Origin: Candidatus Saccharimonadota bacterium
GTDB lineage: Bacteria > Patescibacteriota > Gracilibacteria > BD1-5 > UBA6164
Length of the DNA: 32,000 nt
Direction of reading: 5' to 3'
NCBI GenBank assembly: GCA_965227835.1
Contig: OZ245768.1
Span: 810,001 to 842,000, forward strand
Under the pieces are notes generated by a model. That model saw only the letters and a list, made by a program, of their open reading frames with translations. It searched no databases and was not told where the DNA came from. Both the position numbers and the translations under genes were made by a program. Below are positions 1-32,000 of this stretch, piece after piece; position 1 is the first letter of the stretch, and every line of letters begins with the position of its first letter.

Positions 1-58
1 AATAGTAAAAAATCCGTAAAGTGTATAACACCTTTTGTGATGAAAAATTAAAAAACAT

Positions 59-86
59 TTGACAATATTAATTTAATTAATATAAT
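59..86 (+). promoter_or_regulatory. sigma70-like promoter for the 141..506 gene
   Basis: TTGACA at 59-64 and TATAAT at 81-86 with a 16-nt spacer. GGAG Shine-Dalgarno at 131-134 lies 6 nt before ATG 141. Confidence 0.55.
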
Positions 87-140
87 ACATATAGTGCACA
101 TAAGTTTATGTGTATTTAGTCTACCAAAAAGGAGTAAATT

Positions 141-506
141 ATGACTATATGTAAAAAAAGCCTAGCTATATCTGTCTTAGTAGCTATTCTATGCCATTTT
201 CTATTCGCTTTACCTATAAGTTCCGAAGCACCAAAATTCTTCATATTTGTACATGATAATATTACAATACCTCTTTGGGTGTGTATAATTGGATGTGGAA
301 TATTATTTGGGATTCCAGAAAAAAAATCTTCCTCAGATAATTTTAAATTGCTTCTGGGATTTATTCTTGGAGGAACCCTTGGATTTATTCTTGGAGGAAC
401 CCTTGGATTTATTCTTGGAGGACCCCTTGGATTTATTCTTGGAGGAACCCTTGGATTTGTTCTTGGATTTATTCTTGGATGGTCTCTAGGAGAAAAATTT
501 AATTAA
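141..506 (+). CDS. small secreted/membrane protein with a C-terminal glycine-zipper repeat (LGFILGGT x4)
   Basis: Intact ORF with SD and promoter, TAA stop and a downstream hairpin terminator. The N-terminus is hydrophobic and signal-like. The C-terminus is a GxxxG-type repeat. No in-frame TGA despite more than 20 Gly codons. Confidence 0.75.
   Translation: MTICKKSLAISVLVAILCHFLFALPISSEAPKFFIFVHDNITIPLWVCIIGCGILFGIPEKKSSSDNFKLLLGFILGGTLGFILGGTLGFILGGPLGFILGGTLGFVLGFILGWSLGEKFN
357..452 (+). repeat. 4 x 24-bp in-frame tandem repeat (ggatttattcttggaggaaccctt), degenerating up to about 482
   Basis: Units read directly at 357-380, 381-404, 405-428 and 429-452, with one substitution. Each encodes GFILGGTL. 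Confidence 0.9.
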
Positions 507-580
507 GCAATAAGCTAACATTTAAAAATCCATAGGAATTATGATTAAATATTTTTTAACTTAGGTTTCAAAAGCTAGGC

Positions 581-614
581 AAAGGACACAGTTGATAAAT
601 CAACTGTGTCCTTT
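581..614 (+). terminator. intrinsic terminator hairpin after the 141..506 gene
   Basis: Perfect 15-bp stem aaaggacacagttga / tcaactgtgtccttt with loop taaa, followed by a T-rich tail. Confidence 0.7.
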
Positions 615-699
615 ATATTAAAATCTAAAAAAGACTTTTTTTCTTCAAAATATTAATTTTTCAATCCTTTATTAAATATAAAAAACACAAAAACTTTTT

Positions 700-953
700 G
701 AAAAAAACTTTTTTTAGTTAAAGTTAGTACTAATTAAAAGCATTTGAGTTTCGCTATCACGAAACAAGGCTGGAGAAAGAAAGTTTTTAATAAAAACAAG
801 TAGAATCTCCCGAAGGTGAAATACTTCGTTAAAAAAATAAAATTGAGTACAAGCTTTTTGGTGGTAACTTCCAAAAATTAAGGAGAGATCTCTCAATAAC
901 TTTGGACCTAAAAGCACACAAATTATATGTTTTTTGTGTGTTTTTTATTTTTT
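700..953 (+). ncRNA. candidate structured non-coding RNA or leader upstream of mazF (family unknown)
   Basis: No ATG and no ORF longer than about 25 codons in any plus frame, even with code 25. Several local hairpins: 748-765 gtttcg/cgaaac, 811-828 cgaag/cttcg, 855-878 tttttgg/ccaaaaa, and the 12-bp palindrome gagagatctctc at 883-894. It ends in its own terminator at 914-953. Confidence 0.25.
914..953 (+). terminator. intrinsic terminator immediately upstream of the mazF ribosome-binding site
   Basis: Stem cacacaaa (915-922) pairs with tttgtgtg (933-940), followed by ttttttatttttt. The GAGGAGG SD of mazF follows at 960-966. Confidence 0.6.
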
Positions 954-970
954 GATTTTGAGGAGGAAAA

Positions 971-1390
971 ATGAATTATGTAAATGAACTTAAAAATTGG
1001 TTTGAAGAAAAAATAAAGATAAATGAAAAATATATAAACTTTGAGTATAGGTATAAAAAGTGAGATATATGGTATGCAAATTTATGAATAAATATATGAA
1101 ATGAATTTAATAAAGTTAGGCCTGTATTGGTATTAACAAATAATAAATTTTCAAGATGAAATAACATTATAATAATACCAATTACAAGTTTAAAATCTGA
1201 AAAAAGAATACTAAACACAGATATAATAATTGATACAAAATTTGGTAAAAGACAAAGATCAATTATGAGAATTAACCATTTGAAAGATATTTCTAAAAAA
1301 AGACTTATAAAGAAAGTATGAAGAATAGATGATGATACTCTAAATAGACTGGGTATAAAATTAAAGCTATTGTTTGATATTAGAGAATAA
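971..1390 (+). CDS. mazF: MazF/PemK-family endoribonuclease toxin (type II TA toxin fold)
   Basis: Code-25 translation gives ...KKgDIWYANLgINIgNEFNKVRPVLVLTNN...IIIIPITS...RINHLKDISKKRL..., the hallmark GD(I/L)W..(D/N)L....G.E..K.RP.(L/V)V(L/V) and (I/V)PIT(S/T) motifs. Strong SD, 140 codons, TAA stop. In-frame TGA at 1061, 1085, 1097 and elsewhere fall at Gly positions. Confidence 0.85.
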
Positions 1391-1538
1391 AAAATGCCCT
1401 ACCAAATTGATAGGACTAGACTTCTTAGAGTCAAACAAAAATGAAAGCAAGAGCTTTCTAGTTCTCTTAGGAACAATGCAATTATAACACTTTTTACAAA
1501 AAAACAAAACTTTTTTAAATCTTAACTTTATTTTACCT

Positions 1539-4500
1539 ATGTTCCCAAAAGTAGACCCAAAACAATCTTTTCCAGAACTTGAAGAAGAAATATTGAAATT
1601 CTGGAAAAAAGAAAACATATTTGAAGAATCTATAGAAACTAGATCAAAAGATAATCCATATAGATTTTATGATTGACCTCCTTTCATAACAGGTACACCT
1701 CATTATTGAAGTCTTTTATCAAGTATATGCAAAGATGTAGTACCAAGATATTGGACTATGCAAGGTAAAAGATGTGAAAGAGTATGGGGATGGGATTGTC
1801 ACTGATTACCTATAGAAGAAAAAGTACAAAAAAAACTATGACTAGAATCAAACAAAGATATAGAAAAAGTATGAGTAGAAAAGTTTATACAAGAATGTTA
1901 TAGCTATACCAAAAATACATCAGCAGAATGGGAATGGTATGTGGATCATATTTGAAGATGGGTTGATTTCAAAAACTCATATAAAACAATGGATCAAGAT
2001 TATATGGAATCAGTAATATGGGTATTTAAAAAATTATGGGAAAAATGATTGGTATACAAAGGACAAAGAGTTTCTCTTTATAGTTGGAAACTATGAACTC
2101 CTATATCAAATTTCGAAGTAGCAATGGATGATTCTTATGAAGAAGTATCAGATCCAGCTATAACAGTTATGTTTCCTATAATTTGAAAGTCTGAAGAAGA
2201 AGAAAATGAAACCTCACCCCTAGCCCCTCTCCTTAGAGGAGAGGAGTTAGGTTGAGGTTTACCCGAAAACAGATGAATCAATCCTTGAGATTACCTAATA
2301 GCTTGGACTACAACACCATGGACAATACCAGCTCATATGGCATTGGCAGTAAACAAAGATTTGGAGTATTCCAAGGTTTTTTGTGATTGAAAATATTATA
2401 TATTAGCAACTCAAAGAATAGAGAGTGTATTTAAATGAAAAAACTATGAATTGATAGATTCTTTTATGTGAGAAAAATTAGTATGATTGAAATATCTACC
2501 TCCATTTGATTATTACTACAAAAACGAGAAATTAAAAAATGATGAAGAGTCTAAAAACTTCTTGGTTTATCATGCAGAATTTGTAACAGACAAAGACTGA
2601 ACATGAATAGCTCACGAAGCACCAGAATTTTGAGATGTAGATTTCTTGTTAGCCAAAGAAAAATGAGTACATATATCAAATGCAATAGATAATGAATGAA
2701 AATATACAGAAGAGATAGAAGACTATCAGTGAATACATTATAAAGAGGCAAACGAAATAATACCTGAAAAACTAAAAGAATTATGACTTCTTTTTAAAAA
2801 AGAAAGTATAAACCATAGAGTAGCTATGTGTCCTAGAAGCTGAACACCTCTAATATACAAAGTTCAAGATTCATGGTTTGTAGATATACAAAAACTAAAA
2901 GAAAAATTAATAAAAGAAAATGAGGGAATTTCTTGGTACCCAGAACATTTAAAACACTGACAATTTTTGAAATCAATGCAGGGAGCTCCTGATTGGTGTA
3001 TAAGCAGGACAAGATATTGGTGAACTCCTATGCCTATATGGATGGGTTACGATGAAAAGTGAAATGAAAAAGATATGAAAGTTTTTTGAAGTAAAAACGA
3101 AATATTTAAAGCAAGCAAAAAAAGTGGGATAATAAATAAATTTTTACTTATAAGGCACAGAGAGGCTATAAAAAATGTAGAAAGAGTAGAAGACTGGAGC
3201 TGAGATGAGAGACTGAATAAACTTACAGATAACTGAGAAAAACAAGCTTTTGATTTATGCAAAGAACTTTTGGAAAAAGAAGATATAGATGTAATTATAT
3301 CTTCTCCACTTGGTAGATGTAAAGATACTATGAAACCATATTTGGAGAAAACAAAAAAAGAAATTATTTTTGATGATAGACTCAAAGAAACTAATCCTTG
3401 AATTTTGGATGGTAAACCATACAAAGTAATAAATACCACCCATTGGGATAAACCTTTTGAAAAATGAGCTGAAACTGGAGAAGAAGTCTATGAAAGAGTA
3501 AAAAATCTTGTGGAAGAAATTAATAAAAAATATAAATGAAAAACTATTGCTTTGGTATCTCATTGATACCCTATAATTTGGTTAAATAAAGTATTTTCAG
3601 ATTTTGATCATAAAAATGAGGATGAAATAGAAAAAGTCTTCCCAGGCCAAGAATGATACCAAAATGTATATGTTTTTACAGACAATTCAAAAGCTATAAA
3701 TTTACATAAACCTTATGTAGATGATATAGTTTGGAAAGAAAATGGATTAACTTATAAAAGAATTCCTGAAGTTTTAGATGTATGGATGGATTCTTGAAGT
3801 ATGCCTTATGCAGGAGTTCATTATCCTTTTAAAATGAAGGATCAGACAGAGTACCAATCAGAAGAAAAAGAAAGAAGTCAAGCAAGGGGTCAATCAGAGG
3901 AAGAAAAAAATCAAGTAAGAGACCAAGCAAGGGGTCAAGACCCCTTGTCTAATGTGAATTGTTCATATAAATTAGAGTCTTCATCATTATTCAACAGCAA
4001 AAAAAAATTAACTTTTTTCGTAACAACGGTCACGCATAACTCACGAATCTCTGAAAGAATTAAGGGTAAAAAAATAAAAATTTGAGAACCTTTAGTATTG
4101 GATGACAAGCAACAGTATGAACTTACAAAGATATTTTTTAATATCAAATTTGAAAAAGATATTCATATATCTCAATATATAATAAATAAAGATCGTATAC
4201 ATTTCATTATCCATGTAGATAGCGAAGAAGAACTTACAAATTCGGTAAAAACATTAAAAAGTTTATCTACAAAGAAATTCAAAGAATTTTTATGAGTTGA
4301 AAATCAAGAACATTTTTCTTTATGGGCACAAAAATTTAATAGAAAGCAAATAAAGGATGAAAAATCATATAAAGATATATCTGAATATATAATAAACAAC
4401 AGAAAAAAACACGGTGAAAGTAGTAAAGAATTCGAACAGAAGTTGAGAAAACTCATAGACAAGGGGTCTTGACCCCTTGAACAACCCTGACCCCTTGAAC

Positions 4501-6572
4501 AATCTAAAAGTTTTAACAACAACAATAACATTGAATTAAAAGGACTTACATACCCTGCTGATTTCATAGTAGAATATATTTGACAAGTAAGAGCCTGGTT
4601 TTATGTAATGCATGTTGTGTGAGTAGCATTATTTGATAAAAGAAGTTTTACAAATGTCATTACAACTTGAATAGTAAATGGATCAGATTGAAGAAAAATG
4701 TCTAAATCATATTGAAATTATCCAGATCCAAAATGAACAATACAAAAATATTGAGCAGATGCTATAAGGTTTTATATGATAAACTCTCCCCTTATGCATT
4801 GAGCAAATATGAGTTTCAAAGAACAATGAGTACAAGAAGTTGTAAAAAAAGTAATCTTACCTCTATGGAACACATATAGTTTTTTTACAACTTATGCAAA
4901 TATAGATAAGTTTGAACCAAAGAAATGAAATATTTACTATTGTAGACACTGAGAAACTGAAAATAATGAAAAAATGATAATGAACTGATGAGATGCAGAA
5001 TCAGAATTAACACAAAAAGGTATAAAACAAGCAAAAAAAGCATGAGAAAAATTTAAACTAACTTGAGTAAAACTGGATAAAATAATAAGCTCTCCAAAAA
5101 AAAGAGCAATAGATACAGCAGAATTGATAAAAAAGCAATTAGGGTATGAAGTAGAAATAGAAGTAAATGAGAATCTAAACGAACAATTATCATGAGAATT
5201 TTTATGATTGTCCTTAGATGAAATAGCAAAAAAACTATGAATAGATATAAGGGATAAATATTTGTTGAGAAAAAGATATAAAGACAAAAAATATAATAAA
5301 ATAGAGGATATATCTGATTTTGATGAAAAAGTAGCTAAAGAATTTGAAAAAATTAAAAATACCTACAAAGATAAAAACATTTTAATAGTATCTCATTCAG
5401 GAACTTTTAGACCAATAAATAGAGTTTTATCTTGATTGAGTATAAAGGAGGCACACTATATTTGTCATTCTTCTCCTAATTCAAAAATAATAAAACTTCC
5501 GAATGAAAAAAGAGAAAACCTACTTGATAAATGGGTAATATCAGAAACAAATAAGTTGATAAAAGATGTGGAGAAAGCTATGGAAAGCTATAAACTAAAC
5601 GAAGCAACAAGACCAATAGCAAAATTTATGGATAAACTTACAAACTGGTATATAAGAAGAAGCAGAAAAAGGTTTTGGAAATCTGAAAATGATATAGATA
5701 AAATACAAGCTTATGAAACTCTACATGAAGTACTTGTAGAACTGACTAAAGTAATAGCTCCTTTTATGCCTTTTATAAGTGAGCATATATATAAAAACTT
5801 AACCGGTAATAAATCACTACATTTAGATAGTTTTCCTAATCCTGTGGATAGTTTCATATTGGAAAACTTAAATCAAGATATGGATATGTGTCAAAAGATA
5901 ATAAATTTATGACTAGCATGGAGGCAAAATCACTCAATAAGAGTTAGACAACCATTATCAAACATAAGTATATGAGAAAAACTAGATGATTATTATATAG
6001 AGATAATAAAAGAGGAACTAAATGTAAAAGAAGTGATAATATTAGAACCAAGTAAGATAGCTAAAAAAATCTGTAAACCAAATGGTAGAATTATATGACC
6101 AAAGTTTGGTAAAGATGTAAAGTTTATAATACAAGAAGCAAAAGCTGGTAGGTTTATGGAAATAGACGAAAATAGTGTGAAAGTTTGAGATTTTGTTTTA
6201 GAGTGAGAAGAATTTGAAATAGCTTTTGAACCATGAGAAACAGAATATGAGATAGAATCATGATTTGGAATGGTAATAGCTATGGACTGAAATATAACAA
6301 AAGATTTGAAACAAGAATGATATGCTCGTGATATAGTCAGGTATATTCAAGAAGCTAGAAAAGAAGCATTATATGAAGTGAGTGATAGAATAAGTATAGA
6401 ACTAAATACTTCAGAAGAAGATTTGAAAAAGGCAATAAAAAATTTTTGAGATTATATAGAAAAAGAAACCTTATCTAAAATAAAAAATAATCTAGAAAAT
6501 CCTGACTTAGAAAAGAAATTTGAAATAGATAACAATAAGTTTGGCATAAAAATAAAAATTGACAATAAATAA
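1539..6572 (+). CDS. ileS: isoleucyl-tRNA synthetase, type 2 (eukaryote-like), 1677 codons with three large in-frame insertions
   Basis: One TAA/TAG-free frame runs from ATG 1539 to TAA 6570-6572. Motifs seen: [15 protein letters not shown] (HYG 1701-1709, G=TGA), WTTTPWT, [17 protein letters not shown], [18 protein letters not shown], [17 protein letters not shown], KMSKS (4695-4709), YgADAIRFY, and the anticodon-binding [15 protein letters not shown]-track pieces 3801..4085, 4098..4295 and 5436..5912 are in-frame fragments of it. Confidence 0.9.
2210..2259 (+). repeat. 50-bp GC-rich imperfect palindrome inserted in frame in the ileS editing-domain loop
   Basis: aacctca-cccctagc-ccctctcc-ttaga-ggagagg-agttagg-ttgaggtt. 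The outer arms (aacctca/tgaggtt) and inner arms (cctctcc/ggagagg) pair. GC is much higher than the surroundings. It encodes [17 protein letters not shown] just before the WTTTPWT motif. Confidence 0.7.
3132..3683 (+). other. histidine-phosphatase (PGAM/CobC-like, branch 1) domain inserted in ileS, copy 1
   Basis: FLLIRHREA (RHG-type motif with R-H), LTDNg[17 protein letters not shown] (SP..R motif), DDRLKE, ALVSHg (catalytic His). It sits between WgTPMPIW and LHKPYVDD...DVWMDSgS, where canonical IleRS has only a short linker. Confidence 0.7.
3878..4502 (+). mobile_element. REPtron-like unit in frame within ileS: a RayT/IS200-like Y1 (HUH-type) transposase-like domain flanked by inverted GC-rich hairpin repeats
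   Basis: Left end: caagcaaggggtcaa (3878-3892), then caagcaaggggtcaagaccccttg with the 20-bp palindrome at 3928-3947. Right end: palindrome caaggggtcttgaccccttg (4460-4479), the exact reverse complement of the left one, then a repeated tgaccccttgaacaa (4470-4484 and 4488-4502). The internal peptide [12 protein letters not shown]...DRIHFIIHV...[12 protein letters not shown]...[12 protein letters not shown]...[16 protein letters not shown] parallels RayT motifs (WFFTV, HxH..., W.prFw...I, Y..YI..NPvKHG). Confidence 0.6.
4929..5498 (+). other. histidine-phosphatase (PGAM/CobC-like) domain inserted in ileS, copy 2
   Basis: IYYCRHgETENN (RHGE), [37 protein letters not shown]. It is inserted between the [13 protein letters not shown] helix and the [11 protein letters not shown] anticodon-binding region. 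Confidence 0.7.
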
Positions 6573-6613
6573 AAAATAATTATAAATTGATAATTATTTT
6601 TATACATTAAGTC

Positions 6614-7438
6614 ATGAATTTCAAATCAAGCAGTTTAAAAATATCTGATGAATTATTGCAAAATGAGTGCTCTAATATAAGAAATAATATAAAAAATCTA
6701 CAATCAAAATCACCAGTAGCAAGTATAGTTTTTTGTTCATATAATGAGCAAGACTTTTTAATACCTACACTAAAGTCTATTTCTAAAATAGATACCAAAC
6801 TTCCTATTGAAATAATAGCTGTAAACAATGCAAGCACCGATAGAACAAGAGAGATATTAGAGGAGTGTTGAATAATAGTTATTGATGAGAAAATAAAATG
6901 AATATCTTATGCAAGAAATGCTTGATTAAATTGAGCAAGATGAGATATAATATTACAAACAGATTCAGATACTAAAGTTCCAAGCACATGGGTAGATGAA
7001 CATATATCATACTATGATAATCAGGAGGTTTGATGAGTAGCATGATATATAAAAATTGAAGGTGTACATAAGTTATATCATCTATATAAATTATGAGCTA
7101 TCACTCTGCAATCATTTTTGCATATTTTGTGAAAATGACAAAATTGTTATTGATGAGCTAATTTATCATATAGAAAAAAAGAAGTACTAAAGGTATGATG
7201 ATTTGATAAATGATCTAATTCATACGAAGATTTTTTAATTTGTAGCAAAATATCTAAATTGAAAAAAGTAGTTTGCTCGAGTAATAAATGAATATGTGTA
7301 ATAACTTCTTGAAGAAGATATGACAGTTTTTCAAAAGTTAAAAGAGAAACTATGTTAAAAATTTCAGGGATAATACCAAGGATAAAATCAACTAATTGAG
7401 TAGAAATTGGAAAGGATTTTGTTGATATTAGATGATAA
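6614..7438 (+). CDS. family 2 glycosyltransferase (GT-A fold)
   Basis: ASIVFCSYNEQDFLIPTLKSI...IEIIAVNNASTDRTREIL...ARNAgLNgARgDIILQTDSDT is the classic GT2 N-terminal pattern with a DxD-like DSD. Code-25 frame from ATG 6614 to TAA 7436-7438. The track ORF 6614..6871 is its first fragment. Confidence 0.8.
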
Positions 7439-7559
7439 AAAATTAAAAATGGTTAATGCTTTTAATTAGATTTTAATTTTACTTGACTTATTATAAAAAA
7501 TATTAATATATAAGTACTAATTTTTGCTTCATAGTTAAATTTTTAAAAAGGAGGTATAT

Positions 7560-8114
7560 ATGGAAAATATTATTAGTGAATTTCTTCAAAGTAGGAGAGG
7601 TTTTATCATTTGTTTTTTGTCATTACCTACCATGATTCTATTATGCATTGGAATTTTTTTCAAAACAAGTCATGGGTTTAGTATATTTCCAGAAATTGTA
7701 GGTATAATTATAGGTTTATTTTTAATTGCTTCTCAAGTTTACTACTGTGTTATAAATAACACTTCTAAAAAAATACTTATCTTATCTTCAAAAATTGTAT
7801 TAATTAGTATTTGTATAGGAGCAACTTCAGGAGCAATTCCACTTATTGATTTAGGTGTTAATTTGGGAAACGCACTAGGAAGTTTTTTTACAGGTCTTTT
7901 CTTGATCTCTTTAGAAAAGAATTTTAAAGAAAAATCAGAGCTTTTATTCCCAGCTTTTTGGGGAGTATTAATTTTGATAATAGTTGGTTTTTCATTATTA
8001 GAATTATCATCATCTCTAGGACCTGATGATTTCCTAATAATACTTTTCCCAGCTATACCCATTTTGTATATGGCATCTCAATTTTATGACAAAATCAAAA
8101 ATTATGATAATTGA
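7560..8114 (+). CDS. polytopic membrane protein of unknown function, TGA-terminated (formal code-25 read-through would end at TAG 8187-8189)
   Basis: AAGGAGG SD at 7548-7554 and a possible TTGACT -35 at 7483-7488. About 5-6 hydrophobic helices. No in-frame TGA among about 13 Gly codons. TGA at 8112-8114 is followed by a terminator hairpin at 8124-8158. Confidence 0.7.
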   Translation: MENIISEFLQSRRGFIICFLSLPTMILLCIGIFFKTSHGFSIFPEIVGIIIGLFLIASQVYYCVINNTSKKILILSSKIVLISICIGATSGAIPLIDLGVNLGNALGSFFTGLFLISLEKNFKEKSELLFPAFWGVLILIIVGFSLLELSSSLGPDDFLIILFPAIPILYMASQFYDKIKNYDN

Positions 8115-8123
8115 TTAAAAATT

Positions 8124-8158
8124 AAAAGCACACCTTGAAATCAAGGTGTGCTTTTTTT
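8124..8158 (+). terminator. intrinsic terminator
   Basis: Stem gcacacctt / aaggtgtgc (8128-8136 / 8143-8151) followed by a run of 7 T. Confidence 0.75.
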
Positions 8159-8210
8159 GTTTTATTTTAAAATATGTGTTAACATATAGTTATAATACAA
8201 AAATAATTAT

Positions 8211-9197
8211 ATGAGTAACAATATAGAAATAGCTACATCAAAACAAGAATCATCTTGAGAATTAGGGGGTTTAAATTGACATATAAATGGAACAAAAAAT
8301 CAGTTAATGGAAGTCTTTTGAGGGTCTTTGAATGAAGGAAAACTAGAAGAATTTGAAGAAGAAATAAATATTTTTTTAGAAAAAAATAGTAGTGATGAAT
8401 GATTTATAAAAAATATATTAGATTTCAGCAATGAATATGGGATAGATGATTGAATTACTTTGTTAAAATTGATAAATAATTGAATGCTAAATATAAAATG
8501 TGTTCATTATTTATTTTGTACTAAAAATTCACCATGAGTAGAAAGTTTTAATTTATTAGAAGCTATTAATTACAATTTTGAGAAAGCAAAAATAAATAAA
8601 CTTATTTTTTGAAAAAATTCAGATGGAAATAGTGATTCTAATACAGTTATAAAAGAAGAAGATAGTTGAATTATTAGTAATATATGAAAGGATGAACGGA
8701 AAAAGGTATTTGATAAATTTGATAGAATATCTTCAAATATGGTGTTTGAATATCTTTGAAGAATTAGAGGGAATAAATGAGATGAAATTTTTAAAAATGA
8801 AGATTGTAAAATTCCATGATTAGCTCAATGTAGATGAACATTAATTTTCAATACATTAACAAATAAATATTTTGTCTTTCATTCATCAATGTGACTTGAA
8901 AGAGATATAGCAACAAAAATTGCTAAATTATGAAAAGGACCAAAAAAAGCAATAGTTATAGGAATCTTTTCTGGAAAGGAAGAGGCAGAAATTTTAGTAA
9001 ATGATTTTAATATACCAACAGATATGATACAGCTAAAAGATGCATATACTCATTTAAATGTTATATATAATAATGAAGCAAAACAAATAGAGTTTATATA
9101 TGTTAGCAAAGATGAAGAGTGAAAAGATAAATTTAATTTGTGAAAATACAATATTAGTAGTCGGTTTCAACAATCAAGTAATAGTTTGGTAGCCTAA
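8211..9197 (+). CDS. hypothetical protein (328 aa with code 25)
   Basis: TAA/TAG-free frame from ATG 8211 to TAA 9195-9197, with about 28 in-frame TGA. TATAAT at 8191-8196 upstream. No family recognised. Confidence 0.6.
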
Positions 9198-9294
9198 AGC
9201 TTTTTCTTGATTTAAAAATTATATAGAATTTTTATTGACTTTATATATTAAATGTTTATAATTTAGATACTTTAATTTTTAAAATTTTATAATT

Positions 9295-10092
9295 ATGTGA
9301 GTTAATGGCAAAAGTAAAATAGTAAAATGAAATAATCTTGAAAAAGTTCAAAGTACAAACATTTCAGAACAAACATCACAAACTACCAGGGATAATTCAG
9401 AAGATGTAAAAAGAATCTTAGAAATTGAAAGTGCTAATAAAGCATGCACAAATTTTTTACAGGGATCTGAAAAATTAATAGGAAATGTTCAGGCTAGAGA
9501 GTATAAGGGGGATTCAAACAGAATTATAATTTTTTCAAAAGAACCTAGTATACGAGAAGAAAATTATGTAAGCAGTAAAACTGTTGAATTAAGGGGAAAA
9601 TTAAAAATAGAACCAATTCAATCATGTTTTTCTCCAAGTAAAAAAACTTTTAATTTTAAATTAGTTCATGAAAATCATTACAATGTAGATATAGGTGAAG
9701 ATTTAATTCCAAAAGTTAGAAAATATTTAGATAAATCTGATTTATCATTATTTAAATTACTACTTAAAAAATATGAAGAAGAAAGGACCCCTAGGTTTAT
9801 AGAAGAAATAGAATTATATAAGAAACAGATAAAAGCTATAGAAGAAGAAAATAATGAAGATGAATCTAAAAAATTACTAGATATAAAGTATTATAAAAAA
9901 TTAATAAAACAGCTTGAGGAAGAACTAAAAGTACTAAAAATGGTTAAAAATTCCAAATTAGAAAATATAAAATATGAATTTATACAAAGTTGACATAGCC
10001 AGTATTTTTCAATTACCCCATTAAGAAAGGTTATTAAAACAAAAAAAAGAATATCCAAGTTCTTGAAAAGAAGAATAGTTAAAAAATCCTAA
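9295..10092 (+). CDS. hypothetical protein with a Lys/Glu-rich coiled-coil-like C-terminal half
   Basis: Code-25 frame from ATG 9295 to TAA 10090-10092. TTGACT at 9235-9240 and TATAAT at 9257-9262 upstream. No family recognised. Confidence 0.55.
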
Positions 10093-10907
10093 TTACTAAA
10101 CAAGCTATACCTTAATATACTTAAAAAATCTGTATTATCTAAGGTTATTTCTAAACTTTGCTTATATTTTCAAACCTGTGCACTTGATATTATATCTGAA
10201 ATGGGTTTGGTAAAAAATTCTCAAGAATTCAAAGATTTAAGTTTGTAATTTAGTTTATTATTTGGATCAAGATTTGTTATTATTAAATAATTTTTACTAT
10301 AAGTATCCAAAAATCAACTAGTACCATTTATATTTATTTGAGATAAAAAACTTCAATCTGATTTTTTACCATATCAAGTAGAGCTAGAACCTATAGAAGA
10401 ATTTCATCAAATTCAATCTCAATTTTCAGAAACAATATTCCAAGCCATTTTACTCTGATCAGTAAAAGAACCTCAATTTAATATATCAAGACTTATATTT
10501 TCTACTTTATCTTCGCTGGTTAAAGATAAATAAAAAAGAGGAATAATAATTTGTTCAAAACTATAAAGCTCTCAAGTATAATTGTTTGTTTTAGAATTTA
10601 GATCATATCAAATAAGAACTTCTTTTTTATTATTTGGATCATCTCTGAGTATCTTTGAATCGTCAAAAGATTCTCATAGGATTATTTTATTATAAACTCC
10701 ATAAGAATATTTTTTTATATCAAAAAGCGCAAGTTCCATTGCTGCCTCTGCTCAGGCATAAGCTTGTAAATAACTAAATTGCCCTCTGTTATCTTTCATT
10801 TCTCTAATAACTAAATTTAAAATTCAAGTTGTTACTACAATTAAAAAACCTATTATCATAAGAGTAATAAGTATTGTGTATCAAGAATTTTTAGATTTTA
10901 ATCTCAT
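10089..10907 (-). CDS. large minor pseudopilin (GspK/PilX-like, lacks Glu5)
   Basis: N-terminus MRLKSKNSgYTILITLMIIGFLIVV has a prepilin-like leader and hydrophobic helix but Thr instead of Glu at +5. 272 codons, TAG stop at 10089-10091. Last gene of the pilus operon. Confidence 0.6.
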
Positions 10908-10947
10908 ATTTTATAATTGGAATAATATGATAAAAGATTAGAAGAAA

Positions 10948-11538
10948 TTAATTTGTTTTTATAAACCTCTCGGAAATAGTAGTTTGAAAAACTAACTTTG
11001 ATTTCTTTATAAGACTTGTTTTAATTCATTTCTTTGTAGCTGGTCTCATAGTAAAATTTATAACAAGTTTTCTTTTTTGTTCTCACATTAGGGTAAAGTT
11101 TAAATCTTCCAAAGCCACCCATGAATTTGTAAGCATACTTTGATTTTTTACTAAAAAACAATTATTTTTTAAAAGAGTGCAAATAGATTGCATATCAGAA
11201 AAATTAACTCTACTATAATTTCAAGATACATATCAGTCAGAAAGATAATATATATCATTTCATATTTTTAAAAAATTTCAATTTACTATATTAGAACTAT
11301 CAGATAAAGAGTAGTTATCAACTATATTTTTTTTAACTCAGTTTATTCAATCTATTCTTACTGATTCAGATATAGTTGATGTAACGTTTTTTACATTTTC
11401 TTGCATTTGTCTGTTTATATCTATTTTGTTTGTAAGATCTAAGCTAATACTAAAAATTTGTAAAACAGAAACCATCACAATCATAAAAATACTAACAGCG
11501 ACTATTATCTCTAATAATGTAAATGCTTTTTTATTCAT
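10948..11538 (-). CDS. pseudopilin with prepilin-type N-terminal cleavage/methylation domain
   Basis: MNKKAFTLLEIIVAVSIFMIVMV (FTLLE motif). Code-25 extension of track ORF 11347..11538 down to TAA 10948-10950. Confidence 0.7.
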
Positions 11539-11609
11539 AAAAATTTATTTTTTAAATATAAAAAATCTTCAACTTTCAGCTTTATACTTTTCAACTTCAC
11601 ACTAATCCC

Positions 11610-12230
11610 CTAGTATCTATTAAAATTAGTCAAAATAGTATTTATTTCAAATTCTCTATATTTTTTAGAATACCAAACTACCTTTGATTTTAGTTTAAAT
11701 GCATTATTCATAACATTTCAAGAAGAATCTTTTAACTCACTAAGAACTACATATCTATACATATTAGTTTTCTTATCATCATCTAGACAATCATGGCTAT
11801 ACAAACTTGTATCTTTTTTTATACAAAGAGCATAGTCATTAAATTTTCAATTTTTGAAATCATCCTGAGAATCAGATGTAAAGAATTGATTTCAGTCAGA
11901 CTTTAAAACAAAAGGATAGTTAGATGAAGAAAAATCATTTTCTAGTTTATAATAAACTCAAAGCTCAAATTTTTTTGTGAAGTCATTGCTTGGATTTGGT
12001 ATCCAGTTGTAATTATGATAAGTTTCATAGTTATAATCACGAATGTTTCTAATTATCTCAATACCCTCTCTTGCTAAATTACTAGCAATTATACTATCTT
12101 TGTTTGTAGCATTTATATTTATACTAGAACTTATAAGCATAAAAATAGAAGCCATACCCATAGAAAATATAAATATAGATATCATTACTTCTATTATAGA
12201 AAACCCATAAGAATTTGAGTTTTTTGTCAT
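11610..12230 (-). CDS. pseudopilin with prepilin-type N-terminal domain
   Basis: MTKNSNSYGFSIIEVMISIFIFSMG (G/FSIIE). Code-25 extension of track ORF 11958..12230 down to TAG 11610-11612. Confidence 0.7.
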
Positions 12231-12272
12231 AAGTTAAAGATTTTATTAAATTTGTAATGTAGGTTTTATTTT

Positions 12273-12833
12273 TTAATAATCACTTATATAAGTTTTTGTA
12301 TAATAATCTAGTGTTTTTCTCAAATTAGAACTAGCTCATTTATAGGAATATTCTATTTCTATTTTATTATCACTGACTACTAAATCGCTTTTTACATTTT
12401 CAAAATCAAAATAATGTCATTTTCAAGATATAGCTTCAAACAAAAAAAGAACTTTTGATTTTCATTCTATTTTTTCAATCCAAATATCTTGTCAAAGGTC
12501 TATTTCTTTTAAAATCAAAGAATCATCATCAACTACTATTTGTGATCAGGTTTGATAACTATATGGATATGAAAATATTTTAACTATATTTTTGTTGTCC
12601 TCATCAAAATAAACTCAAATGGAAAGATTTCAAGCAGAAGAACTAATTCAATGTATTGCCATATTTCTTGATTCAGATAATGTTTTTGATATATTTTTGG
12701 AAGCATTTCTTAAATCAGCTTTTTTAATAAAAAGATTGTAAGGAGCATAGGTCATAGTCATCATAATTCATAAAATAGAAATAACTATCATAAACTCTAT
12801 CAATGTAAATCATTTATTATTTAAAAACTTCAT
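12273..12833 (-). CDS. pilin/pseudopilin with canonical prepilin-type N-terminus
   Basis: MKFLNNKgFTLIEFMIVISILgIMM is the canonical G/FTLIE class III signal, with the cleavage-site Gly encoded by TGA. 186 codons, TAA stop at 12273-12275. Confidence 0.75.
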
Positions 12834-12858
12834 ATTTCATATATTAAAAATTTTTTAT

Positions 12859-13986
12859 TTATCAAACAGCTTGTGTTACTTGTAATATAGCACCAAAAAC
12901 CGCAAAAGCAAACCATAAAACAAATAAAGCTGCAATCACTATCGCTAAAGGTTCAATCCATTTTGTAAGATTTGATAAGGAATAATCTACTTCTCTACTA
13001 TACTGATCAACTATTTTTAGATTTATCTCTTCCATATTAGCTGTTTTTTCTCAAATTGCTAACATTTGTAGATATGAGTTGGGGAAGTAAAATTTATCTT
13101 CATCTACTGCCCTCATAGATTCAACTATTTTTTGTCAAGATTCAACTTTTTTCATTATTTCATTAAAAAGCTGTTCATAAATATAGCTTCCAGAAGATTT
13201 TCAAACTAGTTTCAAGACTTTTATAGTACTAACTCACGATCAGATAAGGTTTCACATAGAAGAGGATATATTTGTAATAATATAGTTTCTGTATACTTTT
13301 CAAACGAGAGGTAGAGATAAAAGCATGTTATCTAACTTTTCTTTTCAAGATTCAGTTGATTTATATCATACAAAAAAGACAAAACCACTGAAAAGAAAAA
13401 AAATTATAAATAAATAATAATTTTTTAAAAAGTCTGATGTGGCAACAAGAGCCTTGGTTGTCATTGGTAATTCAGCTTCAGAATTTTCAAAAAGTGGCAT
13501 CAAAGAAGGAATAACATATATTAAAACTATAACAACAGCTGATAGTAAGAATATAAATATTATAAGAGGATATGTAAGAGAACTTTTTATCTTTTTTTTC
13601 AATATATCGTTTTTTCTTATAGATATAGCTAATGATTCTAAGGATTTTCACAAGCTACCTGTTGTTTCTCATGATTCTATTATAGATATTTCATGTTTTC
13701 CAAAAATAGATGGATTTTTTTTCATAGCTTTAGAAAGAGAATCTCAACTAGAAATGAATATAAGCATTTCATTTATTTTTTGTTTAAAATAAACATTATC
13801 TAGCTTCTCTGTAACACCACTTAGTGTTTCTCACATTCAAACACCTGAATTAAGCATAACTGCTATGTATTCATAGAAATTATACTTATCTTTATCTCAA
13901 ACTTTTTTAAATAGAGTAAAATTTTGCTGAGACTCTAAATCTTCATATCCTTGAGTTTCAATGTTTTCATAATTTTCTTTTTCCAT
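12859..13986 (-). CDS. pilC: type IV pilus / type II secretion platform protein (GspF/PilC family)
   Basis: Two GspF-type repeats, each with ESgE..G.L-like signatures (IIESgETTGSLgKSLESL, and MLAIgEKTANMEE). Three hydrophobic segments. The frame is continuous from ATG 13986 to TAA 12859-12861. Track ORF 13366..13602 is an internal fragment. Confidence 0.85.
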
Positions 13987-14006
13987 TTTTTTGCTATTTT
14001 TACTTA

Positions 14007-14576
14007 CTAATTTGATAATTCATTATCAATTATATACATATCAAGAGGTAGGTTTATATTATATGGTCATGATTTTTCAATAGGAAAATTTAGACTTGTT
14101 ATAAAAAAGCTATACTCATTATCTTTGGAAGTAAGGTATTCTAAAAGATTTTTCAAGCTAAATCTATCATATACTCTAATTTTTAAATTTATACTAACTT
14201 TTTGAAATCATAGCTCAGATTTTTGAGCTTCACTAAAAGATATATTATCTAGGTATAAGACTATTCTTCAAGAGCTTTTATTTACTTTTTCCACATAATC
14301 ATTTATATAGAGGATTATCTTATCTTCACTGAATTCTCCTATAAAATTTTTTAGATCTTTTGTTATAATACTTTGCTTATCTTCCAAATCTTCTTTGAGT
14401 TTATTAAGTTCTTCCAAACTAGAATCAAGAGATTGCTGTTTTTCTATTTTTGTATTTTTATCATCTAGGTTAGTTTGTAAATCTATATAATATACCCTAG
14501 TAAAAAATATTAATACAAAAAAAGAAAACAGTATAACTAGCAAGACTAGAAATTTATTATTTTTTAAATCGTTCAT
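14007..14576 (-). CDS. PilO-like pilus assembly protein (single N-terminal TM helix plus coiled coil)
   Basis: MNDLKNNKFLVLLVILFSFFVLIFF, then a coiled coil, then a small C-terminal domain. The call rests on operon position between the PilN-like and PilC genes, on topology and context rather than sequence motifs. TAG stop at 14007-14009. Confidence 0.5.
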
Positions 14577-14607
14577 TTTATTAAAAGTTATTGAATTATA
14601 AAATATT

Positions 14608-15279
14608 TTAGTTTTGATTTAATATATCCTGTTTCTTCTTTTCAAATTCCTGTTTTCTTTTTTCTTGTTCTAATCTAAGCATTTCTTGATCTTCTAATTT
14701 CTTAGTTTCTATGTCTTGGAGAATTTTCTCAAGATTATCTTTTAAATCAAGTTCAATACTAAAAACATTATCAACTCCTTCGTTTTTAGTAGATATGTTT
14801 TTAATCAAAGATAAATCAAAAAGGGACTCTAAATTTTGGTTTTCTCTATATTTACTAATAAACTCTGAAATTTTTTGATAATGTAATTTTCCAGAAGAAT
14901 CGCTACTAGCAGTAGCAGAAAGTGATAATTTTCATGATGAATAATTAAATCATTTAAAGTTTATAGAATATATTCTGCTTATTTTCATAATATGGTCTAT
15001 AAATAAGTTTATATTTGAATAATCATTCAGTTTTTGGATAGATTTTATATTTGATTTATATAGTCTAAAAATAAGAACTTTAGAATCTCTTTCAAGTTCT
15101 TTTATAGAAGCTTCTTTGAGGTTTATTTCATCATCAAGAATTTTATTATTGTTTACCAAATTCATGTTGTAAAAATAAAGTCCTGCCGTTGCAAGCAAAC
15201 TAAATACAAAAAATAACACAGACAAAACTAGATAGTTTTTTCTTTTTGGTCTATAAGGTTTTTTTGGTTCTAAATCCAT
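14608..15279 (-). CDS. PilN-like pilus assembly protein (short cytoplasmic N-terminus, TM helix, coiled coil)
   Basis: Track ORFs 14950..15279 and 14608..14808 are in the same frame, joined through TGA codons. The sequence is MDLEPKKPYRPKRKNYLVLSVLFFVFSLLATAGLYFY followed by a coiled coil. The call is based on topology and context. Confidence 0.5.
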
Positions 15280-15361
15280 TATGATATTTTTAGGTATTAA
15301 ATTATTTCAATAATGAACAAATATTACTGCTGTAATAATAACATAAATGATAAGAAAAAAC

Positions 15362-15394
15362 AAAAAAGTCTAAGAAAAATACCTAGACTTTTTT
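15362..15394 (-). terminator. bidirectional-looking intrinsic terminator downstream of the 15418..16146 gene
   Basis: aaaaaagtcta-(11 nt)-tagactttttt. A 6-7 bp stem flanked by an A-run and a T-run. Confidence 0.45.
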
Positions 15395-15417
15395 GAAAAA
15401 TCTTTTTATAAAAATTT

Positions 15418-16146
15418 TTATTTTACAAATTCCTTAAGTTTAAATCATTTTTCATTTATTATTCTAGCATTACCGTTGTTGTATTCTTTAATCACATATA
15501 ATCCTTTTTTAAAGGCATATTCTCTGGAGTCTTTAGGTATACTTCTAGCTCAAACTAATCAAAAAAGTTTATACTTAGAATATTCTGGAAAATGTTTTCT
15601 AAAACTTGGGAGTCTTTTTTTCACAAATTCATCTATATGTCTTTTGCTAAGCCTTGTTTTTACCTCTGTAACAAAAACTTCATCTCAATTCACTCATACT
15701 ATATCAAATTCAGCTTTTCAAGGTAGTTCAAGATTTCTGTATATTTTTGTAAGGTCTTTTCATTTTTCTTCAAGGAGTTTTTCAAAATTATCAAATACTA
15801 AATCTTCACTTATTTCTCCTTGGGTTACTCACATACCTATAAGTATACTTCATGTTTTTTTCAACTGCTCGTCTGTTTTTTTCAATTGCTCGTCTGTTTT
15901 TTCTTGAGCTCTTTTTAAATCTTGAATTTGTTCGTCTGTCTTCTCTTGAGCTCTTTTTAAATCTTGAATTTGTTCGTCTGTCTTCTCTTGAGCTCTTTTT
16001 AAGTCTTGAATTTGTTCGTATGTTTTTCTAAGTTGTTCATCTGTTCTTTCTTGGGCTCTTTTCAGTTCTTGAATTTGCCCATCTGTTTTTTCTTGTGAAA
16101 TAGCTAACCTTGCTACTATTTCTTGTATTTCTTGGATACTTATCAT
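15418..16146 (-). CDS. coiled-coil repeat protein with a C-terminal PD-(D/E)xK-like (DUF3782-like) domain
   Basis: The N-terminus has tandem (Q)IQDLKRAQEKTDE repeats. The C-terminus has AEFDIVgVNgDEVFVTEVKTRLSKRHIDEF, a D...(D/E)xK-like pattern typical of DUF3782-type proteins. Code-25 extension of track ORF 15850..16146 down to TAA 15418-15420. Confidence 0.55.
15855..16090 (-). repeat. in-frame tandem repeats (2 x 21 bp, then 3 near-identical x 42 bp, plus diverged copies)
   Basis: ttctcttgagctctttttaaatcttgaatttgttcgtctgtc is repeated from about 15900 to 16025. tttttttcaa(c/t)tgctcgtctg occurs twice at about 15855-15897. Confidence 0.85.
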
Positions 16147-16346
16147 AATTATTTTTTTAGTTAATAATGAAAATAATTTTTTTAAGGACTTCTACAAAAT
16201 TACTTCGTTATGACAAAAATAGAGATTTTTTAGATAATTTTTACGAATAAAATTTTTTGTTTATTTATTTTAAGCCAAAAATTTCTCTGTTGAAAATTAG
16301 CAAAAAAGATCATTTTTTCATAGATGTTAATTTTAAAGAAGTCCTT

Positions 16347-16790
16347 TTAGATACTCTCTGAACCTGAACTTAATACCCCTAAAACAAAAACTAGTATTGG
16401 ATATGCTAACCATATAACAGCTAGTCAAACTACTACATAAAGTATAGTAGACTTTTGTTTTTTTATAACCTCATCATCTCAAACAGATATGAGTATTCTA
16501 AATCAAGCATATATTATATATATGACAGAAACTATGGTCAGAAAAGAAAGTATATAGACAGTTATATCTTGAATATATTCAGAAAGAGGCCTTTCTGTTT
16601 CTATACCAGTAACAGTTCATTTTACTATATCAACTCAACTAGACAAGTTGCAGCCTTGTTCTCAACAATCAATTTTTACCTCCGCGGAATCTTCCTGGAA
16701 TAAATCTCAAAAGGAGAAAGCAGATATATTTTGGATGATAATAAAAAAAGAAATAAAAATTATAAAAAGTATTTTAATAAAGATTTTCAT
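16347..16790 (-). CDS. small two-TM secreted protein resembling CPR T4SS-pilin (TrbC/VirB2-like) proteins
   Basis: Signal peptide MKIFIKILFIIFISFFIIIQNISA, then two hydrophobic helices separated by a short polar loop (YAgFRILISVgDDEVIKKQKSTILYVVVgLAVIWLAYPILVF). 147 codons, TAA stop at 16347-16349. Confidence 0.45.
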
Positions 16791-16879
16791 ATTTGTTTGG
16801 TTAAAAATAAATAGCAATTAAAAATATTTTAGTTAAGATAAAACAAATATCAAATAAAAACGAAAAACTTCAAAAAATA

Positions 16880-17917
16880 ATGAAAAACTATATATATTTA
16901 ATATCAATTATAATTCTTGTATTAGCTTGGTTCTATATTTCTTGATTTATAGGGTTAGTTCAACTTGGAGGTTTTATGATATTTTATTCATTTATATTTT
17001 ATGTGTTTTATTATGCATACAAAAAAATATATATATTTTGCTTTAAAAAAGAAAAAGACATTTTGCATTATAGAATATTTTTGGAAAATTTTACAAAAAA
17101 AATATCCCTATCTATAATTATTATATCTTTAATAATATTTTCTTTTTGATACTATCAAATTTATATAGCTCCTGCAAAAATGTTGGAATATCATATATCA
17201 AATGGTAAAAAACAAGTAGTATTTCAAGAAATGAGTCATATATGAACTGGTGAATTTTATGAGAAAATAAGAGATAATTTAGCTTGATATAAAAAAAATT
17301 CTTTTGTATACTTCTATGAGGGAGTAAGACCTGGAAAAAACGAAAATAATAACAAGTTTAACGAACTTATATGAATAAAATTTGATGAGAATTTGTATAA
17401 AAATTTTTCCAAACTTTATTGAGTGACTTTTCAAGATAATAGTATTTATATGTGATTAGTGAATGATTTAGATTTCAATGTAGATGTTTGAATTGATTGG
17501 ATAATAAAGGAATATAAAAAAATATGAGAAAAAAATTATTCATTGTCTGAAAATAAAGATATAAACGAAAAAAAAGAAGTAGTTGATTTAAACAAACAAA
17601 TATTAGATTCTCTTTCAAAGCTAAATGAAAAACAATTAAAAATCTTGGTTTTTGTTAATAAATCTATACTAAATTTTTTAATAAAAAATGATAGAATACA
17701 AAATTTTGTAAAAGACGAGTTTACAAATAAAAATTTGTTTAAGATAATTCTAGAATGAAGAAATAATGTTTTAGCACAGGAAATCATAAATACAAAATAT
17801 GATAAAATTTATGTTACATACTGAAAACTCCATTTTCATGGAGTTTTTGAACTTTTAAAAATAAGTGATAAAAATTGGAAAATTGTAGGAAAAAGAGAAT
17901 TTGTTTCTGTGAGATAA
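16880..17917 (+). CDS. TraB/GumN-family protein with N-terminal TM helices
   Basis: VVFQEMSHIgTgEFYEKI, VYFYEGV, EgRNNVLAQEI and IYVTYgKLHFHGV resemble TraB/GumN (pheromone-shutdown-like) motifs. Code-25 frame from ATG 16880 to TAA 17915-17917. Confidence 0.5.
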
Positions 17918-17926
17918 AAAATCTTT

Positions 17927-18604
17927 TTAATTATTTTTATCTTTCACAAAAATAGCTGGTGTCATGAAATAGTTTACTCATTCTACGATTTCATGATCAT
18001 TTTCTCATTTATCTACTCATATTCAAAAATTTAGATACTTACCAACCATAGAGTCTTGATATTTGGTAGAAGTAGGAAGTATTGTTCAAATTCAAATATG
18101 ATAGAAATCTCTAGAACTAATAATTAGGATACCTGGAAATACTTTTAATAAATTATCAGCTCAGATAGTTTTTACTATAGCTTCCATCTCTTTAAAACTT
18201 GGCAGCCTAGATCATCTTGATTCAGCAACTTCAATTGCTTTGTCTAAACTAAAAAGATGTGATCATTTTGCTTCTCAATCTAATAATTCAAGATGCTTAG
18301 GTCCACTTAAAGAGTCTACTCTAAAAGTAACTCCATCATTAAAAATTTCCTGATATTCTAATCATCAATCGTTTAAACTGTCTATATCTAGCTTTAATAA
18401 ATCTTCTCCCAGATATATTTCTTTTTCTTCACCATCAACAACGATTTTTATAAGTTTAAATCCTTCATTTTCTACATTTAAAATACCATCTACAGATCCA
18501 TTTACAGTAGAATTAGTTCAAGATTCAACTCAAGTTTCTACTCAAGTTTCTACTCAAGTTTCTACTCAATTTTCTCCTATTCCAGGAGTATTAGGTCATG
18601 CCAT
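17927..18604 (-). CDS. hypothetical protein with an N-terminal (gVET)n repeat
   Basis: Code-25 frame from ATG 18602-18604 to TAA 17927-17929 (225 codons). No family recognised. Confidence 0.5.
18528..18575 (-). repeat. 4 x 12-bp in-frame tandem repeat (actcaagtttct)
   Basis: Units at 18528-39, 18540-51 and 18552-63, with a degenerate unit at 18564-75. Each encodes gVET on the minus strand. Confidence 0.85.
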
Positions 18605-18805
18605 AATAATAATAGTTATATAATAAAATTATGAAAAATCAAATTTCCATAATTTTACTATATTATGTTTTTATTTTATGTCAAGTTTTTTTTATGATGT
18701 TTTTTCATCATAGTTGAATAGCCAATTTTTTAAAAATAATTGACCCTTAAATAAAATAAATATAGTATCTAACAATATAACCCTAATAATCAATAAACTT
18801 TAAAA

Positions 18806-21124
18806 ATGCAAGCAAATACTAAACAACAAGAAGCTATAGATAAAATAAACTGACCTCTTTTAATAATAGCCTGAGCATGAAGCTGAAAAACAGCTACATT
18901 GACAAAAAGAGTAGAAAATATGATATCAAACAAAAAAATAGAGCCAAGCTCTATTTTGATGGTAACTTTTACAAACAAAGCTGCGATGGAAATGAAACAA
19001 AGAGTAGCCAAAACTATGTGAGTAGAAGTACCAAGAAGTCTATTTTACTCTAGAAATTTTCCAAGTATTTGAACATTTCACTCAATATGAATATATTTTC
19101 TAAAAACAGTCCTAGATCCTAGAAATAATATATCACTAAACTCAGTTAAAGATATAGATAAATATAAGGATTATAGCAGTGAAATAAAAGAAACTCTATG
19201 ATTAAAAAAGGACTTTGTCATATACGACGAAACAGACAAAATATCAATTTTAAAATCAATAATAAAAACAGAACTAAACCTAGATGAAAAAGAATTTAGT
19301 GCAAAACAAATATCTTTTTATATAAGTAAAGCTAAAAGTGAGCTTATAAATTCAAAACTATATGGAGAAGAAGCTAATAGTTATTTAAAACAAATAGTAT
19401 TTGAAGTATACAGTAAATATGAAAAGAAACTAAAGGCAAACAATGCACTAGATTTTGATGATATATTGATAAAAACCTTAGAACTTTTAAAAATACCACC
19501 AATACTTGAATATTTTCAAGAAAAGTACAAATATATAATGGTTGATGAATACCAAGATACAAACAAACCCCAGTATGAAATAATAAAATTATTATCTTCA
19601 AAATATTTCAATTTAGCTGTGGTATGAGATGATAGTCAGTCTATATATTCATGGAGAGGAGCTAATTTACAAAATATACTAGATTTTAAAAAAGATTATA
19701 AAAATGCACTTATTATAAAACTTGAACAAAATTACAGATCAACAAAAAATATATTAAATTGAGCAAATAGTGTGATAAAAAACAATAAAAACTGAATGAA
19801 AAAAGAACTTTGGACTGAAAATGATTCTTGAGAAAAGATAAATTTAATTGAAGCTGTAAATGATAAAAATGAAGCAAAAGCTATATCTCAAATAATAAAA
19901 GAAAGAACAAATAAAGAAGAATACCCTGAATCTAAGTACTGAGATAATTTAATTCTTTACAGGACAAATTCTCAATCAAGACAAATAGAAGAAGCTCTTT
20001 TAAGTTCGAATATTCCTTATAAAATCATTTGAGGATTGAAGTTTTATGATAGAAAAGAAATAAAAGATTTAATTGCTTATTTAAAAATAATTTTTAACCC
20101 TCAAGACAATATAAGTGTAAAAAGAATTATAAATACACCTGCTAGAAAAATATGATCAAAAACAATAGAAACACTTGATAAATATTGTGATAACTTTTGA
20201 CTATCATATACAGAAATATTTGGAAATATAGAGGAGGTAGATGATTTAAAACCTTCGTCTAAAAAATCTATTTTTGATTTATATGATAATATTAAAAATT
20301 TGATTAAAAAAAGCTTTGAACTAGAAGTAGAGGAGATTATAAAAGAAGTAATAAATTCTATAAATTATGAAAAATATATAACTGAAGGTTTAAATGAAGA
20401 AGAAAAACAATCAAAACTTGATAATATACAAGAACTTATAAACCTAGCATCTCAATATAAATGATTTGGACCAAGAGAAAGTTTGGATCAATTTTTGGAA
20501 GAAATATCTCTTTTAACAGATTTAGATAGAAGCTCTCAAAAAAATGAAAAATTAGAAGATGAGAAAGATTATGTAGTTTTAATGACTATACATACATCTA
20601 AATGACTTGAACAAAAAAGGGTTTTTATAGCTTGACTTGAAGATGGGATTTTCCCCAGTTTTAGGTCTATAAACGATAATAATTCTTTAGAGGAAGAAAG
20701 AAGGCTTATGTATGTAGCTATGACTAGAGCTAAAGAGGAGCTTTATTTGACTAGAGCTAAAGAAAGATTTTATTTTGGGAGTTATGTAAGAAATTTGGAG
20801 TCTAGGTTTATATGAGAAATAGAACCTTCTTTATTAGAAGAATATAATCTTTTGGATTCATATATTTTAGAAGATCCTATATTTTCTATAAATTATGAAG
20901 AACAGCCATTAAAAACTGATAGAAATTCAAAAATAGTAAGAAAAATAGCAGATAATGATATATCAAATTTTTCTAAATGAGATAAAATATATCATCCTAA
21001 ATTTGGTAATGGTATAATAGTAATGTTGGATTGAGAGACAGCAGAAATTGCTTTTTCATGAACTTGAATAAAAAAAATGAATATTAGGATTGCACCTATT
21101 AAGAAAGTTGAAGATCAAGAATAA
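18806..21124 (+). CDS. pcrA: ATP-dependent DNA helicase, UvrD/PcrA (SF1A)
   Basis: Walker A AgAgSgKT at 18869-18892 has three TGA glycines. Also seen: [13 protein letters not shown], Ig[19 protein letters not shown], [15 protein letters not shown], [13 protein letters not shown], TIHTSKgLE and [13 protein letters not shown] stop at 21122-21124. Confidence 0.9.
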
Positions 21125-22346
21125 ATTTCTCAAATTCAAATATATCTAGAATGTTAATTTCGTTAGAACTCACATTTCAAGACTTATCAAAATAAACCAA
21201 TATTTTATTTTTATAGTTTAGTTTATTTAGAAGATTTAATTCCCTTTCAAAGTTTTCTATATTTAAATTGTGGCAAGTTTGGATAGCTAAATCATATTTT
21301 TCAATAATAAAATCTATTTCTCAAAAATTATTTTTTATATAAAACAAATATTCAAACTTTCTTAGTAAAAATAAATAAACTATATTCTCAAACCTCTGTC
21401 ATAAATTATTTTTGTTCACTAAATTGGTAAATCAAACATCATTTAGATAATACTTCTTAGAAGTTTTTTTATATTTATCATTAATTTCATTTATAAAAAA
21501 TATTTGCTTAAAATATTCTAAATAATTATATAAACTCTGCATTCATATTTTTACATTTTGTGATTTAAGTTCTCTAAAAACTTTTGTAGTACTAAATTCT
21601 TTTGTATTACTTAAGACTAACTTTTTAAATAAATATTTTATTACATATTCATTTGAAACTCAGTATCTTTCAAGTAAGTCTTTATATAAAACTATCTCAA
21701 AATATGATTTTATTAAATCATATTTTATATTTTCATCATTTATCAAAACTATTTCTGGATATGCTCAAAATTTCAAATATTCCAAAAAAGTATTTTTAAG
21801 TGTTCAAATATCTTTTAAAGTATATGTGTATCAAATACTTTTATCTTTGAAATCTAAAAATTCTTTAAAGCTTAGAGGAAATATCTTTATATCATAAGTT
21901 CTTCATCTAAATTCTGTAGATAGCTCACTTGAAAGTAGTTTTGAATTACTTCAACTTAGAAATATTTTAAAATTTTTATTAAAAATATATAAAACAGTTT
22001 TTGAAAAATTTTTTAACTCCTGGATTTCATCAAAAACAAAAAATGGTTCTATATCTGAGTTCATTTCGTAAAAATCTACCAAGAGTTCTTTGATATCAAA
22101 GTCATTGTCTAAAAGGGCTGAAAAGTCTATAAATATTATTTGTTCTAATTTAATTTTCTTTTCTTTTATAAGTTTTTGCAGAATAAGAAACATAAAATAT
22201 GTTTTTCATGATCTTCTGGATCATACAAAAGTAATTATTTTATGAAGGTTTAAAATTTCATTTGGGAAATTTATATCCCTATTTTTTATTTTCTTTGATA
22301 AAAGTTCAGATTGAAAATCTTTTATTAATTCTTTATATTTTCACAT
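21099..22346 (-). CDS. AAA_14 / DUF4143-type ATPase (COG1373-like)
   Basis: P-loop FVgSRRSgKTYF and Walker B-like FFVFDEIQ. The C-terminal part resembles DUF4143 (...gEIDFII...). Code-25 frame from ATG 22344-22346 to TAA 21099-21101. Track ORF 21951..22193 is an internal fragment. Confidence 0.7.
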
Positions 22347-22433
22347 AATAAGAAAAATATAGTGTAATTTTTCTTATTATATAAGAAAATTATAATAAAA
22401 ACAAGTTTATTTATTAAAAAAAGGGGCATAATA

Positions 22434-22474
22434 GTAAAAAATCTCCTCCTACCTTTTTCAAGGTAGGAGGAGAT
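22434..22474 (-). terminator. strong GC-rich intrinsic terminator directly after the TGA of the LemA gene
   Basis: The minus strand reads atctcctcctacct-tgaaaa-aggtaggaggagat followed by tttttt. It has a 14-bp perfect stem. Confidence 0.8.
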
Positions 22475-22504
22475 ATAGATTATTAATTTGTCATAATTAA
22501 GTAC

Positions 22505-23062
22505 TCAGTTTGAGGAGGTTCCAAAGGTATCAGGAGAAGTCATGGTACCAGTTGAAAAATCCCTTTTAGCATCAGCTGTTTTAAGTACAGTCATATAATT
22601 GGTAATGTCCTCTGAAGAGTAACCAAGAATAGATGCAAAAATTACACCGGGAAATTTTCGTAACTTTGTTTTATAAATACGACCAAGATCAATTAAGGTA
22701 GTTTGATTAGATTCAAAACGGCTGAATTCAATATCAACAATCTGCTGAATCTTGGTGAAAACCTCTGGTTTAATTTCTGGATTTTGTTCTTGAATCCAGA
22801 GCATTGCACCTTTGGCTCCACCTCCACCATAACGAGTACCAATAGCGGCTTCTATACCACGAACAACTTGATCAGAGTATGTATTAGCAACTAAACCAGC
22901 CTGTTCAATTTTGACTCGAATTGAGCTATAAACCTGCTGGTTATCCTCAGATTTAGCGATTATTTGCTCTTGTAGACTAATCATACTATTATTGTAATTA
23001 AAGACCAAAATTGCTAATAAAACTAAAACTGCGGTTGGAATAATAAACTTTAGATTTTTCAT
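22505..23062 (-). CDS. lemA: LemA-family membrane protein, ends on TGA (formal code-25 read-through would run to TAA 22325-22327)
   Basis: N-terminal TM helix, then YNNSMISLQEQI... and a C-terminal EQNPEIKPEVFTKIQQIVDIEFSRFESNQTTLIDLGRIYKTKLRKFPGVIFASILGY, which matches the LemA pattern (E.YP.LKa..f..Lq..l...E..i...R..YN..v..yN.....FP). AGGAG SD lies inside the end of the upstream gene. No in-frame TGA. Confidence 0.7.
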   Translation of the reverse strand: MKNLKFIIPTAVLVLLAILVFNYNNSMISLQEQIIAKSEDNQQVYSSIRVKIEQAGLVANTYSDQVVRGIEAAIGTRYGGGGAKGAMLWIQEQNPEIKPEVFTKIQQIVDIEFSRFESNQTTLIDLGRIYKTKLRKFPGVIFASILGYSSEDITNYMTVLKTADAKRDFSTGTMTSPDTFGTSSN

Positions 23063-23065
23063 AGT

Positions 23066-24418
23066 TTAACTCCTGTAAAAACCATATTTACGAGTTTGAT
23101 TATTTTCTATAACTTGACTAGTTACAAAAACAACCGTACCCACCATAATCCACACAAGTAATATTGCCCACCAAGGCATTTCGATATCATGTAAAAGATG
23201 CTCAAGTTCGTCCATAGGAACACGCTTGAAATAATTTTCTATATGATTAACGAAAAGAGAAACAAATGCTTGAGGATCAGAAACATTTGCCTGAGTTTCG
23301 ATAGCGTCACGTAATTTTACACGAAGTTCTTCATTTCCATGAAAAATCATAACACCAGCCCACTCTACATTGGGGAAATCATTAGTACCTAAAACAAGAA
23401 CAACATCATTCTTTTTCCCATAGGTCCAATCTTCTTCAAGGGCATGTAAGAAACCACGATCAGTAGTTCCAACTACATAAACTAAAAGATTGACTTGTTT
23501 TTCTGCACCAAGAGAAGCAAGAGATTGATCAAGCTGTTTATCAACTGTATTAATCCAGTTTTGTGATACGTTTGTTTCAGATACAAGTACCCTAGAGATT
23601 TCAATTTTACCAAATTCTCCTTCTTCTACATTGGGATATTGGATAAGATAGTCTACATAGGCACTAGTAGTTCCAGATCTTCTCTGAAGAGATTTACTTG
23701 CTTTCAGATAGTTAACATATTGATGTGGTACAGCAGTAGGAACCATAGCTTCCAAATTGCCTTGCCATTTAGTAACATATTTGTCACCATCACCAAAACT
23801 AACTTGATTAATGCGTGTCAAATCTTCTTCTTTCTCGTTGCCAAACTGTGATACATATTGTCTATAGTTTGAACTTGAGATAGAAATTACCTCTCCATTT
23901 GATGTAATTATTTTCCACTCAGGTGGATGGTAATCGTGTCGGGTTCTTAATACTGAAGTACAAGAGGTACTATTTCCTGTACCTGTACATTGCTGTTCAG
24001 TGTAAGTTACTTCTTCAGTCCACTCCTCATAGTATTCAGCTTTAGATACACTTCCATTCCAAATCTCAAAGTCTTGTAAACCTGAAGACCAAAAAAGAAA
24101 TGAACCAAAACAACCAATAGTCACAATTAAACTTATGAAAATTTGAAAAGGAAGTTCAATCCAGGTAAATTCTTGGGGATTACGAAATTTTCTCCATAAT
24201 CCATAGGAAATACCTGATATAGCAATAAGCCAAAAATTCATATTATGACTCATTACTGTAGAGAGTTTATCAAGCAAACCAGGATTAAATAACAGGTATG
24301 CTGTTGAAAGAATAGCACCTAATAAACAAAGTCCTGCAAGTGCCATGATAGCCTTAGCTCCTATATCAGACCAATTGAGTTGTCTAACATAGGATGTAAA
24401 TCTATTTTCTGATAACAT
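23066..24418 (-). CDS. 450-aa membrane protein of unknown function (about 4 N-terminal TM helices, large soluble domain, C-terminal TM helix)
   Basis: Intact in the standard code with no TGA at all. 15 Trp codons are all TGG, and about 30 Gly codons are all GGN. AGGAGA SD at 24424-24429, TAA stop. Visibly higher GC, and it uses CGN Arg codons unlike its neighbours. Confidence 0.8.
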   Translation of the reverse strand: MLSENRFTSYVRQLNWSDIGAKAIMALAGLCLLGAILSTAYLLFNPGLLDKLSTVMSHNMNFWLIAISGISYGLWRKFRNPQEFTWIELPFQIFISLIVTIGCFGSFLFWSSGLQDFEIWNGSVSKAEYYEEWTEEVTYTEQQCTGTGNSTSCTSVLRTRHDYHPPEWKIITSNGEVISISSSNYRQYVSQFGNEKEEDLTRINQVSFGDGDKYVTKWQGNLEAMVPTAVPHQYVNYLKASKSLQRRSGTTSAYVDYLIQYPNVEEGEFGKIEISRVLVSETNVSQNWINTVDKQLDQSLASLGAEKQVNLLVYVVGTTDRGFLHALEEDWTYGKKNDVVLVLGTNDFPNVEWAGVMIFHGNEELRVKLRDAIETQANVSDPQAFVSLFVNHIENYFKRVPMDELEHLLHDIEMPWWAILLVWIMVGTVVFVTSQVIENNQTRKYGFYRS

Positions 24419-24508
24419 AAAGTCTCCTATAGTGAGTTGATCAATTTTATCTAATCAAGTAGTTTAAATTGTATGATTAGATATAATTAATTCAGTTTAT
24501 AACAAATT

Positions 24509-24537
24509 ATTTTAACGAACATACTCTACAATAACAA
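24509..24537 (-). promoter_or_regulatory. possible promoter of the membrane-protein/LemA operon
   Basis: The minus strand reads TTGTTA-17 nt-TAAAAT (-35 at 24532-24537, -10 at 24509-24514). A 10-bp inverted repeat tatctaatca/tgattagata (24448-24457 / 24474-24483) lies in the 5' UTR. Confidence 0.3.
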
Positions 24538-24842
24538 AACATGAAGTAAAGTTACATAAAGATAACATTTATAATAATAATTTTAACATAAATGTCAAAT
24601 TTATTTTTAAAATTCACACATAGAGTGTATAATACATAATGTGCATAGATGGAGATATCCAATGAATAAATTTATTCTAATAGTGTTAGATATCTTTTAT
24701 TGATGAAATTATGAATTTAAATCCTATTGATGCTGCATAATATCTTATAGTTATGGGCTAATACCAAAAATGTTGCTCAAATTTGCATTATTAAAATATA
24801 TATGATTTAATTATTATAACTTTATATTTTAATTTAAATTAT

Positions 24843-25640
24843 ATGCCTCTAAATGAAAATTTTAACATTATTGAAAACAAAAAGAATTTACTACAAGACA
24901 ATATTTATTTTGGTAATGCTAGAGATTCTTTAATCGAAGGAAGAAGTGATTTATCAAAAGATGAAATTGATGAAATTATGAATATGAATCCTATTAATGC
25001 TACAGAATATCTTAGAAGCATGAATGCTAGAGATTCCTTGATAGAAGGAAGAAATGACCTGTCAAAAGATGAAATTGATGAAATTATGAATATGAATCCT
25101 ATTAATGCTACAGAATATCTTAGAAGTATGAATGCTAGAGATTCCTTGATAGAAGGAAGAAATGACCTGTCAAAAGATGAAATTGATGAAATTATAAATA
25201 TGAATCCTATTAATGCTGCAGAATATCTTAGAAGCATGAATGTTAGAGATTCTTTAATCGAAGGAAGAAATGATCTGTCAAAAGATGAAATTGATGAAAT
25301 TATGAATTTACATCCAAGAGAAGCTATTGAAGAATTACTTGGAGAATATTACATAGTTCAGCCTTGAGATTCTTTATGGAAAATAGTAAAAAAAAGATTA
25401 TGAAAATCAGATATTTCTGATTCGGAAATTGTTAAAGAAATAAATTTTTTAGTACACTTAAATCCACATTTAAACATAGATACTCTTAGAGTTGTTAATT
25501 GAGTATTAGAAAATTGAAAAGACTGAATACCTTGAGATTTAATTTTTCCATGAGATAAAATTAAACTAACTTGAACTTCAGATGATATAAAATCATATTC
25601 TAATCATCAATTAAATAATTTAAGAAATGAAATTAAATAG
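24843..25640 (+). CDS. LysM-domain protein with four N-terminal 36-aa tandem repeats
   Basis: The track ORF 24843..25367 continues through TGA: YIVQPgDSLWKIVKKRLg...IVKEINFLVHLNP is a LysM signature (Y.V..GD(S/T)LW.IA). TAG stop at 25638-25640. Confidence 0.75.
24915..25340 (+). repeat. about 3.9 x 108-bp in-frame tandem repeat (NARDSLIEGRNDLSKDEIDEIMNMNPINATEYLRSM)
   Basis: Units at 24915-25022, 25023-25130 and 25131-25238, with a diverged unit from 25239 on. The inner two units are nearly identical. The outer two share the tctttaatcgaagg variant. Confidence 0.9.
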
Positions 25641-25649
25641 TATTATCCT

Positions 25650-28600
25650 CTACCTAATAACATAAGAAGTATCTAGTCTAAAAAGAAGCTCTCAAATAAC
25701 TTCGCTAGAATTACTATCTGCAATTTCTAAAAGAATATAGTCTCAATAACTAGAATAATTGATATTATAATCACTAGAATTTGGTATAGATATCCTAGAA
25801 TCTTTTAGTATAGAAAATACAGGTTTTTTCAAAGAATCTGTTTTTTTATAAATAGCCAAACTTCACGGATTATATTCTACAATATCTGGAAGTTTATAAT
25901 AATCAAAACTATCCGAAACAAACTTGAAATATAATCAAGAAGTTGTTATATCATCAAAATCATCTATTACAGCTATATTGCTATCTGTTTCTCAAAACTT
26001 TAATTCTTGAGAAAATACAGGATTCCCAGATAAATCAGAAACTATAAATTCTAAGAAACTATCTTCATTTATAGAAACATCTACACTATAGGAAGGATCA
26101 GAAATAATTATTTTTCAAGTATTTTCATTTATACTAAAAGCTAAATTGTCTTCTACACTAACATCAACTAAATTACTAACCTCATTATTTAAACTAAAAT
26201 CAAAATCTCAAGAATAAGTATCCACTTTTGTAGTACCACTTGAAGTTTCAAGTCTTTTAATCACTCATCATCTAAATCTATATAAATTTATAGGCTCTCA
26301 AGATAAAGACTCATTTATAAATCAAGAAACTTCAGAACCAGAATAAGAAGATATTTCCGGTATAGGAGTATATACCTCAAAATCTATATCTTTAGAATTA
26401 GTATTTCAATTTAAATCTGTGATAACAAATTTAATCTTTTTACTAAATATATCTTCAAATTCACCAAAATTAACTCTCAAACTATTTTCAGTTTTTCTAA
26501 CTTCATATTTATCCTCATCAATTCATTCTATAACAAAACTAGATATATTAGAAATTCCAGTATCCTCATATACATTATCGGTTAAATCAACAAGTTTTTG
26601 TGAATAAACAGGTACTTTAATTTTACTATTAATATCTATTTCAGGAGCATATTTATCGGCAGCTTTTTGTGGAGAAAGAAGAACTCAAAGTGTTTTTGTA
26701 GAGAATACATTTTGTTTGAATCATGAAAGCCTAGAATAGAAATAATCATTTTGTGTATCTAGGTTTATAGAATATCTATCAGATTTTAATCCTAAATCAT
26801 ACAAAATATAAGATTTTATCTTTCTAAAATCAAGCCTTGATTCACTATCATCATAATATCTTATTCAAATATTACTTGATGTGGAAGTATCAAAAGAAGA
26901 GTTTATTTTTATTTCTGAACCAAAAAATATAGGTTTACCTAAATGACTATTAATTTCATTTCATTCTAATGTAATATCATCCAAAGCAGGGACATAAGCA
27001 TCTCAGGAAATTCAAATAACTTTTATATAATTATCAAACTCTATATTTGTGTGAGCTTCTATTTTTAAGTTATTTGAAACTTGTGAATCTCAAACTAGAT
27101 AGGTAATTTCAGTAGAATTATCTCAAGCATATATCCTAGTAGAAGCAGGTATATTAGCTATAGAAAGTTCACTTATACTATCCTTTATATTTTGAAGTCT
27201 TTTAGTTTTTAATCTAACTCAAGGTATATTATCTCAAACACTGTAAACATATGCCAAGTTTTTTCTTTTTACAATTCATCAAGTATTATAAATAGTAGAG
27301 TTATCATCACTAGAAACAAAAGAATCTACTATGCTAAGTTTTATATCCCCAGGTATATATCAAGGATTATCTTCATTTAAATATTTGTCTATTCTATCAT
27401 AGTATTCAAGTCTATAGTTAGAAATCTCATTATTTCTCAAAGCTGAAAAACCTAAATTTAGAAAACTATCTGAAACTACACTCTCCCTTACATTATTTGG
27501 ACTTTCATAAAAAATATCTCCGTTTAAAAATCTATTTGAATCAGAATCAAGTATTAAAACATCAGAATAATAAATTCAATCTTCTGATTCTGTTAAATTT
27601 TCTTTTAAATATAAATCCTCTTCAACAGAGTATAGAATGTCTAAATCAGAATCTAGATCAATGTCTATAGATGTAATAGTTTCATCTCCACTTAATTCAT
27701 CTAAATAATCAAATAATTTGTAGTTTATTTTTGTGTCTCATTCTTCCTGTATTACATAAATTCATTCATATTTTCTCTGATAACTAGAATTTTTTGCCTG
27801 ACAGCTACCTCCACTAGAACCTGATGAGTTTAGAGATGCTAGATATTTACCTGTATCTGATGAAGCTAAATAGTTATTTTCATTTTTAGCATTTTTAATA
27901 CTTCTATAACTTCTTTTTGAATAATTATTTGTATTTGAGGATGCACTTAAATCATTTTCATATATAAGACCGGCATTATTTTTGAAATCTCTAATTATAT
28001 ATTCTCAATCTTCTTTTAGTTTCTTGCTATCCATATATTTAGGATTTACTAAAGACTTAGCTCTATTTTTAAAGTTATCGCTGTATTTATCAAAAGCTGA
28101 ATTATAAGCTTCTATATGGTTAAAATTATCATTTGATATCATTTTATATGAAGACTCTTTTTTTATTTCTTTCAAATCATTTTTCATCTCATCTGTTTTT
28201 TTTATTTCTTTTTTTATTATAGATTTAAGTATTTCAAATTTTTCTAGGTTTTCTTGTTTTAAATCTCTTATAATTTTGTCTTCCTTTGAATAAGTATATC
28301 TATTAACAGTATCAAAAGTATTTCTAAACTCTCTAAATCTAGGATCTTTTATTATACTATCTTTTACTAATTCTTGGTTTATAAGAGATAGTAAAGATGC
28401 ACTCGTTAAAGTATCTTTTGAATTTGTGTCTATATATTTGGTTAAAATATTAAATCATTTAGAAACATAGTTTGCAAAAAGCTCTCACAAAATAAGAGAA
28501 GTTTCTCCTCAGTTTCAAAGTTCTATATTTGCATCTTTTCATTCAACTGAACCAAAAGGTTCCATATCAGGAAGTTTAAAATTTAGTGCATTGGTAAAAT

Positions 28601-31600
28601 TATTTGTAAAAACATTTATAGGATCAGCTATACGTGTTTTAGCCATTTCAACTAAAAACTCTGTTTCAAACTCCAAATTAACAAAAGTTTTTACTTGTAT
28701 TTCATCTACAAAAGGATAAGAAAATTGAGGTAAGTTAAAATCTAAGAAATCGGGAGTTCTAAATCATCCTCCCTCTGTTAAAAATGCGATTAAATCTCAA
28801 GCTCTCCACTCTGGAACAAAAGGAGATTTTTTTACTATACACATTATTTTTACTATAAGTTTGAAAATATTTAGTACTCATTCAAGTTCAGCAAAAAGTT
28901 TAGGTAGTTTTGGGGCAGGAGGTAAATCCGGAAGTCTTACAGTAGGCAAGTTTGGTAAATCAGGTAGAGTTGGAATATCAATACTAGGAAGTACTTCAAG
29001 TTCTGGAATTACTATATTTACACTTGGTGCTGAAGGTAAATTAAGTTCAGGTAGAGGAGGGAGAATAATAGGTCTTTGATTAAAATCAAACTCTGGCAAT
29101 ACTATATTTAAGTTTAGTCTAATACTATGTAAATCTAAAACTATATCTGGCCATTTAGGAAATTGGATTACAGGTATTTTTGGTATAAGGAAACTAATTA
29201 ACTGCATTATAAATGTCATGAGATCTGATCTTTCGTTTTTACATTCATGACACTGAGCTTCAAAATCAAAGAATATATCAGCCAAAAGTTGCCAAGATTT
29301 TAATATAGCTTTTATTAAAATATAGAGTTCAACCCAAGTTCTGAATATCTTACCGTTTCTAGATAACCATCATCATGTAATTTCTTGGATATTATCTATA
29401 TTACAAAGTACCTGTTCTAGGTAATCTTGTTTTTTGTTTGCAAGCCTAGCAAGTTTTTGAGGAATTTCTCCATATGAATCTATAACCTGTATATTTTTTT
29501 CTACACTTGAAACAAATCTGTTTGCATCCAAAAGTATCTTTTGGGATAAAGCATTTTCTTCAAGACATTCTTCTTTTTCTTGAGGATCTGTTTTTTCATC
29601 ACAAGAAAGTCATAAAGTCCGGCTTGCAACTGCTTGTTCTATTTCTTCTTTATATCATTCTAGGGAGTTTTGCCATAATAATTTAGTAGATTCCAAGGTT
29701 TTTTTGTCTATCCATGGTATATTTATATTTATAGGTTCTCAACTAATTGATACAAAAGGAACTCTTCATAGAAAATCATATACTTCTTTTATACCCGAAG
29801 TTTGTTTTTCTACACTTGTAGCAGTGTTATTTATAAAATCTCATCATACAAGATTAGTATTTCCAGGAGAAGAGCTGTTATAAGCATCTTGTTGTCATGA
29901 TTCTAAATCTTTAAAATATTCTCACCAATCAGCACCTTGTATGCTTGAAAAATCAGGTAGTATCACAAAAAGTGTAGGAAAATCTGTAAGTTTGGTAATT
30001 ATTTCTTCAAGCTGTGCTGTAACCCAGTCTGTTATAAAACTAGGAAACCCTGCGACTCTACTTTGAGAAATCTCATTTACACTACCAAGACTAAATCCAT
30101 CTTCTGAAAAATCCAAAGAAAGACTAATATCTGATTCATCTCAAGTTCATCAATTTACAGAAATAATAGAGTTATCATTTTGTATATCATAGTTATTATA
30201 GCTACCAGGTTTGGCAGGATCCTCAAAGGCATTTTTAAAAGCATCTTTTAGATTATCAGAAACTTTTCAATTTTTTCTATATTCTAGGTAATATCTAGCA
30301 AGTCCTGTATTTATCATATTGGAAGATGGAAGTTTTTGATGTCAGCTACTTTGAATACTTGTTCATCATCCACTATTTCATCATCAACCACCACAACTTC
30401 AATTTACTACTCAAAATGATGATCATCAATAGGTTCCTCATCAGTAATAGTTTACTTGTCAAATACTTCAAGGATTTCAATTTATTTCTTCATCTTTACA
30501 TAAATTTGGCATAGGAGCAGCAGCAACTATACAATTTCAACCTGGAATAGCAGGACTAGCTCAAGGTGGTGGAAGATTTCAAACAACAGAAGCTGGTCAA
30601 CCAAAACAAGCAGCAACTCAAACTCAACCAGTAAGAGTTGGTGTTACATATAGCCTAAAAACATTTGTGGGAGAATTTGCTCAAAGCATTCATCATGCTC
30701 ACATAGAAGTATTACAAGATCATCTAAAAGCAAAAGGAGAAATAGGCCATATCATAGGTACTTGAAAACATCACCAAGGACCGGGAACATTAAATCAAGT
30801 TAATCATGATATAATTGGTATACCTTCATTTACTTTTAATCAGTCTCAAATAGGAAATCAAAAAAGTGTAGGGTCTCATCCAGGAGCAAGTGGTGCCCAG
30901 TTAAGTGGAGAAGCAAAACAATTTCATCAACCAAATCAGCATCAAAATCATTGTATTAGGTTATCTAAATCAGCTGATACAGAATCAACTTTGCTATTTA
31001 TTTTACCAATCATATCAAATATATCATCATCAGCATTTATCTTTCTAGAATCACTATAATCTTTTAAAGCTTCCTGAGCATATTCAGTTAGAGCATTATT
31101 ATTGGTTTCGTATGAATCATCTAAGATTAAATCATCTGAATCATCATTTAGCTCATCTATATAATCAGGAATTCAATTATTGTTAGTATCAACATCATTT
31201 CTAGCAAGTTCTTCTGGAATTGGTGAGTTATCACAGCTTTGGGTTTGAGCTCATTTTTGGTATGATTTTTGAGAATTTGATCTAAATATTTCTCATTCTC
31301 AACCACAACTATTATTGCTACTGCTGACTCTAACATCTCAAAACGAATCATCTCAAGCTTCATCTTTTTCAAAAAGTCCAACCTCTATAGAACCAAAATT
31401 AAGTGCTTTAGTTGATACTCTATAAGTAATATTTATCTCTTCTTGGGGGTTTAAGCTAAATTTGTCCACCATAAATTTATATTTTCAAATACCTGGTCTT
31501 ATGATTAAATCATCTCTATCTTTTTTGATAGAATCAAAATCAATTTCAAAAAACTCCATTGTATCTTCCAAATATACTATATCTCTAATAACTTGTGTAT

Positions 31601-32000
31601 TTGTATTGTTTTTCAGGGTAACATTTATTTCAACTATATCTTTGTATTTAAGATTTCATCAATTTAGGTCTGTAAAAGTTTTTAATACATCTATTCAAAT
31701 TTGAGAAGCAAACTCACTTTTTATAAAATCTGTTTGCTTGGTATGATTTTCTTTTGTGGGGTCTATATCGGGATCATATGCTAGTTTTTCAAACATCAAT
31801 CTTTCAAGCATATTTACTGGTACTTCTGGAACTTCATCACTACTAGGTTCTTTTTTATCATCTATTCACCTAAAATAAAGAGCTCACATTTCATTTGTAG
31901 AATTTCAACTAAGGCTTATACCATATCAAGAATTTATGGTATTTTTTTCAAAATCTAGGCTTCAAGATTTTCAGTAAAAAATGTTTAAATCTCAGTTAGA
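25650..32000 (-). CDS. giant surface/secreted-type protein, 3' part only (more than 2116 codons in window; start lies beyond 32000)
   Basis: The minus-strand frame with codon ends equal to 2 mod 3 has no TAA/TAG from 32000 down to TAG 25650-25652. It joins track fragments 29922..30116, 28878..29285 and 28005..28187 through many TGA codons. It contains a Gly/Cys/Pro-rich hydrophobic block and an LP-rich block. No family recognised. Confidence 0.8.

Follow-up and report, generated by a model that had tools for sequence, protein, structure and literature searches.

A hairpin-flanked Y1 transposase-like domain inserted in frame in the IleRS gene of a code-25 bacterium

IleRS is an essential tRNA-charging enzyme, and the question raised by this locus of a Gracilibacteria-type bacterium is how a transposase-like domain between two GC-rich hairpins comes to lie inside its reading frame. 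In the 32-kb window (the whole stretch of DNA analysed here), 240 codons of ileS separate the HYPF and YPADF motifs, whereas the same spacing in the close relatives L001, L002 and L003 is 9 codons, with the loop consensus ENK[AQ][PA]ME[EAS]S. The original prediction, which rested on the letters of this DNA, had put the insert at about 236 codons against a canonical spacing of about 10, close to these values. It had also proposed a comparison of ileS in related genomes, and since all three relatives have only 9 codons at this place, the comparison revealed a clean empty site. The insertion in IleRS is lineage-specific. The coordinates of the features are given in Table 1.

Table 1. Features of the ileS gene and of its insert (positions in the window)
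Feature	Position	Strand	Remarks
ileS, type-2 IleRS	1539..6572	+	1677 codons, one ORF under code 25; host gene of the insert
Whole in-frame insert	3831..4550	+	240 codons; relatives have the 9-codon loop ENKAPMEES at the same place
Charged low-complexity N-side linker	3831..3927	+	45-nt tandem duplication; outer left half-palindrome 3883-3893
Left repeat arm	3928..3951	.	REP-like hairpin CAAGGGGTC-AA-GACCCCTTG and inner TCTA foot; translated ARGQDPLS
Y1 HUH (IS200/RAYT-type) domain	4014..4424	+	in frame with ileS; subfamily HMM 125 bits, E 3.6e-38
In-frame TGA (Gly)	4083..4085	+	most family members have Gly there (VKxG)
Degenerate HUH motif R-I-H	4194..4202	+	first His of the family, 100% conserved, is Arg here
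Tyrosine motif YIINNRKKH, retained	4386..4412	+	Tyr codon 4386-4388; family signature Y[IV]xxNRxKH
Right repeat arm	4456..4479	.	TAGA foot and hairpin CAAGGGGTC-TT-GACCCCTTG; translated D-K-G-S-G(TGA)-P-L
C-side linker	4480..4550	+	18-nt duplication with outer right half-palindrome 4488-4497

The host protein has the Pfam domains of a type-2 IleRS: tRNA-synt_1 (7.5e-119), Anticodon_1 and the C-terminal DUF5915. Its catalytic motifs, PHYGS at the HIGH-type position and KMSKS, are intact, and the IleRS proteins of L001 and L003 are 72-73% identical to it. Genetic code 25, in which TGA stands for Gly, is in use across the 32-kb window; the KMSKS segment and the DSGS motif of IleRS are themselves read with TGA as Gly. 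The same IleRS carries further accreted enzyme domains, namely two His_Phos_1 domains, and the same gene contains a second, plain in-frame palindrome, a 52-nt hairpin at positions 2209-2260.

As had been pointed out, the frame of the insert lacks TAA and TAG, here over 240 codons, and was kept translatable; together with the rest of ileS it forms a single ORF, and it is in frame and stop-free under code 25 only. Besides the TGA codon listed in Table 1, three others are present in the frame of the insert (4293-4295, 4470-4472 and 4488-4490), the first of which corresponds to the invariant Gly of the family LG motif. The core between the repeat arms (3952-4455) has a GC content of 0.25 and a GC3 of 0.21, compared with 0.286 and 0.18 for the gene, and the composition of the insert is host-like. 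Taken together, this composition and the recoding of Gly to TGA imply long residence in a code-25 genome. There is no second ORF within the insert, and the cassette has neither a start nor a stop codon of its own. An intein was rejected, as the junctions (HYPF/KMK... and ...KGLT/YPADF) have neither an N-terminal Cys/Ser/Thr nor a C-terminal His-Asn followed by Cys/Ser/Thr, and no intein family was reported by Pfam at E <= 1. A structured RNA (group I or II intron, IStron or another Rfam family) was rejected as well, with no Rfam match at E <= 1 on either strand of positions 3500-4900.

The two palindromes originally reported, CAAGGGGTCAAGACCCCTTG at 3928-3947 and CAAGGGGTCTTGACCCCTTG at 4460-4479, are indeed exact reverse complements, and the repeat proved to be longer, being perfect over 24 nt (3928-3951 and 4456-4479) with TCTA/TAGA on the inner sides. 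Each arm is a hairpin with a 9-bp stem accompanied by an outer half-copy; these half-copies, which had also been noticed, belong to the short in-frame tandem duplications with periods of 45 nt and 18 nt. When folded as single-stranded DNA, each hairpin has a predicted energy of about -8 to -9 kcal/mol (z about -3). A search of the 32-kb window with 3 mismatches permitted found no palindrome copies beyond those two, and 100 shuffles of the sequence gave 0 matches. The right hairpin is read in frame because code 25 is used, while the standard code would end translation there, and the resulting peptide aligns with the C-terminal hairpin-encoded motif of the family, NKGLQPLV. The Y1 domain in the window is flanked by inverted hairpins with their feet inward, which is the arrangement of REPtrons; being palindromic, in frame and absent from orthologs, the insertion also fits the published definition of intragenic REPs and RPEs (PMC3733652). 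The hairpin feet of the family fit T-R-R, and TAG is found on 18 of the 186 feet, which is an approximately tenfold enrichment; the foot in the window is TAGA. GTAG, the canonical REPtron foot, is not among the common tetranucleotides at these 186 feet. This non-canonical foot counts against a REPtron-like reading.

The Y1/RayT motifs noticed in the insert were borne out by HMM searches. The domain matches Pfam PF01797 (Y1_Tnp) with 35.7 bits (E 1.1e-8, cut-off 23), which places it in the superfamily, and it matches the HMM of its own subfamily far better (Table 1). Its best NCBIfam match is NF047646 (REP_Tyr_transpos), albeit with 49.1 bits against a cut-off of 80. Judging by these profiles, the domain is nearest to the REP-associated tyrosine transposases, without being a canonical RAYT or an IS200 TnpA. 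The core of the original prediction, a hairpin-flanked Y1 domain of RayT/IS200 type in ileS, holds, and the refutation tests proposed with it turned out in its favour: the HMM match is significant, related genomes have an empty site, and the palindrome is a widespread, mostly extragenic repeat found together with this Y1 subfamily. The correction to be made is that the domain scores below both NCBIfam cut-offs. An IS200/IS605 element was rejected: the NF033573 (IS200 TnpA) score is 27 bits against a cut-off of 55, the tyrosine motif is Y-x-x-N-R and not Y---Q, there is no tnpB partner, and the ends are inverted repeats. In the predicted model of a stand-alone homolog, P0001 (43% identical; pLDDT 76), all 28 Foldseek matches with E <= 0.001 are Y1 transposases, including TnpA-REP 4ER8. 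The closest solved structures by sequence profile and fold are the IS200/IS605 TnpA proteins of IS608 and ISDra2. No second Y1 domain was found by a profile search of the 32-kb window.

The catalytic Tyr is present, YIINNRKKH being aligned with the family signature, and the THNSR, LWAQKF and YIxxNRxKH motifs outside the HUH strand are conserved. The metal-binding HUH strand, AYNICxDHVH in the family, is altered: the DH[IV]H motif (DHxH) has become D-R-I-H. The loss of a His had been foreseen correctly, but it concerns the first His and not the second. Three neighbouring residues conserved in at least 79% of the family are lost too. Across the family columns with at least 90% conservation, the ileS copy keeps 15 of 20, against a family median of 95%, and its losses cluster in AYNICxDHVH. 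The HUH strand of the ileS copy is specifically degraded, and the earlier suggestion of domestication or decay is probably right.

The Y1 subfamily comprises about 1050 representatives. Among its 150 best members, about 40% lie in frame within type IIG methylases of the Eco57I type, and 55 of the 59 long family members match such methylases. In the aligned methylases, the Y1 domain lies between EFPxVF and GGFDVVIGNPPY. Homologs with equal flank identity differ in the presence of the domain, the host tree requires at least 19 state changes, and REP-associated rearrangements occur in these hosts. No description of a Y1 family inside restriction-modification methylases was found in the searchable literature. 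Given this usual home, residence within an ORF is typical of the family; the location inside an aminoacyl-tRNA synthetase ORF, which had been singled out as unusual, is real, but such embedding is not unique to ileS. In the stand-alone homolog P0001, hairpins of this type, likewise in inverted arrangement, lie within the ORF at either end, and NKGLQPLV at the tail of the family proteins is itself a translated palindrome. Elsewhere, the palindrome has at least 120 metagenome matches and occurs in many low-GC bacteria, mostly between genes; 90 of the 106 evaluable copies are extragenic. It adjoins this Y1 subfamily on 8 contigs, and two contigs of more than 1 Mb have at least two differently flanked copies each.

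We consider it probable that a REPtron-like cassette was captured in a permissive loop of IleRS and has since become an immobile domain, read through in translation. The cassette would consist of a Y1 domain of a RAYT-related subfamily and its two cognate inverted hairpins, fixed in the variable loop that separates HYPF from YPADF and precedes the KMSKS segment. Transcription and translation would run across it without a break and add to IleRS a further domain of about 27 kDa, hanging on flexible charged and Asn-rich linkers, so that IleRS could work without excision or splicing. As there are no splicing residues at the junctions (K after HYPF; LT/Y), the insert is expected to be part of the mature protein. 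It may have arrived when a Y1 enzyme, directed by hairpins, cleaved and joined single-stranded DNA, or else REP copies may have recombined. The donor was perhaps a copy embedded in a methylase: a test of methylase origin gave p = 0.008 for the whole leader and 0.18 for its FxWxxEFPxVF part, which faintly suggests such a derivation. The ileS copy is presumably no longer able to cut DNA. The cassette would persist because ileS, an essential gene, would not survive its imprecise loss and because selection on ileS removes mutations that break the frame of the insert. Some observations count against this reading. The 32-kb window contains neither a further copy of the palindrome nor another Y1 domain, so that dispersal within this genome is putative. 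Conservation outside the HUH strand could reflect selection for retained function, not passive decay, and the perfection of the hairpins despite their apparent age hints at DNA-level constraint or conversion.

A bolder reading extends to the whole Y1 subfamily. It may represent an undescribed "guest-domain" class of mobile elements, that is, a hairpin-bounded module lacking start and stop that survives translated in host proteins and moves from ORF to ORF at REP hairpins, usually in Eco57I-type methylases. We regard this as possible and put it forward tentatively. If it is true, the ileS copy would directly attest a move from one host gene to an unrelated one, made either within a code-25 lineage or between lineages with different genetic codes.

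The remaining explanations of the ileS copy are less convincing. An exapted, catalytically dead Y1 domain could bind hairpins or single-stranded nucleic acids and give IleRS a new function, such as tRNA or mRNA binding or DNA tethering, for which it would be selected as a protein. Most signature residues of the family are strongly conserved despite long residence; the two accreted His_Phos_1 domains suggest that this lineage tolerates or exploits inserted domains. We nevertheless consider exaptation unlikely, as the domain is absent from all three nearest relatives, there is no orthologous second copy by which selection could be gauged, and the flanking hairpins are kept as DNA palindromes, which a function purely at the protein level would not need. 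Nor is any function of IleRS, a class Ia synthetase, known to require a Y1-type domain.

The perfect hairpins with their 24-nt arms can also be taken as signs of a still mobile cassette, excised or copied from hairpin to hairpin as single-stranded DNA, either in trans, by a Y1 enzyme of this subfamily that is intact and encoded at another place in the genome, or by whatever activity remains in its own domain; the ileS copy would then be one of several in-frame copies. The intact Tyr motif, the many gains and losses in the methylase hosts and the REP-linked rearrangements agree with this, but the invariant first His and its three neighbours are lost, no further copy lies within 32 kb, and composition and TGA recoding speak for long residence instead of recent arrival. 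RAYTs are, moreover, generally single-copy, non-replicating genes (PMC5581495), and current mobility seems quite improbable. It is very improbable that a repeated palindrome led to a chimera in metagenome assembly or that this ileS copy is a pseudogene: although the genome is probably metagenome-derived and palindromic repeats can mislead assemblers, both junctions fall in one gene and one frame exactly at the loop, TGA encodes Gly at conserved Gly positions, GC and GC3 are those of the host, the remaining ileS is intact with its catalytic motifs and 72-73% identical to relatives, and a contig of more than 1 Mb is recorded as the source of a protein of this window.

REPs are commonly viewed as repeats outside genes, and the RAYT that serves them as a domesticated gene that stands alone and is present in single copy. 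In ileS, an entire Y1 enzyme domain and its hairpins are located inside an essential housekeeping protein, and hundreds of restriction-modification methylases contain relatives of this domain, which was repeatedly gained or lost among them. If the module does move as a cassette that is translated, selfish nucleases would have a third mode of life within proteins, beside inteins and in-frame palindromic elements, and domains could accrete by this route in the very compact genomes of Patescibacteria. Reassignment of a stop codon (TGA as Gly) alters the range of insertions that a gene tolerates, and inserts of this kind upset gene prediction in code-25 genomes as well as length checks based on orthology.

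Among the closest known systems are the REPtrons and their RAYT (TnpA-REP) proteins, especially subclass 2.4 of Quentin et al. 2018, which equals Bertels RAYT group 4. A YIxNN-type tyrosine motif and a W-x-Q motif are shared, as are the Y1 HUH fold, which is predicted here from the model of P0001, and the placement of Y1 between inverted GC-rich hairpins that also occur mostly as extragenic repeats. Unlike RAYTs, which have NH[IFV]H, YIxNNP and a GTAG foot, this subfamily has DHxH, YIxxNRxKH and a T-R-R foot, and its domain lacks start and stop and would be translated as part of a host, which is IleRS in this genome and an Eco57I-type methylase elsewhere. Published RAYT surveys removed long proteins, taking them for fusions or annotation errors (PMC6006769). 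The IS200/IS605 TnpA proteins of IS608 and ISDra2 are likewise single-domain HUH/Y1 enzymes that recognise DNA hairpins, but the ends of those elements are not inverted repeats, and the element described here is not an autonomous gene. As with intragenic REPs and RPEs, GC-rich palindromes lie in frame in a conserved gene, in a tolerant surface loop, and are absent from orthologs; in-frame REPs have been reported inside RAYT genes and unrelated genes, including those of tRNA synthetases (PMC6006769, PMC3733652), which are among the reported hosts of in-frame palindromes (PMC3733652). Those elements add 7-80 residues of repeat-encoded peptide, whereas the hairpin pair in ileS encloses an entire enzyme domain, presumably folded, with about 140 residues. 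Inteins with homing endonucleases also place a selfish nuclease-type domain in frame in an essential conserved protein whose relatives have empty sites, but they differ in having splicing residues and another nuclease family, the DNA signals of the ileS cassette being hairpins.

When the window is read with translation table 11, the ORF listing is a mosaic of short ORFs, and every gene is fragmented. With TGA as a sense codon, open-frame coding in the window (stretches of 150 codons or more without a stop) increases from 1,747 to 11,938 residues, and ileS becomes a single ORF. TGA codons are located at universally conserved glycines of IleRS (DS-G-S and D-G-RKMSKSY-G-N), which indicates code 25 of the Gracilibacteria/SR1 type, with TGA read as Gly, and not code 4. 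The GC content of the window is 26%. An antisense ORF of 259 codons that covers the insert in ileS is unremarkable: some ten antisense ORFs in the window reach 150 codons, and one of them has 257.

Coordinates of the features in the window and in related sequences
Feature	Sequence	Position	Strand	Remark
ORF of GFILGGTL repeats	window	138–506	+	small
ileS	window	1539–6572	+	1677 codons
GC-rich imperfect hairpin	window	2209–2260		52 nt, in frame; ssDNA dG -16.5 kcal/mol, z -6.5
First His_Phos_1 domain	window	~3120–3693		complete, in frame
Antisense ORF	window	3821–4600		259 codons
Insert	window	3831–4550		240 codons
Left outer half-copy	window	3883–3893		within in-frame 45-nt tandem duplication
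Left hairpin arm	window	3928–3951		24 nt
Core between arms	window	3952–4455		GC 0.25, GC3 0.21
Y1 HUH domain	window	4014–4424
D-R-I-H	window	4194–4202		HUH motif
Right hairpin arm	window	4456–4479		24 nt
Right outer half-copy	window	4488–4497		within in-frame 18-nt tandem duplication
Second His_Phos_1 domain	window	~4932–5534		complete, in frame
ORF with tandem repeats	window	24795–25640	+	four repeats of ~37 aa (ARDSLIEGRNDLSKDEIDEIMNMNPINATEYLRSMN)
Long ORF	window	25650–32000	-	>2116 codons, continues past window end
Perfect hairpin in ileS	L002	3947–3967		8-bp stem
Permuted Y1 in Eco57I-type methylase	L197	836–4432	-
Eco57I-type gene with deletion	L110	2–1033	-
Palindrome in frame, (L)TRGHDPL	L166	around 1753
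Palindrome in frame, (L)TRGHDPL	L092	around 5618
Palindrome in frame, (L)TRGHDPL	L126	near 8157

The ileS genes of three close relatives, obtained by a scan with one genome for each species (L001, CP060226.1; L002; L003; 69–73% identity in the best aligned segment), all read HYPF-ENK(A/Q)(P/A)ME(E/A/S)S-(Y/F)PADFIVEY. The empty site that was to be sought in related genomes does exist, and 9 codons of the relatives are replaced by 240 in the window. Strain variants of ileS were also sought through neighbouring genes; two neighbour ORFs gave no record, and the third led only to a 7.7-kb contig far from ileS. The insert, as proposed, has no TAA or TAG anywhere. Four TGA codons are in frame within it. 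An invariant Gly of a five-sequence alignment corresponds to one of them and a Gly of most homologs to another, and one is part of the right hairpin (D-K-G-S-TGA-P-L). This last codon is a stop under the standard code, so the in-frame state is specific to a code-25 host. The GC and GC3 values of the core are close to those of the whole gene (0.286 and 0.18), and this host composition, together with the recoded TGA, implies a long residence of the copy in a code-25 host. Programmed bypass of the GC-rich inserts ("byp"-like) is unnecessary because all of them are in frame and stop-free.

Both 20-nt palindromes of the original prediction are present at precisely the positions given there, and the repeat that they form is longer, a perfect inverted repeat of 24 nt. 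Each hairpin has the extra TCTA/TAGA on its inner side, so the two copies are in opposite orientation. The outer half-copies are real as well, each within a tandem duplication. Folding of either insert hairpin as ssDNA gives about -8 to -9 kcal/mol (z about -3). No further copies of the palindrome were found in the window even at 3 mismatches, and 100 shuffles gave 0. The 32 kb has only six perfect hairpins with stems of 8 bp or more and a GC content of 40% or more, three of them in ileS. No Rfam family matched in 3500–4900, so an intron, an IStron and a ribozyme were rejected.

Several other features of the ileS genes can be noted. The second GC-rich hairpin of the window gene, unrelated to those of the insert, is missing from all three relatives and looks like an intragenic palindrome of the RPE/REP type. 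The L001 and L002 genes have their own small in-frame palindromic peptides of the HPELDSGS/TDSGSSPEG type, at sites unlike those of the window and also in the C-terminal domain; one in L002 is a perfect hairpin. Two His_Phos_1 domains (RHRE...SHG and RHGE...SHS; Pfam, 3.6e-62) are inserted in the window IleRS, and no hairpins were found at the junctions of either. The second of these inserts is also present in L001, where the first site is occupied by another insert, alpha/beta-hydrolase-like (HSLG); both His_Phos_1 inserts are missing from L002 and L003. No literature on His_Phos_1 domains inserted in IleRS was found.

The HMM check suggested for the encoded domain was positive: Pfam Y1_Tnp (PF01797) scored 35.7 bits vs. 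a gathering score of 23. A word-indexed search revealed four stand-alone homologs of 147–189 aa (40–43% identity), one of them named RayT by JGI. The HMM built from these four proteins matched the window copy, the only Y1 in the window, with 125 bits (E 3.6e-38). The nearest NCBIfam model was that of REP-associated tyrosine transposases (49 bits, under the cut-off of 80), and IS200 TnpA was more distant (27 bits, under the cut-off of 55). ISDra2 and IS608 TnpA were the nearest solved structures by profile (E about 1e-3). For the stand-alone homolog P0001, an AlphaFold model (pLDDT 76) was compared by Foldseek, and all 28 matches at E ≤ 0.001 were Y1 transposases, including 4ER8, the E. coli TnpA-REP/REP hairpin complex. 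The matches of a single-sequence PDB search to an integrin I-domain (E about 0.01) were spurious; 4ER8 appeared there at E 1.3.

An exhaustive profile search found 1050 representatives of this Y1 subfamily at E ≤ 1e-3, with the signature THNSR ... AYNICxDH[IV]H ... LWxQKF ... Y[IV]xxNRxKH. Long proteins (338–1273 aa) make up 59 of the 150 best representatives, and 55 of these 59 match an Eco57I methylase family at E ≤ 1e-5. When eight long proteins without NPPY and DPxCGSG were rescanned, seven matched Eco57I at E ≤ 1e-3, some weakly and under the curated cut-off; the exception, P0099, matched Y1_Tnp alone. In the aligned methylase copies, the Y1 domain is in frame between EFPxVF on one side and GGFDVVIGNPPY on the other. 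Homologs of one such host, P0020, are ~1180–1320 aa long with the module and ~1010–1090 aa without it, with an N-flank identity of 62–77% in both cases and clean boundaries. A neighbour-joining tree built from the N-flanks of 106 hosts requires 19 or more presence/absence changes (shuffled tips: mean 33.5, minimum 25), with the caveat that methylase genes may recombine domain by domain. Among the relatives of P0020 (P0153–P0271), the spacing from NIKCGNSL to NPPY in hosts that lack the Y1 domain is 22 or 31 residues; a few have 94 or 101, which may be remnants of partial module deletions. Annotation pipelines do register this architecture, as is clear from automatic JGI names like "RM methylase subunit / RayT".

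Exact matches to the palindrome CAAGGGGTC-WW-GACCCCTTG in metagenome contigs number at least 120. Among the matches listed, nearly all contigs are low-GC (24–39%), most of these with the standard code; 90 of 106 evaluable copies are extragenic, 13 are inside long ORFs, and the Y1 subfamily adjoins the palindrome in eight contigs. A canonical GTAG was not found at the hairpin feet, which fit T-R-R. In methylase hosts, the palindrome is translated as (T/A)RG(H/Q)DPL, often in the loop that connects the HUH half with the Tyr half; the same in-frame arrangement was described by Quentin et al. for TnpA-REP subclass 2.4 (PMC6006769). In P0001, such hairpins lie within the two ends of the ORF and form a 36-nt inverted repeat. 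The frequent C-terminal tail of the family, NKGLQPLV, is a translated perfect palindrome, AACAAGGGGTTG-CAACCCCTTGTT, and DKGSGPLEQ of the right hairpin in the window is aligned with this motif in P0026, the best-matching relative.

Rearrangements linked to REPs are visible in the methylase hosts. In L197, L089 and L116, the Y1 domain is circularly permuted, with the Tyr half before the HUH half, and palindrome copies are located at all three junctions (ARGQDPL, ARGLDPL and TRGQDPL). The L110 gene lacks ~350 residues, including SAM-binding motif I, and a palindrome copy (TRGHDPL) is exactly on the deletion junction, directly upstream of FDWHKEFPQVF and the Y1 domain. In-frame copies of the palindrome also recur at one place in the N-terminal domain of methylase hosts. 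Another is in a protein of 818 aa that, by its sequence, resembles a fusion of a glycosyltransferase with a membrane and thioredoxin-like part. In L081, L083, L088, L090, L094, L119, L143, L144, L150, L158 and others, the palindrome lies between nearly the same extragenic flanks, GTTCGATAACCTAAGTTTTTTTATCTATA before it and CTTCAAGATATTTATTTTATTAAATTCTAA after it; this could be one conserved locus sampled repeatedly or a larger repeat.

As for the catalytic centre of the ileS copy, one His of the HUH motif is gone, as had been noted, but it is the first and not the second, replaced by Arg. The first His is 100% conserved in the family, embedded copies included. The window copy keeps 15 of the 20 columns with at least 90% conservation (family median 95%, 5th percentile 80%) and is second from the bottom among 78 members. 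The losses cluster in the catalytic strand AYNICxDHVH, THNSR and LWAQKF are well conserved, and the Tyr motif is intact; judging from these residues, the nuclease centre is very probably dead and the Y1 fold probably retained.

The ends of the cassette coincide with the hairpins of the Y1 family itself. The module probably arrived either through hairpin-directed single-strand cleavage and joining by a Y1 enzyme or through recombination between REP copies. The Lys-rich linker directly upstream of the core is closer to that of embedded than of stand-alone copies. A remnant of the methylase FxWxxEFPxVF in the insert leader was rejected; its spacing is suggestive, but that part has p = 0.18, and equally good scores are reached by 30 of the 1672 IleRS 22-mers. 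An insertion in an essential gene such as ileS could persist only if it was in frame, free of stops and placed in a permissive loop. With the HUH centre decayed, the module could no longer leave, nor could it be lost imprecisely, and for this reason we regard it as an immobilised domain that is translated along with the enzyme, which is the probable state. An exapted nucleic-acid-binding domain is an unlikely alternative, and so is an element that can still be mobilised in trans; an artefact or pseudogene is scarcely credible.

In-frame REPs have been published inside RAYT genes and unrelated genes, tRNA synthetase genes included, and some intragenic Rickettsia repeats, RPE-4 and RPE-6, were equated with REPs (PMC6006769, PMC3733652). 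The three key surveys and full-text literature searches yielded no account of a complete RAYT-type domain inside a host ORF; Quentin et al. explicitly excluded "unexpectedly long proteins", taking them for gene fusions or errors of annotation (PMC6006769). What sets the ileS case apart is its host, which is essential and is not a methylase. Apparently immobilised, the cassette has the same anatomy as a REPtron: a hairpin, a Y1 domain and an inverted hairpin, and nothing else.

Follow-up and report, generated by a model that had tools for sequence, protein, structure and literature searches.

Anatomy and evolution of histidine phosphatase domains nested within an isoleucyl-tRNA synthetase of a UGA-recoded bacterium

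An otherwise complete isoleucyl-tRNA synthetase (IleRS) harbours two catalytically intact PhoE-like histidine phosphatase domains within its surface loops, and the whole forms a single polypeptide of 1677 aa. The gene, a type-2 ileS, lies at 1539-6572 on the plus strand of a 32,000-nucleotide stretch of DNA (the window). The arrangement is not an oddity of one genome: inserts occur in 80 of the 120 nearest IleRS clusters, they include NUDIX, serine hydrolase and GNAT domains, and valyl-tRNA synthetases (ValRS) are also affected. The swappable enzyme inserts of IleRS and ValRS are apparently a widespread, undescribed set, and no published description of phosphatase domains nested in IleRS was found. 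The anatomy and evolution of the nested inserts are presented here with high confidence.

The host is a UGA-recoded Gracilibacteria-type bacterium. With translation table 11 the window contains two ORFs of at least 200 aa, compared with 24 under table 25. The ileS frame is open from 1488 to 6569, with a Met codon at 1539 and a TAA stop at 6570-6572, and includes 69 in-frame TGA codons read as Gly. Code 25 (Gly) is favoured over code 4 (Trp) because TGA falls at conserved glycines: those of the RHG motif in the second phosphatase domain, the SHG motif in the first, and YDGPPF and other conserved positions of IleRS. The sequence P0001 differs from the window protein solely by W for G at the 69 TGA positions.

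Several features identify the synthetase as type-2 (eukaryote-like). Pfam recognizes tRNA-synt_1 (E = 7.5e-119), two stretches of His_Phos_1, Y1_Tnp, Anticodon_1 and DUF5915 in the whole protein. The AWTTTPWT motif of the CP1 editing domain is present, as is KMSKS, which is found in 119 of 121 sequences including the window protein. The canonical HIGH signature (H-x-G-H) is absent from the window IleRS, which reads HYGS at this position. HYGS is shared by 84 of the 121 relatives, with or without inserts, and HYGH is found in 23. The predicted structure of a relative has its best Foldseek matches to P. megaterium IleRS2, the yeast and Candida IleRS, and 1ILE.

The two phosphatase domains are referred to by their insertion sites, B and E. 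Alignment to the insert-free relatives P0016 (1029 aa), P0009 and P0002 places insert B at 3117-3701 (plus strand; aa 527-721, numbered from the Met) and insert E at 4920-5504 (plus strand; aa 1128-1322). The original prediction of two different loops was therefore correct in position, and its extents (3132-3683 and 4929-5498) were slightly too narrow. Taken alone, segment B matches PF00300 with 96.2 bits (E = 2.6e-27) and segment E with 122.8 bits (E = 1.8e-35); both pass the Pfam gathering cut-off of 21.7 bits for His_Phos_1. An open frame of about 190 codons would not be expected by chance at 26% GC with two stop codons, and the HMM E-values decide the matter.

Site B follows WGTPMPIW...GSKNEIF and precedes NLHKPYVDD in the second half of the Rossmann fold. 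Comparison of the relatives P0033 and P0044 indicates that insert B stands in for a native hairpin of about 20 aa. Site E lies between the end of the catalytic/SC-fold region (a stretch of 17 residues) and ENLLDKWVI, where the anticodon-binding domain starts.

The motifs that had drawn attention to these segments (RHRE and RHGE, SSP..R...T, and VSHG or VSHS) are all present, and the catalytic Arg and His residues are retained. In copy B the active site consists of R539 and H540 (3153-3158), N546, R593, E617 and H675 (3561-3563). The corresponding set in copy E is R1136 and H1137 (4944-4949), N1142, R1189, E1215 and H1286 (5394-5396). Copy B has RHR rather than RHG; G, A or S occupies this position in relatives. 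Across 26 B and 63 E inserts the R-H...N...R..T...E...H residues are kept at 90% or more, with a mean pairwise divergence among B or E inserts of 59-66%. We infer that both domains are active phosphomonoesterases. The AF2 model of P0033, a relative with both B and E (residues 1-1200; pLDDT 86.5, pTM 0.78), predicts a confident alpha/beta fold for both domains (pLDDT 87-97 for B and 84-96 for E).

The earlier description of the domains as PGAM-like holds for membership of His_Phos_1 and fails for identity with the cofactor-dependent mutases (dPGM), as the best NCBIfam dPGM models reach 34-74 bits where 225-421 are required. Aligned to 1FZT, the E type reads E-Q-L-S-G in place of the E-R-x-Y-G of dPGM. 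By our reading of this alignment it lacks equivalents of the dPGM-specific Arg90, Tyr92 and Lys100, which argues for a phosphatase rather than a mutase. CobC alpha-ribazole phosphatase (TIGR03162; 84.6 bits for E and 64.6 for B against a cut-off of 162.9) and SixA (TIGR00249; 53.7 against 74.5) were likewise rejected. Both inserts stay below every NCBIfam equivalog cut-off, and the sequence therefore holds no clue to the substrate. The closest solved structures by sequence are small free-standing branch-1 histidine phosphatases, and hundreds of such proteins are retrieved when the embedded domains are used for profile searches. The embedded domains thus group, by sequence, with generic PhoE/CobC/PspA-like phosphatases and not with phosphoglycerate mutases.

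The original prediction had called for a survey of ileS in other code-25 genomes; in related genomes, fused homologues were recovered from hundreds of independent assemblies. Of the 120 nearest IleRS clusters surveyed, 40 lack inserts altogether. As optional modules, the inserts occupy five fixed hotspots in the IleRS of Gracilibacteria and allied CPR bacteria: NUDIX at A, His_Phos at B, serine hydrolase at C, GNAT, Y1 transposase or His_Phos at D, and His_Phos at E. They occur in 17 presence/absence combinations, patchy on the core tree, and extend IleRS up to about 2100 aa. The NUDIX box (A) and the Ser/Asp/His motifs (C) are likewise kept. Some proteins have multiple or tandem copies, with three clear His_Phos domains at most. 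Related ValRS also contain nested His_Phos at a position homologous to site B, after WWGH.IPVW. In an exhaustive search of representatives, all long matches beyond mere tandem His_Phos repeats were IleRS or ValRS, and the closest GTDB loci were within IleRS in ten of ten cases. A metagenome scan returned 20 loci in IleRS, 50 standalone loci and none within another large host protein.

The divergence of the two copies noted originally reflects distinct, site-specific subfamilies, B and E; the B type is related to the ValRS-nested domains. This rules out an origin of the two copies by duplication inside the window gene. E-type domains are also encoded by free-standing genes (approximately 200 aa) in recoded genomes, unlinked to ileS, and in the domain tree these genes fall inside the E clade. 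One of them adjoins PRK/GtrA genes.

Two other hotspots of the window gene are occupied. Insert D (3834-4550, plus strand) is an in-frame IS200-like Y1 transposase domain (Pfam Y1_Tnp, E = 1.1e-8) at a site that holds GNAT or His_Phos domains in relatives. It is edged by GC-rich hairpins, including a perfect 24-nt inverted repeat (3928-3951 / 4456-4479). The hairpin pattern has two matches against 0.01 expected, and the hairpins fold. Hotspot A, the entry to the CP1 editing domain and the site of a NUDIX domain in relatives, contains a mini-insert at 2199-2276 (plus strand). Site map, alignment and folding show it to be a GC-rich palindrome of 26 codons read in frame, with a folding energy as single-stranded DNA of -16.5 kcal/mol (z = -7.4).

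The inserts are under purifying selection, and homologous recombination through the highly conserved flanks of the synthetase adds, removes and replaces them as cassettes. Over the co-ancestral stretch of an E insert ω is 0.12, compared with 0.03-0.06 in the core. Alleles whose cores match at 95-100% can differ so far at one site that their inserts are 30-40% identical and saturated at synonymous positions. Between P0088 and P0090 the flanks are 95-100% identical and the B insert is 25-40% identical, with no blastn similarity of the insert over approximately 520 bp. Between P0033 and P0044 the E insert has a saturated pS of 0.75, compared with a core dS of 0.25-0.55, a breakpoint falls within this insert, and the native hairpin is allelic to the B cassette.

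What the domains do for the cell is a separate matter. We tentatively favour functional coupling to the synthetase, at somewhat short of an even chance: the phosphatases would be accessory activities acting on a phosphorylated tRNA 3' end or a nucleotide nearby. Tethered to the synthetase, the domains could act on the spot, their target being a phosphorylated ligand that takes part in the aminoacylation cycle. The likeliest ligand would be tRNA with its 3' end blocked, either by a 2'/3'-phosphate or by pyrophosphate; the alternative is a nucleotide of the adenylate or alarmone type. [quoted passage not shown] The NUDIX, serine hydrolase and GNAT inserts of relatives might then be sister modules for cleaning or repair, and the fast turnover of cassettes may follow shifts in selection, perhaps imposed by toxins or inhibitors that target tRNA or the synthetase. 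That the nested domains had IleRS and ValRS as their only large hosts in these searches favours coupling. Against it stand the close relatives without inserts, the free-standing E-type genes, the mobile DNA at hotspots A and D, the tandem and multiple copies, and the lack of an equivalog match.

The main rival, possible if somewhat doubtful, is that the phosphatases are passengers, housekeeping enzymes lodged in permissive loops of a large, essential and constitutively expressed protein. Their activity would be kept by a cellular job of their own that has no link to aminoacylation, IleRS would serve as a platform for expression and folding, and recombining ileS alleles would shuffle the inserts. 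The free-standing E-type genes inside the E clade, one of them beside PRK/GtrA, fit this explanation, as does the generic PhoE-like character of the embedded domains. As a third of the close IleRS relatives do without inserts, aminoacylation does not depend on them. Hotspots A and D accept non-enzymatic mobile DNA in the window gene, and the loops may therefore be simply permissive. However, passengers would not be expected to have IleRS and ValRS as their only hosts found, nor four hydrolase or transferase families to converge on these two paralogous synthetases. The inserts also cluster around the catalytic core, and housekeeping enzymes do not usually maintain such deep allelic diversity at one site.

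The patchy distribution, the replacement at sharp boundaries, the repeated and tandem copies and the evident mobile element in frame at site D would also suit selfish cassettes that spread horizontally between ileS and valS alleles through conserved flanks, much as inteins do, and bring the cell no benefit. Such a cassette would survive only if in frame and harmlessly folded. We consider this unlikely, as a neutral passenger should decay, whereas the catalytic residues persist over very deep divergence at ω of approximately 0.12. Moreover, neither nuclease or mobility genes nor flanking repeats are found at B or E, and the inserts do not differ in base composition from the remaining gene.

Like inteins and CPR rRNA introns, these inserts occupy conserved positions in an essential gene, and it could be supposed that an intein-like splice or a self-splicing intron removes them to leave a mature IleRS of normal size. 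This is highly improbable. No Hint or intein Pfam domain is present, and the junctions (...KASKKSG/...SKAINLHK at B and ...EPKKGN/...LPNEKREN at E) lack the Cys/Ser/Thr ... His-Asn-Cys/Ser/Thr residues of splicing. Rfam at gathering score detects no group I or II intron and no other RNA family in the whole window. The inserts are open, in frame and constrained at the protein level, and the AF2 model of the relative P0033 presents them as integral domains.

Frame errors or a chimeric assembly that fused phosphatase genes to ileS fragments, for which no support was found and which are suspected solely because the genome is recoded and the gene fragmented under the standard code, can be dismissed almost entirely: the identical protein occurs on a 1.49-Mb contig and a second contig of 17.9 kb, the P0032 cluster draws its 224 members from many assemblies, P0158 is on six contigs, more than 80 diverged orthologues share the same junctions in an unbroken frame, and the IleRS sequence is collinear on either side of each insert.

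The nested domains resemble several known systems in part. PhoE (Geobacillus stearothermophilus 1EBB/1H2E), CobC, the phosphoserine phosphatase PspA (4IJ5) and the short S. pombe PGAM (1FZT) belong to the same Pfam family, are of similar length (approximately 180-200 aa) and have the full R-H...N...R...E...H set. These are independent polypeptides, whereas B and E are nested within the fold of another enzyme. In the bifunctional RNase H/acid phosphatase (Rv2228c, M. smegmatis RnhC; NF005567) a CobC-like His_Phos domain is covalently joined to a nucleic-acid enzyme. This model is the top NCBIfam match for insert B and the third for E, at 70-72 bits against a cut-off of 326. However, Rv2228c/RnhC is an end-to-end fusion that involves no synthetase, and B and E are nested insertions in one.

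Inteins and other in-frame mobile insertions share with B and E the in-frame location at conserved sites of essential genes, the patchy distribution, and the spread or replacement through homologous flanks; site D of the window gene itself contains a transposase in frame. Unlike inteins, B and E have no Hint fold, splice-junction residues or homing endonuclease; they appear to be retained in the mature protein, with an unrelated catalytic site under selection.

Further parallels are within the synthetases themselves. The class Ia modules (CP1 editing, the Zn-binding CP and the leucine-specific domain of LeuRS) are also domains set in a loop of the Rossmann fold of a working host, with a hydrolytic accessory activity beside the synthetic site, an activity that is predicted for B and E. 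The E type occurs embedded as well as free-standing, as do the editing domains AlaX and YbaK/ProX. CP1 and its like are universal and ancient modules devoted to amino-acid proofreading. The inserts described here are instead lineage-restricted, optional and combinatorial members of generic enzyme families, exchanged as alleles. The domains appended to eukaryotic aaRS (GST, WHEP, EMAPII and UNE, as well as EPRS) were likewise gained stepwise and are unneeded for charging. Those additions are terminal or in linkers, mostly non-catalytic and fixed by lineage, whereas the domains described here are bacterial, nested, polymorphic and, by prediction, catalytic.

The window has a GC content of 26% and holds 24 open reading frames (ORFs) of at least 200 aa under translation table 25 versus 2 under table 11. 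The isoleucyl-tRNA synthetase (IleRS) gene ileS lies on the forward strand in an open frame from 1488 to 6569. It has its first Met at 1539 and 69 in-frame TGA codons, ends with a TAA at 6570-6572 and encodes 1677 aa. The code is read as 25 (Gly) and not 4, because TGA falls on universally conserved glycines, including the RHG Gly of the second phosphatase copy and the SHG Gly of the first. The Pfam domains follow the order tRNA-synt_1, His_Phos_1, tRNA-synt_1, Y1_Tnp, tRNA-synt_1, His_Phos_1, Anticodon_1 and DUF5915. Scanned singly, the two phosphatase segments match His_Phos_1 with E-values of 2.6e-27 (copy 1) and 1.8e-35 (copy 2). The original prediction of two phosphatase domains nested in one IleRS is thus right, as are its coordinates, and the matches are far above chance; the single 1677-aa ORF is unbroken through both under code 25. 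The host parts retain KMSKS and the TTTPWT editing motif. The HIGH signature reads HYGS ('TPHYGS', about 1700-1715, forward strand), as in 84 of 121 related IleRS (HYGH in 23), and this state is independent of insert presence in the same set. HYGS lacks the final His of the catalytic signature. An ORF for a MazF/PemK-type toxin (833-1387, forward strand; Pfam E = 7.7e-22) is directly upstream of ileS.

Separate genes joined by frame errors were considered as the source of the fusion. The database twin of the window protein, P0001, differs from it only by W instead of G at the 69 TGA codons and is known from two contigs, one of them 1.49 Mb long. Fused forms recur in many independent assemblies, including a protein cluster of 224 members (P0032) and a protein found on 6 contigs of up to 1 Mb (P0158). 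Pfam and inspection of the sequence revealed no Hint domain or splice-junction residues at the inserts, and the window contains no Rfam family and no tRNA gene. Splicing and artefact are essentially excluded.

Insert boundaries were defined by alignment with 120 relatives and the insert-free references P0016 (1029 aa), P0009 and P0002. Compared with insert-free relatives, the window ileS has four extra pieces, all on the forward strand, at four of five insertion hotspots (A to E). Hotspot A carries a mini-insert of 26 codons, a GC-rich palindrome recognized by alignment (2199-2276). Alignment and Pfam together delimit His_Phos insert B (3117-3701), Y1 transposase insert D (3834-4550) and His_Phos insert E (4920-5504). 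Insert B falls in the latter half of the Rossmann fold, between WGTPMPIW...GSKNEIF and NLHKPYVDD. Insert E is just before ENLLDKWVI, where the anticodon-binding domain starts. The alignment confirms that the copies occupy two different positions of the synthetase. Catalytic Arg and His had been predicted to persist in both, and the full catalytic sets are present: R539, H540, N546, R593, E617 and H675 in copy B, and R1136, H1137, N1142, R1189, E1215 and H1286 in copy E.

Among solved structures, the best matches are S. pombe PGAM (1FZT), PhoE, CobC and the phosphoserine phosphatase PspA. Both domains belong to His_Phos_1 and to none of the dPGM, CobC and SixA equivalogs; neither approaches any NCBIfam equivalog cut-off, and in our reading of the alignment the dPGM-specific substrate residues are absent from the E type. 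By sequence, the nested domains are generic short PhoE-like phosphatases, and their substrate is not readable at that level. The domain tree sorts by insertion site. All B inserts cluster with inserts of valyl-tRNA synthetase (ValRS). All E inserts form another group, in which genes from recoded genomes that are free-standing (190-250 aa) also fall. Because these clades are site-specific, B and E are regarded as separate acquisitions. The copies are as clearly diverged as was first noted (25-33% identity), and this divergence, with the different site-specific clades, rules out a B/E duplication within the window gene. The contexts of the standalone E-type genes provided no functional lead, being too short or unrelated to ileS.

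Inserts are optional, lineage-wide and confined to five fixed hotspots. The survey covered the 120 closest IleRS clusters, named Gracilibacteria or Absconditabacteria by their sources, of which 40 are insert-free (about 1027-1045 aa) and 80 carry inserts in 17 combinations, the longest protein reaching 2143 aa. Hotspot A holds NUDIX domains in 26 clusters and GNAT in 1, hotspot B His_Phos domains in 28 (some in tandem), hotspot C a PF06821 Ser hydrolase in 24 (some in tandem), and hotspot E His_Phos domains in 63. At hotspot D the Y1 transposase is found in the window and in P0001, GNAT in 3 clusters and His_Phos in 2. Tallies of co-occurrence (A with E, C with E, B with D) ignore phylogeny and carry no weight here. 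Among GTDB representative genomes, scanned with a narrower alignment and therefore biased to E-type relatives, all ten closest loci are TGA-recoded, have a GC content of 24-28% and come from organisms listed as Gracilibacteria, Patescibacteria or Peribacteria. The IleRS ORFs there span 1244-1932 aa, with architectures up to A-B-C-C-E, and bear out the hotspot pattern.

An exhaustive search of representatives with the E insert identified ValRS proteins, one of them named Candidatus Sungbacteria, in which one to several His_Phos domains are nested. Several of these domains directly follow WWGH.IPVW, which corresponds by homology to site B. IleRS with nested domains also turned up in non-recoded organisms. 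Neither this search nor a scan of metagenomes with B-type domains yielded a large host other than IleRS and ValRS; the remaining matches are short ORFs or genes that stand alone. A profile built from the domains nested in ValRS matched only generic standalone proteins of the PhoE type and no new hosts. A word-indexed search with the window B insert alone gave 5 weak standalone matches and missed P0001 itself, so it is a poor guide to distribution. Metagenome contigs L090-L098 carry insert-bearing IleRS ORFs of 1422-1425 aa with a GC content of 37-39% and zero in-frame TGA; unlike the recoded relatives, these are open under the standard code. One ValRS (P0182, 1538 aa) contains ETLHATSL in two places and a stretch of GTCRDAKSCVST, in addition to two nested His_Phos domains. 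Both peptides resemble short palindromic repeat elements translated in frame.

The presence of inserts is patchy even between sister sequences. In some pairs the synthetase core differs by 3-10% and the insert at the same site by 50-65%, with knife-sharp boundaries. In the DNA of two related loci, L001 and L002, identity is 94.6% and 90.7% on the flanks of the B insert and there is zero detectable similarity across it. In these loci, ileS and an upstream DUF5655 gene (8694-14129 of L001, 5784-11162 of L002) are 91-95% identical, and the neighbour genes are about 75-79% identical or else not alignable or not syntenic. This pattern suggests that the whole ileS region was recently exchanged horizontally. 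Sites without B hold a native hairpin of about 20 aa; therefore, cassette and hairpin are alternative alleles. No direct or inverted repeats above chance flank B or E, which also show no base-composition anomaly of the kind that marks recent foreign origin; only the D insert has such repeats. Homologous recombination via the conserved synthetase flanks is the likely route of exchange. A type IV pilus or T2SS-like cluster is located at 10092-15369 (reverse strand). It includes several ORFs whose N-termini are of prepilin type and a PilC/T2SS-F protein at 12862-14022 (E = 2e-44). The cluster is compatible with DNA uptake, which would feed ileS recombination.

The D insert is a recognisable mobile element, REP/RAYT-like. 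It encodes an IS200-like Y1 transposase (Pfam E = 1e-8), translated in frame, and has a perfect 24-nt inverted repeat (3928-3951 and 4456-4479), each arm of which is a GC hairpin (CAAGGGGTC..GACCCCTTG). In relatives this hotspot holds GNAT or His_Phos domains. The mini-insert at A folds as single-stranded DNA with -16.5 kcal/mol (z = -7.4); its palindrome has one copy in the window and is absent from the 88 loci compared, and relatives carry a NUDIX domain at the same hotspot. Given the mobile DNA at D and the palindrome at A, the hotspots are at least permissive loops that trap mobile DNA.

Other repeats of the window are within ORFs. A tandem repeat at 24915-25307 (forward strand; 108-nt unit, 3.6 copies, 94% matches) is contained in the ORF at 24795-25637 and encodes 36-aa units (NARDSLIEGRNDLSKDEIDEIMNMNPINATEYLRSM). 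Repeats at 352-480 include a 24-nt unit in 4.6 copies (357-467), with PRINPRVP-type repeats on the minus strand. Those at 15853-16090 have 42- and 63-nt units (15886-16090), and there long ORFs overlap on both strands (15374-16219 forward, 15421-16191 reverse). On the reverse strand, the ORF at 25653-32000 is very large (more than 2116 aa) and continues past the window end.

The catalytic residues are at least 90% conserved in both the B and the E family, with mean pairwise differences of 59-66%. The NUDIX box of A inserts and the Ser-hydrolase triad of C inserts are conserved as well. Nei-Gojobori estimates under code 25 were obtained for two relatives, P0033 and P0044. The IleRS core has dS 0.25-0.55 and ω 0.03-0.06, and the co-ancestral third of the E insert has dS 0.39 and ω 0.12. 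In the other two thirds pS is saturated at 0.75 and pN is 0.32, so that ω is not calculable. Because of this saturation, against the core dS, the two-thirds block is taken to be a much older allele imported by recombination, with a breakpoint inside the insert. Synonymous saturation is confined to the variable block, which rules out rapid in-place evolution as the source of insert divergence. An AlphaFold2 model of a relative with both phosphatases (P0033, residues 1-1200, 46-sequence alignment) has a mean pLDDT of 86.5 and a pTM of 0.78. B (pLDDT 87-97) and E (84-96) are modelled confidently, and the host part superposes on type-2 IleRS structures.

On the evidence above, the domains are real, folded, catalytically equipped and selected, and the hosts found are restricted to IleRS and ValRS. 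We tentatively put first the reading that tethering matters, with the phosphatase working beside the synthetase on some ligand of the charging cycle that bears a phosphate. As substrate, a tRNA whose 3' end is blocked by a phosphate or pyrophosphate would be the most attractive candidate. Toxins of the toxSAS family pyrophosphorylate the CCA end and stop aminoacylation (10.1101/2021.04.30.441581; PMC11559606). A NUDIX pyrophosphatase followed by a phosphomonoesterase would make a logical two-step repair. Alternative ligands may be nucleotides such as Ap4A, or alarmones.

The main rival, a reading that is possible but held with somewhat less conviction, is that housekeeping enzymes settled in permissive loops without any mechanistic link to the synthetase. 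It draws on the free-standing E-type genes, the 40 of 120 clusters whose IleRS is insert-free, and the mobile DNA at other hotspots. A bolder and unlikely reading is that IleRS and ValRS of Gracilibacteria and other CPR are scaffolds into which exchangeable enzymes of immunity or repair are built, and that these undo toxin or antibiotic modifications at the point of use. The phosphatase, NUDIX pyrophosphatase, Ser hydrolase and acetyltransferase would then act on 3'-pyrophosphorylation or phosphorylation of the CCA end, N-acetylation of aminoacyl-tRNA and mimics of the aminoacyl-adenylate. An arms race would maintain the cassettes, keeping deeply diverged alleles that recombine between strains. 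A purely selfish cassette is more doubtful still: the dynamics fit, but the active sites are conserved.

Few known enzymes are as conserved as the aminoacyl-tRNA synthetases. To our knowledge, their bacterial architecture is regarded as essentially fixed, editing and anticodon modules aside. Here an essential synthetase is nearly doubled in size by up to five unrelated and apparently catalytically intact loop enzymes. These are polymorphic, and close relatives exchange them by recombination. Should their substrates be tRNA ends or adenylate-type ligands, the inserts would link translation with repair or detoxification in a new way and would make up a new type of defence locus. Should they be passengers only, they form a natural large-scale domain-insertion experiment, and the five permissive IleRS sites may be useful for engineering. 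Either way, the substrate of the nested phosphatases is a testable biochemical question.

The fusion has already been picked up by automated pipelines. One protein is called 'isoleucyl-tRNA synthetase/bisphosphoglycerate-dependent phosphoglycerate mutase' by JGI. At NCBI, forms with inserts are labelled no more precisely than 'class I tRNA ligase family protein', an example of how Gracilibacteria proteomes are mis-annotated. That no IleRS with embedded phosphatases had been described holds for open-access papers and bioRxiv, where no published account of an IleRS or ValRS with a His_Phos or NUDIX domain nested in it was found; subscription journals may hold one. A survey of domain insertions mentions the LeuRS editing domain as the only synthetase case (PMC13114784). 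We rate the nested-enzyme IleRS as belonging among the multi-domain synthetases. It resembles the class Ia enzymes in the nesting of modules (CP1) in the catalytic domain, and the editing domains in occurring both embedded and free-standing. Unlike these, the IleRS inserts are optional, combinatorial, derived from generic enzymes and allelic.

What the first reader, a model, noticed from the sequence alone, without database searches (positions are those of the whole stretch)
22325..24560. Higher-GC two-gene cassette (450-aa membrane protein plus LemA) that behaves like standard-code DNA inside a UGA-recoded genome
Across 635 codons the two genes contain no TGA codon. About 45 Gly are all GGN, whereas neighbouring genes use TGA for most Gly. 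They use CGN Arg codons and are visibly more GC-rich than both flanks. They have strong AGGAG-type SDs and are translationally coupled (TAA-act-ATG at 23060-23068).

The LemA gene ends on TGA (22505-22507), followed 30 nt later by the best terminator in the window (14-bp GC-rich stem plus T-run, 22434-22474). Under code 25 that TGA would be read as Gly. Translation would then run through the terminator for 60 more codons into the next gene's start region, producing either a non-stop transcript or a junk extension.

The simplest reading is a recent horizontal acquisition from a standard-code donor. That could be the bacterial host of this presumably epibiotic or parasitic lineage, or a mobile element, and the cassette is not yet ameliorated. 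A chimeric assembly is the alternative. Function is unknown. LemA genes usually pair with TPM/DUF2207-type membrane proteins, and the 450-aa partner does not obviously match these.
Basis: partly seen in the sequence, partly recalled or inferred. Interest (0 to 1): 0.7.

Follow-up and report, generated by a model that had tools for sequence, protein, structure and literature searches.

The report
Standard-code gene pair in recoded genome
A two-gene membrane-protein cassette, written in the standard genetic code, sits in a bacterium that reads TGA as glycine; it was imported from standard-code organisms, and its second gene still ends on a TGA stop the host cannot read.

Summary
The window is a code-25 (TGA=Gly) Gracilibacteria-type chromosome. 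In native genes 371 of 555 Gly codons are TGA. The 450-aa gene (24418-23066, minus strand) and the LemA-like gene (23062-22505) have 0 of 42, and they use CGN Arg, have higher GC and carry AGGAG Shine-Dalgarno sites that native genes lack. The cassette has its own promoter and terminator.

The pair is a widespread, always-adjacent module (PHROG 2087 + 1383). It occurs in large phages, many standard-code bacteria and at least eight code-25 genomes. In all eight it has no internal TGA. In five, one gene still ends on a TGA at the ancestral stop position. The nearest relative (70% identity) lies on a 45%-GC standard-code contig. An independent assembly spans the native/cassette junction, so it is not a chimera.

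Import from the standard-code gene pool is well supported. "Recent and unameliorated" is not. Third-position GC is already close to the host's. Synonymous sites are saturated between copies. One distant code-25 genome has the cassette beside uvrD too. Whether TGA absence reflects turnover or selection is open. Biochemical function is unknown. This is a clean natural example of a predicted effect, not a new kind of system.

The parts
24571..24598 (-). Promoter-like site of the cassette: TTGACA, 16-nt spacer, TATTAT (11 of 12 consensus matches).
   Evidence: Best-scoring sigma-70-type match in 21000-26000. A canonical TTGACA also lies upstream of gene A in L001, L010, L012, L005 and L007.
24500..24520 (-). 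Conserved 21-nt leader motif GTTCGTTAAAATAATTTGTTA, between the promoter and the start of gene A. Role unknown; an operator or leader element is possible.
   Evidence: 20 of 21 nt are identical in the cassettes of the window, L001 and L010, although their proteins are only 57-59% identical. It occurs once in the window (expected 0.08) and otherwise only in homologous cassettes. No convincing conserved RNA fold.
24424..24428 (-). AGGAG Shine-Dalgarno site of gene A.
   Evidence: Read from the sequence. None of the 17 TGA-using native starts has an SD-like motif.
23066..24418 (-). Gene A. 450-aa polytopic membrane protein of PHROG 2087. No internal TGA; ends on TAA.
   Evidence: - phrog_2087, E=4.6e-51.
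- 29 GGN and 0 TGA.
- AlphaFold model pLDDT 86: helices 18-112 (probably transmembrane), beta-rich domain 115-280, alpha/beta domain 286-411, C-terminal helix 416-444.
- No significant PDB fold match.
23070..23074 (-). AGGAG Shine-Dalgarno site of gene B, inside the 3' end of gene A. The junction reads TAA-act-ATG.
   Evidence: Read from the sequence.
22505..23062 (-). Gene B. 185-aa LemA-like, membrane-anchored helical protein of PHROG 1383. No internal TGA; ends on TGA (22507-22505) at the ancestral stop position.
   Evidence: - phrog_1383, E=6e-35.
- Pfam LemA E=7e-4, below the gathering score; 9 of 12 homologues hit LemA.
- PDB 2ETD, E=0.047.
- All homologues end within 1-4 residues of the conserved TFG motif; the seven copies checked at DNA level end on TAA.
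22434..22474 (-). Intrinsic terminator of the cassette: 15-bp stem, 4-nt loop and T-run. It starts 30 nt after the TGA.
   Evidence: Every B homologue examined is followed within about 10-35 nt by a strong hairpin plus T-run. The stems in the window, L001 and L010 are similar in sequence.
22325..22504 (-). Read-through tail. These 59 sense codons plus TAA would be added to protein B under code 25. The tail runs through the terminator and overlaps the next gene's ATG (22346).
   Evidence: 20% GC, and the frame is open for 59 codons (shuffle mean 12, P=0.008). The public annotation gives a 245-aa product (P0046).

Best explanation
The segment from about 22434 to 24598 (minus strand) is a self-contained expression unit: promoter, conserved leader, SD-led gene A, SD-led gene B, terminator. 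It entered this code-25 Gracilibacteria-type chromosome by horizontal transfer from the standard-code gene pool, either a bacterium or a phage.

**What it encodes.** It is a widespread, always-adjacent two-gene membrane module.
- Gene A is a PHROG-2087 protein: N-terminal helices that are probably transmembrane, a beta-rich domain, an alpha/beta domain and a C-terminal helix.
- Gene B is a PHROG-1383 protein: a distant LemA-like helical protein with an N-terminal anchor helix.

**How the host reads it.**
- In the donor, TGA meant stop, so the genes contain no sense TGA. Gene A (TAA stop) is translated correctly here.
- Gene B ends on the donor's TGA. The host reads TGA as Gly and, by inference, lacks RF2.
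- Ribosomes should therefore run on into the terminator. The outcome would be either a 60-residue junk extension or, on terminated transcripts, a non-stop message that is rescued and degraded.
- B is therefore probably impaired in this genome.

**Likely function (inference, low confidence, about 0.3).** By analogy with LemA/TPM-type gene pairs, a membrane-embedded complex acting in envelope or membrane homeostasis.

**Shown:** foreign dialect, donor-type stop, family membership, conserved pairing, phylogenetic interleaving, real junction.

**Inferred:** the fate of B, the biochemical role, and the donor.
For: **Signature in the window.**
- TGA makes up 0 of 42 Gly codons in the cassette, against 371 of 555 in native genes (P=7e-21).
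- CGN Arg is 14 of 24 against 9 of 265.
- GC1 and GC3 z-scores are about 3-4.
- The cassette genes have SD sites; 0 of 17 TGA-using native genes do.
- The cassette has its own promoter and terminator.

**Family and pairing.**
- phrog_2087 E=4.6e-51 and phrog_1383 E=6e-35.
- A is immediately followed by B in about 30 loci and in Dickeya phage LIMEstone1, as ORF194/ORF195.

**The same signature in other code-25 genomes.**
- Eight code-25 genomes carry the pair: the window, L001/L119, L005, L010, L012, L017, L021 and L123.
- Their flanks are TGA-rich.
- The seven copies counted hold 254 GGN codons, and L123 adds 43. None has an internal sense TGA.

**Fossil TGA stops in five of the eight.**
- B in the window.
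- A in L010, L005 and L017, each with an ATGA stop/start overlap identical to that in standard-code L007.
- A in L123, which reads ENN-TGA-S-F-TAA.

**Larger islands.**
- In L119 and L017 the pair sits in 8-gene TGA-free islands.
- These islands retain one and three ATGA overlaps respectively.

**Phylogeny (NJ tree).**
- The window copy is sister to standard-code L007 (70% identity, bootstrap 81).
- Code-25 and standard-code hosts are interleaved.
- L017 groups with a Pirellulales copy (bootstrap 100), and L021 branches separately. This implies at least three entries.
- Seven of the eight code-25 genomes have different genomic contexts.

**Junction.** It is confirmed by an independent assembly at 99.9% identity over gene A.

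**Literature.**
- Read-through of UGA stops on foreign DNA was predicted for this clade, and 126 HGT genes were inferred in Vampirococcus (PMC8080830).
- TGA-free phages of these hosts have been reported (PMC10746230).
Against: - No integrase, transposase, tRNA or direct repeats flank the cassette in the window.
- No donor closer than 70% identity was found.
- GC3 is already near host level and synonymous sites are saturated between copies. Either the transfer is old or the donor was AT-rich.
- Window and L010 both have the cassette convergent with uvrD, although their UvrD proteins are only 63% identical. This hints at long residence in code-25 genomes, which simple 'recent HGT' does not explain.
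- GGT and CGT preference, a strong promoter and an SD site are also the signature of highly expressed genes.
- I could not examine ribosomal-protein genes of this genome.
- The fate of B (read-through, non-stop decay) is inferred, not observed.
Confidence: 0.8

Rival explanations
1. Long-resident gene pair kept TGA-free by selection. Whatever its ultimate origin, the cassette has lived in code-25 genomes for a long time. It avoids TGA, and prefers GGT and CGT, because it is highly expressed or because TGA decoding is costly for it. On this reading the signature is a codon-bias class, not a mark of recent arrival.
For: - The cassette has a near-consensus promoter, strong SD sites and a strong terminator.
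- GGT is 26 of 42 Gly codons and CGT is 10 of 24 Arg codons.
- GC3 tracks the host in every code-25 genome (0.12-0.32), yet TGA stays at zero.
- Synonymous sites are saturated. GGT/GGA turnover is seen at 11 conserved Gly columns across five code-25 copies with no TGA.
- Five of the seven members of the main clade come from code-25 hosts.
- uvrD adjacency is shared by the window and L010.
- Other TGA-free genes occur in Gracilibacteria, including a lipoprotein-like gene and an SLH-domain gene. TGA-poor genes tend to have SD sites: 4 of 6 against 3 of 34.
Against: - Fossil TGA stops persist in five of eight genomes. Two of them cause 60- and 64-codon extensions, which strong selection for expression should have removed.
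- The TGA-free state extends to whole 8-gene islands with ATGA overlaps. These include an AAA ATPase and DUF6638, which are unlikely to be highly expressed.
- Relatives closer by UvrD (L116, L117, L118) lack the cassette beside uvrD.
- RRF (5 TGA, 2 GGN) and pilin-like genes use TGA freely.
- From general knowledge, organisms with one rRNA operon and few tRNA genes show little translational selection on codon usage.
Confidence: 0.2
2. Cargo left by a code-neutral phage or mobile element. The pair was delivered by one of the TGA-avoiding, host-like AT-rich phages predicted to infect Gracilibacteria and Absconditabacteria, and is a remnant or moron of such an element.
For: - Both proteins belong to PHROG families.
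- tblastn matches in 431 phage records (gene A) and 310 (gene B) in the INPHARED collection.
- AT-rich (28-32% GC), standard-code-compatible IMG/VR contigs L035-L040 and L042 carry the pair. They form the weakly supported sister clade (bootstrap 54).
- Such phages are described in PMC10746230.
- This would explain host-like GC3 without TGA.
Against: - Viral homologues are at most 34% identical, while cellular ones reach 70%.
- No phage hallmark genes or integrase lie next to the cassette in the window or in the other code-25 loci.
- The reported prophages of these hosts are TGA-rich.
- Those phages place backup stops close to TGA stops. B has none for 59 codons.
Confidence: 0.2
3. Assembly chimera. 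A standard-code fragment was mis-joined into a code-25 contig.
For: Abrupt change of composition and codon dialect over about 2.2 kb.
Against: - Independent ENA contig L115 is collinear from the native giant gene through the intergenic region and all of gene A: 1 mismatch in 1,353 nt, and the intergenic region has no mismatches (one indel).
- Both flanks are code-25 on one 1.49-Mb contig.
- The cassette's GC3 is host-like, not donor-like.
- The same arrangement occurs in seven other assemblies.
- The 3' junction (22380-22440) has no second assembly behind it, because L115 diverges after B's ATG.
Confidence: 0.02
4. Ancestral vertical inheritance. The pair predates the code change and was simply never recoded.
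For: - The family occurs in the standard-code sister lineages Peribacteria and Peregrinibacteria.
- TGA stops would then be true ancestral stops.
Against: - Native genes have converted two-thirds of Gly codons to TGA. About 300 Gly codons staying GGN over that time in eight lineages is not credible under neutrality.
- The Peribacteria copies do not group with the code-25 copies.
- Contexts differ between genomes, and close relatives lack the cassette at the uvrD site.
Confidence: 0.03

Closest known systems
PHROG 2087 + PHROG 1383 gene pair of large virulent phages (for example Dickeya phage LIMEstone1 ORF194 and ORF195 'virion structural protein'; Ackermannviridae, Vibrio pVp-1-like and jumbo phages)
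   Same: - Both proteins match the profiles strongly (4.6e-51 and 6e-35).
- The gene order is the same, A then B immediately downstream.
- Both proteins are membrane-anchored.
   Different: - Only 25-34% identity to the phage copies.
- Here the pair is a stand-alone chromosomal unit with its own promoter and terminator, with no phage genes nearby.
- The function of the phage pair is itself unknown. 'Virion structural' is a database annotation.
Bacterial LemA (PF04011; structure 2ETD) paired with TPM/DUF2207-type membrane proteins
   Same: - B has an N-terminal anchor helix and a helical bundle.
- B has the C-terminal Y-K-T-x-(I/L)-x-K-F-P-G motif, which aligns to 2ETD.
- B is adjacent to a membrane protein whose alpha/beta domain weakly resembles TPM.
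   Different: - The LemA score is below Pfam's gathering threshold (19.9 against 26.2 bits).
- The fold search is not significant (2ETD E=3.5).
- The TPM match is faint (E=0.058; 4 of 35 homologues) and no TPM structure was recovered.
- Partner A has a distinctive domain order: N-terminal helices, beta-rich domain, alpha/beta domain, C-terminal helix.
Horizontally acquired genes in code-25 CPR bacteria, and the proposed 'UGA read-through of foreign genes' barrier (Moreira et al. 2021, PMC8080830)
   Same: A foreign gene in a TGA=Gly genome whose TGA stop would be read through, exactly the effect predicted there.
   Different: - That paper argues the point in general terms.
- Here there is a concrete, recurrent case: eight genomes, five fossil stops, and read-through tails of 2 to 64 codons.
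Code-11-compatible (TGA-free) phages predicted to infect Gracilibacteria and Absconditabacteria (Liu et al. 2023, PMC10746230)
   Same: TGA-free coding DNA associated with code-25 hosts, with TGA used only as a stop.
   Different: - Those are free phage genomes; the prophages they found were TGA-rich.
- Here the TGA-free DNA is a small chromosomal cassette or island without phage hallmark genes.
- B has no nearby backup stop.

Membership tests
LemA family (Pfam PF04011) | Profile match at or above the curated gathering score | tested here: not met
   19.9 bits against a cutoff of 26.2 (E=7e-4). 9 of 12 close homologues hit LemA, best E=3.8e-5. Consistent but sub-threshold.
LemA family (Pfam PF04011) | N-terminal membrane anchor followed by a helical bundle; conserved C-terminal FPG motif | tested here: met
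   The model shows helix 4-54 followed by helices up to residue 171. The stretch YKTKLRKFPGVIFASILGY aligns to YNTAIKKFPGVIFAKMFGF of 2ETD.
LemA family (Pfam PF04011) | Fold similarity to the solved LemA structure 2ETD | tested here: inconclusive
   2ETD ranks 27th, E=3.5, TM 0.28/0.34. The model is of moderate quality (pLDDT 75), and helical bundles discriminate poorly.
TPM domain (PF04536) / DUF2207-type LemA partner | Profile match above the gathering score, or TPM-like fold in the partner protein | tested here: not met
   13.8 bits against a cutoff of 22.1 (E=0.058, residues 294-347). Only 4 of 35 homologues hit, best E=0.012. No TPM structure among the Foldseek PDB hits for a pLDDT-86 model. 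No sequence hit to PDB.
PHROG 2087 + PHROG 1383 phage gene pair | Significant full-length profile matches for both proteins | tested here: met
   phrog_2087: 4.6e-51, residues 60-443 on profile positions 2-358 of 360. phrog_1383: 6e-35, residues 10-174 on positions 14-180 of 187.
PHROG 2087 + PHROG 1383 phage gene pair | The two genes are adjacent and co-oriented, A upstream of B | tested here: met
   Seen in the window, in about 30 cellular loci and in phage LIMEstone1 ORF194/ORF195.
Horizontally acquired islet from a standard-code donor | Coding dialect differs from the host: no sense TGA, donor-type TGA stop, atypical Arg and Gly codons, GC and SD use | tested here: met
   (P=7e-21 for TGA; P=5e-12 for CGN).
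Horizontally acquired islet from a standard-code donor | Phylogeny incongruent with host relationships; nearest relative in a different-code organism | tested here: met
   Sister to standard-code L007 (70% identity, bootstrap 81). Code-25 copies fall in at least three places in the tree. The tree is NJ only.
Horizontally acquired islet from a standard-code donor | Patchy presence: absent at the same site in related genomes (empty site) | tested here: inconclusive
   L116, L117 and L118 (UvrD 62-69% identical) have no cassette within 10 kb of uvrD. L010 (63%) does have it beside uvrD. No close relative above 70% UvrD identity exists in the databases, apart from a near-identical strain.
Horizontally acquired islet from a standard-code donor | Mobility signatures at the borders (integrase, transposase, tRNA, direct repeats) | tested here: not met
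   No flanking direct repeats beyond chance. No tRNA in the window. Neighbours are a PDC-S01 ATPase and a repeat protein.
Prophage or remnant of a code-11-compatible phage (Liu et al. 2023) | Phage hallmark genes (terminase, portal, tail, integrase) in the same TGA-free block | tested here: not met
   The TGA-free block in the window holds only the two genes. The larger islands in L001/L119 and L017 carry an AAA ATPase, DUF6638, DUF6524, DUF808 and membrane proteins, with no informative PHROG hits.
Known anti-phage defence systems (PADLOC) | Profile match of either cassette protein | tested here: not met
   No PADLOC family for A or B. Only the neighbouring native gene matches (PDC-S01, 9.4e-79).

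The most novel reading that the evidence does not exclude
Code-25 bacteria keep a distinct 'standard-dialect' gene class: SD-led, TGA-free genes and islands, of which this cassette is the clearest member. These genes stay free of sense TGA over long residence rather than merely being recent arrivals.

Two mechanisms could do this:
- selection against the reassigned codon in these genes;
- continual exchange with a code-neutral mobile pool shared with standard-code neighbours.

Either way, such genes would remain exportable across the code boundary. The standard-code copies nested in the mainly code-25 clade (L007, L011; also L121, not in the tree) could then be exports.

The evidence does not exclude this reading:
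- GC3 is host-like and synonymous sites are saturated.
- About 300 Gly codons in eight genomes include no sense TGA.
- uvrD adjacency is shared by two distant genomes.
- SD presence correlates with TGA-poverty.
Probability: 0.25. Interest if true: 0.7.

Novelty: new member of a known kind. Interest (0 to 1): 0.45.

Why it matters
Codon reassignment is often proposed to act as a firewall against gene flow. This cassette is a concrete natural test of that idea.

- A standard-code operon has entered TGA=Gly genomes repeatedly. One gene works as written. The other carries a stop codon the host cannot read.
- The read-through tails left behind range from 2 to 64 codons. They show what the barrier actually costs and how leaky it is.
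- The cassette gives a defined target for proteomics or ribosome profiling, namely the C-terminus of protein B.
- It also gives a simple marker set for mapping foreign DNA in code-25 genomes: no sense TGA, TGA or ATGA gene ends, and SD sites.
- The module itself (PHROG 2087/1383) is widespread in large phages and in CPR bacteria, and its function is still unknown.

Tried and rejected
- **Chimera.** Rejected. The independent contig L115 spans the 5' junction.
- **Code 4 (TGA=Trp).** Rejected. TGA sits at invariant Gly positions in the UvrD, IleRS and Walker A motifs.
- **Defence system.** No PADLOC hit for A or B.
- **TPM identity of A.** Not confirmed. The Pfam match is sub-threshold, there is no PDB sequence hit, and Foldseek found no match with E<=0.001 (best 0.023) despite a pLDDT-86 model.
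- **LemA fold for B.** Foldseek was inconclusive.
- **Flanking direct or inverted repeats as att sites.** Only chance-level AT-rich matches. The 57-nt repeat at 24699-24755 is a degenerate copy of the neighbouring gene's 108-nt tandem repeat, not a target duplication.
- **Closer phage donor in IMG/VR.** Best identity 34%.
- **Co-transfer with the 3' end of uvrD.** No local rise in window-L010 UvrD identity.
- **Conserved RNA structure in the leader.** Not supported: -6 kcal/mol from three sequences.
- **Rfam and tRNA scans of the window.** Nothing found.
- **Larger conserved operon.** Only a ~590-aa membrane protein is shared between the L001 and L017 islands. It is absent from the window.
- **Codon usage of this genome's ribosomal-protein genes.** I could not reach them. 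The 1.49-Mb source contig is not readable through the tools and the look-ups are exhausted. The high-expression rival is therefore judged on indirect evidence only.
- **Literature on TGA use against expression level.** Nothing found in the papers available.

Full report
**1.

The window (about 25% GC) is TGA-recoded. Summed ORF capacity triples when TGA is read as sense, from 4,218 to 13,838 aa. TGA falls on invariant glycines: UvrD motif I (A-g-A-g-S-g-KT), IleRS GWDCHg and KMSKSYg, and the Walker A motif gSRRSgKT of the gene next to the cassette. This is code 25, not code 4.

On the minus strand:
- Gene A runs 24418-23066: 450 codons, TAA stop.
- Gene B runs 23062-22505: 185 codons, TGA stop.

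Codon usage and composition differ sharply from native genes:

| Measure | Cassette | Native genes |
|---|---|---|
| Gly codons that are TGA | 0 of 42 | 371 of 555 (66.8%) |
| Arg CGN | 14 of 24 | 9 of 265 |
| GC | 0.35 | 0.20-0.285 |
| GC1 | 0.476 / 0.449 | 0.32 +/- 0.045 |
| GC3 | 0.213 / 0.243 | 0.146 +/- 0.022 |

The TGA difference has P=7e-21 and the Arg difference P=5e-12.

- Both genes carry AGGAG 5-7 nt upstream of the ATG. None of the 17 TGA-using native starts has an SD-like motif.
- The best promoter-like site in 21000-26000 (TTGACA-16-TATTAT, 24598-24571) lies upstream of A.
- A 15-bp hairpin plus T-run (22474-22434) starts 30 nt after B's TGA.
- Reading TGA as Gly adds 59 sense codons up to TAA at 22327-22325.
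- The public annotation calls exactly this 245-aa product (P0046).

**2. What the genes are**

*Profile matches.*
- Pfam gives only weak hits: LemA for B (E=7e-4, below the gathering score) and TPM for A (E=0.058).
- PHROG profiles match strongly: A is phrog_2087 (4.6e-51, function unknown) and B is phrog_1383 (6e-35, annotated 'virion structural protein').

*Distribution.*
- tblastn finds matches to A and B in 431 and 310 phage records respectively (Ackermannviridae, Vibrio pVp-1-like phages, jumbo phages) at 25-34% identity.
- In Dickeya phage LIMEstone1 they are adjacent as ORF194/ORF195, in the same order as here.
- A followed immediately by B is conserved in about 30 cellular loci. These include Peribacteria/Peregrinibacteria, Buchanan-, Sacchari- and Paceibacteria, Planctomycetota, Myxococcota, Achromobacter and Variovorax.

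*Structure.*
- The AlphaFold model of A is confident (pLDDT 86). It shows helices 18-112 (probably transmembrane), a beta-rich domain (115-280), an alpha/beta domain (286-411) and a C-terminal helix. It has no significant PDB fold match.
- B models as an anchor helix plus a helical bundle.
- B shares the YxTxIxKFPG motif with the LemA structure 2ETD (E=0.047), and 9 of 12 homologues hit LemA below threshold. The fold search is inconclusive.

I therefore call B 'distantly LemA-like' and A 'a LemA-partner-type membrane protein with at most a faint TPM resemblance'. No PADLOC defence family matches either protein.

**3. Origin: the standard-code gene pool**

*Eight code-25 genomes carry the pair.* They are the window, L001/L119 (on a 1.7-Mb JGI contig), L005 (Gracilibacteria GCA_028713225), L010, L012 (Absconditabacteria), L017 (Gracilibacteria), L021 (SR1) and L123. 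In every one the flanks are TGA-rich and the pair has no internal sense TGA. The seven copies counted hold 254 GGN codons, and L123 adds 43.

*Five of the eight keep a fossil TGA at the position of the ancestral stop.*
- B in the window. All 11 homologues in the alignment end within four residues of the conserved TFG motif. The seven copies inspected at DNA level end on TAA and are followed by a terminator.
- A in L010, L005 and L017. There the TGA overlaps B's ATG (ATGA), exactly as in standard-code L007. Read-through is 64, 9 and 5 codons.
- A in L123, which reads ENN-TGA-S-F-TAA.

*Larger islands.* In L119 and L017 the pair lies inside 8-gene islands of about 9-11 kb. These have no internal TGA (185 and 130 GGN codons) and retain one and three ATGA overlaps respectively.

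*Phylogeny.* The nearest homologue of the window's A (70% identity) is on a 45%-GC contig that uses TGA as a stop. In an NJ tree with 100 bootstraps:
- Window and L007 are sisters (bootstrap 81).
- They sit in a clade (bootstrap 89) that mixes code-25 hosts with the standard-code hosts L007 and L011. L121 is another standard-code carrier (48% identity to A), but it was not included in the tree.
- L017 groups with a Pirellulales copy (bootstrap 100).
- L021 branches elsewhere.

Code-25 genomes have therefore received the module at least three times. Seven of the eight have different genomic contexts.

**4. Not a chimera**

An independent ENA assembly (L115, a different sample) is collinear with window 30673-23060. 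This covers the native giant gene, the repeat-protein gene, the intergenic region and all of gene A. There is 1 synonymous difference in 1,353 nt of A and no mismatches (one indel) in the intergenic region.

**5. How 'recent' is it?**

- Third positions are mostly host-like. Four-fold GC3 is 0.16 against 0.09 for native genes, while the nearest standard-code copy has GC3 of 0.52-0.56.
- In all code-25 hosts the cassette's GC3 (0.12-0.32) tracks the host.
- Codon identity at conserved residues between copies (0.47-0.53) is close to the chance expectation (0.37-0.48). Conserved Gly columns show free GGT/GGA/GGG turnover, yet never TGA.
- In L010 the cassette is convergent with uvrD, as in the window. 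The window has an extra TGA-rich PDC-S01 ATPase gene in between. The two UvrD proteins are only 63% identical, and genomes closer by UvrD (L116-L118) lack the cassette there.

Two explanations remain:
- The donors were AT-rich standard-code organisms or phages, and turnover is fast. AT-rich TGA-free viral contigs with the pair do exist, at 30-34% identity, and TGA-free phages of these hosts are in the literature.
- The genes persist and TGA is selected against.

The retained fossil stops with 60-64-codon tails argue against strong optimisation. The host-like GC3 and the shared uvrD site argue against very recent arrival. I could not reach this genome's ribosomal-protein genes to test expression-linked bias directly.

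Indirect data are mixed:
- RRF and pilin-like genes use TGA freely.
- A few other SD-led, TGA-free genes exist in Gracilibacteria, including a lipoprotein-like gene and an SLH-domain gene. Elsewhere TGA-poor genes carry SD sites in 4 of 6 cases, against 3 of 34 for TGA-using genes. In the window the figures are 3 of 3 against 0 of 17.

**6. Consequence for gene B (inferred)**

With TGA read as Gly, ribosomes enter the terminator stem 30 nt downstream.
- If transcription stops at the T-run, the message has no stop codon. Rescue and degradation of the product are expected.
- If translation disrupts the hairpin, a 60-residue, hydrophobic, AT-rich-encoded tail is added, and transcription reads into the PDC-S01 gene.

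Either way B is probably compromised.

It may be relevant that the near-identical strain contig L115 diverges completely right after B's ATG. It carries a different short ORF and hairpin, so B is absent there. That contig has only 2.6x coverage and ends 167 nt later, so this remains unexplained.

**7. Comparison with what is known, and verdict**

- Read-through of UGA stops on foreign DNA was proposed for this clade, along with extensive HGT (PMC8080830).
- TGA-free phages of these hosts have been described (PMC10746230).
- The present case is a clean and recurrent chromosomal example. It is an HGT islet made of a known but uncharacterised phage/bacterial gene pair.
- I file it as a new member of a known kind.
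- What is worth keeping is the set of fossil stops, and the open question of why these cassettes never acquire sense TGA.

Noticed in passing
window 1539-6572 (+): The isoleucyl-tRNA synthetase is 1,677 aa long. Its catalytic domain is split by in-frame inserts: two histidine-phosphatase (His_Phos_1) stretches (family E=3.6e-62) and an IS200-like Y1 transposase domain (aa 853-953, E=5e-7). This is an unusual mosaic for an essential enzyme.
   Followed up: partly
window 7560-8189 (+): This 209-aa membrane-protein gene is the only other gene in the window with a strong SD site (AAAGGAGG). It is also TGA-poor (2 TGA, 15 GGN) while having host-like GC (26%). It is probably an older foreign gene. 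No Pfam match.
   Followed up: partly
window 24500-24520 (-); L001 about 6562-6582; L010 about 5905-5925: A 21-nt motif, GTTCNTTAAAATAATTTGTTA, lies in the 5' leader of gene A. It is 20 of 21 nt identical in three code-25 genomes whose proteins are only 57-59% identical. It is unique in the window, and no conserved RNA fold was found. It is possibly an operator.
   Followed up: partly
L115 7506-7672, compared with window 23060 downward: The near-identical strain contig (99.9% over gene A) diverges completely right after the ATG of the LemA-like gene. It continues into unrelated sequence with its own hairpin terminator, and nothing there matches the window. This could be loss or replacement of gene B in a sister strain, or an artefact of a 2.6x-coverage contig.
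   Followed up: partly
window 25650-32000 (-): The giant (over 2,100 aa) surface-type protein gene is only 97.0% identical to the sister strain (152 mismatches in 5,024 nt). The adjacent cassette and intergenic DNA are 99.9-100% identical. This looks like a hypervariable or recombining locus.
   Followed up: no
window 24843-25640 (+) and 24699-24755: This gene contains four 108-nt (36-aa) tandem repeats, and a degenerate fifth copy lies upstream of its start. The repeat region aligns differently in the sister strain.
   Followed up: no
window 21099-22346 (-): The gene between the cassette and uvrD matches the PADLOC candidate defence family PDC-S01 (9.4e-79). It is fully native in dialect (14 TGA, 0 GGN). 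It is absent from the otherwise similar cassette-uvrD arrangement in L010.
   Followed up: partly
L119 1246-11911 (same island as L001 1-8555); L017 296-8849: Two code-25 genomes carry 8-gene islands of about 9-11 kb with no sense TGA and with ATGA stop/start overlaps. The L119/L001 island contains an AAA ATPase, DUF6638 and the cassette. The L017 island contains DUF6524, the cassette and DUF808. Both share a ~590-aa membrane protein of unknown family.
   Followed up: partly
L117 7244-8638; L118 8483-9880 and 12361-13980: Other Gracilibacteria have unrelated TGA-free genes right next to uvrD: a 464-aa protein, a 465-aa lipoprotein-like protein and a 539-aa SLH-domain protein. They have 22-36 GGN codons and no TGA. 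Two of the three (the 464-aa and SLH genes) have SD-like motifs.
   Followed up: partly
L010 (CAYFPB010000002.1): This contig is labelled 'uncultured Candidatus Peribacteria', but it is clearly TGA-recoded: ORF density is 0.28 under code 11 and 0.89 with TGA as sense. The label or bin assignment is probably wrong.
   Followed up: no
L007 about 1150-1270: In the nearest standard-code relative, tRNA-like 3' ends (GGTTCGAATCC motifs on both strands) lie just upstream of the cassette. This hints at a tRNA-associated integration site. It was not checked with ARAGORN.
   Followed up: no
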